A model generated the notes under the pieces. That model had not been told where the DNA came from. It did not search any database and was given only the letters and a program-made list of their open reading frames with translations. From assembly GCA_963666215.2 (NCBI GenBank), contig CAXWPL010000001.1, positions 224,001 to 288,000 on the forward strand: a stretch of DNA of 64,000 nucleotides, read 5' to 3'. Origin of the DNA: Acidobacteriota bacterium (GTDB lineage: Bacteria; Acidobacteriota; UBA890; WLXD01). The position numbers and the translations under genes are program-made. Below, piece after piece: positions 1 to 64,000 of this stretch (the first letter of the stretch is position 1; each line of letters begins with the position of its first letter).

Positions 1-373
1 GCAGGGCGAAGGCAACGTTCTCCCCGACGCTCATCGAGTCGAACAGCGCGGCGTACTGAAAAAGCATTCCCATCCGGCGGCGGAGCATCACAAGATCGCT
101 CGCCGTCTGCGCCGACACATGCCGCCCGTCCACGAGAACCTCGCCCGAGTCCGGCTCCAAGAGCCCAATCACGAGCTTGAGGAGGACGCTCTTGCCGGCG
201 CCGCTGGTGCCGATGATCACGAGCGACTCGCCGCGCTCGACGGTCAGGTCGATCTCGCCGAGAACCTGCAAGTCACCGAAGCGCTTGGATAGCGCGCGCA
301 ACTCGATGAACCGCTCGTCGGCGGCACACGTGGCTGCCCCGTCGGCGTCGAGGGGAGTCGCTGCAGTCGGCAT
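1..373 (-). CDS. mlaF: ABC transporter ATP-binding protein, MlaF family (3' part runs off the window)
   Basis: Manual translation gives Walker A GTSGAGKS and RRRMGMLFQYAALFDSMSVGENVAFAL; the ATG at 373 overlaps the mlaE stop (TGATG). Confidence 0.88.
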   Translation of the reverse strand, partial: MPTAATPLDADGAATCAADERFIELRALSKRFGDLQVLGEIDLTVERGESLVIIGTSGAGKSVLLKLVIGLLEPDSGEVLVDGRHVSAQTASDLVMLRRRMGMLFQYAALFDSMSVGENVAFAL

Positions 374-1158
374 CACAGATTCCACAGACTGAGCAGCAGC
401 TTCGTAAGGAAGAAGTCGGACACCAGAATCGCCATGCTGCTCGTGACCATCGCTCCGGTTGTGGCCCGGCCTACGCCCTGAGCCCCACCCGATGTTCGAA
501 AGCCGCGCGCGCAGCTGAACAGAGCGATCATGATCCCGAACAGCGAAGCCTTCAGCAGCCCGCCAGCGACGTCCTGAATGTCGAGGAAGTCAAAGCTCGA
601 GTTCCAATAGGCGGTCGGCGCCGCGCCGAGCATGCGCACCGCGACCGCGTAACCACCGAAGATACCCATCAGATCGCCGATCACCACGAGTATCGGCAAC
701 ATCAAAGCGGCGGCGAGCACGCGCGGCACCACCAGATACCTCACGGGATCGACAGCCATCGTCTTAAGCGCGTCAACCTGTTCCGTGACCATCATGGTGC
801 CGATCTCCGCAGCCATTGCGGACCCGGCGCGCCCGGCAACCATGAGCGAGGCCATCACCGGCACGAGCTCGCGCGTCATGCCGCGGGCTACGGCGAATCC
901 CACCAGGCCGGTGGCGCCAAACTTCGCGAAGCCCTCCCAGGTTTGCAATGCGAAGACCGCGCCGGAAAACCCAGCGGTTACGAGCACGACCGGGAGCGAT
1001 CGATTGCCGATCTCGAACATCTGCGCGAACCAGCTGCGTACGTAGTACGGGCCGCTCACGAGACCGGCGATGGTCGAACCGAACAAGAGAGCGGTCTCGC
1101 CAGCGTCGGAAGCGAGTCGCACGGCCCATTGGCCGACGGCTGTCAGTAGGCGGGTCAT
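373..1158 (-). CDS. mlaE: MlaE family lipid ABC transporter permease
   Basis: RELVPVMASLMVAGRAGSAMAAEIGTM..TEQVDALKTM..DPVRYLVVPR and GAQGVGRATT motifs; coupled to mlaF. Confidence 0.93.
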   Translation of the reverse strand: MTRLLTAVGQWAVRLASDAGETALLFGSTIAGLVSGPYYVRSWFAQMFEIGNRSLPVVLVTAGFSGAVFALQTWEGFAKFGATGLVGFAVARGMTRELVPVMASLMVAGRAGSAMAAEIGTMMVTEQVDALKTMAVDPVRYLVVPRVLAAALMLPILVVIGDLMGIFGGYAVAVRMLGAAPTAYWNSSFDFLDIQDVAGGLLKASLFGIMIALFSCARGFRTSGGAQGVGRATTGAMVTSSMAILVSDFFLTKLLLSLWNL

Positions 1159-1441
1159 TGGATTTGTTCCGTCGCCGACCGCTCGGCTGTCGGGCGGTCG
1201 AACGCCGCCGGCGTTGCCTCGTTCAACGGCCGACGATATTGCAGGACTTGCCCGGCTTCCAGGGCTGGCGAGAATACACGGGGCACGCGGCCTCCCAGGC
1301 TACTGAGCACTTCGTGCGGGTTGCGGTTGGCCCGGCGCGCGATCTCCTCGACAACGACGGCGCCCGGCACAACGCCGCCTTCCGGCTGCGATCCGCTATG
1401 CAACCACACCGTATCGCCGCGCCTGGAGTTGTGCACGTCGG
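1155..1441 (-). pseudogene. alr: Diverged fragment of the alanine racemase 3' end
   Basis: GDTVWL..VEEIARRA..PHEVLS.LGGRVPRVF matches the C-terminus of alr (2487-3836); identical 20-nt and 19-nt DNA blocks are shared with 2577-2743. Confidence 0.8.
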
Positions 1442-1513
1442 CAGCAGAACGGGAGCACGGGGCAACGAGCCCGACCTCGGCGCCTTGCCAAATCGCTGGA
1501 GCTCGGAGCCCCG

Positions 1514-2446
1514 TCAGGTATCGGCGCGCTCGGGCAGTCCGAGCTCGTAATCCTGAAATGCGTCAGGCGCATTCAGCAGGTCTGCAACTTCGTCATGGTT
1601 CTCGACGATGATCTCGATCGGCCGGTTCGTTTGCTTTTGGAACCGACGATCGATCACCGGCGTTGGGGAGATACCGAGCAACGGGAAAATCGAGCGCTCG
1701 AACGCGGCCTGAGGATCTGCGCAGATGTCCTCATAGCAAACGACAGCGCCATGCTCGCTCAGAACTGGCAGCTTCATCCACTCTTCGTTGATGGCTCTCA
1801 CTGCGGCGAAGTACGACCGGATCTTCACGTTGGAGAGCCGGATCGTCCGATCTGTTTCCACGTAAGTCCGACCGGCGCTCCATCCAGTCTCCCCGGTCAC
1901 GCCGCACATTGCATGCGAAATCAACTGGCGGGACATCGACCGTCGATAAAGAACGACGAACTTGGCGGTTGGAAAGGCTCCGTGGAGATCGGCCACCGTA
2001 ACCCCTCCGATCTCGAAATGCTCATACTGGAGCTTGACGGCGCAGATGCGGCTGTCGATGGCCTGCAAGCACTGGCTGAGATAGGAAAGGCACAGATCCT
2101 TCGAGGAGAATACCGGAGGGTCGTACGACGTACGCAACAAGTGCGGCCCCCTCCTGTGTCGCCGAACCCAGCGCCCAAGACTCTTCCTGGCCACCAGCCA
2201 GAAGGGGCCGAAGTACATCTTGGAGACGTGCCTCGAGACATTCCCGAGGACCTCGAAGTCGAACGCTGCACCCGGAATCGACTCCAGGAGCCCCAGGAAA
2301 TGCTTGCTGCCAGATCGCGGCGTAAAGAGAAGAAAGACGGGCTGTCTGTCTTCCAGACTGGACACCTTCGCAGCCGCGATTCTGCGCTCGACAAAACCCC
2401 ACGCGAAACGTGACTTGAGCTCGGCGATCTTGGGCATGTCGTCCAA
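1514..2446 (-). CDS. PAPS-dependent sulfotransferase, Stf0-like
   Basis: 5'-PSB loop FLLFTPRSGS, 3'-PB-like VVLYRRSMSRQLIS, and YEDI..DPQ motif. Confidence 0.75.
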   Translation of the reverse strand: MDDMPKIAELKSRFAWGFVERRIAAAKVSSLEDRQPVFLLFTPRSGSKHFLGLLESIPGAAFDFEVLGNVSRHVSKMYFGPFWLVARKSLGRWVRRHRRGPHLLRTSYDPPVFSSKDLCLSYLSQCLQAIDSRICAVKLQYEHFEIGGVTVADLHGAFPTAKFVVLYRRSMSRQLISHAMCGVTGETGWSAGRTYVETDRTIRLSNVKIRSYFAAVRAINEEWMKLPVLSEHGAVVCYEDICADPQAAFERSIFPLLGISPTPVIDRRFQKQTNRPIEIIVENHDEVADLLNAPDAFQDYELGLPERADT

Positions 2447-2486
2447 TCAGGTGCCGTAGGGCAGTGAGGGAAATGGGGGACGCGGG

Positions 2487-3836
2487 CTACAGCGAACCCT
2501 CCGCCAGCGCTATATCAGGCGCCAGCGCGGTCGCACTCGATGGCGCGCCGTCGGGCAGGGCTCGCGGGGCGTTCAGGAATACGCGCGGCACGCGACCTCC
2601 CAGCCTACTGAGCACTTCGTGCGGAATACTATCGGCTCGGCGCGCGATCTCTTCCACCGCGAAGGAGGGCTCGGCCAAGCCCTCCGCCTGTGGCCCGCCG
2701 AACAACCACACCGTATCGCCGACCGTGGCGTCCGGCACGTCGGTCACATCGACGATCGTGGCGTCCATGCTGATGCGCCCGACGATCGGCACTCTGCAAC
2801 CTCTCAGAAGCACCTCGGCCGGCCGAGAATGGCGCCCGTGAGGGCTTGGATGACTCAGCGCTCGCGGTAGGCCGTCATGGTAGCCGAGCGGGAGCACGCC
2901 GAGCCGAGTCCTCCGTTCAGGGCGAAAGCTCATGCCGTAACCGACGGCGGTACCAGCCTCCGCCCAGCGGAGAGCCGCCACGCGCGTGCGGAGACTCATC
3001 ACTCGGCGTAGTCGGAGCGGCGAAGGCTCACACGCGAGCGTGGCGCCGTACAGCGCCAGGCCGGGGCGAACGCCCGTGAATCCCTCGGGCCCGGAGTCGC
3101 GCCAGGTGACCGGGTGGTGAGCGACGCCGGCGCTGTTGGCCAGGTGAGCCCATGGAAGGCTGAGACCGGCTTCCCCAAGTCCGAGGAGAATGCGCCGGAA
3201 GCTGGCCGCCTGTTCGGCAACGAAGTCGTGTTCGGCACTGCCAGCCAACGCGCCCGCGGTAGCGAGATTGGAGAACAGCCCGCCGAGTCGAATCTCGGGG
3301 CTACTCATCAGATCGCTGGCGAGCGCGACGACCGGCTCGATGTCGGGGCCAACACCAAGACGTCGCATCCCGGTGTCGACTTTGATTTGCACATCAACAA
3401 CCCGAGCGTTGCCTCCCTTGCGCACCGCGGAACGCAGCCGTCCTGCTGCTGCGGCGTCAGATACGGCGGCGATCAGTCGGTGCTCGACAACCAGGCGATA
3501 CGGATCGCGCTCCCCGCCGTTGGCGAGCGTAGTCATCACCAGGACCGGAGCGTCAATACCTGAAGCTCGCAGCTCGGCGCCCTCGCTCGCCGTGGCAACA
3601 CAAAAGCCGCTTGGGCGAGACTTACCGCACATTTGCAGCGCGCGAGCCACCTGCGCGGCGCCATGACCGTAGGCGTCGGCTTTGACGACCGCCCATACGT
3701 CGGTCGGCGCCACGTACTTCGCCACTTGGCGATAGTTAGCGACACAGGCCCCGAGATCGATCTCGGCAACGGTCGGCCGACAGTCGCTTACGCCCACAGC
3801 AACGCTCCTACGGCCGGCGCCGGGACGAGGAATCAC
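2487..3836 (-). CDS. alr: Alanine racemase (start uncertain)
   Basis: PLP lysine motif AVVKADAYGHG, KVDTGMRRLG, GYHDG, GRISMD. Confidence 0.95.
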   Translation of the reverse strand: MIPRPGAGRRSVAVGVSDCRPTVAEIDLGACVANYRQVAKYVAPTDVWAVVKADAYGHGAAQVARALQMCGKSRPSGFCVATASEGAELRASGIDAPVLVMTTLANGGERDPYRLVVEHRLIAAVSDAAAAGRLRSAVRKGGNARVVDVQIKVDTGMRRLGVGPDIEPVVALASDLMSSPEIRLGGLFSNLATAGALAGSAEHDFVAEQAASFRRILLGLGEAGLSLPWAHLANSAGVAHHPVTWRDSGPEGFTGVRPGLALYGATLACEPSPLRLRRVMSLRTRVAALRWAEAGTAVGYGMSFRPERRTRLGVLPLGYHDGLPRALSHPSPHGRHSRPAEVLLRGCRVPIVGRISMDATIVDVTDVPDATVGDTVWLFGGPQAEGLAEPSFAVEEIARRADSIPHEVLSRLGGRVPRVFLNAPRALPDGAPSSATALAPDIALAEGSL

Positions 3837-3901
3837 CGACGCCCGCGCCGCAGCGATCCCATCGGTGGCCTGCCCATGCCGTTGAGGGCGAGAGCACGGT
3901 T

Positions 3902-5272
3902 CTAGAACTCAGACTCGGGTGCTTGCGACGGCTCTGCGAAAAGGGTGAACGACTTGAGGAACACCAGCGGCACCATGCCGATCGGCCCGTTTCGTTGCTT
4001 CGAGATGATCAGCTCCGCGCGCCCCTCGAGGTCGGGGTCGTCCCTGTCGTAGACCTCGGGACGAAAGATAAACGCCACCACGTCGGCATCCTGCTCGAGG
4101 TTGCCCGACTCCCGCAGATCGGACAGCTGCGGCCGATGCCCTGCGCGTGATTCAGGGGCGCGTGATAGCTGCGACAGCGCCAAAACCGGAACCTCGAGCT
4201 CCTTGGCAAGCGCCTTGAGGCCGCGCGAGATCTCACCGATCTCGAGGTTGCGGTTGTCGGCGCGGCCCGAGGCGCGGACCAGCTGCAGATAGTCGACCAC
4301 GATCAGATCGAGCCCGTGCTCGGCCTTGAGCCGACGCGCCTTGGCACGCATCTCGAGCACGGTGATCGCGGCGCTGTCGTCGATGAAGATGCGGGCGCGC
4401 GAAAGCTCCTCGAGCGCCGAACCCAACCCGTCCATGTCGGACTTCGAGAGAAACCCGGTCGCGAGCTTGTGGGCGTCGACCTTGGCCACTGCTGTCACCA
4501 AGCGCCGGATCACCTGCTGCACCGACATCTCGAGCGAAAAGAAGCCGACACAGCGCGGCGGCTCGCCGGCTGCGGCGCGCTTGGGGTCGAGCGCGACGCT
4601 CTGGGCGATGTTGAGCGCGAGCGAAGTCTTCCCCATGGAAGGGCGCGCCGCGAGGATGACGAGGTCGCCGGGTTGCAGTCCCGCTGTCATCGAGTCCAAA
4701 CGCGAGTATCCCGTGGGGAGGCCGGTGACAAAGTCGCCCCGCTTCTGCAGCTCCTCGATCTGGCGCATCGTGTCGAACGCGAGATCGCGCACCGACACGA
4801 AGCCGCGCCGCACCTTGCCCTCGCTGATCTCGAAGATCGAGTGCTCGGCCAGGTCGAGGAGCTCGTCGGTGTCCTTGCCGCCCTCCATCGCCTCGCTGAT
4901 GATCGAGCTGGCGGAAATGATGAGCTGGCGGCGTGCCGATTTGTCCTTGACGATGCGCGCGTAGTGCTCAACGTTGGCGGTGCGAGGCAGCCCGTCGATG
5001 AGCTCGGCTATGTAGGCGGAGCCCCCAGCGCGCGCGAACGTGTCGCGGCGCTCGAGCTCTTCGCGCAAGGTAATCGGATCGATCGCGTCGGCGCGCTCCG
5101 ACAGCGACGACATCCCCTCGAAGATGAACCGGTGCGCGTCGTCGAAGAAGTCGCCGGCAACGATCTGCTGCGCCGCGACGTTGAACGCCTCGTTGTCGAG
5201 CAGTACGGCGCCGAGCACAGAGCGCTCGGCATCGCGACTGCTCGGTAGCGATCCTGTATCGCCGACGCGCAT
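3902..5272 (-). CDS. dnaB: Replicative DNA helicase
   Basis: AERSVLGAVL, AARPSMGKT, IVVDYLQL, LSQLSR, SDLRESGNLEQDAD, KQRNGPIG. Confidence 0.98.
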   Translation of the reverse strand: MRVGDTGSLPSSRDAERSVLGAVLLDNEAFNVAAQQIVAGDFFDDAHRFIFEGMSSLSERADAIDPITLREELERRDTFARAGGSAYIAELIDGLPRTANVEHYARIVKDKSARRQLIISASSIISEAMEGGKDTDELLDLAEHSIFEISEGKVRRGFVSVRDLAFDTMRQIEELQKRGDFVTGLPTGYSRLDSMTAGLQPGDLVILAARPSMGKTSLALNIAQSVALDPKRAAAGEPPRCVGFFSLEMSVQQVIRRLVTAVAKVDAHKLATGFLSKSDMDGLGSALEELSRARIFIDDSAAITVLEMRAKARRLKAEHGLDLIVVDYLQLVRASGRADNRNLEIGEISRGLKALAKELEVPVLALSQLSRAPESRAGHRPQLSDLRESGNLEQDADVVAFIFRPEVYDRDDPDLEGRAELIISKQRNGPIGMVPLVFLKSFTLFAEPSQAPESEF

Positions 5273-5352
5273 CCTGTTCCCTCGAGCGCCGCTGCGCGAA
5301 CCTGCCCTGTTCGCGCCGGTGCCTTGACTGGCGGTTACAAGCGGACCGGAGC

Positions 5353-5814
5353 CTAGGAGCCCTCCTCCTCGGCGACGACGTTGACCTTCACGGTGCCAAT
5401 CACACCGTGCGAGAGCGCGATCGGCACGGTGTGCTCGCCCACTTCTTTGATCGGTTGCTCCAGATGGATGTGGCCGCGGTCCACGTCGAAGCCACGCTCG
5501 TCGAGCGCATCGCCGATGTCGACCACGCTCACCGAACCGTACAGCGAGGACTCCTCGCCTTCGATCACCTTGCGCGACATCGTCAGAACGACCACCGACA
5601 GACGCTCGGCCACAGCCTCGGCAGCGGCACGTTGCTCCGCGGCGGCAGCGCGCAGCTTGCCCATCTGCTGCTCAACCGTCGCGATGTTGGCCTTGGTCGC
5701 GGGCACCGCCAGATTCTTGGGCAGGAGGTAGTTGCGCCCGTAGCCGTTGGCCACCTCGACGAGATCCCCTGGCTGCCCAAGGTGCGTTACCGCTTGTTTG
5801 AGGATCAGCTTCAT
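5353..5814 (-). CDS. rplI: 50S ribosomal protein bL9
   Basis: LG..GDLVEVANGYGRNYLLP, LYGSVS; lies between rpsR and dnaB. Confidence 0.97.
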   Translation of the reverse strand: MKLILKQAVTHLGQPGDLVEVANGYGRNYLLPKNLAVPATKANIATVEQQMGKLRAAAAEQRAAAEAVAERLSVVVLTMSRKVIEGEESSLYGSVSVVDIGDALDERGFDVDRGHIHLEQPIKEVGEHTVPIALSHGVIGTVKVNVVAEEEGS

Positions 5815-5823
5815 GTTCACGGC

Positions 5824-6072
5824 CTAGCTGCTCCCCACGTACGGAAGCAAGGCGATCGTCCGGGCGCGCTTGATCGCCTGTCGCAGCATCCGTTGGTGTT
5901 TGGCCGAGGCCCCACTCGTGCGACGCGGGATCATCTTGCCGCGATCGTCGACGTATCGGCGCAACAGGTCGACGTCTTTGTAGTCGACGTAGGTGGCCTT
6001 GTCGCGTGTTAGACGATCAACCCGGCGCCGGCGCCTGAATCCGCCTCCGCCCCTCTTTACTCGTTGCTGCAT
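5824..6072 (-). CDS. rpsR: 30S ribosomal protein bS18 (cysteine-free form)
   Basis: [42 protein letters not shown]. Confidence 0.97.
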
Positions 6073-6074
6073 CG

Positions 6075-6869
6075 TCAGTCCTCCTCCGACTCGGCCGGTT
6101 CAGCCGAGCCCGCGTCATCTTCAGCCGGCGCGCCGTCTGACGCCATGTCACCGCTTTCCGGAGCTCCGGACTCGTCCGTGGCCTTTTCCGTAGCGCCCTC
6201 GGAGCCTTCATCAGTAGCCCCTTCGGCGACCGTAGGCTCACCCGATGGAGCGTCGACTTCTTCCGACTCCGCGGGCGCATCGCTCTCCGAACCATCGGTC
6301 GCATCGGCAGACGGCTCATCCGCCTCCGCCGGCGCAGCGTCGGTTTCGACGGGAGCCGGAGCGACCTGCGGATCCTCCTCGGTCGAAGTGGGCTCGACGG
6401 CGTCGTCGGTCTCGGTTTCTTCCTTCGAGACCGTGGCTCCGAACACCTCTCCGGCAGCCAGCGCCGCGGCCTTGGCTATGGCGCGCTCGCCTGCGGCCGC
6501 AACCTGGGCAGCCGCCAGCGCCTTGTCCTCATCCGAGATCTCCAACTCGGCCAGCTGCTTGCGAACCACCACCTCCTGAGCGCCTGTCAGCCTGACGACG
6601 ATCTCGCGGAGGATCGACTCGCGATAGCGGGTGTGAGCGCGAAACTCGTTGGGGAGAGTTGGCGGCCCCTCGAGCTGGAAGAGGACGTAGATACCATCCT
6701 CGAACCTCTGGATGCGATACGCCAGGCGGCGACGTCCCCACTTGTCGACCCGCAGGATATCTCCGCCGGACGACTCGATCTGGGTACGGAGCCCACCGAT
6801 GATGGCGTCGACTCCGTCGTCATCCTCGTTGGGCGAGATGATGACAACAATTTCGTACAGGCTGGCCAT
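6075..6869 (-). CDS. rpsF: 30S ribosomal protein bS6 with a long acidic C-terminal extension
   Basis: [24 protein letters not shown] core, followed by a low-complexity E/D/A/S/P tail. Confidence 0.95.
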
Positions 6870-6873
6870 GATT

Positions 6874-6917
6874 CTCCCCTCGGCCTATGGCCCCACCTCG
6901 AAGATGGGGCGAGGAGC
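6874..6917 (-). promoter_or_regulatory. S6:S18 ribosomal-protein leader RNA (autogenous translational repression)
   Basis: mRNA sense CUCCUC-GCCCCAUC-UUCGA-GGUGGGGC-CAUAGG-CCG-AGGGGAG-aauc-AUG: apical hairpin, CCG motif, and a basal helix that sequesters the rpsF Shine-Dalgarno. Confidence 0.8.
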
Positions 6918-7024
6918 AGTGCCGTCCTCGTCCTGCCGTGAGCCAATGCTCCGGCGGGCTGCGTCGAGGGCGGACGGTGAAAAAACGTTAGAAGCGTATC
7001 TCGAGCTGGTTGGCGCCTCGACAG

Positions 7025-9073
<2,049 letters not shown>

Positions 9074-9100
9074 GGAGGGTCTCCTGTGCGGCAGCGAGCC

Positions 9101-9685
9101 TCAGGGCTCGATGGCCGGATCCTTCTGATTGAAGCTGTTCATGGCCGTGCCGAAACCGCGGCGCAAGATCATGCGCACCGCGGCCGTGGCGCGATCGATC
9201 ATTCGATCGCGGAGCTCCATTTCGTCGTCGTTGAACTTGGCCAGGACGTAGTCGGCCGCGTTTCCCAGGTCGTGGGTGCCGCGCACGCCCAACCGCAGCC
9301 GCGCGATCTTTTGCGTGCCCAGCTCGGCGATCAGCGACTCTAGTCCGCGATGCCCACCCGTTCCACCCGATCGGCGCAACCGTAGTGCACCCAGCGGCAG
9401 GTCAATGTCGTCGTAGGTCACCACTACGTCTCGAGGCTCGATCTGTAGTGAGCTGCAGGCTTGCGCCACCCCCAGTCCACTGCTGTTCATGTAGGTCCGT
9501 GAACGCACGAGCCACAGGTTATCGGCACCGAGCCGAAGCTTTTCCAGCTCGACCCATTCTTTGGTTCGGCGCTCGACAACCTTGCCCTTGGCCACAAGGT
9601 TGTCGAGCAGCAACCATCCGGCGTTGTGCCGCGTTTCGGCGTACTCGGCCCCAGGGTTGCCAAGTCCAACCAAGACTCGCACCAT
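9101..9685 (-). CDS. pth: Peptidyl-tRNA hydrolase
   Basis: VGLGNPG.EY..TRHNAG, TYMNSSG, DDIDLP, GGHRG. Confidence 0.97.
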   Translation of the reverse strand: MVRVLVGLGNPGAEYAETRHNAGWLLLDNLVAKGKVVERRTKEWVELEKLRLGADNLWLVRSRTYMNSSGLGVAQACSSLQIEPRDVVVTYDDIDLPLGALRLRRSGGTGGHRGLESLIAELGTQKIARLRLGVRGTHDLGNAADYVLAKFNDDEMELRDRMIDRATAAVRMILRRGFGTAMNSFNQKDPAIEP

Positions 9686-9712
9686 GCCTCCGCGAGCGTC
9701 GTGGCGAACCGC

Positions 9713-10387
9713 CTAGGAGCCGGGTTCGCCTTCCTCTCCGTCCTCCTCGCCAATAAGCTCGGGCTCCTCGCTCAGACCCAGCAGATCGTCCTCGAGCGTC
9801 TCGGTCTCGATCTCCTCCTCGACACGCGGCGCGGCGATGATGAGCAACGTCTGATCGGCCTCGTCGAGCACCTCGACCCCTTGCGGCACCTGGAGGTCCC
9901 TCACATGCGCCACAGCGCCAATATCGAGCTCCGTGACGTCGATCCGGAGAGTGTCGGGAATGTCGTTGGGCAGGCAGCGCACGTGCACTCGCCGCATGAT
10001 CAGGTCCAGGGTCCCTTTCTCGATCTTCACCCCATGGGCTTCGCCGACAACCTCCACCGGGACGTCCACATCGATCGGGTCCAGGAGCGAGATGCGCAGG
10101 AAGTCCGCGTGCAGGATCCGATGCGACACCGGATCGATCTGAAAATCGGATATCAGAGCCGTCTGCATGCGTTCATCGTCGGGAAGTTGCAGCGTCAGGA
10201 TCGAGTTTTGCCCACCATCCGATTGGAGAATCGCGATCACCGCCTTGGGGTCGACCGTGATCGGCCGCGCATCGCGACCGCCACCGTACAGCACGGCGGG
10301 AAGCTTGCCCGCGACCCGGAGACGCCTGGCCACGTTCGTGGAACCAGGCTCGCGAAGCTCCACATCTACTCTGGTTGATCTGTTCAT
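9713..10387 (-). CDS. rplY: 50S ribosomal protein bL25/Ctc (long form)
   Basis: ARRLR..GKLPAVLYG, Q.DPV..ILHADF; lies between prs and pth. Confidence 0.95.
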   Translation of the reverse strand: MNRSTRVDVELREPGSTNVARRLRVAGKLPAVLYGGGRDARPITVDPKAVIAILQSDGGQNSILTLQLPDDERMQTALISDFQIDPVSHRILHADFLRISLLDPIDVDVPVEVVGEAHGVKIEKGTLDLIMRRVHVRCLPNDIPDTLRIDVTELDIGAVAHVRDLQVPQGVEVLDEADQTLLIIAAPRVEEEIETETLEDDLLGLSEEPELIGEEDGEEGEPGS

Positions 10388-10468
10388 TGGTGATACCTCG
10401 CTATCGATCTCGCATCGGTACGGCGGCCCCGAGAGGGGGGACGAGCGTTTCGTGCAACGCCAGGGGCG

Positions 10469-11416
10469 TCAAATGAATAGCCGCGAGATGCTCGTTTCTT
10501 CGTGGATGTTGCGGATGGCGGCGCCGAAAAGCTCGGCGACCGAAAGAACCTCGAAGCGCTCGCAGGCAGCGGCTTCGGGAGAAAGCGGAATCGTATCGGT
10601 AACGAAGACGCGCTCGAACGGACTCGCCTCGATGTTCTTGACGGCGTCGCGCGACAGCACGGCGTGCGTGGCAAACGCGTAGACCTTCGTAGCGCCAGCC
10701 TCGAGGACGGCCCTGGCGCCCTTCGTGAGAGTCCCGGCAGTGTCGATCATGTCGTCATAGAAGCAGCAGACGGCGCCGGCAACGTCACCCACGACCGTCA
10801 TGTCGGCGACTTGATTCGGCCGCGGTCGACGCTTGTCGATGACCGCAAGGCTCGCCTCGAGCCGCTTGGCGATTGCTCGCGCACGCTCCACGCCGCCAGC
10901 ATCGGGGGACACCAGCATGAGATCGCCCTCCAGCCCCTCGATGCACTTCAGCGCGATCGGAGCGGCGAATAGATGATCGAACGGGATGTTGAAGAATCCC
11001 TGGATCTGTCCGGCGTGGAGATCCATCGACAACACCCGGTCGGCACCGGCAACCGTGAGCAAGTCAGCCACGAGCTTCGCCGAGATCGGTACCCGCGGGC
11101 TGTCCTTCTTGTCTTGCCGGGCATAACCGAAGTACGGGATGACCGCGGTGATCTGTTTCGCCGACGCGCGCTTGGCGGCGTCGATCATGATCAGCAGCTC
11201 CATGAGGCTGTCGTTGACCGGTCGGCACGTCGATTGGATCATGAAGACGTCGACACCACGGATGTTCTCGCCGATCTGACAATTCACCTCGCCGTCGGCG
11301 AAATGCGTGACCTCGATGTCGCCCAGAGGCGCCCCGATCGCCACCGCGATGGCGCGAGCGAGATCAGGGTTGGCGTTGCCCGTAAAGAGCTTGATCTGTT
11401 CGAGGTCGCTGGGCAT
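10469..11416 (-). CDS. prs: Ribose-phosphate pyrophosphokinase
   Basis: FADGE, PYFGYARQD, DLHAGQIQGFF, SPDAGGVERAR, DDMIDTAGT. Confidence 0.98.
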   Translation of the reverse strand: MPSDLEQIKLFTGNANPDLARAIAVAIGAPLGDIEVTHFADGEVNCQIGENIRGVDVFMIQSTCRPVNDSLMELLIMIDAAKRASAKQITAVIPYFGYARQDKKDSPRVPISAKLVADLLTVAGADRVLSMDLHAGQIQGFFNIPFDHLFAAPIALKCIEGLEGDLMLVSPDAGGVERARAIAKRLEASLAVIDKRRPRPNQVADMTVVGDVAGAVCCFYDDMIDTAGTLTKGARAVLEAGATKVYAFATHAVLSRDAVKNIEASPFERVFVTDTIPLSPEAAACERFEVLSVAELFGAAIRNIHEETSISRLFI

Positions 11417-11486
11417 GGCTGACGGCCGTCGCTACTGGCAGAGGTCGCGGGCTACTTGCCTGGGATCGCCGGATCGAGCTCGAAGG

Positions 11487-11560
11487 CTGGGGCGGCAGGA
11501 TTCGAACCTGCGAATGCCGGATCCAAAGACCGGTGCCTTGCCTGACTTGGCGACGCCCCA
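11487..11560 (-). tRNA. tRNA-Gln(TTG); CCA not encoded
   Basis: Cloverleaf TGGGGCG..CCGGT-CTTTGGA-TCCGG..GGTTCGAATCC..CGCCCCA-G; usual position upstream of prs. Confidence 0.95.
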
Positions 11561-11642
11561 AGGTTTCCACGAGGCGCAGTTACCTCGCGCTGAACAAACT
11601 GGCGGGACGAACGAAAGGTACGAACGCCCAAACGGGCACTGC

Positions 11643-11672
11643 ATTATACGCGCGTCCCGCTCGACCCGGCAA
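11643..11672 (-). promoter_or_regulatory. Putative sigma70 promoter for tRNA-Gln-prs
   Basis: TTGCCG-N18-TATAAT on the minus strand, about 80 bp upstream of the tRNA. Confidence 0.6.
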
Positions 11673-11738
11673 ACAAGCATCGAACGCCCGACACAGGCCG
11701 TCACCTTGGTCGGCAAATCAGCTGCGGCAGCTCGCACA

Positions 11739-12593
11739 TCAGCGTAGCAGACCACCCTCACGCGCTAGCTCCTCGAGCGCCATCGTCACCGTCTCGCCCA
11801 TGTCGGGCACGGCGAAGTCTGCCGGTCCGAATCGCGGATTGAGCTCCGCTTCGCCGATCAGTCGCAGATCGAGTCCGAATCGATCTTCGACATCGAGATG
11901 AATCCGGCTGGGGACGGCGCCACCGGAACCCACCGGTCCGGGAACCCACGACTCGACGGCTGCGATCACTCGCCCACCCGTATTCGTGTGCTCGATCGTT
12001 TCGAAGCGCAGCGTCACCGGGTGCAGCCAGGCCAGCGTGCGGCCCTCACCACGCAGCAGCTCAACGCGCACACGGCGCCGGTCGGCGTCCCAGACCACGG
12101 TGGCCGGTTCGGCCTCCGAATCGACGCCGCAACCGAGGAAGAGCGCCACGGTGTCGGCTGCCAGAAGGGGCACTCCAAGGGCGCGGCCGAAGCGCTCGTC
12201 GCCGCCCGGTCCGTTGACGGCCCCCCTATACAAGACGTCGGCCTGGTCGGCGAACCAAACACCGATCTCCACGGCGCTGGCCACCAGTAGGGCCTCGACC
12301 TGGCCGACCGGAGAGTAGCCGCGTATGTCGATGCGACTGGGTGACTCGACCCAGACCGAGACATCGAAGCTGCGACGGCCAATGCCTCGCGACGCACGCA
12401 CGGTGTAGTTGGCGACCAAACCGCGGACCCCCGCGCAATCGGCGCGGGCGGCGAGGAGAAACGAGGCGGGGTCGGCCTGTGCACGAGCCGCGACCTGAGG
12501 ATGGGTTGCCACCCAGCCACCACGGGCGCAACCGGAAGCCAACAGAGCCAGGCTCAGAAAGATACTCAGGGGAACCTTCCGAACCAGGGCCAC
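11739..12593 (-). CDS. Hypothetical lipoprotein, possibly LolA/LolB-fold or DUF4292-like
   Basis: A GTG start at 12593 gives signal peptide MALVRKVPLSIFLSLALLASG-C with a lipobox; beta-rich body; the fold call is inference. Confidence 0.6.
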   Translation of the reverse strand: MALVRKVPLSIFLSLALLASGCARGGWVATHPQVAARAQADPASFLLAARADCAGVRGLVANYTVRASRGIGRRSFDVSVWVESPSRIDIRGYSPVGQVEALLVASAVEIGVWFADQADVLYRGAVNGPGGDERFGRALGVPLLAADTVALFLGCGVDSEAEPATVVWDADRRRVRVELLRGEGRTLAWLHPVTLRFETIEHTNTGGRVIAAVESWVPGPVGSGGAVPSRIHLDVEDRFGLDLRLIGEAELNPRFGPADFAVPDMGETVTMALEELAREGGLLR

Positions 12594-12706
12594 TGGTGGC
12601 GCCGTGCTCCTCGCAGCGCCCCGGCGCCGCCCGATTGTCCCTATAATTGGCGCCTGCACCGATTCCACCGCTCCTCTGAGTACCTCAACACCGGACAAGG
12701 GTAAGG

Positions 12707-14002
<1,296 letters not shown>

Positions 14003-14003
14003 C

Positions 14004-15046
14004 TGTGTTTTCTAAGTAGGTTGTTCACATCGGGGCTCACTTCTGAGATCAATGGGGTTGTTCAAAAGACTCCACGACCTCAGAAGGAGCGCCCGATGCA
14101 GCTGCATGGTAACGCCCGCACGATGCCGTATATACGCCGAGAGATGGTCCGCCGAGTCCGGGAGCGGGCGGAGCCCGTGACGGAAACGGCGGCGGCGCTC
14201 GGCGTGTCGGCTCGAACGGTTTACAAGTGGCTGGATAGATACGAGCGAGAAGGTGAGGCCGGGCTGCTCGATCGATCAAGCCGGCCGACGTGCTGTCCGC
14301 ACGCAACAAGCGCTGGAGTTGTGAGGCAGATCGACAAGCTACGTCGGCGGCGACTGACGGCCTGGCAGATCAGCCGAAGGTTGGCTGTGCCGCGCTCGAC
14401 CGTCTCGGCGTGGCTGAAGCGGCTCGGACTCGCCAAGCTTGATGCGCTCGAGCCCAAGCCCGAGATCGTTCGCTACGAGTACGAGCACCCCGGTGACCTA
14501 CTGCACCTGGATACGAAGAAACTGGCCCGTATCCGGCGACCTGGACACCGCATCCACGGCGACCGCTCCAAGCGGGCCTACGGCGTCGGCTGGGAGAACG
14601 CCCACGTCGCTATCGACGATCACTCTCGGGTGGCGTACGTCGAAGTGCTGCCCGCCGAAGACCAACACACCTGCACAGCGTTCCTGCAGCGAGCCGTCGA
14701 GCACTTCGCTTCGATGGGAGTAGCGGTGCGCCGAGTGATGACAGACAACGGGCCTGGCTACGTCTCGAAGCGCTTCAATCGCCTATGCCATCAACTCGAG
14801 ATCCGGCACATTTACACCCGGCCCTACACCCCCAGAACCAACGGCAAAGCCGAACGCTTCATCCGCACACTCAAGGAGCAGTGGGCCTACGGCACCTGCT
14901 ACCAGACCTCAGCTCGACGTACTCGAGCTCTACGGCCCTGGCTCAACCACTACAATCGTCACCGTCCCCACGCCGGCATCGGCATGACACCGCCGATCGC
15001 TCGGCTCTCAGGGGTGAGTTCGTGAACAACCTACCTAGAACTCACA
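14004..15046 (+). mobile_element. IS481-family insertion sequence, intact copy (1043 bp)
   Basis: TGT..ACA ends; 25-bp terminal inverted repeats with 3 mismatches; perfect 6-bp target duplication ACTAGC at 13998-14003 and 15047-15052. Confidence 0.96.
14096..15025 (+). CDS. IS481-family DDE transposase
   Basis: AAGGAG before the ATG; HGNAR N-terminus, HTH, LHLDTKKL, MTDNG, PRTNGKAERF, YN.HRPH. Confidence 0.96.
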   Translation: MQLHGNARTMPYIRREMVRRVRERAEPVTETAAALGVSARTVYKWLDRYEREGEAGLLDRSSRPTCCPHATSAGVVRQIDKLRRRRLTAWQISRRLAVPRSTVSAWLKRLGLAKLDALEPKPEIVRYEYEHPGDLLHLDTKKLARIRRPGHRIHGDRSKRAYGVGWENAHVAIDDHSRVAYVEVLPAEDQHTCTAFLQRAVEHFASMGVAVRRVMTDNGPGYVSKRFNRLCHQLEIRHIYTRPYTPRTNGKAERFIRTLKEQWAYGTCYQTSARRTRALRPWLNHYNRHRPHAGIGMTPPIARLSGVSS

Positions 15047-15236
15047 ACTAGCGCGCGCGCCTGACCGGGTAGCGAATCGGCGCTACACTGGCTGCCTGCT
15101 CAAGGGGTGGAGGAGTGAGTCGGCCGATGCCGCTGCCATGGCGCGCTAGCGCGCGCCAACGCGACGGTGATCGTCGAATTCATGAAACACTGGAGCGTTC
15201 GAGACCTTCAGGACATTCGAACCAAAAGGGGCCCGC

Positions 15237-15908
15237 ATGAAGATTTTCCTCGACACGGCCAACATCGAAGAGATTCGTGAAGCGGCCGACACTGGCGTGC
15301 TCAACGGCGTCACCACGAACCCATCGCTCGTGGCCAAAGAGGCGCGGCCATTCGAGGACATCATCGCGGAGATCTGCGACATCGTCGACGGTCCGGTGAG
15401 CGCCGAAGTGGTCTCGACACACTACGAGGGCATGCTTGCCGAGGCGCGGGCACTGGCGCCGATTCACGAAAACGTCGTCGTCAAGATCCCGCTTATCCGC
15501 GAAGGCATCAAAGCGGTTGGAACGCTCTCCCAGGAGGGAATCCGCACGAACGTCACGCTGTGTTTCTCGCCGCTGCAGGCGCTGCTCGCCGCCAAAGCGG
15601 GAGCTTCGATGATCTCGCCCTTCGTCGGTCGGCTCGACGACATCAGCCACGACGGCACGGAGCTGGTCGAGCAGATTGTCGCGATTTATCAGAACTACGG
15701 CTTCGCCACGGAAGTACTGGTGGCCTCAGCTCGGCACCCGCGGCACCTCGTGGAAACAGCGTTGATGGGGGCCGACATCGCTACGATGCCGTTCAAGTTG
15801 TTCAACGCGATGTTCAACCACCCACTTACTGACAAGGGGCTCGCGGCCTTCCTTGCCGACTGGGACAAGGCGCGCGACTCGGTCGCCGCGGCGCCGGTTT
15901 CCGGCTAG
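15237..15908 (+). CDS. tal: Transaldolase (small FSA/TalC family)
   Basis: [23 protein letters not shown]; SPFVGR has Phe, typical of transaldolase rather than FSA. Confidence 0.9.
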
Positions 15909-15949
15909 GCCGGGACCAGGCGAGCTCAGGCGACCGCACGGCCACGCGC

Positions 15950-17539
15950 ATGTCCGACCCAACTGGAACAACCGAAGAGGCTCGGGGCAACGCCGATCCG
16001 CACGCCGAGCTCGAGAGGCGCAAGGCGGAGGCTAGCGCCGGTGGCGGTGAAGCGCGTGTGCGGCGTCAGCACGACGCCGGCAAGCTCACCGCTCGCGAGC
16101 GCCTCGACTACCTGCTCGATCCGGACACGTTCCAGGAGCTCGACCGCCACGTTCGCCACCGGTGCCGCGATTTCGGCATGGCCGACAAGCAGATCGAGGG
16201 CGACGGCGTCATCTCCGGCCACGGCCGCATAGACGGCCGGATCGTCTATGTGTTCGCGCAGGATTTCACGGTCTTCGGCGGCAGCGTTTCGGAGGCGAAC
16301 GCGGCCAAGATCTGCAAGATCATGGACCTGGCGATGAAGGTGGGCGCTCCGGTCATCGGCCTCAACGACTCCGGCGGCGCGCGCATCCAGGAGGGCGTCG
16401 CTTCACTCGCGGGTTATGCCGACATCTTTCTGCGCAACACGCTCGCTTCCGGCGTAGTGCCGCAGATCTCGGCAATCATGGGCCCCTGCGCCGGCGGGGC
16501 GGTCTACTCTCCGGCGATCACCGACTTCGTTGTCATGGTTGAGAACACCTCCTACATGTTCCTCACCGGCCCCGAGGTCATCAAGACGGTGATGCACGAG
16601 GAGGTCACGGCGCAGGAGCTCGGCGGCGCCGCGGTGCACAACTCACGCAGCGGTGTGGCGCACTTCGCCGCCACGGATGACCGAGAAGCGCTAGCGACGA
16701 TCCGTGAGCTGATCTCCTTCCTGCCCAGCAACAACCGGGAAGATCCACCGCGCCGAGACCCCACCGACGATCCCCGTCGCGCCGACGCCGAGATCGACGC
16801 GATCGTCCCCGACGACCCCAATCGGCCGTACAACATCGTCGACCTCATCGGTCACGTGGTCGACCACGGCGAATTCCTGCAGGTGCATCGCACTTTCGCG
16901 CCGAACATCGTGGTTGGACTAGCCCGTCTTCACGGTATGCCGGTTGGCATCGTAGCCAACCAGCCCGATCATCTGGCCGGCACGCTCGACATCGATGCCT
17001 CGGTAAAAGCGGCTCGTTTCGTCCGCTTCTGCGACGCGTTCAACATCCCGCTCGTCGTTTTCGAAGACGTCCCGGGCTTCCTGCCGGGCACCGTGCAGGA
17101 ATTCGGCGGCATCATCAAACACGGCGCCAAGCTACTCTATGCCTTCGCCGAGGCTACGGTCCCGAAGCTCAACGTGATCACCCGCAAGGCCTACGGCGGG
17201 GCGTATTGTGTCATGGCGTCGAAGCACCTCCGCACCGATGCCAACTTCGCCTACCCAACCGCCGAGATCGCGGTGATGGGCCCCGAGGGCGCGATCAACG
17301 TGCTCTATCGCCGCGACCTGGCCGAGGCCGACGACGCTGCAGCCGACACACTGCGAAGTCAGAAAGTCCAGGAGTTCCGCGACAAGTTCGCCAACCCGTA
17401 CGTAGCCGCCGAGCGCGGCTGGGTGGACGAGGTCATCCGGCCCCGCGACACACGCCGAAAGCTCATCCAGGCGCTGCTCGCGCTGGAGACCAAGGTCGAC
17501 ACCAACCCGCCGAAGAAGCACGGCAACATCCCGCTCTAG
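15950..17539 (+). CDS. pccB: Acyl-CoA (propionyl-CoA-like) carboxylase, carboxyltransferase beta subunit
   Basis: [54 protein letters not shown]. Confidence 0.93.
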
Positions 17540-17629
17540 AACGTATTCTGAAAGATCCTGCGGTGAGCCTGAGCCCGCATCGGCATCGATCTTTCTCGAG
17601 GACTCCACACGCTCCGCAGGGATAACCGC

Positions 17630-19183
17630 ATGCGTTCGATCCGCCGCATTCTGATCGCCAATCGCGGTGAGATCGCCGTTCGGGTGATCCGCGCCTGCCG
17701 CGACCTCGGCCTGGAGTCGGTGGCGGTCTACTCCGATGCCGACCGCGAAGCGCTGCACGTGCGCTACGCCACGAGCGCCCATCGGCTGGGCCCGGCGCCG
17801 GCGACGGAGTCGTACCTCGACGTCGAACGTGTTCTTCGAGCGGCCCGCGACAGCGGCGCCGACGCCGTTCACCCGGGCTACGGCTTTCTTGCCGAGAACG
17901 CCGCCTTCGCCCGAGACTGTGCCGCGGCGGGGCTGACATTCATCGGCCCGAGTCCCGAGGTGATGTCGACCGTTGGTGACAAGAACGAAGCGCGCCGAAT
18001 CGCCGAGCGTGCTGGCGTCCCCACGGTCCCCGGCAGTCCCGGCCCCGTCGAGAGCGCCGCTGAAGCGGCCGAGTGGGCCGACAAGCTCGGCTTTCCCGTC
18101 ATGCTCAAGGCCATCGCCGGCGGCGGCGGCAAGGGAATGCGGCGCATCATGACAGCCGATGAGCTCGAATCGGCTTTCCGACTCGCCTCGAGTGAGGCGA
18201 CATCGGCGTTCGGCGATGGTCGCCTTTATCTGGAAAAGCTGATCGAGGCCCCTCGCCACGTAGAGATCCAGATTCTCGCCGACGAGCACGGCAACCGTGT
18301 CCATCTGGGAGAGCGCGAATGCAGCCTGCAACGGCGCCACCAGAAGGTCCTCGAGGAGGCCCCCTCCCCCATCGTCGACGATGAGCTGCGGGCGCAAATG
18401 GGCTCCGCCGCGCTGGCGATAGCCCAGGAGGCCGGCTACACCAGCGCCGGCACCGTGGAGTTTCTGCTTGCCGACGGCGACGGCCACAGCGGCAGCAAGA
18501 GCTTTTATTTCATCGAAGTGAACGCGCGCCTGCAGGTCGAGCACGCGGTCACCGAAGCGCTCACCGGCATTGATCTGGTCGCCGCTCAGATCGCCATCGC
18601 CGAGGGACGAGAGTTGCCCTTCCGGCAAGAGGACATCACTCGGCGCGGCCACGCGATCGAATGCCGCATCTACGCCGAAGACCCGAGCAACAACTTTGCG
18701 CCGGCTCCAGGTCGCATCCACGGGCTGCGCATCCCCGGCGGCCCGGGCATACGCGACGACTCCAGCCTGTATGAAGGCTACGAGGTCCCGGTTCACTACG
18801 ACCCGCTGATCTCCAAGCTCGTCGCCTGGGGACACGATCGACCGAGCGCCATCGCTCGCATGCGGCGCGCGCTCGAGGAATACAAAGTCGTCGGCATCGC
18901 GACAACAATCCCGCTGTTTCAGCGGGTTCTGAGCGACCCGGATTTCGTGGCCGGACGGTTCGACACCGGCTATCTCGACCAGCTGCTGGCCACCGACCGC
19001 GAAGCCGTCGATCTGCCGAGGGAAGAAGAGATTGCCGACGTCGCGCGTCTGGCAGCGGCGCTCCGGACCTTTCTGGCCAGCGAACAGCGCGCGTTCGCTC
19101 CGCGCCTGGGAGGCAGCGCTTCCATGTCGGCATGGAAGCATGCCGGACGACTCGCGGCCCTCGGCGGGCTCGCAAAATGCTGA
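17630..19183 (+). CDS. accC: Biotin carboxylase subunit
   Basis: ILIANRGEIAVRV, HPGYGFLAEN, GGGGKGMR, ERECSLQRRHQK, EVNARLQVEH. Confidence 0.93.
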   Translation: MRSIRRILIANRGEIAVRVIRACRDLGLESVAVYSDADREALHVRYATSAHRLGPAPATESYLDVERVLRAARDSGADAVHPGYGFLAENAAFARDCAAAGLTFIGPSPEVMSTVGDKNEARRIAERAGVPTVPGSPGPVESAAEAAEWADKLGFPVMLKAIAGGGGKGMRRIMTADELESAFRLASSEATSAFGDGRLYLEKLIEAPRHVEIQILADEHGNRVHLGERECSLQRRHQKVLEEAPSPIVDDELRAQMGSAALAIAQEAGYTSAGTVEFLLADGDGHSGSKSFYFIEVNARLQVEHAVTEALTGIDLVAAQIAIAEGRELPFRQEDITRRGHAIECRIYAEDPSNNFAPAPGRIHGLRIPGGPGIRDDSSLYEGYEVPVHYDPLISKLVAWGHDRPSAIARMRRALEEYKVVGIATTIPLFQRVLSDPDFVAGRFDTGYLDQLLATDREAVDLPREEEIADVARLAAALRTFLASEQRAFAPRLGGSASMSAWKHAGRLAALGGLAKC

Positions 19184-19704
19184 TCGACGTTACCCTTTCG
19201 ACCGACGATCGGCCGACCCGGTACCTTATTGAGCGGCGTGGCGATCGACTGCACGCGTTTCGAGTCGCGGAAGATAGCAAGATCTCCGACGAGATCGAGC
19301 TTGATTTCAGCATGCCCGAAGCGAACCTCTACTCGCTTCTCGTCCAGGAGCACTCGTACGAGGTCTACGTAAGCGAGGCATCCGGCGAAGAGGACGAGCT
19401 CGAGGTTCATGTGCTCAGCCGAATTCTCCGCCTTCGGGCTGTAGACGCTCGACGACCGCGTGCCAGGCTAGAGGCAGCCGACGTCAGCGGTGCGGCTCGC
19501 ATCTTGGCTCCGATTCCCGGACGCGTGGTCAAGCTGCTGCAACAGCCCGGAGCGGCGGTGCGGCGCGGCGACGGGATCATCGTGCTCGAGGCCATGAAGA
19601 TGGAAAACGAGCTCAAATCACCGCGCGACGGGGTGGTCGCCACGATCGAGGTCGAAGAGGGTCAGGGGGTCGAGGGCGGCAGCCTGCTGGCGATCATCGA
19701 GTGA
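19177..19704 (+). CDS. Biotin carboxyl carrier protein
   Basis: Biotinylation motif EAMKMENE; ATG at 19177 overlaps the end of the biotin carboxylase gene. Confidence 0.92.
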   Translation: MLIDVTLSTDDRPTRYLIERRGDRLHAFRVAEDSKISDEIELDFSMPEANLYSLLVQEHSYEVYVSEASGEEDELEVHVLSRILRLRAVDARRPRARLEAADVSGAARILAPIPGRVVKLLQQPGAAVRRGDGIIVLEAMKMENELKSPRDGVVATIEVEEGQGVEGGSLLAIIE

Positions 19705-22700
19705 GCGATTCGGGCGCCAACAAAACCCCCCGCAGCGACGCCGACCGGCGGACTGCGGCCGGCGCGAATGAAGGATTTCGGGCACGGTCCCGAGAACGCC
19801 CACGCCGGCGCTGGAGCTGGTTGGCAGCGGTACCGTTCATCGCCTTTCTGGCGGCGTGGGCCGTGCTCGAGAGCCGATTCGCCGCCGAGCCCCTGCGCCG
19901 GCTCGTCGAGAACCGTGCCGCGGAACTGCTCGGCGGCGGCAGGGTAGAGATCGGCAAGCTCGACTTCGACCTCCTGCCGCTGCGAATTGAGCTCACAGAC
20001 CTGCGGGTCTGGTGGACCCTGTCGATAGACGGTGCCCCTCGTGGAGACACCGGCGCCGTAGTGCCCGGGCAGAGCGAGACCACTCCAACGCTCCGTGCCG
20101 ACCGATTGGCCGCTCGGATCGCAGCGTCGAGCTTGCTACGGCAACGCATCGAGTTCCTCGCGATCGAGCTCGATCGACCCCACATCCATCTCGACAGCGA
20201 TGATGGCCGCACCGCCAGAGCGACCGATCCTGACGATCTCGGCGACCTTGTGAGCGTGCTCGACTCCGAGGTCGGACCACCCGATGCGTCTCCTGGTTTC
20301 GAGGTCGTCGTCCAGCAGGTGGTGGTCACCGACGGGACCGTCGAGATCAACCATCGGCCAGCTCGCCTCCAGGGCGAGCTTGGCGGCATCGAGCTGCGCA
20401 TCGCGTCCCTCGAAGCGGCGTCGGGAGCCGCCGGGGCCTCCAGAGCCTCCGGACCAGCCGCAGGGGCAAAGCGAGGCAGCCTGAGCGTCGCTCGCGGCAG
20501 CCTTCTGCTCGGCGACCCGGACACACCGACTGCCAAGCTCGTATCGGTGCGTTTTGAAACCGAGATTGTGCGCCGCGATCGCAGTGGCGGCTTCGACGTA
20601 GAGTCGATGCTGCTGGAAATCGGATCGAGCCGACTCGAGGGCAGCGGCTCAGCGGCCGACGTGGCCAACGGCGAGCTCGCGGTGCGTGGCGAGATTGACC
20701 TCGCCGAGCTGTTTCGTCACTGGTCGCCACCGTGGCCGGGGAGTCACTCCGGGTTGGCCTCGATTGACGGCCGCGTGGAGCTCAGCGACGGGCTACCGCG
20801 CTTCGAGGGTCGGCTCACGACCGCCCGCGCCGTCGTCGCCGACCTGCCGCTCCTCGACGTCGCAACGGAAGTCGAGCTGGCACCCCACACGATCGCCCTG
20901 CGCGAACTGACCGCGCGACTCCTTGGTGGCTCGTTGCGGGGCTCGCTGGAAGTCCAGCTCGAGCGTGATCGGCCGGCCGCCCTGAGCGTCGACTATGAGC
21001 TCGCCGAGGTCGACGCGGCACGCCTTTCGCGCTGGCAACCGCTGCAGGGCTGGCGTTTCGCCGGCGCGCTCGCAGCCGTTGGTCAAGCGTCGTGGTCGAC
21101 TCCCTGGAGGCAAACTCTCACCGGCAACGGCACCATAACCGTCGGAGCGCTCGAGGCTCATCCGACGACCAACGACTTCGTCGCCACGGGCTCGGAGGCG
21201 GCCGTCGCGGTCGACGCTTCCACCGATCGCTCGACTTTCGGGCGCCAGCACCCGACTCCAGCGCTGCCGTTGCCAGCGCACGCCGCGGCCAGCTACCGCA
21301 TGCGAGCCGGAGCAGTCCTGATCGACAGCGCCGAGCTCCAGTTGCCAGGATCACGGCTGTGCGCCAGCGGTCGTGTCGGCGGAGATCGTCAACTACTGCT
21401 GGCCCTCGACATCGAAACCTCCGACCTCCGCAGCCTCGACGAGCTCGTGGCGCAAATCCGTACGCCGTCGTCACCGCCCTCCAACTCGCTGGTCCCGGCA
21501 GTCTCGACAGATTCAACCCAGGCGACCCCGCCTGCGGGCGCATCCGCCTCTGTTGGGCGGATCCCAACGGGCGGCCAGCTAGCGAGCATCGGCCCGCGGG
21601 CCCAACGGCTGGGGCTGCGCGGCGTCGGTCGAGCCGAGCTTCGCGTGACGGGCACCACGGCGGCACCACAGATCGCCGGCTCGGTCATGGCGCAGTCGCT
21701 GTCGATCCGGCAGACAGTGGTAGGTACCCTCGAAGCCCGTCTGAGAACCGAGCAGAACCACCTCAGGCTGAGCGATCTACGCCTGCGTCAGGCATCGGGT
21801 GAGGTGACGGGCGTCGGGGCGTTCCGCCTCGGTGGCAGCACCGGCGACGCATCTGCGTCGCCCGAGGAACTGGGCAACGACGACTTCGAGCTGCGTCTGA
21901 ACGCGGTGCGCTATCCACTGCGCACGCGAATCAGCGTCGGCGACGAGCGTCGCGATGTCGCCGGAGCGTTCGACGGCTCGGTGGAGGTGCGCGGAAGCTA
22001 TTCCCGTAGCCGCGAAACGCCCAACGATATCCGGCGAGACTCGACCGCTGGGTCGTGGACCGCTCTCTTCAACCTCACCGCCTCCGACTTCCGCGTAGAC
22101 GGCAGCACGCTCGGACTCGCTGCGGCGGAAGGAACCGCCGCTCCGGGCATCTGGAACATCCGCGCCCTCCAACTCAACGGCCCGATCGCGAAGGGCAGGG
22201 GCAGGCTGACCATCAGTCCCGGCCTGGTGGACCTGGAGACAAACTTCGAGCACGTCGACCTTGCCCCGGCCCTTGCGTTGGGCTTGCCGAGCAGCGAAAT
22301 TGCGGCACGCGGCAGCATTGGCGGCACGGTGCGTCTCGCCGGCGCTCCGCACGCGCTCTCAGGGATGGCGCGCCTTCATGCCGACGATCTCGTGCTCGGC
22401 GGTGTTGCGCTCGGTGCGCTACAGCTCGGCGCCACGGCCGGATCCGGCCTCTTCTCGCTGCGCGCCGTCGGCAGCGCACCTCCCACGAGCTCGAGCTCGA
22501 TCGCCTCGCCGGCCTTGCCGCCGCGCGCCACGACGGTGACGGCGATCCCGAACTTGCCAGCGGCCCCCGACAGCGCGTGGACGGCGGCCGCCATTGTGGC
22601 GACGGTGAGCTCGGCTGCGGAACCGTCAGCCGCGTCTGAGCTCGTCGGCTGGCCCACAACCGTGCACGCGCGCATCAATGGCGACGTGGCACGCGCCCTG

Positions 22701-24977
22701 CTCGCCGAGGCCGGCTACAGCCTGCCCGCTCAGGTCCGAATGACGGGAGCGGCTCTGCTGCGTGGCAAGGGCCAACTGGGCGGCCAGGCCACTCTGAGTG
22801 ATTGGACCGGTAACCTGGAGGTCGAGGGCCTGCGATTCGACCGCCCCCCAGATCTGCTGTTCAGCGCCCCGCACCTTGAAGTCACGCTGGCCGACGACCG
22901 CTTGCAGGCTACGGCGCAGATCGTCTCGGACGCCGGCGATCTCGAGTTCGGCGCGGGACTGCAGCTTGCCGATCGATCGCTCGAAGGGCACTTGAGCGGC
23001 AATGTTGACCTTGCCGCGCTCGCCAGCTTGACGCCCGGCGTCGACGCTGCCGGCAGCGTCGACGCACACCTGACGCTCGGCGGCACGCTGGATGCTCCGC
23101 GCGGCGACGGCGAGCTGACCATCAGCGGCTTGACGCTGGGCTCAGAGGGCATGCCGTACAACCTCGAGGAGGGCGCCGCCACGATCAGCATGGCTGGCGA
23201 CATGCTGCTCCTCGAGGTGATGGAGGCGTCGGTCTCGGGCGGCCGGCTGACCGGCTCTGGGAGCCTGGCGTTGCGTACCTTGCTTGCAGCGGCGCGAGGT
23301 GAAGCTGCGGGAGTCACCGAGGATTCGGTGGCCGATCCAAGGGCTGCGGGCCATATCGATCTCCTCCTCGAGGCGCTGCCGCTCACACCTCTGTTGGCAC
23401 GCTGGCCAGCCGCCGCACGCCTCATCGACGACGGCGAGGTGACCGCCAGCGCGACGCTCGAGGGCAGCGGTCTCGACTGGCGCGCCTATCGCGGTGGAAT
23501 CGATGTCACGCAACTGCGACTGCGCATTGGCGAGTACAGACTCGGCCTCGATTCAACCGCGAGTGCGCGGCTGGCGGCTGGCGTCGTTCATTTCGACCCA
23601 CCTGCGGTGCTCACGGGAGCCGGCACCCACCTGACGCTCGCCGGGCGCCTGGTCCTGTTCAACGAGCCCGGCGAGCGCCGTGGCAGGATCGAGGGGAACG
23701 ACGAGCGGAGCACGGAGCTGGTGGCTACAGGCGTGATCGGACTCGATCCGTTGAACGCACTGAGTCCGACCTGGGGGATCGGCGGCCGAGCCACCACCGA
23801 CCTACGTATCGTCCGCGGCGGAGGTGCCGGCGATTCCTTTGCACTGCTCGGTAAGGTGCACATCGCCGACGGCGTAGTCAGTCCGCCACCTCTGCGGCAG
23901 CCGATCACCCGCATCGCCGCTGACCTCACGTTCAACGGCCGTGAGATCACGATAACGGACCTTACCGGCGAAACCGGCGGCGGCTCCGTCGCCAGTAGCG
24001 GACGCGTTGTGCTGCCGCCCAACGAGCGCGTCGCGTTTTCTTTCACCACCCGCTTCCGCGAGGCGCTCCTACGGCTCGAACGAGACGTGCGAATCGTGGC
24101 AAGTGCCGATCTGCAGCACGACGGTACGAGCGAACGGTCGCGGTTGTCGGGGCAGATCACGCTGCATGAGGGCACGTATCGCCGCGATCTCGAGGCCGAC
24201 GACGCGATCCTCGAGATTCTCGAGGCACCCGAAACCGAGTCCGACCCCCTACTCGCGACCGTCGATCTCGACCTCCAGGTTGACGGCGCCGGCGACTTGA
24301 TCATCGAGAACAACCTGGCTGAGGTCGAAGTCTCGGCCGACCTCGACGTCCGAGGCACGCTCGACGAGCCGGTCATTCTCGGGCGCTCGGTCCTTCTTGA
24401 AGGTGACCTCCTTTGGAACGGCAACACCTTCGAGATTGATCGCGGCACCGTCGAAATGAACAACCCGTTCGTCACCGAGCCCGTCTTCGAGATTCGCGCC
24501 CGCACGACGGTGCGCAGCTATTCGGTCGACCTGACCTTCTCTGGGTCGTTCCAGCACGGGGTCAAGTTCTCGTATACCTCTACGCCGCCGTTGTCGGACC
24601 TCGATCTCGTTAACCTACTGGCGTTTGGTGAAGAGCCTGGAAGTGCGGCACTCCGAGAGCGTTACGAGGCCGCCGTCGGGCTGCAGGCAACGAGATACCT
24701 CACCGACCAGTATCTGGCGCAGGTCGAAGAGGGTGCCCAGCGGATTTTCGGAGTCGATCGGTTCCGCCTGGCGCCTACGCTGGTTGGTTCGCGTACCGAC
24801 CCGTCTGCACGGCTGACGATTGGCAAGCGCATCGCGCGCGACCTGTACGTTACCTATTCGCGCCTGATCAACAGCGGCGAGGATCAGCTCCTGTTGGTCG
24901 AGTACCAGCTCTCGCCAACCGTGCGTATCACCGGGATCCGCGACGAAGATGGGTCCCTAGTTGTGTTTTCTAAGTAG
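19701..24977 (+). CDS. tamB: TamB/AsmA-like translocation module protein; C-terminus disrupted by IS481
   Basis: N-terminal TM, long beta-rich body, DUF490-like C-terminal region, tamA downstream; the last residues VVFSK are IS-derived and the native tail lies at 26015-26050. Confidence 0.88.
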   Translation: MSDSGANKTPRSDADRRTAAGANEGFRARSRERPRRRWSWLAAVPFIAFLAAWAVLESRFAAEPLRRLVENRAAELLGGGRVEIGKLDFDLLPLRIELTDLRVWWTLSIDGAPRGDTGAVVPGQSETTPTLRADRLAARIAASSLLRQRIEFLAIELDRPHIHLDSDDGRTARATDPDDLGDLVSVLDSEVGPPDASPGFEVVVQQVVVTDGTVEINHRPARLQGELGGIELRIASLEAASGAAGASRASGPAAGAKRGSLSVARGSLLLGDPDTPTAKLVSVRFETEIVRRDRSGGFDVESMLLEIGSSRLEGSGSAADVANGELAVRGEIDLAELFRHWSPPWPGSHSGLASIDGRVELSDGLPRFEGRLTTARAVVADLPLLDVATEVELAPHTIALRELTARLLGGSLRGSLEVQLERDRPAALSVDYELAEVDAARLSRWQPLQGWRFAGALAAVGQASWSTPWRQTLTGNGTITVGALEAHPTTNDFVATGSEAAVAVDASTDRSTFGRQHPTPALPLPAHAAASYRMRAGAVLIDSAELQLPGSRLCASGRVGGDRQLLLALDIETSDLRSLDELVAQIRTPSSPPSNSLVPAVSTDSTQATPPAGASASVGRIPTGGQLASIGPRAQRLGLRGVGRAELRVTGTTAAPQIAGSVMAQSLSIRQTVVGTLEARLRTEQNHLRLSDLRLRQASGEVTGVGAFRLGGSTGDASASPEELGNDDFELRLNAVRYPLRTRISVGDERRDVAGAFDGSVEVRGSYSRSRETPNDIRRDSTAGSWTALFNLTASDFRVDGSTLGLAAAEGTAAPGIWNIRALQLNGPIAKGRGRLTISPGLVDLETNFEHVDLAPALALGLPSSEIAARGSIGGTVRLAGAPHALSGMARLHADDLVLGGVALGALQLGATAGSGLFSLRAVGSAPPTSSSSIASPALPPRATTVTAIPNLPAAPDSAWTAAAIVATVSSAAEPSAASELVGWPTTVHARINGDVARALLAEAGYSLPAQVRMTGAALLRGKGQLGGQATLSDWTGNLEVEGLRFDRPPDLLFSAPHLEVTLADDRLQATAQIVSDAGDLEFGAGLQLADRSLEGHLSGNVDLAALASLTPGVDAAGSVDAHLTLGGTLDAPRGDGELTISGLTLGSEGMPYNLEEGAATISMAGDMLLLEVMEASVSGGRLTGSGSLALRTLLAAARGEAAGVTEDSVADPRAAGHIDLLLEALPLTPLLARWPAAARLIDDGEVTASATLEGSGLDWRAYRGGIDVTQLRLRIGEYRLGLDSTASARLAAGVVHFDPPAVLTGAGTHLTLAGRLVLFNEPGERRGRIEGNDERSTELVATGVIGLDPLNALSPTWGIGGRATTDLRIVRGGGAGDSFALLGKVHIADGVVSPPPLRQPITRIAADLTFNGREITITDLTGETGGGSVASSGRVVLPPNERVAFSFTTRFREALLRLERDVRIVASADLQHDGTSERSRLSGQITLHEGTYRRDLEADDAILEILEAPETESDPLLATVDLDLQVDGAGDLIIENNLAEVEVSADLDVRGTLDEPVILGRSVLLEGDLLWNGNTFEIDRGTVEMNNPFVTEPVFEIRARTTVRSYSVDLTFSGSFQHGVKFSYTSTPPLSDLDLVNLLAFGEEPGSAALRERYEAAVGLQATRYLTDQYLAQVEEGAQRIFGVDRFRLAPTLVGSRTDPSARLTIGKRIARDLYVTYSRLINSGEDQLLLVEYQLSPTVRITGIRDEDGSLVVFSK

Positions 24978-26010
24978 GTTGTTCACATCGGGGCTCACTT
25001 CTGAGATCAATGGGGTTGTTCAAAAGACTCCACGACCTCAGAAGGAGCGCCCGATGCAGCTGCATGGTAACGCCCGCACGAGCCGTATATACGCCGAGAG
25101 ATGGTCCGCCGAGTCCGGGAGCGGGCGGAGCCCGTGACGGAAACGGCGGCGGCGCTCGGCGTGTCGGCTCGAACGGTTTACAAGTGGCTGGATAGATACG
25201 AGCGAGAAGGTGAGGCCGGAAGCTGCTCGATCGATCAAGCCGGCCGACGTGCTGTCCGCACGCAACAAGCGCTGGAGTTGTGAGGCAGATCGACAAGCTA
25301 CGTCGGCGGCGACTGACGGCCTGGCAGATCAGCCGAAGGTTGGCTGTGCCGCGCTCGACCGTCTCGGCGTGGCTGAAGCGGCTCGGACTCGCCAAGCTTG
25401 ATGCGCTCGAGCCCAAGCCCGAGATCGTTCGCTACGAGTACGAGCACCCCGGTGACCTACTGCACCTGGATACGAAGAAACTGGCCCGTATCCGGCGACC
25501 TGGACACCGCATCCACGGCGACCGCTCCAAGCGGGGTGCGGCGTCGGCTGGGCGAACGCCCACGTCGCTATCGACGATCACTCTCGGGTGGCGTACGTCG
25601 AAGTGCTGCCCGCCGAAGACCAACACACCTGCACAGCGTTCCTGCAGCGAGCCGTCGAGCACTTCGCTTCGATGGGAGTAGCGGTGCGCCGAGTGATGAC
25701 AGACAACGGGCCTGGCTACGTCTCGAAGCGCTTGAATCGCCTATGCCATCAACTCGAGATCCGGCACATTTACACCCGGCCCTACATCCCCACAGTAAAC
25801 CAACGGCCACAAGCCGAACGCTTCATCCGCACACTCAAGGAGCACGGGCCTACGGCACCTGCTACCAGACCTCAGCTCGACGTACTCGAGCTCTACGGCC
25901 CTGGCTCAACCACTACAATCGTCACCGCTCCCCACGCCGGCATCGGCATGACACCGCCGATCGCTCGGCTCTCAGGGGTGAGTTCGTGAACAACCTACCT
26001 AGAACTCACA
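24962..26010 (+). mobile_element. IS481-family insertion sequence, second copy with multiple indels (1049 bp)
   Basis: Near-identical to 14004-15046 with the same ends; flanks are CCTAGT and CCTAGG. Confidence 0.95.
25054..25989 (+). pseudogene. Frameshifted IS481 transposase (true decay or sequence error)
   Basis: The same protein as 14096-15025 is split across ORFs starting at 25101, 25280 and 25588. Confidence 0.8.
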
Positions 26011-26050
26011 CCTAGGCATCGATTTCCAGGTGCGCAAGCGCATTCGATAG

Positions 26051-28894
26051 ATGCTCGGAGCCGCAGCAGTCGCAATCTGGGCGCTGGTCTCGGCCACCGT
26101 CAGCGGACCGCCGCCGGCTGCGACCGCGGCCAGGGCTCCTTGGACGCCCACAGCGGCCTCGACCACGGGCGCCGCCGCGCGGCAGCTGCCGTCAGAACGA
26201 GTGGCCGCGATTTCCGTGGATGCGCCGAGCGCGGGGCTCGAGCGTTCCGCCGTCGAGGCCATCGTTCAAGTCGTTGGCGCGCCATACAGCATCGACGCCA
26301 TCCGCGACTCGCTGCAGAACCTGCTGGCACTGCCCGACATCGCCGACGCACAGGTCATCCGATCCGACCACCCGCGGGGCCTCCACCTGACCTTTGTCGT
26401 GTCGCCACAACCGCGGTTGCGACAAGTTCATCTGACTGGCGACGTCCCCGTGTCGAAGTCGCAGCTACGGCGCTCGCTTTCGATCGCTCCCGGCGACCCT
26501 CTTACCGAGGAACGGATCTGGGCCGAAGCCGAGCGACTCCAGCAGGCTCTCGCCGATCGCGGGTACTCACTGGCGTCGGTAGAGCCTCGTGTGCTGATCG
26601 CTGGCGACCCGACGCTCGGCACCCTCGCTCTGGCGGTGAGCCCAGGCACGCTCACGCGGCTCGGGGATTTTCAGATACAGGTCCAGATCCAGGACGACAT
26701 CCGGGGCGAGATCCAAGGCGAGACCGGGGGGCTCGACCAGGGAGAGCTCCGAACCACGCTCGGGATCGACTTCCGGGCCGGCCAACCCTATCGCCCGGAC
26801 GAGCTCGACCTCGGAATCGAGCGGCTGCAACGCTTCCTCATCGAGAAGCACTACTTCTTTGCACGCGTCGCCGTGCTCGAGCAGGCAATCGACCTGCAGG
26901 CGAACATCATGGACCTGGTGATTGGAGTTGAGGCCGGGCCAGTCGTCGACTTCGAGGTCACCGGACTCGACCAGCCGGAGGACGAGCTGCATGAGGTGCT
27001 CGCCGTTTTCGAGTTCGGCACTGTTGACGACTGGGCGCTCAAAGACTCCCGCCACGCCCTCGTCCGCAATCTGCAGCAACAAGGCTACTGGAAGCCGCTC
27101 GTCTCCTACAGCCGCGAGCGCGACGAGCAGGGTCGCAACGTCCGAGTACGACTCCGCGTGCTACGCGGACGGCAAAGCAAGTTGCAGAAGATCGAGTTCG
27201 TCGGCGGCGGGTCCATTCCGGAATCCGTTCTGCGTGCCGCGATACGGAGTCGAGAGAGCGGTTTCCTGAGCTCAGCGCGCTTCGTGAGCGAGTGGTGGAG
27301 TGAGGACCAACGCGCCATCGAAGCACTGTACCGCCGCAACGGCTACCTCGAGGCGCAGGTGGTCGACTCGGCGGTGATCAACGATCCAGAGCTTGGCGGG
27401 TTGCTCGCAAGGGTGGAGATCCGCGAAGGAGATCGTACGGTCGTCGCTAACGCAAAGATCGGGGTGGAGTCGATCTGGACGACAGCAGGAGTCGACACCG
27501 AGCGGCTGATCCAGGAGCTGCAGCTGCGACCGGGCGAGCCCTTCAACCCCCGCTGGGTACGACGTGACGCCGACCGGCTTCGCTCGCTGCTGGCCAACAC
27601 CGGCTACAGGCACGCGTCCGTAACGGGCGTGTACGAGCTCACTGAGCCCGGAGCCGTGATCACGTACGCCGTCCAGCCGGGCGAGCGCAGCCGTGTCGGC
27701 CGCGTGCTCGTGGCGGGAAATTCGACAACCAAAGCGGACGTGATCCGTCGAGCCCTGACCTTCGTTCCCGGGTCTCCATACTCCCTCGCCGACATCCTCG
27801 AGAGTCAGAGTCGGCTCTACCGACTGGGAATCTTCGACCGCGTCGACGTGCGCTCGGTGACGCCAGAGCACGCCTCCAGCGACCCGACGCTACTGGTAGC
27901 GGTGCGCGAGGCGCCTCGCATGTTCGTGGGCTACGGCGGCGGCATCGACAGCGAGGAGGGCGCACGAGCTCGCCTGTCTCTGGGACACGACAACCTCTTC
28001 GGACGTGACCTGCAGGCATCCGTGAGCACACGCCTGTCGTTGCGCGAGCAACGCGTGCAAGGACTCCTGGTGGAGCCCTACCTGTTCGGCCACCGCCTCG
28101 AGTCGACGTTGAGCGCGTACTTCGAAAGCGACGTCGAACAGTCGTTCGACGTCGAGAGGCTCGGTGTTTCGTTCCAGATCCTCAAGCGCCACACCCCCAC
28201 GCTCACCAGCAATCTGCGGTACACATATCGGCGCGTGAAGACGCTCAACGTCGACATCGATCCGGCACTGCTCAAACCTGAGGACCGCTCGACCACGGTC
28301 GGTGCCCTGGGCTACACGTTCATTCGCGATACCCGCCCCGACCCCATCGACCCGCGCGAGGGCATGTACCACACAGCCGATGTGGAAATCGCGACGGGCG
28401 CACTGGGCTCTGCGACCAACTTCGCGCGACTCTTCGGGCGCTCGTTCTTCTACCAGGAGCTCGGCGGAGGAGTTGTTCTCGCCATCGCGCTGCGCGCCGG
28501 CCTCGAACTGCCGTTCGGCAACGACGACTCGGTGCCGCTAGCGGAGCGCTTCTTTGCAGGCGGCTCTGTGACACTCCGCGGCTTCGGCCTCGACGAGGCA
28601 GGGCCACTCGACGTCAACGGCCGGGCGGTGGGCGGAGAGGTGCTGCTGATCGGCAACGTCGAGCTGCGAGTACCCCTCCGAGACAAGATCGGCGGCGTTC
28701 TGTTCGCCGATTTCGGCAATGTTTTTTCCGACCTCAACGGTGTCACACTCGGCGAGATCCGCGAGACGCTCGGCTTCGGCCTGCGCTACCACACGCCGGT
28801 CGGGCCGGCGCGAATCGACGTCGGAAGGCTAATCGACCGGCGCGCCGGTGAACGGTCGTTCCGACTCTTCGTGTCGATTGGACATACTTTCTGA
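26051..28894 (+). CDS. tamA: Omp85-family outer-membrane assembly factor (TamA/BamA-like, multiple POTRA domains)
   Basis: POTRA-like repeats, ERFFAGGSVTLRGF loop-6 motif, GFGLRYHTPVGPARID, terminal IGHTF. Confidence 0.88.
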   Translation: MLGAAAVAIWALVSATVSGPPPAATAARAPWTPTAASTTGAAARQLPSERVAAISVDAPSAGLERSAVEAIVQVVGAPYSIDAIRDSLQNLLALPDIADAQVIRSDHPRGLHLTFVVSPQPRLRQVHLTGDVPVSKSQLRRSLSIAPGDPLTEERIWAEAERLQQALADRGYSLASVEPRVLIAGDPTLGTLALAVSPGTLTRLGDFQIQVQIQDDIRGEIQGETGGLDQGELRTTLGIDFRAGQPYRPDELDLGIERLQRFLIEKHYFFARVAVLEQAIDLQANIMDLVIGVEAGPVVDFEVTGLDQPEDELHEVLAVFEFGTVDDWALKDSRHALVRNLQQQGYWKPLVSYSRERDEQGRNVRVRLRVLRGRQSKLQKIEFVGGGSIPESVLRAAIRSRESGFLSSARFVSEWWSEDQRAIEALYRRNGYLEAQVVDSAVINDPELGGLLARVEIREGDRTVVANAKIGVESIWTTAGVDTERLIQELQLRPGEPFNPRWVRRDADRLRSLLANTGYRHASVTGVYELTEPGAVITYAVQPGERSRVGRVLVAGNSTTKADVIRRALTFVPGSPYSLADILESQSRLYRLGIFDRVDVRSVTPEHASSDPTLLVAVREAPRMFVGYGGGIDSEEGARARLSLGHDNLFGRDLQASVSTRLSLREQRVQGLLVEPYLFGHRLESTLSAYFESDVEQSFDVERLGVSFQILKRHTPTLTSNLRYTYRRVKTLNVDIDPALLKPEDRSTTVGALGYTFIRDTRPDPIDPREGMYHTADVEIATGALGSATNFARLFGRSFFYQELGGGVVLAIALRAGLELPFGNDDSVPLAERFFAGGSVTLRGFGLDEAGPLDVNGRAVGGEVLLIGNVELRVPLRDKIGGVLFADFGNVFSDLNGVTLGEIRETLGFGLRYHTPVGPARIDVGRLIDRRAGERSFRLFVSIGHTF

Positions 28895-29664
28895 TGCGGC
28901 GAGCGACACATCGACTGGCGTGCGGTTGGATCACAACGCTGGTCTTTGTCCTCGCAATCGCAGCGCTGTCGTTCTTCGCGACATCGCGGACGGCAACGGC
29001 GAGCGCTGCGACCTGGCCCGCGACCGGGCAGGCAAACGTGATCGATGGCGTCGCCGCCGTGATCAACGGCGAGGTCATCAGCCGCGGTGAGGTGGCTCGC
29101 GAGACCATGCTGTTACACAACGCCAGGCTCGCTCCATTGGTCCCGGGCTGTGGCCGAGTCGACCTCCCTGAGTCTCGGTCAACGATCCTCTCGGATCTTG
29201 ACTCCGACGACACCTCGGCCGTGCTGACCTGCCTGATCGACGGCCGGCTCGTCCTGCAGGAAGTGACGCGGCTACCGGTGCCAGCGGGGCTAGCGGAAGT
29301 CGTGGAGGCCGACTACGAGATGCTCGCCTCCTCCTTCGTGTCTCGCGAGGAGTTCGATGTGACCGCCGCGCGAGCCCAACTTTCACCAACCGACGTCCGC
29401 CACCGCCTCAGCCTGCGAGCACGCGTGGAGGCCTATGTGGACGCCCGATTCCGGGCGAGCGTGGAGATCACGCGCGAGCGGGCCCAGCGGCACTACGCCG
29501 ACGTGGTCCTTCCAGAGTTGCGCCAGCGCGGCCTCGAGGAGCCACCGTTCGACCAGGCACTGGCGTCGGTAATCGACATCCTACGGGAGGCCGAAGTGAA
29601 CCAACGGGTAGAATCGTGGCTCGCCGAGCTCCGGGAGCGCGCCACGATTCGGCTCGCCCGCTAG
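28894..29664 (+). CDS. SurA N-terminal-domain-like periplasmic chaperone
   Basis: Signal peptide, IDGVAAVINGEVIS, LIDGRLVLQE, C-terminal WLAELRERATI; coupled to the Omp85 gene. Confidence 0.78.
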   Translation: MRRATHRLACGWITTLVFVLAIAALSFFATSRTATASAATWPATGQANVIDGVAAVINGEVISRGEVARETMLLHNARLAPLVPGCGRVDLPESRSTILSDLDSDDTSAVLTCLIDGRLVLQEVTRLPVPAGLAEVVEADYEMLASSFVSREEFDVTAARAQLSPTDVRHRLSLRARVEAYVDARFRASVEITRERAQRHYADVVLPELRQRGLEEPPFDQALASVIDILREAEVNQRVESWLAELRERATIRLAR

Positions 29665-29732
29665 GCCGCGTTCCGCGGGTTCGACGAACCCGGCAACCCG
29701 GTGATTGTTCTCCAGCCCGGAGCTCAACGCGC

Positions 29733-30887
29733 ATGGCTCGTCAGGCCCAGTCAGATCGCAGCGCCGATACCGCCCGCAAGCTTGCGCCCGGAATCATCGG
29801 CTTCGACTCGCTGATCGGGAACGACTCGGTCATCGCCGGGCTTCGGCGCGCCTTGGGGCGTGCCACCCTGCCCCAAGCCATGGCCTTCAGCGGCCCGGCC
29901 GGCGTGGGCAAGGCCACCTGTGCTGCGCTGATAGCGCAAGCGATCAATTGCCGCGGATCTAGCGGAACCAGCGGAAGCAGCGCAGAGGCCCCCTCGGACG
30001 CCTGTGGGCACTGCGTACCGTGCGCCAAGATCGCCCGCGGACTTCATCCCGACGTGACTTGGGTGGCGCCCGAGCCGCGAGCCATCTCGGTTGCGCAGGT
30101 GCGCTCGATCGTTGAGCAGGTAGCATACGCGCCGTACGAGGGACGCCGGCGAGTGGTGATCTTCGACGACGCCCACACGATGAACATCGCGGCGCAAAAC
30201 GCCCTGCTGAAAACGCTCGAGGAGCCGCCGCCCTCGTCGAACTTGATCCTCGTAACCGCGGCCTATGGCAGCCTGCTGCCGACCGTACGCTCACGTTGCC
30301 AGGAGCTGCGCTTCTCTCCGCTGTCGCACGACGACGTATGCGGCTATCTCGCAGGCCTCGGCGTCGAGCCGCGAGAAGCGCGCCTGCGCTCGCGACTCGT
30401 GCCGGGAAGTCTCGGGGCCGCGCTGAGCGTCGATCTCGAAGAATACGAGCACCAGCTCGAGGTTGTGGTGAGCGCACTGCGCTTCGCGCTGGCCGGCGGC
30501 GCCGGTGTTGTGACCGCTGGCGAGGCGCTCGCCGATGCCGGTAACGGCGAAACCGCCACTCAGCGCGCGGCCAGTATTCTGCGGGTCTGCCGCGACGTCC
30601 TGCGCGACCTGTGGCTTCTCGCCAGTGGTGCAAACGAACAGTTGTTGCTCAATCCCGAGCGCGCCGACGATTGGCGCGATTGGGCGGCGGGTCTTGACGG
30701 CGACCGACTGACACGGGCGCTGACCGCGCTCGACGCGGGCATCGCCGGCTTCCTTTCGGGCATCCAACCCAACATTCGACTCGCGATCGAGCAGACCCTG
30801 GCCGACGTGGGTGGCGCACTCGGCTACCCGTCAGCTCCTGGATCTTCCGACCTCCGTGCTGGAGCTGGCGCCCGCGGCGCAAGCTAA
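29733..30887 (+). CDS. holB: DNA polymerase III delta-prime subunit
   Basis: GPAGVGKAT, Zn module C..CGHCVPC, HPDV, AQNALLKTLEEPP, LLPTVRSRC. Confidence 0.92.
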   Translation: MARQAQSDRSADTARKLAPGIIGFDSLIGNDSVIAGLRRALGRATLPQAMAFSGPAGVGKATCAALIAQAINCRGSSGTSGSSAEAPSDACGHCVPCAKIARGLHPDVTWVAPEPRAISVAQVRSIVEQVAYAPYEGRRRVVIFDDAHTMNIAAQNALLKTLEEPPPSSNLILVTAAYGSLLPTVRSRCQELRFSPLSHDDVCGYLAGLGVEPREARLRSRLVPGSLGAALSVDLEEYEHQLEVVVSALRFALAGGAGVVTAGEALADAGNGETATQRAASILRVCRDVLRDLWLLASGANEQLLLNPERADDWRDWAAGLDGDRLTRALTALDAGIAGFLSGIQPNIRLAIEQTLADVGGALGYPSAPGSSDLRAGAGARGAS

Positions 30888-30912
30888 CGCGAGCCACCCG
30901 GTTGATCCTCTC

Positions 30913-32085
30913 ATGACACCTCCCTCCAACCCCCTGGTCGGTTGCACGATGGGAGACCCCGCGGGCATCGGCCCGGAGGTGCTCCTGCGTGGGGTTGAGC
31001 AGCTGCTGCTCGAGGATCGCGACGAACGTTTGCTCGGCGGCCCCTTGCTGGGCCGCCCATCACCGGAGCTCCATGCCACGCTGGCGGCGGCCCAGGAGGG
31101 CGAACCGCCGGCGCCACCTGGAATCCTGCTCGTCGGCGACGCCACGGTCCTCTGCCAACGCGCAGCGGAGCTCGATGTGTCCCTCACCATCCGGCCGGTG
31201 CCCGATGCCGCCACGGCGCGCGCTGCCCACGAGGCAGGAGAGCCGGGCCCTTGGGTGATTGATTGCACCGACGCCAGTGGTGTCGGGCTCGGGCGGCCCT
31301 CGCCAGCTAGCGGCCGCGCGTCCCTGGAGTGCCTCGCGGTTGCCGCCGCCCTCGCCGAGACCGGTCAAATCGACGCTCTGGCCACTGCCCCGCTGAGCAA
31401 GGAGCTCGTCGCGCTGCATCAACCACGCTTCCTCGGTCACACCGAGTATCTCGCCGAGCGTGCGTCGCTCGCCCTCGCGAGGACCACCACGCGCTACTCT
31501 GGCGACACCTCACAATCAACACCCGCGATATCAGTCGAGCAGATCGAGCCGATCATGCTGTTCGCGGGCCCCCGGCCCCACGTCGCCCTCCTGAGCACCC
31601 ACCTACCGCTCGTCACCGCCCTGGCGCGCATCCGACGTCCAACTGTCGTCAGGATGCTCGCGAGGCTCAGCGAGCTCTGGAGCGGTGCTTTCGGCGATCG
31701 GCCACGTATCGCTCTCGCCGCACTCAACCCCCACGCCGGGGAAGGTGGACGGCTCGGCGGTGAGGAGGCCGATGTGCTCGCGCCCGCGGTTGTGGATGCA
31801 CGCGTCGTGGGTGTGGATGCGGTCGGCCCTTACGCCGCCGACAGCGTTTTTCTGCGCCCCGATGTCGACGTCATTCTGGCGCTGTACCACGACCAGGGAA
31901 CGATTATCGCCAAGCGATCCGCAGTGCCAACCACCAACGTCACGCTAGGGCTCCCCTATCCGCGGACCTCACCCGATCACGGGACAGCCTTCGATCTCGC
32001 GGTTCGCGGCGGCGCTGACGCGCGGCCGATGCTGCAATCGCTGAAGATGGCCGCCGAGCTTGCGCATCGACAACCAGGCCGCTAG
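30913..32085 (+). CDS. pdxA: 4-hydroxythreonine-4-phosphate dehydrogenase family protein
   Basis: TMGDPAGIGPE, GHTEYL, LNPHAGEGG, LYHDQG, RTSPDHGTAFD. Confidence 0.92.
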   Translation: MTPPSNPLVGCTMGDPAGIGPEVLLRGVEQLLLEDRDERLLGGPLLGRPSPELHATLAAAQEGEPPAPPGILLVGDATVLCQRAAELDVSLTIRPVPDAATARAAHEAGEPGPWVIDCTDASGVGLGRPSPASGRASLECLAVAAALAETGQIDALATAPLSKELVALHQPRFLGHTEYLAERASLALARTTTRYSGDTSQSTPAISVEQIEPIMLFAGPRPHVALLSTHLPLVTALARIRRPTVVRMLARLSELWSGAFGDRPRIALAALNPHAGEGGRLGGEEADVLAPAVVDARVVGVDAVGPYAADSVFLRPDVDVILALYHDQGTIIAKRSAVPTTNVTLGLPYPRTSPDHGTAFDLAVRGGADARPMLQSLKMAAELAHRQPGR

Positions 32086-32174
32086 CGCATTTCGCGGCAT
32101 TCGGCGTGCGCGTTGGACAAGGTCAACGCGCTCACGCAACTCGATCACCGAGTCGTGTGCACGATGACGACCGG

Positions 32175-32657
32175 CTAACGGCGTCGATGCAATTCCTGTT
32201 CGACCTCGCGCTCGACCGCCTCTTTGCGCAGCTGATCGCGCTTGTCGTACAACTTCAGGCCGCGCCCGACGCCAATCTCCACCTTGGCCCGACCGTTGGT
32301 GAAGTAGATGCGTAGCGGCACCATCGTCAGCCCCTTCTCGACGATGCGACCGAGCAGGCGGTCGATCTCGAAGCGGTGCAACAACAGCTTCCGCGGCCGC
32401 TCAGGCTCGTGTTGATTGAGCTTGCCGGCCGGAGGGTACGGCCCGATGTGGAGATTGTGGAGAATCAGCTCACCTCCACTGACCGCCGCGTAGGCATCCT
32501 TGAGATTGGCCGTGCCGAGTCGCAGCGCCTTGACCTCGGTGCCGAGCAGCACGATTCCCGCCTCATACGTTGCGAGGATCTCGTAGTTCTTGTGCGCGCG
32601 CCGGTTGACCGTCACTACGCGATCGCCGCCGATGTTCACACGTGCCCCCGGAGCCAT
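32175..32657 (-). CDS. smpB: SsrA-binding protein
   Basis: NRRA..YE..TYEAGIVLLGTEVKALR, RPRKLLLHR, K.YDKR. Confidence 0.97.
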   Translation of the reverse strand: MAPGARVNIGGDRVVTVNRRAHKNYEILATYEAGIVLLGTEVKALRLGTANLKDAYAAVSGGELILHNLHIGPYPPAGKLNQHEPERPRKLLLHRFEIDRLLGRIVEKGLTMVPLRIYFTNGRAKVEIGVGRGLKLYDKRDQLRKEAVEREVEQELHRRR

Positions 32658-32722
32658 GCTTGAGGTCGGCTGCTCGGCCGCTGGCCGCGATCATCACGGC
32701 GCTCGCGTGCCGCCCAGCGTTA

Positions 32723-34030
32723 TTACAGACGAACGATATGTGAGTCGTCGCGGCCGCGTGCGACGTTCCGTGTGTCGACGAGCAACGGCGCCGCGTCGAT
32801 GATGACGGGCCAGTCGAAGGCCGAGTGATCCGTGCCAGCGACAACACAGTCATAGTCGCCGCACACGCCGGGCACACCCGAGATCGACCGCAGCGGCGGC
32901 TCGAAGCCGTGAGGCCGACCCAGCTCGGGCACCCACGGATCGGCGTAGTCGACCGTGGCGCCCTTCGAGGCCAGCAAGCGCAAGATATCGACGGACGGCG
33001 ACTCGCGGGTATCGTCAACATCGCGTTTGTAGGCAACACCGAGCATCAACACGCGCGATCCCTTGACGCTCTTGGTGCGCTCGTTCAGGGCGTCCACCAC
33101 TTTCCCGACCACGTACTCCGGCATGCCCGAGTTGATCTCGGCCGCAATCTCGATCAAGCGCGCCTGGTAGTTGAGCGTGCGGACCTTCCACGTGAGGTAG
33201 TGGGGGTCGACCGGGATGCAGTGCCCACCCAGACCCGGGCCGGGGTAGAAGGGCATGAAGCCGAAGGGCTTCGTGGCGGCGGCGTCGATGACCTCCCAGG
33301 TGTCGATCCCCAGCCGATCACACATCATCGCCATCTCGTTGACCAAAGCGATGTTGACGGCTCTGAACGTGTTCTCGAGCAGCTTGACGAGCTCCGCGGC
33401 ACGCGGCGAGGAAACCGGGTAGACCTCATCGATAATGGTTCCGTAGAGACGCTTGGCGATGTTCGCGCAGGCCGGCGTCATGGCGCCGATGATCTTCGGC
33501 GTGTTCTTGAGCGTGTACGTCTCGTTTCCTGGGTCGATCCGCTCGGGCGAGAAAGCGAGATGAAAATCCACGCCAACTTCGCCGCCCTCGGCGGCGAGCC
33601 GCGGCAGCATGATCTCTTCGGTCGTACCGGGATAGGTCGTGCTCTCGAGAACGGTGAGCAGCCCGGGATGCATTCGTCGGCCGACCTCGTCTGCGACCGC
33701 GACCACGTATGAGACGTCAGGATCTTTGGTCTTGCCCAGTGGAGTGGGCACGCAAATGTGCACCGTGTCGGCGTCGGCCAGAACATCGGCATCGACGGTT
33801 GCCCGTAGGCGTCCGGCGCTGGTCTGAGCGGCAACGGATTCCGACGAGATATCGGAAATGTACGAGCGCCCAGCATTGAGCTCGTCGACCCGCCCACGCG
33901 TCACATCCAGGCCGGTAACGCGGAACCCGGCCTCGGCGAACGCCACCGCGAGCGGCAGCCCGACGTAGCCAAGGCCGACCACGCAGACGTGCGCACTCCG
34001 ATCGTCGATCTTCGTGGACAGCTCGCTCAT
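32723..34030 (-). CDS. UDP-N-acetylhexosamine/nucleotide-sugar dehydrogenase (WbpA/TviB-like)
   Basis: VGLGYVGLP, CVPTP, LESTTYPGTT, FSPERIDPGN, GLGGHCIPVDP; likely start is the ATG at 34030. Confidence 0.92.
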   Translation of the reverse strand: MSELSTKIDDRSAHVCVVGLGYVGLPLAVAFAEAGFRVTGLDVTRGRVDELNAGRSYISDISSESVAAQTSAGRLRATVDADVLADADTVHICVPTPLGKTKDPDVSYVVAVADEVGRRMHPGLLTVLESTTYPGTTEEIMLPRLAAEGGEVGVDFHLAFSPERIDPGNETYTLKNTPKIIGAMTPACANIAKRLYGTIIDEVYPVSSPRAAELVKLLENTFRAVNIALVNEMAMMCDRLGIDTWEVIDAAATKPFGFMPFYPGPGLGGHCIPVDPHYLTWKVRTLNYQARLIEIAAEINSGMPEYVVGKVVDALNERTKSVKGSRVLMLGVAYKRDVDDTRESPSVDILRLLASKGATVDYADPWVPELGRPHGFEPPLRSISGVPGVCGDYDCVVAGTDHSAFDWPVIIDAAPLLVDTRNVARGRDDSHIVRL

Positions 34031-34240
34031 TCGAAATCCCCAGGGCCTCGCGCGCAGCAGCACGCCTCGGGCGACAGTATAGGTAGTGTCTCTTCGGCGG
34101 AGCAAGCAGAACCGTCCGCGCCGCAGAAGGTCCGACCAACGGTCGCTTTCGACGTCCTGAACGCCGCGGCTCCTTGCCGCGGCAGCTTCCGACTTCCGGT
34201 CCCAAAGCCTCGAGTGCTTCACGGACGCACCCATCAACAC

Positions 34241-34774
34241 ATGCTCACCGCTTATCTCGGGCTCGGCTCCGACCTCGGGCGTCGCCCTGCACAACTGGCC
34301 GGCGGCATCGGCTGTCTCGCGCAGCTGGGATTGCGGGTCGCTCGCTGCTCGTCGCTCTACCTCACCGAGCCTCACGGCAATCCAGCCCTGCCCTGGTTCG
34401 TCAACGCGGTGGTCGAGATCCTCGACCCGCCTCCGCCCGCCCAGTTGCTGCTGGATTGTCTCGAGGCCGAACAACGCTGCGGACGTCTCAGGCATGCGCA
34501 AGGCCGCGAACCCGAAACGGCGTCGGCGCCACTGGCACGCACGCTGGACATCGACGTCTTGCTGTACGACGACCTCGTTCTGAACACCGCCGAACTGTCG
34601 ATTCCGCATCCGGAGCTGCATCTGCGGCGCTTCGTCCTGCAGCCGTTGGCAGAGCTCGCCCCGCAAGCGCTACATCCGAGCCGGCAAGAGACCGTCGCCG
34701 AGCTGCTGGCCCGTGCGCCGAGCCACCTGGGAGTCTGGTTGCTCGCACCGCCGCTCGAGTTGGCCGGTCGCTAG
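34241..34774 (+). CDS. folK: 2-amino-4-hydroxy-6-hydroxymethyldihydropteridine diphosphokinase
   Basis: AYLGLGSDLG, SSLYLTEP, FVNAV, RTLDIDVLLY, IPHPEL..RRFVLQPL. Confidence 0.93.
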   Translation: MLTAYLGLGSDLGRRPAQLAGGIGCLAQLGLRVARCSSLYLTEPHGNPALPWFVNAVVEILDPPPPAQLLLDCLEAEQRCGRLRHAQGREPETASAPLARTLDIDVLLYDDLVLNTAELSIPHPELHLRRFVLQPLAELAPQALHPSRQETVAELLARAPSHLGVWLLAPPLELAGR

Positions 34775-34963
34775 GCAGATCCTGTCGCCGACTCCCGCCG
34801 CGCGCTGGCAGCGCTAGTTACTGAGCCGGCGCCGGTCTGGGTGGTATCGTGTGCCGCTGCCCGGCGGCCAGAAATCGAATCGACAGACGGAGCGACGGCG
34901 CTTCGACCGCGGCGAACCCGACAGCCAAGCACCCCAGATCGTCCCACCATGGCCTGTTAGCGC

Positions 34964-35599
34964 ATGCGAAAGAAGTACATCGCCCTCGAGGGACCCATTG
35001 GCGTCGGCAAAACGAGCCTCGTTAACCTCATGGTGGAGCGCCTCGGTGCGGCCAAGATCCTCGAGGATGTAACCAATCCCTTTCTCGAGGCTTTCTACGA
35101 GGAAGAGCCCGGCGCGGCCTTCCAAGCGCAGCTGTTCTACCTTCTTGCGCGTTACCGCACCCTCTCGGAAGCGGTCCAGACAGACCTCTTCTCCCGTTTC
35201 ACCGTCGCCGACTTCACGTTCTACAAGGACCGAATCTTCGCTCACCTGACACTCGACGACAGCGAGCTTCTGCTCTACGAGAAGCTCTGGGCCGTTCTCG
35301 AGCCGCAGGTGCCGAAGCCCGACCTGGTGGTGTACCTACAGGGGTCCACGGCGGTACTCGCGGAGCGGGTGGCAAAGCGCGATCGCGCGGAGGAGCGGAA
35401 TCTCTCGCTCGACTACCTCGAGGAGGTCCATCAGGCCTTCTCGCACTTCTTCCTGCAGTATGACGACACGCCTCTGCTGGTGATCAACACTACGGACATC
35501 GATTTCGTCGCCGACCCGGTGGATTTCGACGACCTGATTGCGCAGATCGAGTCGATGGACGCCGGACGTCAGGTCTACGTACCGCGCCGGAGCCGCTAG
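34964..35599 (+). CDS. Deoxynucleoside kinase
   Basis: IALEGPIGVGKTS, NPFL..FY, PDLVVYLQ; follows folK as is common. Confidence 0.92.
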   Translation: MRKKYIALEGPIGVGKTSLVNLMVERLGAAKILEDVTNPFLEAFYEEEPGAAFQAQLFYLLARYRTLSEAVQTDLFSRFTVADFTFYKDRIFAHLTLDDSELLLYEKLWAVLEPQVPKPDLVVYLQGSTAVLAERVAKRDRAEERNLSLDYLEEVHQAFSHFFLQYDDTPLLVINTTDIDFVADPVDFDDLIAQIESMDAGRQVYVPRRSR

Positions 35600-35728
35600 C
35601 GCGCCACCTACAGTGGCGCCGTTCGAGGCCACACTCGCGTGGTACGCTCGGCCGCGCTTTCCGGTTGGTCAGCCGTACAGTCAGTGTCCGCCTTCGACGC
35701 GCTCCCGCGCCGCGCCTCCGATTTGAGC

Positions 35729-37963
35729 ATGCGCAAGCTCCGTACCCGCACTCCACTCGGAGGCCTCTTCTCCGCACTGATTGCGGCCATCCTGGTGACA
35801 TCGACCAGCGAGGCGGCACAGCAGAGCGCGCAGGATTCAGACTCGAGCCGCCCAACGATTGGGGCCCACGCAGTCGACAACGGCCCGGGGATCGATGGCG
35901 TGTTGGACGAGCCGGAATGGGCCGACGCCGAGGTGGCCGGCGACTTCACCCAGCGCGAGCCGGACCCGGGCGAGCCAGCCAGCGAGTCGACCGAGTTTCG
36001 CGTCATCTACACGCGCTCCACGCTCTACATCGGAGTGATCGCCTACGACCGCAGACCCGACCAGCTGATTGCCGACGAGATGCAGCGCGACAGCATGCTC
36101 GAAAACGACGACTCGGTGAGCATCCTGCTCGACACCTTCCACGATCACCGCAACGGCTTCCTTTTCGAGACCAACGCCAACGGTGCTCGCTCTGACGCCC
36201 TCGTCGAGGCGGAAGGCAGCCAGCCGAATCGCCAGTGGGACGGCGTCTGGCGCGTTCGCTCCACCCGCACCACCGAGGGCTGGATCGCCGAGATCGCGAT
36301 CCCCTTCTCGACGCTGCGCTTCAGCGCTGGGAACGACACCTGGGGCTTCAACATGCGACGTCTCGTGCGGCGCCGCTCGGAGGAAACTTTCTGGTCGCCG
36401 ATTGGTCTCGAGGCGAACGGGACCCGGGTCTCGCTCGCTGGACATATCACCGGCCTGAACAACCTGCAGCCGGGATTGAACCTGCGCGTCAAGCCGTTCG
36501 CGCTTGGCAGTAGCGGTCGCTCGTTCGAGGCTGGGGCGGAAGATCCCGGCGACGACCTGACGGGCGGTGCGGACATGAGATGGGGCGTGACGCAGGGCTT
36601 GACTCTCGACATGACCTACAACACCGACTTCGCGCAGGTCGAGGTTGACGAGCAACGCGTCAACCTGACGCGCTTCTCGCTGTTCTTTCCCGAGAAGCGT
36701 GAGTTCTTCCTCGAGAACGCCGGGATCTTCGAGTTCGGACCGCCGGCCGGACGCTCGGACTTCCGACCACCGTTCTTCAAGGCCTTCTTCTCTCGCCGTA
36801 TCGGGCTCGAAAACGACGAGCGTGTGCCAATCGACTACGGCGCACGTCTCACCGGCCGCGTCGGAGGCTGGAACATTGGCCTACTCGATGTGCAGACGGA
36901 GACGACGCCGCTCGACGAGGGCGAGATCGTGCCCTCGGCCAACTGGGGCGTCGTGCGCATCAAGCGGAACCTCGGCGAGCGCTCATCGATTGGTGCCATC
37001 TTCACGAATCGGCAGAGCGATGCCGGCGACTGGAACCGCGCCGCAGGCGTCGATTTCGACGTCAACCCGTCGGCGCGAGTCAATCTCAATGGCTTCTTCA
37101 TCGCCAGCCAGGATCCGGGCCAGAAGCTTACCGATCTTTCCGACAACTGGGCTGCCGGCGCCGGGTTCGTCTGGAGAGGAAGCACCTGGCGGGCCAACGC
37201 CGAGTACCAGGAGATCCGCGAGAATTTCAACCCGGAGATGGGGTTCCTGCTGCGCGAAGGGGTCCGCCGCTACAACAGCAACGTCGACTTCGAGCCCCGC
37301 CCGCAGAACAATCTCGGACTACGCAGTCTGTCGTTCAACCTGCGCTCCGAGATCGTCACCGACACCGAGGGCACCCTGGAGACGGTCGACACAACGGTGC
37401 GGTTGCTGGGCTTGCAGTTTCGGTCGGGCGATCGACTCACCTTCTTCGGTTCGTACAACTACGAGTTCCTCGAAGAGCCGTTCGAGATCCAGGACGACCT
37501 CTTCATCCCACAGGGTGAGTACGAGTCCTTCGACGTTGGCGTGTTCGTGACCACCGACGGAGGCCGACCGGTTTCGTTCTTTGGCTTCTGGACGTTGGGC
37601 GACTTCTACACCGGCAAGCGAACCACCGGCAGCAGCAGGGTGACGACGCGAATCAACAAGCACCTGAACATGGCGACGTCGTGGAACCACAACAACGTCG
37701 ATCTGCCGCAGGGGTCCTTCGTAACCAACGTCCTCCAGCAGCGGGTCAACTTGGCACTCACGCCTGACCTGTTCTTCAACACGTTCGCCCAGATCAACGA
37801 CGCGGACGATCTGTTCGCGATCAACGCCCGCCTCAACTGGATCTACAAGCCGGGCGCGGATCTGTTCCTGGTCTACAACCAGCAGTGGGACACCAGCGGC
37901 GACGCGTTCCCGGCAATTAACAGGGCGGTGATTGTGAAGTTCACCTACCTGTTGATTCTGTAG
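35729..37963 (+). CDS. DUF5916-type outer-membrane protein with an N-terminal CBM9-like domain
   Basis: Signal peptide, IDGVLDEPEW, W.AEIAIPFSTLRF, NTDFAQVEVD..VNLTRFSLFFPEKREFFLE, terminal VKFTY strand. Confidence 0.85.
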   Translation: MRKLRTRTPLGGLFSALIAAILVTSTSEAAQQSAQDSDSSRPTIGAHAVDNGPGIDGVLDEPEWADAEVAGDFTQREPDPGEPASESTEFRVIYTRSTLYIGVIAYDRRPDQLIADEMQRDSMLENDDSVSILLDTFHDHRNGFLFETNANGARSDALVEAEGSQPNRQWDGVWRVRSTRTTEGWIAEIAIPFSTLRFSAGNDTWGFNMRRLVRRRSEETFWSPIGLEANGTRVSLAGHITGLNNLQPGLNLRVKPFALGSSGRSFEAGAEDPGDDLTGGADMRWGVTQGLTLDMTYNTDFAQVEVDEQRVNLTRFSLFFPEKREFFLENAGIFEFGPPAGRSDFRPPFFKAFFSRRIGLENDERVPIDYGARLTGRVGGWNIGLLDVQTETTPLDEGEIVPSANWGVVRIKRNLGERSSIGAIFTNRQSDAGDWNRAAGVDFDVNPSARVNLNGFFIASQDPGQKLTDLSDNWAAGAGFVWRGSTWRANAEYQEIRENFNPEMGFLLREGVRRYNSNVDFEPRPQNNLGLRSLSFNLRSEIVTDTEGTLETVDTTVRLLGLQFRSGDRLTFFGSYNYEFLEEPFEIQDDLFIPQGEYESFDVGVFVTTDGGRPVSFFGFWTLGDFYTGKRTTGSSRVTTRINKHLNMATSWNHNNVDLPQGSFVTNVLQQRVNLALTPDLFFNTFAQINDADDLFAINARLNWIYKPGADLFLVYNQQWDTSGDAFPAINRAVIVKFTYLLIL

Positions 37964-38045
37964 GGAAAGCCCGCGGGAAGAGCCACGATCGTGCGGCCAT
38001 GCTCGGCCCTGGCCGCTGCGACGGCGAGATCGACGTCGGCGCCTG

Positions 38046-39443
<1,398 letters not shown>

Positions 39444-39518
39444 TCGCCTCCCCTATGTCCGTGCGGCCCGTACGCGTGGCGGACTGCATCGTATCGAACC
39501 GACAGCGCGGGAAACCCG

Positions 39519-42425
39519 CTAGCTGGCGCGCGCCGCTTCGGTGTCGATCAACTCGCTCGTGGGCAGCTCGATGACGAAGCGCGTTCCCACGCCCGGCTCG
39601 CTGTGGACGTTAATGCTGCCGCGATGCTCTTGAACGATCCCGTAGCTCACCGAGAGCCCTAGCCCGGTTCCCTTTCCCACCCCTTTTGTGGTGAAGAACG
39701 GGTCGTAGACCTTGTGAACGTGCTCGGCGTCGATACCGCTACCGTTATCGATCACCTCGAGCACCGCGTCGCCGTCGCGCTGGGCTGTGACGATTCTCAC
39801 CTCGCCGCCCTGAGGCATGGCATCGCGGGCGTTGAGCACGAGGTTCATCAGCACCTGTTGCAGCTTGATGGGGTCGCCGATCACCGGGCGCATGTCGCTG
39901 GCAAGCTCGGTATCCACCCGTACGCGGCGCTCTTTGAGCTGGATCTCCGCCAGCGCCAAGGTGTCGAGAACCACGGTGTTCAGATCGATCGGACGCTGCT
40001 GCCCGCTCTCCTGACGCGAAAAATTGAGCAGGTTGTTGACGATCTGTGACGCCCTGAAGGTCTGCTTCTCGATTTTCTCGAGGATGGCACGACGAGGATC
40101 CGTTTCGGGCATCTTGCGCTGCAACATCTGCACGTAGGACGAAATCCCCGTAAGAGGTGTGTTGACCTCGTGCGCCACTCCAGCGGCGAGCAGGCCAACC
40201 GATGTCAGCTTCTCGGCCTGCTGTAACCGCGACTCGAGCTGGGTCCGCTCCGTGACGTCGTCGACGATGATCACCGTGCCCGTGTCGCCTGACTCACCCA
40301 GCAGGGGTGCCAGCGACAATGTCACCACCTTGTCCTCGCCGCGCCGAGTCCTCAACGAGATTCGATAGGCCGACGTGATGGGCTCCAGTCCCTGATCAAC
40401 CTCGGCACGCGCTGCATTCAAGACGGCGAGGAAACCGCTCGGGAAGAGCTCCTCGACCTGACGGCCCATCACCTCCTTGGGAGGCTGCCCGTAGATCTCG
40501 GCAAGCGAGCGGTTCCAGGAGAGCACGGAGCCATCGCTGTCGAGCACCATCACACCGGCGGTGATGCTCTCGACGATGTTCTCGTTGTAGGTCTTCAAGC
40601 GCTCGAGCTCGACCGCCTTGTTCTCGGACTCGCGATACAAGAGCGCGTTATCGATCGCCAGCGCGGCATGCGCCACCAAGGGCTGCAGAACGTTGAGGTC
40701 TTCGGTGGAGAGGTAGTCGCCAGAGAGACGGCGGCCCAACGCCAGCACGCCAATGATGTCGCCCTTCACCTCGAGCGGCAGGAAATAGGCAAGATCCTCA
40801 GACTCGAGTATCTCGAGATCCTGCGGGTATTCGTCGAGAAGTCCGCGCAGATCATCGACGTAGACGAACTCGCGGCGCGACAGCGCGCCACAGACAAACT
40901 GCGAGAACGTTGACGACAGCGGTTGGCCGCTGCGGAGCTCTCCGCCGGCGGCGACGATCCGCAGCGTGTCGCTCTCGTGGACGCGTAGAAGCACCGCCAC
41001 TTGGCCAACACCGAGGGTGTCGCGCACGCGCTTGACGAGCAGCTCGACAACGCTGCCCAGGTCATTCTCGGCGTTGAGCTCCCGCGCGAAGTCGGTAAGC
41101 GTGCGCCGCGCGCGGTAGCGCTCGCGGTAGTAGAACCGATCTACGAGATTCTGCACCCGGTCTCGCAGCGGCGCAAAGAGGATGGCTACCAGGAGTGTGG
41201 CCACGAGCGAGCCTACGCGGCGGACATCCGCATCGAGCCCTCCGAATGTGCGTGACAAGCCCCATTCGGAGGCCAGATAGATCGCCAGCACGCCCAGAAT
41301 GCTCAGCGCGTGGATCAGCCCGCGCTTCAGGATGATCTCCACGTCCCATAGGCGGAAGCCAACGGCAGCGTAGGCGAACGACAGTGGCACCAGGATGAGT
41401 GGCAGAACCGTGAGTGCCGTTACCGACCAGGTCTCGAGCCCCATCAGCTTCAAAGGCATGTAGAAGGCCACCAATGGCATGAGGCCGAGCCCGGTGCCAC
41501 CCACCAGCCACTTGAGTCGCTTGCGCTCGTCCGGCGCGGTGGCCTGAGTGTACGAGTGCGCCAGCGCCAGAATCGCGAGAACCACCGCCAGTCCCATATA
41601 AACCAGCCCAACCAGCGAAGTGAGCTGGAACACACGGTCTTGGCCGGCGAGCGACAGCGCCCGGAACGGCCAGCTACCGCGCGCCAACCCGATCTGGACG
41701 AACGTGAGTGGCACGGCGGGGCCGAACGCCGCCAGCAGCAGTAGGTTGTGGTATTCGCGATAGACCGGCTTGAGGCGCGGGAACGTCAGCGAGAAGTAGA
41801 GAAACAGCCCCGGCACCAGATTCCGGGCGAGTTGGTCACCCCAGAAGATGGAGTTGAACCATGGATCGCTCAGGCGCGATGTGGGCGACAGCGCCAGCAA
41901 ACAGAACAGCGCCGCGGCGAGGAAAAACAGGCGGAGGCTGCCGACATCCGGCTGCCGCAACAGCGCGAACACACCCACCACGAGAAAGCCCAAACCGACG
42001 AAGCTCAGATACAAGTACAAGTCGTTCTCGGGTGCGACGCCCCTGAGACTGACGAAGGCATGCACCTGCTCGCCACCACGGTCGAGCACGTACTCCAGAC
42101 GTTCTCCGACCTCGCGGCCGAACAGCACGATGTCGACAAAGACCGGAGTGTCGGGCCTGGCGCCGTCGACACTGACGAGCCCGTCACCGGTTCGAACCCC
42201 GGCGCTGGCTCCAGCGCCTCCGACATCGACGCGCGCTGCCGTCAGCCGGGAGCCACGCAGCTCCCAGTCGATGCCATCCTCGGGCTCTTCCCAGCTGAGT
42301 CGGTTGACAACGCTCATCACGCCCAGGAAGAGCAGAGTTCCGGCAACGCCAATCAAAATGGCGGTCTGCAGCGAGTCCAGCCTCAGGCGGTTCGGACTCG
42401 TCGAGTTGGGGCCGTGGTTTGTCAC
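39519..42425 (-). CDS. Sensor histidine kinase (PDZ-like, multi-TM, GAF, PAS, HisKA, HATPase)
   Basis: AGVRTGDGLVSVDG PDZ-like motif, many TM helices, ALAIDNALLY, GVAHEVNTPL, NARDAM, DNGSG, FFTTK, GTGLGL. Confidence 0.92.
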   Translation of the reverse strand: MTNHGPNSTSPNRLRLDSLQTAILIGVAGTLLFLGVMSVVNRLSWEEPEDGIDWELRGSRLTAARVDVGGAGASAGVRTGDGLVSVDGARPDTPVFVDIVLFGREVGERLEYVLDRGGEQVHAFVSLRGVAPENDLYLYLSFVGLGFLVVGVFALLRQPDVGSLRLFFLAAALFCLLALSPTSRLSDPWFNSIFWGDQLARNLVPGLFLYFSLTFPRLKPVYREYHNLLLLAAFGPAVPLTFVQIGLARGSWPFRALSLAGQDRVFQLTSLVGLVYMGLAVVLAILALAHSYTQATAPDERKRLKWLVGGTGLGLMPLVAFYMPLKLMGLETWSVTALTVLPLILVPLSFAYAAVGFRLWDVEIILKRGLIHALSILGVLAIYLASEWGLSRTFGGLDADVRRVGSLVATLLVAILFAPLRDRVQNLVDRFYYRERYRARRTLTDFARELNAENDLGSVVELLVKRVRDTLGVGQVAVLLRVHESDTLRIVAAGGELRSGQPLSSTFSQFVCGALSRREFVYVDDLRGLLDEYPQDLEILESEDLAYFLPLEVKGDIIGVLALGRRLSGDYLSTEDLNVLQPLVAHAALAIDNALLYRESENKAVELERLKTYNENIVESITAGVMVLDSDGSVLSWNRSLAEIYGQPPKEVMGRQVEELFPSGFLAVLNAARAEVDQGLEPITSAYRISLRTRRGEDKVVTLSLAPLLGESGDTGTVIIVDDVTERTQLESRLQQAEKLTSVGLLAAGVAHEVNTPLTGISSYVQMLQRKMPETDPRRAILEKIEKQTFRASQIVNNLLNFSRQESGQQRPIDLNTVVLDTLALAEIQLKERRVRVDTELASDMRPVIGDPIKLQQVLMNLVLNARDAMPQGGEVRIVTAQRDGDAVLEVIDNGSGIDAEHVHKVYDPFFTTKGVGKGTGLGLSVSYGIVQEHRGSINVHSEPGVGTRFVIELPTSELIDTEAARAS

Positions 42426-42493
42426 AGTCTAGGCATCAGCTGGATCGGACGATCCGAGTCGTTCGGCCGAGGGAGGCATCAATCCACTGTCCT

Positions 42494-42510
42494 CGCAATC
42501 TTCGTACCAA
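42494..42510 (-). promoter_or_regulatory. Sigma54 (-24/-12) promoter for the kinase-regulator pair
   Basis: Minus strand TTGGTACGAAGATTGCG gives GG-N10-GC with TGG and TTGC context, about 70 bp upstream of the kinase start. Confidence 0.75.
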
Positions 42511-42667
42511 CTCGCCGTCTTCGTCGCGCTGCGGCAATAACGGTCGCTCGGGCCAAGCGGGGGCATCTGCGTGACTCGGGCAGTCCCGAGTGACGGAAAA
42601 TGTCATTCCGAGATCCAATATCTTGGCTTGAAGATCCATGTCATTGGATGAGAGGTGAAAAGGCCTC

Positions 42668-42701
42668 AAACAAAAAACGGCGAGGGATTGCCGCCCTCGC
42701 C
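42668..42701 (-). terminator. Intrinsic terminator after the 42782-44551 gene
   Basis: GGCGAGGG-(7-nt loop)-CCCTCGCC followed by GTTTTTTGTTT on the minus strand. Confidence 0.85.
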
Positions 42702-42781
42702 CGCCGTGATCTGGTTATTGCTCGTCGCATCAGGCCGCCCCACGGCCACAGATACGACGATCGCTTCCGACCCGCCCGACC

Positions 42782-44551
42782 CTAGAACCTCACCGCCAGT
42801 CCGCCCGCCACGCCGCGTGTGAGGCCGGCGAGATCGGATAGCGATACGTTGAAGAGGCCGTCGTAGGCGGGCCCCATCAGGTTGTGAACTCGCAACATCG
42901 CCGACCACTCGCTGTCGAGCGCCCGGAACGGTAGCGGCTGACGCAGCATGACGTCTAGCCGGCTGTACTCGTCGCGCAACTCGCCATCGTCCACGATGGG
43001 CATGCCCTGCTTCCAGTTGTAGCTCGCCTCGAGGCGCGTCTGGAGGCGGCCGAGCACGGCCGCGAACATTGCCTGAACCTCGTGGGTCTGGCGGAAAGCA
43101 ACGTCGGTAGCGCTCTCGTCGTCGAAGAGCCCACGCTCCTCAGCGACGTCAACCGGATACTCGCCTCCCCTACGGCTACCGTAGGCGTAGCTAACCGCCC
43201 CCGAAACCAGGTCGGTCAGACTCCCAGCCAGCGCCAGCTCGAAGCCCTTGATCGAGGCGTCGCCAACGTTGAACAGAAGGTAGTCGGCGCTATCACCGTC
43301 AACTCCGCCGCCCGACAAATAGACGCCTACGAGCTCGTTGGTGACGTCGTCGTAGTAGGCGTTGACCCGCAGATCCGCCGCGCCGATTTGCCGCGCCAAC
43401 CCCAGCTTGTAGCGCAGCGTTCTCTCCGGTTTGATCGAGGCCATGTCGCCGACTCGGAGGTTGGTCCGCGACAGCAGGGACGCGGTTTCGAATCCACCCT
43501 CCTCGGTGAGATCCAGGCCCTCGGCCTCGTAGGAGATGCCGGTGAATACGTGCGTGTCGTCGTTGAGCCGGTAGTCGGCCTCGAGCCTCGGCGAAATGAG
43601 CGTCGAGTCGGCAAGGTAGTTGTTGTGCTCGTAGCGCACGGCAGCCGATACCAGCAATGTGTCGGTCGCCTGCCATTCGTCTCGCAGCGACAGGCTGCCA
43701 ATCCAGCTGTCGTGCTCCTCGGCGTCCTCAACCGGCAGCCGCTCGGGAATGAGGAGACCGCTGCCGATGTAGCCGAACCCGAGCTGTAGACGGTGGCCGA
43801 GACCCGTGTCGTGGGTTATCGAGCTGTCAGCCCAAATCGCACCACCCTCGCCGACGCTGGCTCGCAGGTTCCAGCCCTCGGCGCCGGACCCGCCGAGAGC
43901 GAGCGACGTCACACCGACGGTCTCACTACCGTCAGCTACAGGCGTGAAGCTCCACAAACGGAACTCTCCGAGCGCTGCATCGTCGGACGGCGCCAAGCTC
44001 CAACCGCTCCGGGAGCCGACTCCAACAGGGCCTCCAGCCGGCGAGCCGTCGGCGAGCACCATGTCGGTTTGCCGCAGCACATCGCGAGCTCGTGACCGCA
44101 GCGCCCAACCGAGCTGGAGGGGCGCGTTCACGCTGGCCAAGTCGCGATCGGTGTCTTCGTCGAGCTGCAGGCTGAGCGTTTCGGGTGACGGAATGTTGAT
44201 GCCGGCGAGAACTTTGCCGGTGAACCCCAGGCTACCCACCAGCAGCGAGTACACACCCTGTGGCAACCCGGGAACGGAGAATTCGCCACGAGCGTCCGTA
44301 ACGACGATCGCCGACGGGCGTTCGGATCCGAGCGCGATCACCGCTACAAAGGCGCCCAGCAGCGGCATTCCACGAGCATCGCGGACGGCGCCAAGAAGCG
44401 CTCCACTCAGGCTCTGCAGCTGCGGCTCTGGCTCGGGCGGCGGTATCGGCGCTGCGCCGATCGCCGCCGACGGAGTCGCGAATGAAGCCACGACAAAGGC
44501 CAGTGCGATCGCCGCTGTCGGGCGGGCACCTACGGTACGCGAAGTTGGCAT
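42782..44551 (-). CDS. Outer-membrane beta-barrel protein with an N-terminal carboxypeptidase-regulatory-like domain (TonB-dependent-receptor-like)
   Basis: Signal peptide, G.VRDARG.PL.GA..TDARGEF..GLPQGVYSL, ISPRLEADY and IKPERT barrel motifs, terminal LAVRF. Confidence 0.75.
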   Translation of the reverse strand: MPTSRTVGARPTAAIALAFVVASFATPSAAIGAAPIPPPEPEPQLQSLSGALLGAVRDARGMPLLGAFVAVIALGSERPSAIVVTDARGEFSVPGLPQGVYSLLVGSLGFTGKVLAGINIPSPETLSLQLDEDTDRDLASVNAPLQLGWALRSRARDVLRQTDMVLADGSPAGGPVGVGSRSGWSLAPSDDAALGEFRLWSFTPVADGSETVGVTSLALGGSGAEGWNLRASVGEGGAIWADSSITHDTGLGHRLQLGFGYIGSGLLIPERLPVEDAEEHDSWIGSLSLRDEWQATDTLLVSAAVRYEHNNYLADSTLISPRLEADYRLNDDTHVFTGISYEAEGLDLTEEGGFETASLLSRTNLRVGDMASIKPERTLRYKLGLARQIGAADLRVNAYYDDVTNELVGVYLSGGGVDGDSADYLLFNVGDASIKGFELALAGSLTDLVSGAVSYAYGSRRGGEYPVDVAEERGLFDDESATDVAFRQTHEVQAMFAAVLGRLQTRLEASYNWKQGMPIVDDGELRDEYSRLDVMLRQPLPFRALDSEWSAMLRVHNLMGPAYDGLFNVSLSDLAGLTRGVAGGLAVRF

Positions 44552-44789
44552 AGGGCTTCCGTCAGGGGGGTCCACGGAATCCGAATCTATCATCGGGCCG
44601 CGAACACGGTCAACCGAGCTGCCCCTTCGCTCGGGAGCAGGCTGCCGCTTGGCGGAGAGCATCCTCCAGCATTCACTCAGTCGAGTCAACCATGGCCCCC
44701 AGCAGGCCGCGCAGCGCGGAGGCCGCATATTGAAGGACGGCCTTCCGGGCAGGTGGCGAGCGGTCATCGGACCGACTAGCGTGGGCGAC

Positions 44790-47474
44790 ATGAAACGCTC
44801 GCTGCTCTGCCTGATCGACGCTAACAACTACATGCATCGCGCGTTCCACGCGCTACCACCACTCTCGACGTCGGGTGGTCTGCCAACCAACGCGGTTCTC
44901 GGCTTCGCCACCATGCTGCGCAAGCTGCTCGATGAGAGGCAGCCCGACTATTGTGCGGCGATCTTCGACGCTCCCGGCCCGAACGTGCGCCACCAGGAAT
45001 ACTCGCGCTACAAGAGCAGCCGACCGCCGACCGCGGAGGAGCTCAAGGTCCAGTTCCCCTACATCAAGAGGGTGTGTGAAGCCTTCCGCATCCCGATGCT
45101 CGAGGCGCCGGGCTTCGAAGCCGACGATCTCATCGCAACGTTGGCTCGCCTTGCAGAGGGGCGCGGCCTCGATTCACTCATCGTGTCGGGCGACAAGGAC
45201 CTTCTTCAGGTCGTCAGCCTGCACACAGTGCAGCTGAGTGAGGGACGGGCAGGCGAGCGCATCTACGACCCCGCGGCGGTCGAAGAGAAGTACGGAGTGC
45301 CGCCGCAGCTCATCCCGGACCTGTTCGGGCTCATGGGCGACAGCGTCGACGACATCCCGGGTGTGCCGGGCATCGGCCCCAAGCGGGCCCGAGAGCTGCT
45401 GCAGACCTACGGTTCCATGGAAGGCGCCATCGAGCATGCCGGCGAGCTGTCGCGGTACAAGTACGGTCGCGACCTCGCCGAGCACGCGGATCAGGCTGTG
45501 CTTTCGAAGCAGCTCGCGACCATCCGCGAGGTCGATGACGTACCACTGGACCTCGACGCCCTGCGGACGCGTGACCCCGACAGGGGTGCCTGCCGCGAGC
45601 TGTTCATGGAGCTCGAGTTTCGCCGCCTGCTCGACAGCTACGCCGAGGCGCCAACGCACTCCGATGTGGAATACCGGACCATCGCCAACCGCAGTGAGCT
45701 TCGCGACGTGGTCGCGCAGATTCGTGAGGCCGGTCGTTTCGCGCTCCACCTGCAACCCGATTCGCATGATCCGGCGTCGGCGCGCATCGTCGGCATTGGC
45801 CTGGCCTGGAAAGCCGGCGAGGCCTGCTACGTTCCCCTTGGACACTCAGGACTTACGGCGACCAACGCCACCGAGCCAGGCGTCGCGCTCAGCGAGCTCG
45901 AAGAGGTTTGTGCAGACGAACGCATCGAGCTCGTCGGTCACGATCTGAAATACGCCTCTCGTCTGCTCGCTTGCCACGAGCTCGGCCTCGCGCCGCGCGT
46001 CGACGTGATGCTCGCCTCCTACGTCCTGCACCCGACGCGCGCGAGCCACGCGCTGGACGCACTCGCCGCCGATTTCTTGCAGCTGCAGATGGTGGCGCTG
46101 AAGGACATCCTTCCGGACCGCCGCTCGGGCTTCAATGATGTGCCCGTGCCCGAGGCCACGCGCTACGTCGGCGAGAGGGTGGAAAGCGCCTTCCGGCTGG
46201 CCGCCCAGTTCGAAGTCGACCTTGCCACCCAAGCCCGTCTGTCGGCGCTGTTCTACGACCTCGAGATGCCGCTGCTTCAGGTGCTTCTGAGGATGGAGCT
46301 CCGCGGGGTTGGGCTCGACGTCCCCTACCTGCAACAGATGAGCCAGCGTTTCTCAGTCAACCTGGGAAAGCTCGAAGCCGCCATCTACGACGACGCCGAC
46401 GGCCCCTTCAACCTCAACTCACCGAAGCAGCTAGCCGAGGTCCTCTTCGACCGACTCGGTCTGCCCTCGGGCGGCAAAACCGCCAAGTCGGGAAGTCGGT
46501 CCACCCGCGCCGAAGTCTTGGAAACACTGGCGGCAGAACATGCGGTCGTGCGCAATATCCTCGAATACCGCGAGCTATCGAAGCTCAAGAGCACCTACCT
46601 CGAGGCCTTGCCGGCTCGTGTGTCGCCACGGACTGGGAGGGTTCACGCTTCCTTCGATCAAGCCGTCGCCGCCACAGGACGCCTGTCGAGCAGCAACCCG
46701 AACCTGCAGAACATTCCTACACGATCGGCGACCGGTCGACAGATCCGTCGGGCTTTCGTGCCGGCGGCGGGGCACATGCTAATGGCGGCCGATTACTCGC
46801 AGATCGAGCTGCGGATCATGGCGAGTCTGGCAAAAGACCCCACCCTCACCGCGGCCTTCGTCGAAGGAAGAGACATCCACAGGGCGACGGCCGCAGAGAT
46901 CTTCGGCGTCGAGCTGGAGGACGTGACCTACGAGCAGCGCGATCGAGCCAAGGTCATCAACTTCGGCGTCCTCTACGGCATGGGACCACAGCGGCTGGCA
47001 CGCGAGTTCGGCATCTCGGTCGCGGAGGCGCGCGCTTTCATCGAACGTTACCTCGGTGCCTTCGAGGGGGTCGGTAAGTTCATCGCGCGCACGATCGCCG
47101 AGGCCAAAGATCGCGGATACGTCACAACGCTGCTGGGCCGCGTCCGACATCTTCCAGAGCTTCAGAGCAGCCGCCCGATGCTGCGCTCGTTCGGCGAGCG
47201 CATCGCGGTCAATACTCCCGTTCAGGGCACCGCAGCCGACCTCATCAAGCTGGCGATGGTGAACATCGATCGACGCCTGATCTCCGAGAAGATGGATGCC
47301 GGGATGACCATCCAGGTGCACGACGAGCTGGTTCTCGAAGTGCCGCACCACGAGATCGACCAGGTGACCGAGATCGTCCGCACGGAGATGGAGGGCGCCA
47401 TTCAACTCGACGTGCCACTCGTGGTCGAGATCGGCATGGGGCCCAACTGGATGGAGGCGAAAGGCCAGCCGTAG
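44790..47474 (+). CDS. polA: DNA polymerase I
   Basis: 5' nuclease motifs EADD, SGDKD, GDSVDDIPGVPGIGPK; TGRLSSSNPNLQNIP, ADYSQIELR, KVINFGVLYGM, QVHDELV; likely start is the ATG at 44790. Confidence 0.97.
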   Translation: MKRSLLCLIDANNYMHRAFHALPPLSTSGGLPTNAVLGFATMLRKLLDERQPDYCAAIFDAPGPNVRHQEYSRYKSSRPPTAEELKVQFPYIKRVCEAFRIPMLEAPGFEADDLIATLARLAEGRGLDSLIVSGDKDLLQVVSLHTVQLSEGRAGERIYDPAAVEEKYGVPPQLIPDLFGLMGDSVDDIPGVPGIGPKRARELLQTYGSMEGAIEHAGELSRYKYGRDLAEHADQAVLSKQLATIREVDDVPLDLDALRTRDPDRGACRELFMELEFRRLLDSYAEAPTHSDVEYRTIANRSELRDVVAQIREAGRFALHLQPDSHDPASARIVGIGLAWKAGEACYVPLGHSGLTATNATEPGVALSELEEVCADERIELVGHDLKYASRLLACHELGLAPRVDVMLASYVLHPTRASHALDALAADFLQLQMVALKDILPDRRSGFNDVPVPEATRYVGERVESAFRLAAQFEVDLATQARLSALFYDLEMPLLQVLLRMELRGVGLDVPYLQQMSQRFSVNLGKLEAAIYDDADGPFNLNSPKQLAEVLFDRLGLPSGGKTAKSGSRSTRAEVLETLAAEHAVVRNILEYRELSKLKSTYLEALPARVSPRTGRVHASFDQAVAATGRLSSSNPNLQNIPTRSATGRQIRRAFVPAAGHMLMAADYSQIELRIMASLAKDPTLTAAFVEGRDIHRATAAEIFGVELEDVTYEQRDRAKVINFGVLYGMGPQRLAREFGISVAEARAFIERYLGAFEGVGKFIARTIAEAKDRGYVTTLLGRVRHLPELQSSRPMLRSFGERIAVNTPVQGTAADLIKLAMVNIDRRLISEKMDAGMTIQVHDELVLEVPHHEIDQVTEIVRTEMEGAIQLDVPLVVEIGMGPNWMEAKGQP

Positions 47475-47539
47475 ACTGCGCGCCTCGGCCGGCTACCGAC
47501 CGACTGGTGCGCGGCGCTTGTGGTAGTTAGTACATTGAC

Positions 47540-47899
47540 ATGCCCATATTCGAGTATCAGTGTCGCAAGTGCGGGCACCGTTTCGAGCGTCTGCAAAAGA
47601 GTTCCACGCAGCGCGTCCGCACCTGTCCAGAGTGCAAGGCGCGACGCGTCGAACGCATGACCAGCGCCCCCGCCATCCGTTTCAAGGGATCCGGCTTCTA
47701 CATCACCGACTACACCGACAAGGGCAAGGAGCCGAAGAAGGCGGAAGCCTCCGGTGGCGGCGAGAAGTCGAAGAAGGACAGCGGCACTTCGAAAGGGAGT
47801 GGCGACTCGAGTAGCTCTTCGAAGTCCGCTCCGGAGAACAAATCAGGCTCGGGCGCTTCCAGCGGCGCCGGCAAGTCGGGACCGTCCAAGTCGAAGTAG
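47540..47899 (+). CDS. FmdB-family zinc-ribbon protein with a Ser/Gly/Lys-rich tail
   Basis: MPIFEYQCRKCG..CPEC..FKGSGFYITDY. Confidence 0.9.
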   Translation: MPIFEYQCRKCGHRFERLQKSSTQRVRTCPECKARRVERMTSAPAIRFKGSGFYITDYTDKGKEPKKAEASGGGEKSKKDSGTSKGSGDSSSSSKSAPENKSGSGASSGAGKSGPSKSK

Positions 47900-47914
47900 G
47901 CGACACCGATTGCC

Positions 47915-48778
47915 TTAGCGAGCCAGGTACTCTTCCAGTTCGGGGCCGATGTCGGCGCGTCGACGCGCGTGCTCGATCGTGGCCTTGACGAAACCGAGCT
48001 TGCTACCGCAGTCGAAACGCAGCCCCTCGAACTCGACGACGTGGCACGGCAGGTCACCGAGCGCGGCTTTCATGGCATCGGTGATTTGAATCTCGCCGCC
48101 AACTCCGGGCGTGGTGAGCGCGAGTCGATCGAAGATCTCGACGGGAAGCACGTAGCGCCCCACCACAGCGAGATTCGAAGGCGCCTCTTCCGGCTTCGGC
48201 TTCTCCACCATGTCGTCTACCCGGTAGACGTTGCCGGCCACGCGTTCGCCGCTGATTACACCATATCGATCGACCTGGTCGCGTGGCACGCGTTCGACCG
48301 CGATAACGATGCCTCCGTACTGTTCCTGGACGCGCCGCAACTGCTCCATGACGGGATCGTCGGCAATGATGAAGTCGTCGGGGAACATGACTCCGAAGGC
48401 CTCTCCAGCAGATGCACCGACAGCGTCTCGCGCAAGCAGAATCGCATGGCCAACGCCCAGCGGCTCGGGCTGCTCGACCTCGCTCACGCTCGCCATCTCG
48501 TTGGTCGCCTCGACTAACGCCAACAGATCAGCCTTGCCACGGTCAGCGAGACGGCGCTCGAGCTCAGGATGCGGCCGAAAATGCCGCGAGACTGATTCCT
48601 TGCCCGGTGACGAGACCAACACGATTCGCTCCGCGCCGGCCGCTACCGCTTCTTCGACCGCAAACTGGATCAGTGGTCGATCTACGAGCGTCATCAACTC
48701 CTTCGGCTGTACCTTGGTGGCGGGCAGAAAACGGGTGCCGAGGCCGGCGACGGGCATCACGACAGTGCGAAAGCTCAT
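47915..48778 (-). CDS. galU: UTP--glucose-1-phosphate uridylyltransferase
   Basis: PVAGLGTRFLPATK..PKE, VEKP, GRYVL, GGEIQITDA, DCGSKLG. Confidence 0.95.
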   Translation of the reverse strand: MSFRTVVMPVAGLGTRFLPATKVQPKELMTLVDRPLIQFAVEEAVAAGAERIVLVSSPGKESVSRHFRPHPELERRLADRGKADLLALVEATNEMASVSEVEQPEPLGVGHAILLARDAVGASAGEAFGVMFPDDFIIADDPVMEQLRRVQEQYGGIVIAVERVPRDQVDRYGVISGERVAGNVYRVDDMVEKPKPEEAPSNLAVVGRYVLPVEIFDRLALTTPGVGGEIQITDAMKAALGDLPCHVVEFEGLRFDCGSKLGFVKATIEHARRRADIGPELEEYLAR

Positions 48779-48918
48779 GGCCCGGATCGTATCGCAGCGC
48801 CTCGAGCAGCAGCGGCCCCCGGGTGATCATGGATCCGGTGTCGCGCAGGTATTCTTCCAACGTCAGTCTTGATCCATCTGGCCAAGCCAACATCCGCCCC
48901 ACCTACAGGCGACTCAGC

Positions 48919-50217
48919 ATGCTCGACTTCAAAACCATACGAGAACGCACCGACGAGGTCCGGTCGATGCTGGTCAACAGGAACTCGGACGTCGACCTCG
49001 ACGGCTTCCTGTCGGCCGACGCGCGCCGTCGCGAACAACTTGCCGAGCTCGAAGGGCTGCAGGCGGAGCGCAATACCAAGAGCAAACGCATCGGCAGTGC
49101 GCAACGCAGCGGCGAGGAGGTATCGGAGCTGATCGCCTCGATGGGCGCGCTCTCGAAAAGAATCAAAGAGCTCAAGGCGCAGCAAAGGGAGGTCGACGAA
49201 GAAATCGCGGCCCTGCTGCTGGCCTTCCCGAACCTGCCGCACGACAGCGCGCCGATCGGCGACGACGAGAGCTGCAACCGCGAGGAACGCCGCTGGGGTG
49301 AGCCTGCGAAGCTCGATTTCGAGCCCCGCGATCACGTCGAGATCGCCGAGAACCTCGGCATTCTCGACTTGCCGCGCGCCGCCAAGATTTCCGGCGCCCG
49401 TTTCTCGGCGCAGTTCGGCATCGGCGCCCGCATCGAGCGAGCGCTGGCGGCCTACATGATCGACGTCCACACCGCCAACGGTTATCTAGAAGTCTCGACG
49501 CCGCTCCTTGTGTCGCCCGGGGCGATGCAGGGCACCGGGCAGTTACCGAAGTTCGCAGACGACTCCTTCTACATCGAAAAGGACGACCTGTATCTCATCC
49601 CGACTTCGGAGGTGCCTCTAGTCAATCTGCACTCCGGCGAAACCCTCGAAGACCGCGACCTGCCAGTGCGCTACTGCGCCTTCACCCCTTGCTTCCGTCG
49701 CGAGGCGGGCTCCTATGGTCGCGACACACGTGGCCTGATTCGCATGCACCAGTTCAACAAGGTCGAGCTCGTCTGGCTCACCCGGGCCGAGAGCTCGCAG
49801 GAAGATCTCGAAGCGTTAGCGGGCGACGCCGAGCGCATACTCCAGGGCCTGGAATTACCCTACCGGGTCGTGACTCTCGCCACCGGAGACATGGGCTTTT
49901 CTGCCACCAAGACCTATGACCTCGAGGTCTGGCTGCCGTCGCAGGGACGGTATCGAGAGATTTCCTCGTGCAGCAACTGCGGCGACTTTCAGGCGCGTCG
50001 AGCGAGTATCCGCTACCGCCCCGAGGGCCACAGCAAAACGAGGCTGGCCCACACTCTCAATGGGTCGGGCGTCGCCGTGGGCCGCGCCCTTGTGGCGCTG
50101 CTCGAGGTCCACCAACGCGAGGATGGCACCGTCAACGTTCCGCCTGCTCTGCGGCCCTATCTCAACGGCCTCGAGCGCATCGAACCCCTGGATCGCCCCG
50201 GCTTCGGGGCACGCTGA
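48919..50217 (+). CDS. serS: Serine--tRNA ligase
   Basis: MLD start at 48919, GTGQLPKF, LIPTSEV, FRREAGSYGRDTRGLIRMHQFNKVE, EISSCSN, HTLNGSG. Confidence 0.98.
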   Translation: MLDFKTIRERTDEVRSMLVNRNSDVDLDGFLSADARRREQLAELEGLQAERNTKSKRIGSAQRSGEEVSELIASMGALSKRIKELKAQQREVDEEIAALLLAFPNLPHDSAPIGDDESCNREERRWGEPAKLDFEPRDHVEIAENLGILDLPRAAKISGARFSAQFGIGARIERALAAYMIDVHTANGYLEVSTPLLVSPGAMQGTGQLPKFADDSFYIEKDDLYLIPTSEVPLVNLHSGETLEDRDLPVRYCAFTPCFRREAGSYGRDTRGLIRMHQFNKVELVWLTRAESSQEDLEALAGDAERILQGLELPYRVVTLATGDMGFSATKTYDLEVWLPSQGRYREISSCSNCGDFQARRASIRYRPEGHSKTRLAHTLNGSGVAVGRALVALLEVHQREDGTVNVPPALRPYLNGLERIEPLDRPGFGAR

Positions 50218-50293
50218 GGGCAGACGCGAGGCCAAATGGGCGCCGAATGCGATGCTTCCGCCACGTGCCGCTTTGGTAAGGTATAGCGCGGTC

Positions 50294-50382
50294 GGAGGGA
50301 TGGCTGAGTCAGGTTGAAGGCGGCGGTCTTGAAAACCGTTGACCGCTCACGCGGTCCGAAGGTTCGAATCCTTCTCCCTCCG
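50294..50382 (+). tRNA. tRNA-Ser(TGA)
   Basis: GGAGGGA/TCCCTCC acceptor stem, anticodon loop CT-TGA-AA, long variable arm, GGTTCGAATCC, G discriminator. Confidence 0.95.
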
Positions 50383-50444
50383 CCTTAAGCGTGCCGCATC
50401 GCCAGACCATGCGGCGATCCAATGCGACAGTCCGACTGTCAGCA

Positions 50445-50533
50445 GGAGGGGTGCTAGAGTGGACGAATAGGGCGGCCTGCTAAGCCGTTGCACGGGTCAC
50501 ACTGTGCCGTGGGTTCGAATCCCACCCCCTCCG
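50445..50533 (+). tRNA. tRNA-Ser(GCT)
   Basis: GGAGGGG/CCCCTCC acceptor stem, anticodon loop CT-GCT-AA, long variable arm, GGTTCGAATCC. Confidence 0.95.
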
Positions 50534-50745
50534 CTCTTCCTCAATAGACCACGTACTGGCGTCCGTCGGCGGCGTCCACAGATCACATGCAGAAGCGCTC
50601 CCCTGGTTTGCAGTCCGCGACCGGTGCTCCCGTCACGGAGCGCCGACAACGGTCCGTGCGTCAACACAGCGACGACACCGAGCGACTCCATAGGGAACGC
50701 TCGATCGATTCCGCTGCTCCGCCGCTATCAGCAGACCCGTCAGGC

Positions 50746-51033
50746 ATGCTCGACCCGATCGACGAGCGAACACGCTCGGCCGGAGTCGCCGCGGAAGTCT
50801 GTCCGTCGTGCGACTCCCCCGGCTCCTGGACTCTGAGTCGGCGTCATCGGTTCAACCCCTTCGGTGGAGTCACCGCGCTCGTGCTCACGTTTTGGGTGGC
50901 CTTGCTCGGGTGGGCGCTGGATTTCGGTTTTCTGCCGGCGGCTGGCCTCGCTCTCTTCGGCGCGCTCCTGCTGATCGCTCGTCGCACGGCTCTGGTGTGC
51001 CAGGTGTGCGGCTTCGTGAAGCCGCGCGGTTAG
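50746..51033 (+). CDS. Small membrane-associated protein with a split zinc ribbon (CxxC-hydrophobic-CxxC, LITAF-like layout)
   Basis: CPSC and CQVC flank a strongly hydrophobic stretch; start uncertain. Confidence 0.6.
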   Translation: MLDPIDERTRSAGVAAEVCPSCDSPGSWTLSRRHRFNPFGGVTALVLTFWVALLGWALDFGFLPAAGLALFGALLLIARRTALVCQVCGFVKPRG

Positions 51034-51253
51034 GGCACACCACCCGCAACCGGGCCCACCAACGCGTCCTCGGAGCGCGGCTGGCGGGTGTGCGGCCGAT
51101 TCGCTACCATGGGCAGTCGCCGCGCTGGCGCTCCGGATCGCCGAAACCCGATCTCAGGACGCCGCTCTCGCGCCTCGCACAGCCCGCCGCCGCCAGTGCC
51201 TACAGCCCGAGCGCTCGGCTCGAAAGCCTTCAAAGTTTCTGAGAGAGGTTCGA

Positions 51254-52747
51254 ATGTCCGACAATAACGAAGTCCGGGTGCGTTTCGCGCCCAGTCCGAC
51301 CGGAGACCTGCACGTCGGTGGTGCGCGGACGGCGCTGTTCAACTGGCTCTATGCCCGCAAGCACGGCGGCACCTTCGTCCTTCGCATCGAAGACACCGAC
51401 GAGCAGCGCTCGAACGAGGAATCGCTCGAGGGCATCCTCGAGGCGCTGACCTGGCTGGGCCTGGAGTGGGACGAAGGTCCGATCCAGCAAGCCGACCGGC
51501 TCGAGCTGTACAGCGACTACGTCTCGCTGCTGATGAGCTCCGGCCACGCCTACTACTGCTTCGCCAGCAACGACTCCATCGAGGAAGCACGCAACGCGGC
51601 ACAGGAAAGCGGCGAGAACTGGATCTACCGCGGCGCCGATCGCGATCTATCAGCGGACGAGGTGCGCGAGAAACTCGAGGAAGAGCTGCCGCACACGGTG
51701 CGGTTCAAAGTCCCCTCCGAAGAGTCGATCGTGGTCAACGACATCGTTCACGGTGACGTCACGTTCGAGACCGAGAACATCGAGGACTTCGTTCTGCTGC
51801 GCTCCGACGAGCGCCCGACGTATCACCTTTCGAACGTCGTCGACGATATCCAGATGGGAATCACCCACGTGATCCGCGGCGCCGACCATGTGTCCAACAC
51901 GCCGAAGCAGATCCTCGTCTACAAAGCGCTCGAAGCCAACGTCCCGCTGTTCGCCCACCTGCCGCTGATTCTCGGACCCGATCAGAAACGACTCTCGAAG
52001 CGTCATGGCGCGACGTCGATCAACATCTTTCGCAACAAGGGATATCTTCCCGGTGCCGTGGTCAACTATCTGGCGCTGCTCGGTTGGTCGCCCGGCGACG
52101 ACCGCGAGGTGTTCACCGTCCCGGACCTGATTCGCGAATTCACCCTCGAACGGGTGAACTCGTCGAACGCCGTTTTCGACGTCGCCAAGCTCGGATGGAT
52201 GAATGGCCAGTACATCTCGCAGGTGCCCGCCGGCGAGCTGCGCCTGTCGATCCGCGAGGCGTTACAAATTCGCGGCTGCTGGCAGGAAGAGCTCGACATG
52301 GAGCGCCGCGACTTCTTCTTCGCGCTCATCGAGCTGTGGCAATCGCGATCGCGCACGATCAACGATCTGGCCGACAACGTCACGCCGTTCCTGAGTGAGG
52401 CCTTTGCCTACCAGCCGGACGCGCTGAAGGAGCACATCCACAGCAAGGACCTCCTGGGCGGCGTTCAGGCCCTGCGCGAGGCGCTCATGCAGGTCGACCC
52501 GTGGGCCGCCGATGAGATCGAGGGCACCCTGCGAGAGGTTGCGGCGGGACTCGACATGGAAGCCGCCTCGCTGATCCATGCGCTGCGGCTTGCGCTCACA
52601 GGCAAGAAGGTCTCGCCTGGTCTCTTCGAGGTTGTCGAGATGATGGATCGCGAGAAGACTCGCAGTCGCATCGACCGCCTGCTGCGCTATCTCAAGAAGC
52701 TCGCCGACGCTCGCGACAAGCGCGAGACTCAGATGGCCAGGGCGTAG
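51254..52747 (+). CDS. gltX: Glutamate--tRNA ligase
   Basis: RFAPSPTGDLHVGG, LRIEDTD, ITHVIRG.DH, RLSKRHG. Confidence 0.97.
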   Translation: MSDNNEVRVRFAPSPTGDLHVGGARTALFNWLYARKHGGTFVLRIEDTDEQRSNEESLEGILEALTWLGLEWDEGPIQQADRLELYSDYVSLLMSSGHAYYCFASNDSIEEARNAAQESGENWIYRGADRDLSADEVREKLEEELPHTVRFKVPSEESIVVNDIVHGDVTFETENIEDFVLLRSDERPTYHLSNVVDDIQMGITHVIRGADHVSNTPKQILVYKALEANVPLFAHLPLILGPDQKRLSKRHGATSINIFRNKGYLPGAVVNYLALLGWSPGDDREVFTVPDLIREFTLERVNSSNAVFDVAKLGWMNGQYISQVPAGELRLSIREALQIRGCWQEELDMERRDFFFALIELWQSRSRTINDLADNVTPFLSEAFAYQPDALKEHIHSKDLLGGVQALREALMQVDPWAADEIEGTLREVAAGLDMEAASLIHALRLALTGKKVSPGLFEVVEMMDREKTRSRIDRLLRYLKKLADARDKRETQMARA

Positions 52748-52760
52748 ACAAAGCCCGCCA

Positions 52761-53861
52761 TCAAAGCGAGCCGGCGTTTCTGTACCAAGCGGCGGTCAAC
52801 TCGAACCCTCGGCGAGCTTCGATCTCAGCAGTCATGCCGATCTCGGCTGCGAGCTTGTCGACGCTGCAGACAAAGCCTGGCGCGGTGAGCTCTCGGTAGC
52901 GCGAGCGGTTCACCAAGCCGGGAGTGCCGAGCAAACGCCCTTGAAGCTCGCCGAGCTGAGCGAGCGTCCAGAGCACTGCGCGAGGAACAGGAATCTGCCG
53001 GATCGTTCGCGGTGAGCGGACCTGGCCATCGGGTCCGCGCGACCGGTCGAGAGCGCCGCTGATGAGCTCTGCGAGCTGGCCCTGGGTTACGGGATCAGGG
53101 TGACCCAGGAAGAATTTCTGGTGCAGCGCGGGACCGTTGGCGAGAACCGATTCAGCGATTGCTACGAGCGCCGCGGTGACGTCGTCGACGTGGCCGAAGG
53201 TATACGCCGTATTCGGGTCGCCGAGAAGCGGCACCAGCCCGCGCTTGCCGGCCTGGAATAGAGCGAGAAAGTCCTTGTCGTGTGGGCCGTACACGGCGGG
53301 CGGACGAGCGACAGTCCAGCGCAGGCCGTCGACTCGCTCCACGGCGCGTTCGCCGGCGAGCTTGCTGCGACCGTAGAGACTCACCGGGGCTGGCGCATCG
53401 GTTTCGCGCCGTGGTCGTGCCGGGATCCCTGGGCCGGCCGCGGCGAGGCTGGATACCAGCACGAAGGCGGCCTCGGCATCTCGCGCGGCAACCGCTGCCT
53501 GGCGCGCACCTTCTTCGTTGACCGCGCAGAACTGCTCGTAGCTCACCGCGCGCGTCAGCCCGGCCAGATGAAATACCACCGTCGCCATCTCGCACGCCGG
53601 TGCCATGGCGCCGGCGGCGAGCTCGGCGTCGAACCTTGCCACTCCGGCGGGCAGCGGGTTGCGGCTCGATCGTCGGACGGCCGCGCGCACCGCCCAGCCC
53701 TGCGTAATCAGCCTCTCGCACAGATTCCAGCCGATGAAACCGGTTGCGCCCGTCACGAGAGCGACTCGCTCCGCGTTGCCGCGCGGGCGTTCCTGCCCGA
53801 AAGGTCGGTGGGTCGCCCGCCCCACGTCGCCCCCAGTACAGCCGTCGGGACCCGACGTCAT
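52761..53861 (-). CDS. cerR: NAD-dependent epimerase/dehydratase-family SDR, probable ceramide reductase
   Basis: VTGATGFIG, VSSLAA, YGRSK, RPPAVYGP; the CerR assignment rests on coupling to the bcerS-like and spt-like genes. Confidence 0.7.
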   Translation of the reverse strand: MTSGPDGCTGGDVGRATHRPFGQERPRGNAERVALVTGATGFIGWNLCERLITQGWAVRAAVRRSSRNPLPAGVARFDAELAAGAMAPACEMATVVFHLAGLTRAVSYEQFCAVNEEGARQAAVAARDAEAAFVLVSSLAAAGPGIPARPRRETDAPAPVSLYGRSKLAGERAVERVDGLRWTVARPPAVYGPHDKDFLALFQAGKRGLVPLLGDPNTAYTFGHVDDVTAALVAIAESVLANGPALHQKFFLGHPDPVTQGQLAELISGALDRSRGPDGQVRSPRTIRQIPVPRAVLWTLAQLGELQGRLLGTPGLVNRSRYRELTAPGFVCSVDKLAAEIGMTAEIEARRGFELTAAWYRNAGSL

Positions 53862-55000
53862 CGCAGCCGTTTCTCGTAGAGCCGGTAGGTCTTGGTGTGC
53901 TCACCACCGACGATACGGATCGCCTTCGAGATCCCTTCGTTCTCTTCCAACGTCCACGAACACTCACCCAGCGTGTACCCCAGGGCCCTGGCACGGCGCC
54001 ACGACTCTGTGATCAACAGCAGCTCGAGCCCCTTCTTGCGGAATTCCGGCAGCACACCGAGAAGCAGCATGCGAACACGATCCATGTAGCGCCTGCGGCG
54101 CAGGAGCCGGAAGATCCCGAACGGCAGCAGGCGGCCGTTCATCGGCTTGAATACCTGATTCAAATCACCGAGCGACAACGAGAACGCCGCCGGGCGCCCA
54201 TCGATGTCCATCATGAGTGCGAGCTCCGGATCGAGAACCTGTTTGAGATCCTTGGCCGCGTGCGCAAACTCCGCTTCGGTGGGGGCCACGAACCCCCAGT
54301 TGTCAGACCAGGCCGCCGAGTAGATCGTGCGGACGGCCTCCACCTCGACACTGAACCGCCGCATATCCAGCGATCGCAGCTGCGGCGGCGGCGTGACGTT
54401 ACGCAAGATACGGCGCTCAATGCGCAGCACCCGCTCGCTGAACTCGGCGGTGAGGTCGACGTTCCAGCTGAGAAGGTCCTTCAGCTTGCTGTAGCCCGCG
54501 GCTTCGAACCACTCCGGGTATTCTGGGCGGTTGTAGGGTGTCATCACGAACGGGTCGGTGCCGAAGTTGTCGAGCTGCAATCCGGCCGTGTCGTTGAGCG
54601 AGGGATTCGCCGGTCCGCGAATCCGATCTCGACCGCGGTCGACAACCCACTTCTCGGCGGCGCGCAGCAGAGCGAGCGCGACGTGCTGATCGGCGGCCTC
54701 GAAAAAGCCGAGCCACCCCGTCTCACCATGTATCTCGTTGTGCCGCGAGTCATCGATCGCGGCGATGCGGCCCACCGGCTCGCGCGAGCCCGACTCGGAA
54801 TACGCCAGGAACAGTTGCGCCTCGCCGTGCTCGAAGAAGGGGTTCTTGGCCGGGTCGATGCGGTCGACCTCAGCAATGAGCAGCGGTGGCACCCAGTTCG
54901 GATGTCCACGATAAATCGAAAACGGAACTCGCACGAAGGCGCGTCGTGCGGAGCGGCCCGCCACCGCCTCGACGCGAACGCCCGCTACCGCGTCAGTCAA
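53858..55000 (-). CDS. bcerS: GNAT-type acyltransferase, probable bacterial ceramide synthase
   Basis: WVPPL, NPFF, GRIAA, GFFE, GP.NPS.N, MTPYN.P.Y, AW.DNWGF, LGVLPEFR, SWTLEEN, YRLY motif series; directly after spt. Confidence 0.8.
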   Translation of the reverse strand: MTDAVAGVRVEAVAGRSARRAFVRVPFSIYRGHPNWVPPLLIAEVDRIDPAKNPFFEHGEAQLFLAYSESGSREPVGRIAAIDDSRHNEIHGETGWLGFFEAADQHVALALLRAAEKWVVDRGRDRIRGPANPSLNDTAGLQLDNFGTDPFVMTPYNRPEYPEWFEAAGYSKLKDLLSWNVDLTAEFSERVLRIERRILRNVTPPPQLRSLDMRRFSVEVEAVRTIYSAAWSDNWGFVAPTEAEFAHAAKDLKQVLDPELALMMDIDGRPAAFSLSLGDLNQVFKPMNGRLLPFGIFRLLRRRRYMDRVRMLLLGVLPEFRKKGLELLLITESWRRARALGYTLGECSWTLEENEGISKAIRIVGGEHTKTYRLYEKRLR

Positions 55001-56207
55001 TCACGCGATGCCGACGACCCACATCGGCGAAGACCGCGAGACCCTCGTCGATTTCCTCGCGGCTGTGGCTGGCGTTGACCGCCGTGCGGATCAGGCACTG
55101 TCCGTCGGGGACGCTTGGCGGCAACGCCGGCAGCGCGAAGATCCCGGCGTCCCAGACGCCTTTCCAGAGCTGCAGCGTGCGTGCCTCGTCGCCAATCGAC
55201 ACCGGGATAATCGGCCCTTCAGAGGTCAGAACGTCGAAGCCGAGACCACGGAGACCGTCTCGGAACTGCCCGATCCGATTCCACAGCGTCTCGCGATGCC
55301 AGGGCTCACTAGCGACAATCTTCACGGCGCGACTGGTGATCGCCACCTGCGCAGGCGGCAGCGCCGCGGTAAAGATAAAGGGTCGAGCAACGCACTTCAC
55401 GAAGTCCACCACTCGAGCGTCGCCTGCCACGAAGCCGCCCACCGAGGCGAATGCCTTGGAGAACGTGCCGATAATGAGGTCAACCTCTTCTTCGAGGCCG
55501 AAGCGCTCGGAAGTACCACGGCCGTTGGCGCCCAGCACTCCGGAGGCATGGGCATCGTCGACAACGATCCGCGCTCCGTAACGCTTGGCCACGTCGACGA
55601 TGGCCGGCAGGTTCGCGACCGAGCCACTCATCGAGAAAACGCCGTCGGTAACAACCAAGCGACCACCGCGTTTCCCTTCGTCGCTCCGCAGTAGCCTTTC
55701 GAGATCCGCGATGTCGTTGTGCCGGTACTTGCGTAGCTTGCCGAACGAGAGGCGCGCCCCGTCGAAAAGGCTGGCGTGATTCTCGCGGTCGAAATAGAGA
55801 ATGTCGTGACGATCGGCAAGTGCCGTGATCACGCTCAGCGAGCCCAGGAAGCCGGTGCTGAACGTCAGCGCAGCTTCCTGGTTGAGGTAGGCCGCGAGCT
55901 CGGCTTCGAGAGATTCGTGCAGCGCCAAGGTGCCGTTGAGGAAGCGCGAGCCGGTGCAGCTGGTGCCGAACTCGTCGAGTGCGGCGGTGCCGGCGCGGCG
56001 CACTCGTTCGTCCTGCGACAAACCCAGGTAGTCGTTGGAGCCCATCATTAACATGCTCCGTCCCTCGACCGTCACGCGGTTGCCGTCCTGGCCTTCGAGC
56101 GGCTTGAAGTACGGAAACAGCCCTACGTCGCGCAGGTCGTTGGCGCGCGAGAAGCTGCGCGCCTTCTCGAAGATATCGACGGTTCGAGTTGCCGTGTCGG
56201 TCGTCAT
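54993..56207 (-). CDS. spt: Alpha-oxoamine synthase, probable serine palmitoyltransferase
   Basis: PYFKP, GSNDYLGL, SCTGSRFLNGT, NHAS, DGVFSMSG, DDAH, GTFSK; operon context. Confidence 0.8.
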   Translation of the reverse strand: MTTDTATRTVDIFEKARSFSRANDLRDVGLFPYFKPLEGQDGNRVTVEGRSMLMMGSNDYLGLSQDERVRRAGTAALDEFGTSCTGSRFLNGTLALHESLEAELAAYLNQEAALTFSTGFLGSLSVITALADRHDILYFDRENHASLFDGARLSFGKLRKYRHNDIADLERLLRSDEGKRGGRLVVTDGVFSMSGSVANLPAIVDVAKRYGARIVVDDAHASGVLGANGRGTSERFGLEEEVDLIIGTFSKAFASVGGFVAGDARVVDFVKCVARPFIFTAALPPAQVAITSRAVKIVASEPWHRETLWNRIGQFRDGLRGLGFDVLTSEGPIIPVSIGDEARTLQLWKGVWDAGIFALPALPPSVPDGQCLIRTAVNASHSREEIDEGLAVFADVGRRHRVID

Positions 56208-56398
56208 GAACATGTGCTTCCGCGCGGTCGCGGTAGCCCAACCTGGAGCGCGCGAGTTGCGCACCCGATCCAAGTCGATAACCGCTACGCAGCAGCCGAT
56301 AGAGGGATCGCGTCTCGTATGAACCGTAAGACGATGCCGCTAGTGGAGTGAAACAGCAACTCCCAGGCGCCCACTAGGGTACGCCCAATGCCAAGTGG

Positions 56399-57094
56399 CT
56401 AGTGCGCCGAGTCTGCGGGTTCGGCCCGGAGTTCGGCGATGCGGGCTTGTAATCGCCCAATAACCTCCTCGACGCTTTCCTCCTGGAGCAAGCGCCGGAA
56501 CCGAGTACGCCACCCCCGAACCGTATTCGAGCCATCGAAAACGTAGTTGACGATCATCCAGCCGCTGTCCGATCGGCGCAACTCGTAGTCGAGAGTGAAC
56601 TCCTCGTCGTCATAGTACGCCAGCGTGTTGACAGTGGCAGTGTCGATTTCGACCTCTTCGCCGATGTACTCGAAACGCTCGGCGCGATAGCGACCGAGGC
56701 TCTTGACCGAGCGCACCCGCAGCAGCTCGGCGAACGTGCTGCCGAACTCCGCGCACACTGTCGGGTCGGCGGTACAGAGCTCGCCAACCGCCGCTTCCGA
56801 CATGGCGGCGAAATCGGTGACCCCGTCCATGATTTGGTAAACCTCCGCTTCGGCTTCGGGGGCCAGCGCGTCGGAGTCACCGAACTTGGCGAGGATCGCA
56901 GCGTTCGAGCCGCGCACCGCGTCGAGCGGCGTGGTCGCCTCAACGGCTGCCTGTGCCACCTGGGCCCCCAGGGCTACGTGCCCGCGCCCGCGCGTCGTGA
57001 CCGGACTCGCCAATACGAGCGCGCAGGTCAGTAGGGCGAGAGCGGGGGTGGTTCGACTTGGAAGCCTTCGGTTACGAGCTTGTCGCGTTGCCAT
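56399..57094 (-). CDS. MlaC/Ttg2D/HpnM-like periplasmic lipid shuttle
   Basis: Signal peptide, DFAAMS, EF..F.ELL, LDYEL..GWMIVNY..DG..RTRF..LL pattern of the MlaC family. Confidence 0.75.
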   Translation of the reverse strand: MATRQARNRRLPSRTTPALALLTCALVLASPVTTRGRGHVALGAQVAQAAVEATTPLDAVRGSNAAILAKFGDSDALAPEAEAEVYQIMDGVTDFAAMSEAAVGELCTADPTVCAEFGSTFAELLRVRSVKSLGRYRAERFEYIGEEVEIDTATVNTLAYYDDEEFTLDYELRRSDSGWMIVNYVFDGSNTVRGWRTRFRRLLQEESVEEVIGRLQARIAELRAEPADSAH

Positions 57095-58508
57095 TCTCAA
57101 CCCATGTCAAATAGAGATCGAAGTCGCCCAGAACAAACGCCAGCTCGACCAGAGCGATCCTGAACTCATACTCCTGCGCAACCACCTGGGCCCGCAAGCG
57201 ATAATCCTGCCTGTAGGCCTTGACGAGCGGCTCTGCCTCGCCGATGCCCAGGTCGAACTCGTCGGCGGCCGCGCGTAACCAGCGCCGGGATACCAGGCGC
57301 GTTTCGATCACCGTGTCGAGCAACATGCGACTGCGGGCAAGCTTCGCGTATGCGGCTCGGACGTCGAGCTCGACCTTCATCTGCAGCGCTTGCGCCCGCG
57401 CCTCGGTGGCGTCGCGTTGGATCTTTCTGCGCGTGTACTCGATGTCGTGCTTGGCGAAGTTGAGATCCCAACGGGCCCCGAGCGCAGCCCCGCCCTGGCG
57501 GTAGTTGAACGAGTCGAAGGCGAACGGGTTCGTCTGGTCGTCGCGGTTCGGCGCGTACGCCAGCCGGAAGCCACCGCCCACAACGATCAGCGGCCAGCGC
57601 TCGCTGCGCGCCTGATCCATCGCCGACCCGAGGGCGTCCACGGCGGCATGTAATGCTCTCAGCTGGGGGCTAACACGGGCAGCCCGCGCCACGAGGCCCG
57701 CCACGTCGTCGGCCGACAGCGCTGACTCGGGCGCCTCGTCGACGACTGTGAACAACGCGTTATCGGCAAGCCCCAGGAAGGTCGCTAGCGTCCGACGCAC
57801 GAGACGACCCCCGTCGAACGCCTCCTGGTACACCTTCTCGATCTCGTAGCGGCTGCTCTGGACTTCGTACGCGTCGTTCGGATCGATCGCGTCGTCAGCA
57901 AGCTTTTCCTCGATCTGCTCGAGAATCTCCTCGTAGGATTGTCGCAGGTCCTCAGCGACCTCGAGCGCCGCTTCGGCCGCCGCGAGGCCCCAGTAACCCT
58001 TGATAACCTCGAGGCGAATCTCGTTGCGGGCCTGGTCAAGCCTCGCTTCCTCGGCACTGAGGGCGCCGCGCGCCGCTGCGGCGGCGTTCGAGATACGCCC
58101 AAATCCGTACAGCGGAATCTTGAAGCCGATGTCGAGCTTGACGAACGGGCCGAAACTGCTGAAGGCGTTGGCGGAGTCGGGCGAAAACACGGGGTTGCCG
58201 CGAGCCTCGGGCACCGCGCCGCCCTGTGCGTTGAGAGTGAACTGCGGCAGGCTCCAAAAGCCGTCGAACCGCTGTACATCGAGGCGCGTCCTCTCCACGT
58301 CGAGCTCGTGGGCGCGAGCCAGCGGACTGTTCGCCATCGCCAGTGCGAGAGCACGCCGCACGGTGAGCTCGGTGCCTGGGCGATCCGCGGAGCGAGCGCC
58401 ATGATCCGGAGCTTGTGCAGACGCCGAACCGCCCCAGCCCAGGCAAACTGCCGCGGCGCTTGCAACAAGCAGACTGGGCGCGAGCATGATGGATCTTGGG
58501 AGTCGCAT
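57072..58508 (-). CDS. TolC-family outer-membrane protein
   Basis: Signal peptide, LTVRRALALAMANSP, two outer-membrane-efflux-like repeats (LPQF..IPLY.FGR..V.KGYW and SP.L..WP..ARW.L..V..AY). Confidence 0.85.
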   Translation of the reverse strand: MRLPRSIMLAPSLLVASAAAVCLGWGGSASAQAPDHGARSADRPGTELTVRRALALAMANSPLARAHELDVERTRLDVQRFDGFWSLPQFTLNAQGGAVPEARGNPVFSPDSANAFSSFGPFVKLDIGFKIPLYGFGRISNAAAAARGALSAEEARLDQARNEIRLEVIKGYWGLAAAEAALEVAEDLRQSYEEILEQIEEKLADDAIDPNDAYEVQSSRYEIEKVYQEAFDGGRLVRRTLATFLGLADNALFTVVDEAPESALSADDVAGLVARAARVSPQLRALHAAVDALGSAMDQARSERWPLIVVGGGFRLAYAPNRDDQTNPFAFDSFNYRQGGAALGARWDLNFAKHDIEYTRRKIQRDATEARAQALQMKVELDVRAAYAKLARSRMLLDTVIETRLVSRRWLRAAADEFDLGIGEAEPLVKAYRQDYRLRAQVVAQEYEFRIALVELAFVLGDFDLYLTWVENGNATSS

Positions 58509-58865
58509 GTGCACAGCCGGCGGAAGGCCTGAGGGCGGCGGGCCAGAGAAACTCACCCTACCATTCGGCGCTGGCAGTGGACCGCCCGCTCACGCCGGCC
58601 GTATTCTGGCAACCAAGCCCCCGCGAGCAAACCGGGCCGCGACTTGACGGCCCCCTGCCCGTCTAAGAGGCTTTGCCGCAAGAAGCGTGCAACTCAAACC
58701 AGCCCCGGTACCGATGCGCGCTCGAACTCGCGAGTCTCGGGCTCGCACCCGCCGGCATCTCTAAAGAGGCCGACGCCGGATCCGAACATCCGGCCGCCGC
58801 AACTCGCGCCTCAACCGGCAGCCCTTTGGAGCACTCGTGGCCCTCGCGTCCCCGGTTTTGTCGTG

Positions 58866-61286
58866 ATGCAAGTCCCTCAGCGCCGCAGACGCCACAGGAC
58901 CCTCTTCTACAAGGAGATCCGCGCCATCTGCCGATTCTCGTATCGGCACGCGTACCTCGTGTTCGCCGCATCTCTGGTGCTCTGCGTACCGGCTTTCTTC
59001 GAGGCGCGGAAGATCGGACTCGACACCGACCTCACGCGCTTGCTTCCGTCGAGCAGTGACGCGGTCCGCTGGACCGAGGAGCTCAAGCCGGTTGTGGGCG
59101 ACGGGGGCTACTTCAGCTTTATCTTCGAGGGAAGCGACCACGACGCGCTCGTGCGCACCGTCGAGGAGACCGCGCGGCGCGTTCGGCAGCTCGACGGCAT
59201 CGACGCGATCGACTACCGCTTCCCCGTCGACTTCCTCAACAAGCACCGCTACCTGCTGATTCCCACCGCCCAGCTGCGCGACCTCGTCGATACCGTCGCC
59301 GAGTGGGAAGAACAGGCGAACCCGTTTCTTGACGATCTCGGCCTGGGCGACGAAGAGAGCGAGCCGACGAAGGACGACGACCTCGAGCGACTCATCTCTC
59401 GCTACGGCAACTTTCCCGACTACAACGAGCATCCCGACGGCGGGATGCTGGGCATGCTCGTACATCCGCGCGACGGCATCAGCAACATGGGGGCGGTGCG
59501 CGACATGTATCGCGAGATGGACGCGATCTGTGCCGAGATCGCCGCCGCAAACGGCGTTGCGTACGGCATCGGCGGTTCGCTGCGCAACCGAGTCGACGAG
59601 TTCGACGTTCTCATCGAGGACCTGGGCCGCTCGGGCACGATTGCCGTCCTCGCGATCTTGTTGACGTTGATGATCAGTTTCCGCTCGATACGTGTGCTTC
59701 CGGTACTTCTGTACCCACTGGCGGCCGGGCTGCTGTGGGCGTTCGCCTTTGTCCCCTACTTGGTGGGTGACCTCAACACGATCACGTCATTCCTGTTGAT
59801 GGTGCTGTTCGGGATGGGGGTCGACTACTCGATCCATCTGGTCAAGCGTTTTCGCCTCGAGATCGCGCACCGGGATGAGCTCGACGCGCTGATCGAGACC
59901 TTCACGTCGACGGGCCGTTCGGTGGCGACCTCCGGGGTAACGACCGCGCTGGGCCTGTCGATTCTGGCGATCTCCGATTTCCGCGGATTCTCCGACTTCG
60001 GCAGAATCGGCGGCAGCTCGATGATAATCGTGACGTTGGCGATGCTCTTCCTGATGCCGGCCATCTTGATTGTCGGCAAGCGCTGGGGTCTGGTCACGGC
60101 GCGTGTCCCCAACCTGCCCAGCAAACACCTGGCGCTGCCGCCTCGCTGGGCCGCGGCTACGGTGACGGCGCTCGTCCTCATGTCGGCCGGTGCGGGAATG
60201 ACCTGGATGAGCTTCGACTACGACTTCACCAAGGTCAGCACCTCGCTACCGGAGACCGAGGTCATTCAACAGAAGGAGCGCGACATCTATCCCTTCTTTT
60301 TCGGCCCCGCCGCGGTGTGGGTCGCCCCTGACCTCGAGACCTTGGACAGCGCGCTCGACCTCCTGTACACGGCGCGAGGCGAAGAGAACACGCCTATTGG
60401 CGCGATCTCCAGCATGCGTGACTTTGTTCCGTCAGAGAGCGAACGTCGAGAGCGGCTTCAGCTGTTGTCGGAGATCAAGGAGATCCTCGGCGGACGCTGG
60501 GTGCGCAGGGTCGAGGATCCGGATCGACTGCGGGCGATTGAGGATCTGCAGGCCTGGGTCGCTCCAGACGAGCCCATCACGGTGGAGGATCTACCTGCTT
60601 CGATTCGGCGCGGGCTCGAAGCACGCGACGGCTCCGGCGAGCTGATGCTCGCCGCCAACGTCAACGGCCCGGTTCGCGACGGCCAGCTCAGCATGCGGTT
60701 CACCGAACGTATCTACGATCTCGACATGCCCGCCGCGCTGCGTGGCCCCACGGGCGAGAAGCCGGTGCTCGCCGAGATCCTCTGGCTGGTCACGAGACAG
60801 GCGCCCCTCATTGTCGGACTCACGCTCATCGGCGTCTTTCTGCTGGTCGCGCTGGATCGCCGCTCGCTGCTGCAAACGGTGTGGGTACTGCTGCCGCTGG
60901 TCTCTGGGCTGATCCTCACGTTCGGCGTCTGCGTGGTCTTTGGCTGGAAGCTCAACTTCCTCAACATGGTCACTCTGCCAGCACTGCTGGGGATCGCGGT
61001 CGACCATGGGATCCACTACTACCGCCGTTGGCGCGAGCTCGAGCGCGACACCGCCACAACCCAGCGCGAGCTCTTCGAACCCATCACCGTGAGCACTCTG
61101 ACGACGATCATGGGTTACGCCGGCATGGCCTTCGCTCGCCACCCCGGGCTGCGCTCGATCGGTCACCTCGCGATCGTCGGCCTCGTCTGCACATGGCTGA
61201 CCGCGCTGATCCTTTTGCCCGGCCTGCTCGGCTGGCGCGCGCGCCAGAGGACGGGAGCTCCGTCGAAGACTGCTACCGTCGGCTAG
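58866..61286 (+). CDS. MMPL/RND-family transporter (HpnN/MmpL-like lipid exporter)
   Basis: Two TM bundles separated by periplasmic domains; GMGVDYSIHL and GIAVDHGIHY motifs; LDTDLTRLLP. Confidence 0.88.
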   Translation: MQVPQRRRRHRTLFYKEIRAICRFSYRHAYLVFAASLVLCVPAFFEARKIGLDTDLTRLLPSSSDAVRWTEELKPVVGDGGYFSFIFEGSDHDALVRTVEETARRVRQLDGIDAIDYRFPVDFLNKHRYLLIPTAQLRDLVDTVAEWEEQANPFLDDLGLGDEESEPTKDDDLERLISRYGNFPDYNEHPDGGMLGMLVHPRDGISNMGAVRDMYREMDAICAEIAAANGVAYGIGGSLRNRVDEFDVLIEDLGRSGTIAVLAILLTLMISFRSIRVLPVLLYPLAAGLLWAFAFVPYLVGDLNTITSFLLMVLFGMGVDYSIHLVKRFRLEIAHRDELDALIETFTSTGRSVATSGVTTALGLSILAISDFRGFSDFGRIGGSSMIIVTLAMLFLMPAILIVGKRWGLVTARVPNLPSKHLALPPRWAAATVTALVLMSAGAGMTWMSFDYDFTKVSTSLPETEVIQQKERDIYPFFFGPAAVWVAPDLETLDSALDLLYTARGEENTPIGAISSMRDFVPSESERRERLQLLSEIKEILGGRWVRRVEDPDRLRAIEDLQAWVAPDEPITVEDLPASIRRGLEARDGSGELMLAANVNGPVRDGQLSMRFTERIYDLDMPAALRGPTGEKPVLAEILWLVTRQAPLIVGLTLIGVFLLVALDRRSLLQTVWVLLPLVSGLILTFGVCVVFGWKLNFLNMVTLPALLGIAVDHGIHYYRRWRELERDTATTQRELFEPITVSTLTTIMGYAGMAFARHPGLRSIGHLAIVGLVCTWLTALILLPGLLGWRARQRTGAPSKTATVG

Positions 61287-61433
61287 TCGATCCTGCGCTC
61301 CTGGGTCCGATTGCGTTGGCCAGGCGCTCGAGCTCGCAGGTAGCTCTCTCAGGCAACCCACGGCCTCCCTGCACTCCGCACGCATTGAACGATTGCGCGC
61401 CCACAGGACCCTCACTAGACTGTCCGGCTTGGT

Positions 61434-61508
61434 TGGGACGTCGTCCAATTGGCAGGACATACGGTTCTGGTCCGTAGTATCGGGGTTCGAGTCCCTGCGT
61501 CCCAGCCA
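61434..61508 (+). tRNA. tRNA-Gln(CTG); CCA encoded
   Basis: TGGGACG/CGTCCCA acceptor stem, TACGG-TTCTGGT-CCGTA anticodon arm, GGTTCGAGTCC, GCCA end. Confidence 0.94.
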
Positions 61509-61556
61509 ATCATCTTCACGCGAGTCGGGCCACGCAGCGCCGAATCTGTTGCGCTT

Positions 61557-61836
61557 CAGCCCGTGGTGGAAGTGTGGCGGGCCTGGTTACGGCGAGTTGG
61601 GGGCGGATGCAAGGCGGCCTGACGCAGGCGATGGTTGCCCCATCGTCGAGGAAGGCCAACACCGCAGACGCCCCCAAATCGCCGTAACCCCCCGATGCAA
61701 AGATCCGGCAGGGGCCCGCGGTCGTATGCTTCGTCGTTCGTCGTCAACGATGCCTTGAGCATCGCTTCCTCCTCTCTCCTCGCCTCCGCCTCGCAAGACC
61801 CTGTCGCCAGGCCCACCACACTTCCACCACGGGCTG
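61557..61836. repeat. 280-bp element with 30-bp terminal inverted repeats and a nested long hairpin (MITE-like element or structured RNA)
   Basis: 61557-61586 pairs with 61807-61836 (29/30); 61585-61605 pairs with 61669-61689 (20/21); CTAG abuts the right end. Confidence 0.8.
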
Positions 61837-62020
61837 CTAGGGCGCGTTTCGCCGCGCCGCAGTAAGGGTCGCAGTCACCCCGCGCAGCTCAACTCCGGCG
61901 ATTGCTTCGCCTATGCTCTACCCAGGACAAGCGGTGAGCCACTGCTGTTCGCGGGAGGGAACTGCTCACCTACCGACACCCGGCCAGCGAAAACCTGAGC
62001 GCCACCACACGAGAGCGACC

Positions 62021-62287
62021 ATGAACGAGCATCACGTCGTCATCTACACATCGTCCGGGTGAGCCCCCTGTAAACAGGCGAAGGAGTTTCTTTCGCAAAG
62101 GGGGGTCGAGTTCGAAGAGATCGACATCAGTGCGTTGGACAACCCGATGGAGACGCTGCGGCGCATCACTGGGGGCATGGTGGCAACACCGACCGTCGTG
62201 ATCGGCGGCGAGGCGAAGGTCGGGTTCGATCCCGAGTGGATGGAGAGCCGACTGCAGGCGGCTGCTGAAGCGAGCGAAACCGAATAG
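62021..62287 (+). CDS. Glutaredoxin/NrdH-like selenoprotein (UxxC), 88 aa
   Basis: MNEHHVVIYTSSG-U(TGA 62060-62062)-APCKQAKEFLSQRGVEFEEIDI..ATPTVVIGG..VGFDP; Grx-fold homology continues across the TGA. Confidence 0.88.
62063..62106 (+). promoter_or_regulatory. Putative bacterial SECIS hairpin
   Basis: Directly after the UGA: lower stem CCCCCU/AGGGGG and upper stem GCGAAGG-AGUUU-CUUUCGC with a G-containing loop. Confidence 0.7.
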
Positions 62288-62341
62288 CGGCGAGCGGCCA
62301 ACTGAGCTCGACACGACCGTTCCAGCCAGAGGCGACGTCGA

Positions 62342-63235
62342 ATGCCCATACCTGCCCCGCCCTACCTGACCAGGCCTCTCTGCGTCGGTATCACGCTGGC
62401 GGCCGCCTTGGCGTCAACGCCGGCGCCACCAGCCTCCGCGACGCTCGGCAACCCCGCGCTCCGTGAGGCGGCGATGTCGACGGCCACTGCTCCGCCGCCC
62501 GAGTCTTTCTACGAACCCTGGAAGCGAGTGCTCGCCGCCTACGTCGACGATGAAGGCCTGGTCGACTACGCCGGGCTCGCCGCAGGCGGCTGGGCGGAGC
62601 TCGAGAAGTTCATGAAAGTGCTCGCCGACGCCAACCCCGACGCCTTTGCGAACGACGACGAGCGCATCGCGTTCTGGATCAACGCCTACAACGCGGTGGT
62701 GATTTGGCAAGCTGTCGAGCGCTACCCCATTGACTCGGTGCGGGATGTTGGTGCTCTGTGGGGCCTCGTCGGCGGCTTCTTCAAGAACGAGTACCGCGTC
62801 GCCGGTCGCGATATGAGCGCCGACGACATCGAGGACGGCACCCTGCGAGCCAACTGGTCTGACACGCGTATCCACTGGGCGCTCGTCTGCGCCGCTTTCG
62901 GCTGCCCCCGCCTGCTAAATCGGCCGTACCTCGCCAGCGATCTCGACGATGTGCTCACCGAGCGCGCACGCGAGTTTCTCGGGCAGCCCCGCGGCCTGCA
63001 GCTGGACCGCGCTGCCAACACGGTCTACCTGTCGAGTTATTTCGACTGGTACGCCGGCGACTTCGAGGCGGAATCAGGCGATATCGTCAGTTACGTGCTG
63101 CGCTATGCGCCAGAGAGCGACGCCGACTTCATCCGGACTCATCGTGAGCAGCTCCGCGTGCGGATCATGGACTACGACTGGGCGCTCAACGACCAGCCGA
63201 GCGGCCCACGTAGTCGACGCCCGGTGCCGCGCTAA
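62342..63235 (+). CDS. DUF547-domain protein, probably exported
   Basis: GLVDY.GL, AFWINAYNA, DDIE.G.LR, RIHWALVCAAFGCPRL, LS.YFDWY..DF, YDWALND; signal-peptide-like N-terminus. Confidence 0.88.
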   Translation: MPIPAPPYLTRPLCVGITLAAALASTPAPPASATLGNPALREAAMSTATAPPPESFYEPWKRVLAAYVDDEGLVDYAGLAAGGWAELEKFMKVLADANPDAFANDDERIAFWINAYNAVVIWQAVERYPIDSVRDVGALWGLVGGFFKNEYRVAGRDMSADDIEDGTLRANWSDTRIHWALVCAAFGCPRLLNRPYLASDLDDVLTERAREFLGQPRGLQLDRAANTVYLSSYFDWYAGDFEAESGDIVSYVLRYAPESDADFIRTHREQLRVRIMDYDWALNDQPSGPRSRRPVPR

Positions 63236-63286
63236 GCCGCTTGATTGGCGATCCCCCAGCTCTCGGGGATCCGGCTCGATACCGTC

Positions 63287-64000
63287 CTAGTGGCCCCGTG
63301 CCCGCGTGAGTCGCCGTAAAGCCCGCGCGGTTGCGTAGTCGGCAGAGGCGCGCATGCGGGCAACCTGGAGGCCAACCGCGCCGTCGCGGAAGCCCTGCTG
63401 GCCAACAAAGCGTTTGAGGAAAGCGACGGCCGGGCGCAGGAGGAGGTAGTACGGCACTTTCGAGAGCGTCACGCGTCGCCCCATGTCGTACCAATCCTCA
63501 GCCGCAAGGCGCGCATAGCGCTCCGATTTCGCGCGGAACACGGCCGCATCGTCGCCGGTGTGGTGATCAACGTGGCCGGACAGCACGGCGCTGCGTGAGG
63601 AATCGTCGAGAACCGCGAACTCGTGGACCCGGCGATCGTCGAAGCGGGCGCGGCCACGCCGAAACAGACGTAGGTGGGCTAGCTTGTACCAGCCTGAGTA
63701 GCGCACCTCGCGGCCGAACAACGTTGTCAACCGTCGTACCAGATAGCCGTCGACGAACGGACTGTCGGTTTCGAGCGCGACCTGGATCGCGGCGGCGAGC
63801 TCGCCGTTGAGGCGCTCGTCGGCATCCAAGAGAAGGATCCAATCGCCGGTCGCCTGCTCGATGGCAAACTGCTTCTGGAGTCCGAAGCGATCGAGGGTTC
63901 GTGACAGAAACTGAGCGCCGTGTCGCACCGCGACTTCGCGCGTAGCGTCGGTGGAGTTGTCGTCGACGATCACGATCTCGTCGGCGAACGGCACCGAGCC
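63287..64000 (-). CDS. GT2 glycosyltransferase, WaaE/KdtX-like beta-glucosyltransferase (5' end beyond the window)
   Basis: DEIVIVDDNSTDAT, QKQFA..ATGDWILLLDADE, RLFRR, VHE, GFRDG. Confidence 0.9.
   Translation of the reverse strand, partial: GSVPFADEIVIVDDNSTDATREVAVRHGAQFLSRTLDRFGLQKQFAIEQATGDWILLLDADERLNGELAAAIQVALETDSPFVDGYLVRRLTTLFGREVRYSGWYKLAHLRLFRRGRARFDDRRVHEFAVLDDSSRSAVLSGHVDHHTGDDAAVFRAKSERYARLAAEDWYDMGRRVTLSKVPYYLLLRPAVAFLKRFVGQQGFRDGAVGLQVARMRASADYATARALRRLTRARGH

Follow-up and report, generated by a model that had tools for sequence, protein, structure and literature searches.

Candidate ceramide synthesis genes adjoin a widespread tolC-mlaC-mmpl module in one acidobacterial clade

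The window, that is, the whole stretch of 64,000 nucleotides analysed here, comes from an Acidobacteriota bacterium (contig CAXWPL010000001.1 of assembly GCA_963666215.2) and carries near its end a minus-strand run of tolC-like, mlaC-like, alpha-oxoamine synthase (spt), GNAT and SDR genes, with an MMPL/RND transporter gene transcribed divergently (Table 1). All six open reading frames of the original prediction were confirmed at their positions, and so was the described arrangement. The tolC-like and mlaC-like genes overlap by 23 nt when the latter begins at its ATG and by 29 nt when it begins at a TTG, spt and the GNAT gene by 8 nt, and the GNAT and SDR genes by 4 nt. The divergent region, put at about 350 bp, spans 354 bp (58512-58865) with the chosen starts and 87 bp with the longest open reading frames. 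The reported lack of an adaptor gene was also borne out, as none of the 46 window ORFs scanned encodes a HlyD-type protein.

Table 1. Genes and other features at the locus, in window coordinates
Feature	Positions	Strand	Evidence
SDR, extended-SDR / NAD-epimerase-family reductase, CerR-like candidate	52761..53861	-	PF01370 6.9e-29
GNAT-superfamily acyltransferase, 380 aa, bCerS-like candidate	53858..55000	-	PF00583 in family members
Alpha-oxoamine synthase, most likely Spt	54993..56213 (ORF to 56273; likely start 56213)	-	Aminotran_1_2, PDB ranking
mlaC/spt spacer, ~185 bp	56214..56398		Poorly conserved, 6 genomes
MlaC/Ttg2D-family periplasmic lipid-binding protein, small distinct subfamily	56399..57094 (ORF to 57100; likely ATG 57094)	-	PF05494
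TolC-type outer-membrane factor, divergent	57072..58511 (ORF to 58556; likely start 58511, before signal peptide)	-	OEP PF02321
Promoter-like motif TTGACS-N14-CTARGAGSC, upstream of MMPL gene	58644..58671	+	Conserved
HAE3/MMPL-type RND transporter, HpnN-like	58866..61286 (ORF from 58644; likely ATG 58866)	+	PF03176
DUF547 protein, conserved block neighbour	62342..63235	+	PF04784 1.4e-22
GT2 glycosyltransferase, cut by window end, conserved neighbour	63287..64000	-	PF00535

The spacer between the mlaC-like gene and spt showed low conservation across the six genomes compared, and its single weak hairpin did not rise above chance. The promoter-like motif that precedes the MMPL gene occurs once in the window, where no copy would be expected by chance. 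An exact copy precedes the MMPL gene in three relatives (L002, L003 and L004) and variants do so in two more (L001 and L012). No second copy was found before spt or tolC in the window, so that this sign of co-regulation is absent. On the other side of the transporter, the DUF547 gene lies 3′ of the MMPL gene in all five relatives, with the GT2 gene adjoining it in each; the GT2 enzyme might decorate a lipid.

Analysis of the transporter placed it in the MMPL family (PF03176, 2.2e-31), whereas its match to ACR_tran stayed below the cut-off (21.5 bits against 28). The 26 members of its family all matched the HpnN models, the best E-values lying far under the curated cut-offs; the window protein itself scored 251.6 bits against TIGR03480 (cut-off 751.85) and 164.6 bits against NF052374 (cut-off 1100). 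It also matched the HpnN structure 5khn in the PDB (7.3e-33) and the NCBIfam BstA model (154 bits). A first transmembrane segment covers residues 27-47, and further hydrophobic clusters surround two soluble loops of ~200 aa each. Among the annotated neighbours, both in the window and in the compared loci, there was no hopanoid biosynthesis gene.

The MlaC-like protein matched PF05494 with 64.3 bits (1.5e-17; gathering cut-off 26). A profile of its family recovered 2qgu (1.6e-28), Ttg2D (4fcz, 8.5e-21) and MlaC (8oj4, 7e-14) from the PDB, and the solved structures of MlaC-family proteins are lipid carriers by their depositors' names. HpnM was the best named model for the family; all 16 members matched it (best E-value 3.8e-17) under the curated cut-off, the window protein with 42.6 bits against 160.1. 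The family is small, with 58 representatives at E<=1e-30 among 1.84 billion proteins. The TolC-like protein carries two OEP repeats (PF02321, 2.6e-35), and the same match was found in 13 of 13 orthologues. Its profile aligned with TolC (2vdd, 1.3e-5) over positions 106-447, and its single hydrophobic segment is N-terminal, at residues 6-27. The original prediction had likened the transporter and the MlaC-like protein to the hopanoid pair HpnN/HpnM, and these models do remain their best matches, far under the cut-offs.

We surveyed 78 loci with the MMPL gene as anchor, 22 of which belong to the subfamily of the window's own transporter. A MlaC-like gene accompanies the anchor in 16 of the 78 loci, a TolC-like one in 15, all of these loci lying inside this subfamily. 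The three genes usually form a single same-strand operon, and the order tolC-mlaC-mmpl on one strand was seen in seven loci (L007, L011, L015, L016, L017, L018 and L021). Even the overlap of 23 nt between tolC and mlaC recurs in L007, L018 and L021, as it does in L001-L003 when the aligned Met is taken as start. A HlyD-type adaptor gene never adjoined the module in the annotated loci, the sole HlyD seen (L010) belonging with a separate AcrB pair. All in all, the tolC-like, mlaC-like and HpnN-like MMPL genes are a real conserved module.

Turning to the biosynthetic genes, the synthase has the fold of PLP-dependent alpha-oxoamine synthases (Aminotran_1_2, PF00155, 6.7e-58). Its PDB ranking is headed by bacterial Spt enzymes (8guh/3a2b with 367 bits, 2x8u with 279 and a further Spt with 265), and the first other enzyme, of the BioF/KBL type, follows at 263 bits, about 100 bits below the best Spt match. 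The protein thus resembles characterised Spt more than BioF, KBL, HemA or CqsA and is most likely a serine palmitoyltransferase, with its best NCBIfam Spt model, NF047600, at 436 bits against an equivalog cut-off of 640. The GNAT protein is the weakest of the assignments. The window protein matched no Pfam or NCBIfam family at E<=0.001 (PF00583 at E=0.055) and has no PDB relative by sequence; PF00583 was matched by 27 of the 30 aligned members of its family, a set that includes the window protein, with a best value of 5.5e-11. The family is very broad and unnamed, with 5520 matches among the candidates scored. The gene adjoins Spt and SDR in all six genomes of the clade. When the top 120 matches of Spt and GNAT were compared, 17 could be paired by identical longest-contig size, an indirect measure that can both miss and over-count pairs; six of these pairings fall on contigs shorter than 8 kb, and together they point to a linked pair well outside the acidobacterial clade.

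The bacterial ceramide synthase bCerS is a GNAT-type N-acyltransferase, reportedly CC_1154 / CCNA_01212 in Caulobacter. Its gene is encoded with those for Spt and CerR, and the three enzymes make up the ceramide pathway described there; the GNAT and SDR of the window are candidates for bCerS and CerR. The SDR gave weak PDB matches to NDUFA9 (7ar7_P, 1.1e-7) and NSDHL, with other extended SDRs scoring equally well or better. By sequence, neither the window protein nor four orthologues (L001-L003 and L012) have a signal peptide or a hydrophobic segment; the orthologues start within ~10-20 residues of the Rossmann motif. The Caulobacter CerR, described as a NAD-binding reductase with NDUFA9 homology, is in contrast reported to be periplasmic (JBC 2024). 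The joint occurrence of Spt, bCerS and CerR genes is described as a genomic signature of bacterial ceramide synthesis, and ceramides have been reported in an acidobacterium.

We then asked how closely the cassette and the module are tied. The same six-gene block was found in five further acidobacterial genomes, where it is retained at 44-67% protein identity, so the arrangement is more than chance. Trees of the biosynthesis genes and of the transport genes broadly agree. However, these five loci, all from close relatives of the window, are the only ones of the 78 with Spt, GNAT and SDR beside the module; together with the window they form one clade of the MMPL tree, so that the link has a single origin and counts as a single observation. 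No homologue of the three genes was found in the flanks of 17 of the 22 subfamily loci, seven of which extend ~9-10 kb in each direction. In 11 loci, which belong to Aminicenantes, Spirochaetota and Rokuibacteriota, the MlaC-like gene lies beside an orthologous MMPL gene, in nine of them with the TolC-like gene as well, and none of the 11 has Spt, GNAT or SDR homologues in the flanks examined (~9-10 kb in each direction in four). The original prediction named occurrence of the trio in relatives, independently of ceramide genes, as a refutation; with respect to gene linkage, these 11 loci bear that out. What stands of the proposed ceramide exporter are the gene families, the missing adaptor, the HpnN/HpnM analogy, the conserved module and the candidate ceramide genes next to it; the specific role in ceramide export draws on one evolutionary event, in one acidobacterial clade. 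The idea is kept alive by the genes for other polar lipids that often adjoin the module, by the survival of the six-gene block at this level of identity and by a 2026 preprint that independently points to an MmpL gene next to spt in Myxococcus xanthus.

The neighbours of the module vary by lineage and include NRPS/PKS genes, MIPS with a CDP-alcohol transferase, GT1, GT2 and the ceramide genes. Several of the loci without ceramide genes have glycosyltransferase or CDP-alcohol transferase genes alongside, and by our own classification, made without a control set, enzymes for lipid head groups or glycosylation lie within ~2-3 genes in 8 of the 16 contexts outside the clade. In L020 the MMPL protein is fused in frame to a GT2 domain, which shares 59% identity with a free-standing GT2 of L008. 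In both L013 and L015 the MMPL stop codon falls within a 4-bp overlap with a GT1 gene, the two GT1 genes being homologous. These contexts suggest that cargo genes travel with the module.

The reading that we favour, to which we give a probability of about 45%, is that the module is a lipid exporter whose cargo depends on the lineage, with ceramide as a plausible cargo in the window's clade. Two modules would have been neighbours from the common ancestor of this clade onwards. The first (spt, GNAT and SDR) would be a cytoplasmic cassette, most likely making a dihydroceramide-type lipid: serine and an acyl thioester would be condensed to 3-ketosphinganine, followed by N-acylation and reduction of the keto group. 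The second (tolC-like, mlaC-like and HpnN-like MMPL) would be an adaptor-free envelope set for lipid export, complete in itself, in which the proton-driven MMPL protein may extract the lipid from the inner membrane, the soluble MlaC-like protein may ferry it through the periplasm and the TolC-like protein may act as outer-membrane acceptor or exit. This second module is older and wider-spread than the ceramide link, and the polar lipids that it serves appear to differ from lineage to lineage; in the window's clade its cargo would most likely be the neighbouring ceramide or a glycosylated ceramide.

The strongest alternative, somewhat unlikely in our estimate, is that the transport genes move one and the same non-sphingolipid cargo everywhere, such as a glycolipid, a phospholipid (with inositol or another head group) or a hopanoid-like lipid, and that the adjacency to ceramide genes is a historical accident preserved by slow decay of gene order. 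The 11 loci without ceramide genes, which span three or more further phylum-level groups, the single origin of the link, the lack of a common regulatory motif and the HpnN and HpnM models as closest named matches are all in keeping with it. Moreover, the flanking housekeeping genes serS and gltX are syntenic too in L001-L003, and retention of the block could therefore reflect general synteny. Against a single cargo, the neighbours of the module differ between lineages and converge on no single pathway, hopanoid genes occur in no annotated locus and the HpnN/HpnM scores are far under the cut-offs; the six-gene block also persists in L012 despite a different upstream flank, and in L004 and L012 despite a downstream insertion. 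A system that expels foreign hydrophobic compounds or makes the cell tolerant of them, like AmeABCD or the 'toluene tolerance' Ttg2 proteins, seems improbable. TolC-type channels are typical of efflux, AmeABCD is reported to provide solvent tolerance through an HAE3 RND, an outer-membrane protein and periplasmic proteins that are not MFPs, and a TetR-family gene lies ~6 kb upstream in L007; yet no regulator is consistently adjacent, the recurrent neighbours are the lipid head-group and glycosyl enzymes, one of them fused to the transporter, and the solved MlaC-family proteins carry lipids. That the cassette yields an amino lipid that is N-acylated but not a ceramide (of the sulfonolipid type or with another long-chain-base product), which would then be the transported lipid, is likewise improbable: the synthase falls under every NCBIfam equivalog cut-off, the PDB matches also include a strong one to cysteate-C-fatty acyltransferase (244 bits) and the GNAT family is broad, but the margin of the top Spt match and the published three-gene ceramide signature speak for ceramide.

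For the passage of sphingolipids to the outer membrane, the locus offers a complete candidate set of inner-membrane pump, periplasmic carrier and outer-membrane protein, in a phylum other than that of Caulobacter. Somewhat unlikely in our estimate is the broader proposal that the module is a trans-envelope lipid exporter of a kind not described before, in which a MlaC-fold carrier stands in for the adaptor and links an HAE3 RND pump to a TolC-type channel, that this design has been reused for different surface lipids in different phyla, and that it gives the window's clade the missing sphingolipid route from inner to outer membrane, independent of the Lpt-based route of Caulobacter. Whatever the cargo, an RND and TolC-type pairing with a MlaC-fold protein in place of the adaptor would widen the known designs of lipid transport between membranes. 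Since the MlaC-like carrier is a small soluble protein, the lipid bound to it should be directly readable. The pairing is conserved across several phyla, and the glycosyltransferase fusions and tight couplings are further handles on the cargo.

Among known systems, AcrAB-TolC-type pumps likewise join an RND protein to a TolC-family outer-membrane factor, but they use a membrane-fusion adaptor, absent here, and the window's RND protein is of the MMPL/HAE3 type. Glycolipid export through a TolC-type protein has a precedent in DevBCA-HgdD, in which, unlike in the window's set, an ABC transporter works with an adaptor. The Mla system (MlaFEDB-MlaC-MlaA) shares the soluble MlaC-fold carrier between the membranes, whereas its inner-membrane engine is the ABC complex MlaFEDB and that of the window locus an RND transporter; The locus has neither MlaA nor MlaD, and the MlaE gene of the window is a separate one at 373-1158, at a distance of 55 kb. 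The HpnN-HpnM(-HpnS) shuttle, modelled in a preprint (PMC12324291), likewise pairs an HAE3/MMPL RND transporter with a MlaC-family periplasmic protein; its HpnS is a MlaA-like lipoprotein, in contrast to the TolC-type partner proposed here. BstA is reported as an HpnN-like RND transporter that acts on a membrane lipid (sterol), and its partners BstB and BstC belong to protein families other than those of the window's partners. AmeABCD of Castellaniella defragrans, with a reported role in monoterpene tolerance, differs in its accessory proteins (DUF1302, LolA-like DUF1329 and COG4447, against TolC and MlaC here). The literature searched contained no described MMPL-MlaC-TolC sphingolipid exporter, in line with the novelty originally claimed. 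In Caulobacter, transport genes likewise lie inside the sphingolipid locus, but the LptB-LptF2-LptG2 machinery (bioRxiv 10.64898/2026.04.12.717747) is of the unrelated ABC/Lpt type, and the window ORFs scanned include no gene of the LptF/G type. That preprint presents the inner-membrane step as the only one identified, with downstream components unknown and the crossing of the periplasm unresolved, and it suggests that other taxa may rely on an MmpL-type route, its example being the MmpL that Myxococcus xanthus encodes directly 3′ of spt.

Analysis of the window confirmed the locus of the original prediction, with all six ORFs at their predicted positions: genes for an SDR, a GNAT, a Spt-like synthase, a MlaC-like and a TolC-like protein on the minus strand, and a divergent MMPL gene on the plus strand. 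With the most plausible start codons, the expected overlaps were borne out (23 nt for tolC/mlaC, 8 nt for spt/GNAT and 4 nt for GNAT/SDR), and the divergent region, put at about 350 bp, measured 354 bp. In Pfam and NCBIfam the SDR fell into the NAD-epimerase family and the synthase into the class I/II aminotransferases; the remaining three proteins matched MlaC, OEP (TolC family) and MMPL. The 380-aa GNAT of the window matched no family in these databases at E≤0.001; it was classed as a GNAT because 27 of the 30 aligned members of its family match PF00583, the window protein included (E=0.055). Querying Protein Atlas with the GNAT returned generic GNAT clusters only. Single-sequence PDB searches gave no match for the GNAT or the TolC-like protein and only E=0.07 for the MlaC-like protein; a PDB profile search was informative for the MlaC-like and TolC-like families and gave nothing useful for the GNAT. 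As predicted, an adaptor was missing: the 46 window ORFs that were scanned included no gene for an HlyD-type membrane-fusion protein.

When the synthase was compared with solved structures, bacterial serine palmitoyltransferases came top (367, 279 and 265 bits), ahead of the first BioF/KBL-type PDB entry at 263 bits and of a cysteate acyltransferase at 244; its score lay under the curated NCBIfam cut-off for Spt (436 vs 640). The window SDR was a generic extended SDR with NDUFA9 among its weak matches, and CerR is reportedly related to NDUFA9, according to the accessible part of the JBC 2024 work. No signal peptide was found in the SDR or in the orthologues examined, whereas the same work places Caulobacter CerR in the periplasm. 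The GNAT and the SDR are candidate bCerS and CerR proteins, an assignment resting on gene context, which is good. The signature of ceramide synthesis in published surveys, as far as their available text goes, is Spt with adjoining bCerS and CerR. In the lists of the 120 best matches for GNAT and Spt, 17 entries had a matching contig size, 6 of them on contigs <8 kb.

A genome scan that used aligned sequences of the MMPL and related proteins as its query returned 78 loci (numbered with the prefix L), which were probed by tblastn with the window proteins and then again with HMMs made from the matches. The MMPL's own subfamily, defined by an identity of 32% or more, comprised 22 loci; L014 and L021 seem to be a single gene split between two contigs of one MAG. 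A MlaC-like gene was present in 16 of the 22 subfamily loci and a TolC-like gene in 15, and the 56 more distant MMPL loci contained neither, save one weak MlaC match (L058). The order tolC-mlaC-mmpl on one strand recurred in L007, L011, L015, L016, L017, L018 and L021. As in the window, mlaC starts 23 nt inside the end of tolC in L007, L018 and L021, and also in L001-L003, provided that translation begins at the aligned Met. Because this overlap has equal length in Acidobacteriota and Spirochaetota, it suggests translational coupling of the MlaC-like and TolC-like proteins. No adaptor gene accompanied the transport genes in any annotated locus. The MlaC-like subfamily is small: in a set of 1.84 billion proteins, 58 representatives reach E≤1e-30. 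It has the MlaC/Ttg2D fold by profile search, and the TolC-like proteins belong to the OEP family, within which they are divergent. We conclude that the transport genes form a genuine, conserved three-gene module that lacks an adaptor. The MlaC-like family was nearest to HpnM (16 of 16 members match) and the MMPL family to HpnN (26 of 26). A hopanoid transporter was rejected because the HpnN and HpnM scores of the window proteins lay far under the curated cut-offs and none of the annotated neighbouring genes was a hopanoid gene. Most MlaC-like orthologues carry a cysteine pair (C...C ahead of an EF motif), absent from the L017-L019 spirochaete group, which may form a periplasmic disulfide.

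Of the 78 loci, just five, all acidobacterial (L001-L004 and L012), had homologues of Spt, GNAT and SDR. In the MMPL tree the window grouped with these five relatives in one clade (SH-aLRT 100) nested within the subfamily, so that the ceramide link needs just one change. None of the three genes was found in the flanks of the other 17 subfamily loci, 7 of which are flanked on each side by about 9-10 kb, the others being on shorter contigs. The predicted association of ceramide synthesis with the transport genes held in the window's clade and not elsewhere: in the flanks examined, the transport genes of other subfamily loci occur independently of ceramide genes as far as linkage is concerned, which is the first of the refuting cases named in the original prediction. 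Within the clade, the window and its relatives share 44-67% identity across the six-gene block, which, judging from sequence, is old, and the trees of synthesis and transport genes broadly agree. The block was retained although its upstream flank differs in L012 and L004 and L012 each have an insertion on its downstream side. This retention may be explained by general conservation of gene order, because serS and gltX are likewise syntenic in L001-L003. The 185-bp spacer between mlaC and spt was not conserved in sequence; a sigma-70 scan revealed no promoters, and terminator-like hairpins were no commoner than expected by chance. Upstream of the MMPL gene a promoter-like motif was conserved, which is not common to the other genes of the locus; shared regulation of synthesis and transport genes was dropped because the motif has no second copy in the window.

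Outside the window's clade, enzymes that build polar lipids often adjoin the transport genes or a lone MMPL (see table). By our own uncontrolled count, such neighbours occurred in 8 of 16 contexts; a Pfam search with relaxed settings, run on 21 genes near the transport genes that lacked annotation, added nothing useful. The separate GT2 of L008 was 59% identical to the GT2 domain of the L020 fusion. The large L011 cluster may encode the synthesis of a lipopeptide or of some unusual lipid. The pattern of neighbours fits a transport module travelling with the genes for its cargo, in which case the ceramide cassette would be what makes the cargo in the clade of the window.

Other features of the window were also recorded. 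Rfam detected four tRNAs and nothing else. The MlaE permease gene and the MlaC-like gene are 55 kb apart, so a canonical Mla system apparently exists in this genome in addition to the genes studied here. The DUF547 and GT2 pair after the MMPL gene was found in the window and in all five relatives, and in two Bradymonadales loci (L033 and L034) distant MMPL paralogues are followed, about 4-5 kb downstream, by a DUF547 homologue (31% identity).

Features of the window and of loci from the MMPL-anchored scan
Locus	Coordinates (strand)	Feature
Window	373-1158 (-)	MlaE permease (PF02405, 2.2e-78)
Window	14021-15025 (+)	IS481-type transposase (HTH and rve integrase core) amid housekeeping genes
Window	19701-24977 (+)	1758-aa TamB-like protein, envelope biogenesis
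Window	26051-28894 (+)	Omp85/POTRA protein, envelope biogenesis
Window	50294-50382, 50445-50533 (+)	Two long (89-nt) tRNA genes after serS
Window	52761-61286	Six-gene locus
Window	56399-57094	MlaC-like gene
Window	57072-57094	tolC/mlaC overlap
Window	61434-61505 (+)	tRNA, 148 bp past the MMPL stop codon
Window	62342-63235	DUF547
Window	63287-64000	GT2
L005		PAP2 and GtrA
L008 (another Aminicenantes genome than L020)	12521-13426 (+)	Stand-alone GT2, 140 bp downstream of MMPL; GT1s also adjoin
L011 (Aminicenantes)	125-7778, 12396-21987	NRPS/PKS cluster around the transport genes: KR-ACP protein, 1919-aa NRPS with thioesterase, phosphopantetheinyl transferase, two radical-SAM enzymes, LuxC/LuxE, three AMP-binding enzymes, PS decarboxylase and synthase
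L013		GT1
L015		Inositol-phosphate synthase, nucleotidyltransferase, GT1
L016, L019		CDP-alcohol phosphatidyltransferases
L018 (Spirochaetota)	7373-9955, 10016-12523 (+)	Tandem MMPL paralogues after tolC-mlaC, sister branches on the MMPL tree
L020 (Aminicenantes contig)	3-1355 (+)	In-frame fusion of the orthologous MMPL C-terminus with a GT2 domain that has a further match to Glyco_transf_21 (3.8e-9)

All in all, a ceramide exporter is a reasonable if tentative hypothesis for the window's clade, to which we give a probability of roughly 0.45 and which rests on a single event. As of 2024, the literature knew of no flippase or transporter for sphingolipids. According to the available portion of a 2026 preprint (bioRxiv 10.64898/2026.04.12.717747), LptF2/G2, acting with LptB, is required in Caulobacter, the periplasmic and outer-membrane steps are still unknown, and a MmpL gene directly downstream of spt in Myxococcus offers a possible alternative route. 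In line with the original prediction, which knew of no described exporter of this kind, the accessible text of the literature searched contained no lipid system combining TolC, MlaC-like and MMPL proteins, and as far as that literature shows the transport module is undescribed. The nearest described designs, from the parts of the sources available, are HpnN-HpnM-HpnS (PMC12324291) and AmeABCD.

What the first reader, a model, noticed from the sequence alone, without database searches (positions are those of the whole stretch)
62021..62287. Hidden selenoprotein: UxxC glutaredoxin with in-frame TGA and SECIS-like hairpin
This gene is absent from the ORF track. The TGA at 62060-62062 sits exactly where the N-terminal active-site Cys of a Grx/NrdH CxxC motif belongs (YTSSG-U-APC). 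Grx-like sequence continues on both sides, including the cis-Pro motif ATPTVVIGG, and a two-stem hairpin follows the UGA immediately. This implies that the genome uses selenocysteine (inference).
Basis: partly seen in the sequence, partly recalled or inferred. Interest (0 to 1): 0.7.

Follow-up and report, generated by a model that had tools for sequence, protein, structure and literature searches.

The report
Unannotated selenocysteine glutaredoxin gene, confirmed
This is a real small redox-protein gene whose apparent stop codon encodes selenocysteine, a known kind of bacterial selenoprotein that ordinary gene callers cut in two.

Summary
Window 62021-62287 (+) encodes an 88-aa glutaredoxin-fold protein. 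An in-frame TGA at 62060-62062 sits at the first position of the redox motif (G-U-A-P-C). All 21 orthologous loci, from 20 of the 26 genomes of the same class and 47-65% identical, carry TGA at this column. None carries Cys, and 11 of the 21 genes use TGA as their ordinary stop. A hairpin follows the UGA with 23 nt between the codon and a GUU apical loop. It is 7-8 bp long, meets the four criteria of the published bacterial SECIS model, and is kept by compensatory changes and rare codons. Three Sec-glutaredoxin genes from MAGs labelled as a deltaproteobacterium, Acidobacteria and Bacillota have the same hairpin. The genome holds selA, selB, tRNA-Sec(TCA) and a selD that itself has an in-frame TGA. 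The closest solved structure is cGrx1 of Clostridium oremlandii, natively a selenoprotein. This is therefore a new, unannotated member of a known family (Sec-Grx, UxxC), in a lineage whose closest named relative is an Acidobacteriota MAG. It is not a UXX-star protein, because it has no C-terminal Sec. The likely reductant, thioredoxin reductase rather than glutathione, is inferred. Interest is modest.

The parts
62021..62287 (+). Sec-glutaredoxin coding sequence (88 codons plus TAG stop), start ATG 62021
   Evidence: Translation with TGA=U. Pfam PF00462 E 1.6e-14. Orthologs start at equivalent Met/short N-termini, and the upstream in-frame stretch is not conserved. AF2 model pLDDT 89.2 with Grx topology.
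62060..62062 (+). UGA codon 14, read as selenocysteine (first position of UxxC)
   Evidence: TGA at this column in 21 of 21 orthologous loci, in 3 distant Sec-Grx loci, and in L046. It aligns with the first Cys of CxxC in Cys-type Grx and in PDB 7c10.
62069..62071 (+). TGT codon 17, resolving Cys of UxxC
   Evidence: Invariant in the 25-sequence alignment.
62063..62106 (+). bSECIS element. Lower stem 62063-62069 / 62100-62106; upper stem 62078-62085 / 62089-62096; apical loop GUU 62086-62088.
   Evidence: Folds give -8.3 kcal/mol for the upper hairpin alone and -21.1 for 62063-62106. There are 23 nt between the UGA and the loop. The upper stem is paired in 99% (12 sequences) and 100% (9 sequences) of cells, with compensatory pairs. 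Rare codons TTT and CTT lie in the stem.
62186..62191 (+). Thr56-Pro57 codons (cis-Pro loop of the thioredoxin fold)
   Evidence: P57 is invariant and T56 at least 90% conserved. The pair lies directly before strand beta3 (58-61) in the model.
62342..63235 (+). Downstream neighbour: DUF547 protein with a hydrophobic N-terminus and invariant CxxxxC (context, link not shown)
   Evidence: Pfam DUF547 E 1.4e-22. It lies directly downstream on the same strand in 16 of 21 orthologous loci and one gene further in 2. C183 and C188 are invariant in 16 of 16.

Best explanation
Window 62021-62287 is a functional gene for a selenocysteine-containing glutaredoxin-fold thiol/selenol-disulfide oxidoreductase. 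During translation, the UGA at codon 14 is decoded as Sec by Sec-tRNA(Sec) delivered by SelB. SelB is recruited by the mRNA hairpin that starts right after the UGA, with its apical GUU loop 23 nt downstream. Shown here: the conserved TGA, the conserved hairpin, and a complete sel machinery. Inferred from the family: the selenolate of Sec14, at the N-terminus of helix alpha1, attacks a substrate disulfide, mixed disulfide or sulfenic acid. Cys17 then resolves the intermediate to an intramolecular selenenylsulfide, which is re-reduced. Weaker inference: the reductant is more likely thioredoxin reductase than glutathione. The protein lacks the C-terminal GG-x-DD-type segment of classical Grx and instead has VGFDPEW, like NrdH/BC3987-type redoxins. 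No gshB was found in the genome, and TrxR is present.
For: Sequence: TGA in frame inside a Glutaredoxin-domain match. Conservation: 21 of 21 strong matches (E <= 2.2e-19, 47-65% identity) in 20 of the 26 genomes of the class have TGA at the same column, with varying neighbours (GUAPC, SUAPC, HUAPC, NUVPC, YUMPC, GUGSC, GUAAC, HUTPC). No Cys-form ortholog was found. TGA is not reassigned: 11 of the 21 genes end in TGA, and orthologs have TAG or TAA at equivalent ends. Machinery in the same genome: selD, selA, selB and tRNA-Sec, with selD itself carrying Sec in AGGUAAK. SelA is over its cut-off in 23 of the 26 class genomes. SECIS: the hairpin meets all four criteria quoted in PMC13188914. These are a loop of 3-9 nt with G in its first two positions (GUU), an upper stem of 4-16 bp (8 bp), a spacing of 16-37 nt (23 nt), and MFE <= -7.5 (-8.3 for the upper hairpin alone, -24.5 for the element). 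The upper stem is paired in 99.0% of cells in 12 sequences and 100% in 9. Double compensatory changes occur at pair 32-42 (AU to GC in 3) and pair 29-44 (CG to UA in 3). Slid controls pair only 33-57%. The stem uses Leu CTT in 18 of 21 and Phe TTT in 12 of 21, although these are 7.2% and 16.1% of Leu and Phe codons in 24 window ORFs. The 3 CTC cases coincide with the compensating AGR codon. The hairpin appears at the fixed position in the 49-nt MFE fold of 23 of 24 Sec forms. It appears in none of 21 Cys-type homologues. Mean z is -1.96 against -0.52. Fold: AF2 pLDDT 89.2. The best Foldseek and phmmer hit is 7c10, cGrx1 of C. oremlandii (TMt 0.87, rmsd 1.5, 37% identity; E 5.3e-9). That protein is natively a selenoprotein (PMC7642778, passages read). 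Public protein sets hold only truncated calls that begin after the TGA (P0002-P0004), as expected for a Sec gene. Reductant: gshB best 19 bits against a cut-off of 299; TrxR 385 bits.
Against: No direct evidence of expression or selenium insertion exists; everything is comparative. RNAalifold on all 21 sequences together did not recover the hairpin (consensus -2.11 kcal/mol, 0 compensatory pairs), because the stem exists in two registers. I had to split the set, 12 and 9, by the Phe codon to count pairs, so the structures were chosen after seeing the sequences. In the 9-sequence set the shuffle control was not exceeded (paired cells reached in 151 of 500 shuffles, covariation in 101 of 500). 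The lower stem is only 67-78% paired. The core of the stem is encoded by conserved residues (K-E-F-L), so part of its conservation could be protein-level. The relatives are kin, so the 21 TGAs are few independent events. Six of 26 class genomes gave no strong match; one of them is 96% complete. For the reductant, only one gshB model was searched and gshA was not. The NrdH motif comparison is recalled, not tested.
Confidence: 0.93

Rival explanations
1. The TGA is a nonsense mutation or a sequencing/assembly error in an ordinary Cys-glutaredoxin gene (a pseudogene or artefact).
For: A single window cannot exclude a TGC/TGT to TGA change. Gene callers give only fragments. One distant relative (L044) has an extra in-frame TAG just after KEFLS and may be broken.
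Against: The same TGA is present in 21 of 21 orthologous loci from 20 genomes at 47-65% identity. The reading frame is intact on both sides and no Cys form was found. The hairpin and the sel genes co-occur with it.
Confidence: 0.01
2. The UGA terminates translation, and only a downstream product (for example the 50-aa ORF 62135-62287) or nothing is made. The upstream similarity would be a relic.
For: Table 11 gives a 50-aa ORF with a TTG start. Databases hold such truncated calls.
Against: The first 13-17 codons, including beta1 (VVIYT) and the UxxC motif, are conserved as protein in all orthologs. A product lacking beta1, the active site and most of alpha1 could not form the fold modelled at pLDDT 89. 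The internal starts are not conserved.
Confidence: 0.02
3. The UGA is read through as a standard amino acid (Trp, Cys or Gly by near-cognate or reassigned decoding) rather than as Sec.
For: Some bacteria reassign UGA, and low-level near-cognate read-through of UGA exists (established knowledge, recalled).
Against: TGA is an ordinary stop in this clade: 11 of 21 of these very genes end in TGA. The genome is 65% G+C. A full Sec pathway and a SECIS-type hairpin are present. The codon sits at the catalytic Cys position, the classic Sec/Cys pair.
Confidence: 0.02
4. It belongs to the UXX-star selenoproteins (NCBIfam NF041212), which have a Sec three residues from the C-terminus. The review suggests that Sec residues in that family may act as metal-binding ligands.
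For: NF041212 is the best NCBIfam hit, 66.0 bits at its cut-off of 66.
Against: The match covers profile positions 1-65 of 70 only. The gene ends ...SETE-TAG with no TGA near the end. In orthologs that end in TGA, the next two codons are not followed by a stop. The review's table lists UXX-star families apart from plain Grx (UxxC).
Confidence: 0.02

Closest known systems
Selenoprotein glutaredoxin 1 (cGrx1) of Clostridium oremlandii OhILAs (PDB 7C10, solved as the Sec-to-Cys form); the 'Glutaredoxin (Grx), PF00462, UxxC' row in the selenoprotein table of PMC13188914
   Same: Both have a small Grx fold, about 75-88 aa. It is the best sequence hit (E 5.3e-9) and the best fold hit (TMt 0.87, rmsd 1.5 A, 37% identity). 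Sec occupies the first position of U-x-x-C (PMC7642778). Both share the K-E-F-L-S stretch after the motif and the V-G-F-D ending (alignment).
   Different: Overall identity is only 37%, and the motif is UAPC here against U(C)PxC there. The lineage differs: the closest named relative here is an Acidobacteriota MAG. cGrx1 is proposed to reduce a selenoprotein MsrA, whereas the MsrA match in this genome has no in-frame stop. I did not see the cGrx1 gene's DNA, so identity of the SECIS is inferred from the peptide only.
NCBIfam NF041212 Uxx-star family glutaredoxin-like (seleno)protein and UXX-star families 1-3
   Same: Both are Grx-like domains, and this is the best NCBIfam score, exactly at the cut-off.
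   Different: There is no C-terminal U-X-X-stop, and the profile's last 5 positions are unmatched.
NrdH-redoxins and the thioredoxin-like protein BC3987 (PDB 1H75, 4FIW, 3ZIJ); YruB family TIGR02196
   Same: They have the same short Grx fold without the classical C-terminal GSH-binding segment. TMt is 0.83-0.87 and E is 2e-8 to 1e-6. That these are TrxR-dependent is recalled knowledge.
   Different: Scores are below the family cut-offs: NrdH 45.1 against 85.75, YruB 63 against 88.55. They have Cys rather than Sec. No nrd genes lie beside this gene.
Plant class IV glutaredoxins (Grx-DEP-DUF547 fusion proteins)
   Same: A Grx domain and a DUF547 domain are linked. They are fused in plants (PMC13621322, passages read) and are adjacent genes here in 16 of 21 loci.
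   Different: Here they are separate genes. The DUF547 protein has a signal-like N-terminus, and there is no DEP domain. No interaction was tested.

Membership tests
Sec-containing glutaredoxin (Grx selenoprotein, PF00462, UxxC) | Glutaredoxin/thioredoxin fold | tested here: met
   Pfam PF00462 54.2 bits against a cut-off of 22.9. AF2 gives beta-alpha-beta-alpha-beta-beta-alpha at pLDDT 89.2. Foldseek top hits are all Grx or NrdH.
Sec-containing glutaredoxin (Grx selenoprotein, PF00462, UxxC) | In-frame UGA at the first position of the CxxC active site, aligned with Cys in homologues | tested here: met
   Codon 14 is TGA and codon 17 is TGT. The TGA aligns with the first Cys of CPYC in P0005 and of CPHC in 7c10. 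TGA is conserved in 21 of 21 orthologs.
Sec-containing glutaredoxin (Grx selenoprotein, PF00462, UxxC) | [quoted passage not shown] | tested here: met
   The criteria come from PMC13188914. Here the loop is GUU, the stem 8 bp, the spacing 23 nt, and the MFE -8.3 / -24.5 kcal/mol. The stem is conserved with compensatory changes. bSECISearch itself was not run.
Sec-containing glutaredoxin (Grx selenoprotein, PF00462, UxxC) | Sec-decoding machinery in the same genome (selA, selB, selD, tRNA-Sec) | tested here: met
   All four are over their curated cut-offs, and the anticodon is tca.
Sec-containing glutaredoxin (Grx selenoprotein, PF00462, UxxC) | Selenium actually incorporated; oxidoreductase activity | not testable with these tools
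   This needs 75Se labelling, mass spectrometry and enzyme assays.
UXX-star glutaredoxin-like selenoproteins (NF041212 and families 1-3) | Sec three residues before the stop codon (U-X-X-stop) | tested here: not met
   The gene ends SETE-TAG. No ortholog has TGA-N6-stop. Profile positions 66-70 are unmatched. The meaning of the name was inferred from the table in PMC13188914 together with the usual '*' notation for a stop codon.
NrdH-redoxin (TIGR02194) | Score over the family cut-off and an nrdHIEF context | tested here: not met
   The score is 45.1 bits against 85.75. The neighbours are an MMPL transporter, tRNA-Gln, DUF547 and a GT2 glycosyltransferase.

The most novel reading that the evidence does not exclude
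The Sec-glutaredoxin and the DUF547 protein encoded just downstream may form a conserved redox pair. The DUF547 protein has an invariant H-W-x-L-V-C-x-x-F-G-C-P motif, lies directly downstream in 16 of 21 loci, and lies one gene further in 2 more. If so, this would be the bacterial, unfused counterpart of the uncharacterised plant class IV Grx-DEP-DUF547 proteins. The Grx would reduce, or deliver selenium or electrons to, the CxxxxC site of DUF547. That would give a first functional handle on DUF547.
Probability: 0.1. Interest if true: 0.55.

Novelty: new member of a known kind. Interest (0 to 1): 0.3.

Why it matters
The result corrects an annotation gap. A conserved redox gene of a whole class is invisible to standard gene callers, and public protein sets hold only truncated pieces of it. 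The closest named relative of this class is an Acidobacteriota MAG. The result also confirms that the lineage decodes UGA as Sec: selD itself has an in-frame TGA at its active-site motif, and selA is present in 23-24 of the 26 genomes. It supplies a clean comparative example of a bSECIS that shapes the protein sequence it overlaps. The K-E-F-L-S/R/H stretch, the rare codons and the two stem registers all show this. The signature is shared with Sec-glutaredoxin genes of three MAGs carrying other lineage labels. That signature could be used to find more unannotated members. It changes nothing fundamental, because Sec-glutaredoxins have been known and biochemically studied for years.

Tried and rejected
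- **RNAalifold on all 21 sequences.** It gave no useful consensus because the stem has two registers, so I replaced it with per-class pair counts.
- **Rfam scan of 61300-62500 at E <= 10.** It found no SECIS family hit, only tRNA-Gln and chance-level hits.
- **UXX-star reading.** Rejected, because there is no C-terminal Sec.
- **Second Sec at the terminal TGA of orthologs.** Rejected: the downstream frame runs on without a nearby stop, and orthologs have TAG or TAA at equivalent ends.
- **Tandem-Sec idea (Sec-Grx serving a Sec-MsrA, as in C. oremlandii).** The MsrA match in this genome has no in-frame stop.
- **Promoter and terminator scan of 61400-63400.** It found 0 promoter-like sites and 1 terminator-like site inside the DUF547 gene on the minus strand, which is at the shuffle level and uninformative.
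- **The search of earlier findings.** It was closed.
- **Kim et al. 2011 (PMC3062254).** The paper is not held. I relied on passages of PMC7642778 and PMC13188914 instead.
- **Complex prediction for Grx with DUF547.** I did not run it. The tool takes proteins by code 11, and my report does not claim binding.

Full report
**Observation.** The window has ATG at 62021, TGA at 62060-62062 and TAG at 62285-62287 in one frame. Read with TGA=U, this gives an 88-aa protein: MNEHHVVIYTSSGUAPCKQAKEFLSQRGVEFEEIDISALDNPMETLRRITGGMVATPTVVIGGEAKVGFDPEWMESRLQAAAEASETE. Under table 11 only two fragments are listed, 61913-62062 and 62135-62287. The whole product matches Pfam Glutaredoxin over residues 6-64 (E 1.6e-14, 54.2 bits, cut-off 22.9). 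The RNA from 62055 to 62125 folds into a two-stem hairpin that starts at the UGA (-26.7 kcal/mol, z -2.7, 1 of 200 shuffles as good).

**Sec machinery.** The window's own genome (4.65 Mb, 5 contigs, 91.7% complete) holds all four components.
- selD scores 341 bits with one in-frame TGA. My translation shows that TGA inside FASAGGUAAK. From recall, this is the known Sec/Cys site of SelD.
- selA scores 518 bits.
- selB scores 340 bits, with its C-terminal part in the same frame.
- One tRNA-Sec is over the Rfam threshold at 67.8 bits. ARAGORN calls it tRNA-SeC with anticodon tca.

SelA is found in 24 of the 26 genomes of the class, and over its cut-off in 23.

**Relatives.**
- A six-frame search of 41 genomes, the window's own included, found 28 with some match.
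- The 21 strong matches (E 3e-54 to 2e-19, 47-65% identity to the window protein) lie in 20 genomes. These are the own genome, 10 of 10 others in its family, and 9 of 15 in the sister family; one genome has two copies.
- Every strong match contains a TGA. A search of the whole class, which is these same 26 genomes, gave the same 21 matches.
- The six genomes without a strong match are 55-96% complete.
- Translating each locus shows the TGA always at the first position of U-x-x-C, with varying flanks (GUAPC, SUAPC, HUAPC, NUVPC, YUMPC, GUGSC, GUAAC, HUTPC) and the frame conserved on both sides. No ortholog has Cys there.
- TGA is still a normal stop in this clade. Of these 21 genes, 11 end in TGA, 7 in TAG and 3 in TAA, and nothing resembling U-X-X-stop follows.
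- Public protein sets contain only three truncated calls that begin after the TGA (60-78% identical) and one ordinary CPYC glutaredoxin at 42%.

**Named genomes.**
- I read 26 of the 32 loci returned by the search for related loci. Four carry U-x-P-C-K-Q-A-K-E-F-L-S and 22 carry C-x-x-C.
- The four Sec loci are an Acidobacteriota MAG at 64% identity, and MAGs labelled delta proteobacterium, Acidobacteria and Bacillota at 42-46%.
- Two weaker TGA-bearing matches in other families of the phylum are also Sec-type. L046 reads GURSCEQVKEFLS. L044 reads GUMFCGRVKEFLS followed by an in-frame TAG, so it may be broken.

**The SECIS.**
- In every one of the 21 loci a hairpin lies at the same distance from the UGA.
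- It exists in two registers. Twelve sequences have Phe TTT and an 8-bp stem with a GUU loop. Nine have Phe TTC and a 7-bp stem with an AGUU loop.
- This register shift is why RNAalifold on all 21 together failed.
- Counted separately, the upper stem is paired in 99.0% of cells in the 12-sequence set and 100% in the 9-sequence set. Double compensatory changes occur at one pair in each set: AU to GC in 3 sequences, and CG to UA in 3.
- Sliding the 3' partner by 1-3 columns drops pairing to 33-57%.
- In the 12-sequence set no shuffle reached the observed pairing or covariation (0 of 500). In the 9-sequence set shuffles often did (151 and 101 of 500), so that set adds little statistically.
- The lower stem is weaker, at 67-78% paired.
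- Codon use supports selection on the RNA. Leu is CTT in 18 of 21 and Phe is TTT in 12 of 21. In 24 high-GC3 ORFs of the window (15,183 codons), CTT is 7.2% of Leu codons and TTT is 16.1% of Phe codons. The three CTC cases are exactly those where the pairing codon changed from AAG to AGR.
- In the window, the upper stem is 62078-62085 / 62089-62096, the loop is 62086-62088, and the lower stem is 62063-62069 / 62100-62106. There are 23 nt between the UGA and the loop. The MFE is -8.3 kcal/mol for the upper hairpin alone and -24.5 for 62060-62108.
- These values satisfy the four criteria of the bacterial SECIS model as quoted in the legend of Fig. 2 of PMC13188914 (passages read).
- As a control, the 49 nt from the first active-site codon were folded for Sec and Cys forms.

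| | Sec forms | Cys-type homologues |
|---|---|---|
| Fixed-position hairpin in the MFE fold | 23 of 24 | 0 of 21 |
| Mean z | -1.96 | -0.52 |
| z below -2 | 10 of 24 | 3 of 21 |

- The one Sec form that lacks the hairpin in the 49-nt fold shows it in the 66-nt fold.
- Rfam has no matching family.

**Fold and nearest known proteins.**
- An AlphaFold2 model from the 25-sequence alignment has mean pLDDT 89.2 and pTM 0.78. Its order of elements is E6-10, H15-26, E32-35, H42-50, E58-61, E64-67, H71-86. Residue 14 lies directly before helix 1, and Pro57 directly before strand 3.
- The best sequence hit (E 5.3e-9) and the best fold hit (TMt 0.87, rmsd 1.5 A, 37% identity) is PDB 7c10, 'Dithiol cGrx1'.
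- PMC7642778 (passages read) states that cGrx1 of Clostridium oremlandii is natively a selenoprotein with a U(or C)PXC motif, crystallised with Cys in place of Sec. It is proposed as the reductant of the selenoprotein MsrA.
- The selenoprotein table in the review PMC13188914 (passages read) includes the row 'Glutaredoxin (Grx), PF00462, UxxC' with a literature reference. It lists the UXX-star families separately.
- The best NCBIfam hit is NF041212 'Uxx-star' at 66.0 bits, exactly its cut-off, but over profile positions 1-65 of 70 only. The C-terminal Sec is absent, so I do not file the gene there.
- The NrdH and YruB models score below their cut-offs.

**Mechanism.**
- Shown: a conserved UGA at the catalytic position, a conserved SECIS-type hairpin, and a complete Sec pathway.
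- Inferred from the glutaredoxin/thioredoxin family: Sec14 is the attacking nucleophile, Cys17 resolves the intermediate to a selenenylsulfide, and Thr56-Pro57 form the cis-Pro loop.
- On the reductant: the protein ends VGFDPEW rather than with the GG-x-DD-type segment. That segment is seen in the CPYC homologue P0005 and in the genome's own second Grx domain.
- Prokaryotic gshB was not found (best 19 bits against a cut-off of 299), while TrxR is present (385 bits).
- I therefore favour a thioredoxin-reductase-dependent, NrdH-like mode at about even odds. gshA and other thiols were not searched.
- The MsrA match in the genome has no in-frame stop.

**Context.**
- Upstream lie an MMPL-family transporter gene (58644-61286), tRNA-Gln(ctg) at 61434-61508, and a repeated inverted-repeat element.
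- Downstream, after 54 nt, lies a DUF547 gene (62342-63235), followed by a convergent GT2 glycosyltransferase.
- The DUF547 gene follows the Sec-grx gene on the same strand in 16 of 21 orthologous loci, with one gene between them in 2 more. It was not found in 3 orthologous loci or in the 3 distant loci.
- Its orthologs keep two invariant cysteines (HWxLVCxxFGCP) and have hydrophobic, in part lipobox-like, N-termini, which suggests export.
- Plant class IV glutaredoxins are Grx-DEP-DUF547 fusions of unknown function (PMC13621322, passages read).
- This makes a functional link conceivable. But the likely different compartments and the close kinship of the genomes make it a weak lead, and no interaction test was run.

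**Verdict.** It is a new, unannotated member of a known selenoprotein family. It is conserved across a whole class whose closest named relative is an Acidobacteriota MAG, and its SECIS is well supported. Nothing categorically new was found.

Noticed in passing
window 61557-61840: A roughly 284-nt element folds into one long hairpin (-172.9 kcal/mol, z -9.2) and hits plant miRNA-precursor models on both strands at chance-level scores. It recurs in the genome: six further long copies of 160-284 nt at 80-98% identity on four contigs, plus short terminal-repeat hits. It looks like a MITE-like inverted-repeat element, inserted about 180 nt upstream of the Sec-grx start, next to tRNA-Gln.
   Followed up: partly
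own genome G000:C2:264517-265830 (-), locus L052/L086 (outside the window): A classical glutaredoxin domain (CAYC, GGFDDL) lies in the same 594-aa open frame as a thioredoxin reductase match of 385 bits. This is an apparent Grx-TrxR fusion. Relatives show the same Grx match inside open frames of 426-469 aa.
   Followed up: partly
window 62342-63235: The DUF547 protein gene directly downstream has an invariant C183/C188 motif (HWxLVCxxFGCP) and signal- or lipobox-like N-termini in 16 of 16 orthologs. DUF547 is fused to a Grx domain in plant class IV glutaredoxins.
   Followed up: partly
own genome G000:C2:219892-220839 (+), locus L001 (outside the window): selD itself carries an in-frame TGA (AGGUAAK), so it is a second selenoprotein gene that table-11 callers would split.
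   Followed up: partly
L044 (G034:C193) and L046 (G033:C70): Further Sec-type Grx genes with the VKEFLS signature occur in other families of the phylum. The L044 copy has an additional in-frame TAG right after KEFLS and may be a pseudogene or an assembly error.
   Followed up: partly
window 61434-61508 and 50294-50534: tRNA-Gln(ctg) lies directly upstream of the locus. A tandem pair tRNA-Ser(tga)/tRNA-Ser(gct) elsewhere in the window gave sub-threshold tRNA-Sec model hits of 45 and 42.6 bits. These are ordinary long-arm Ser tRNAs, not tRNA-Sec.
   Followed up: no
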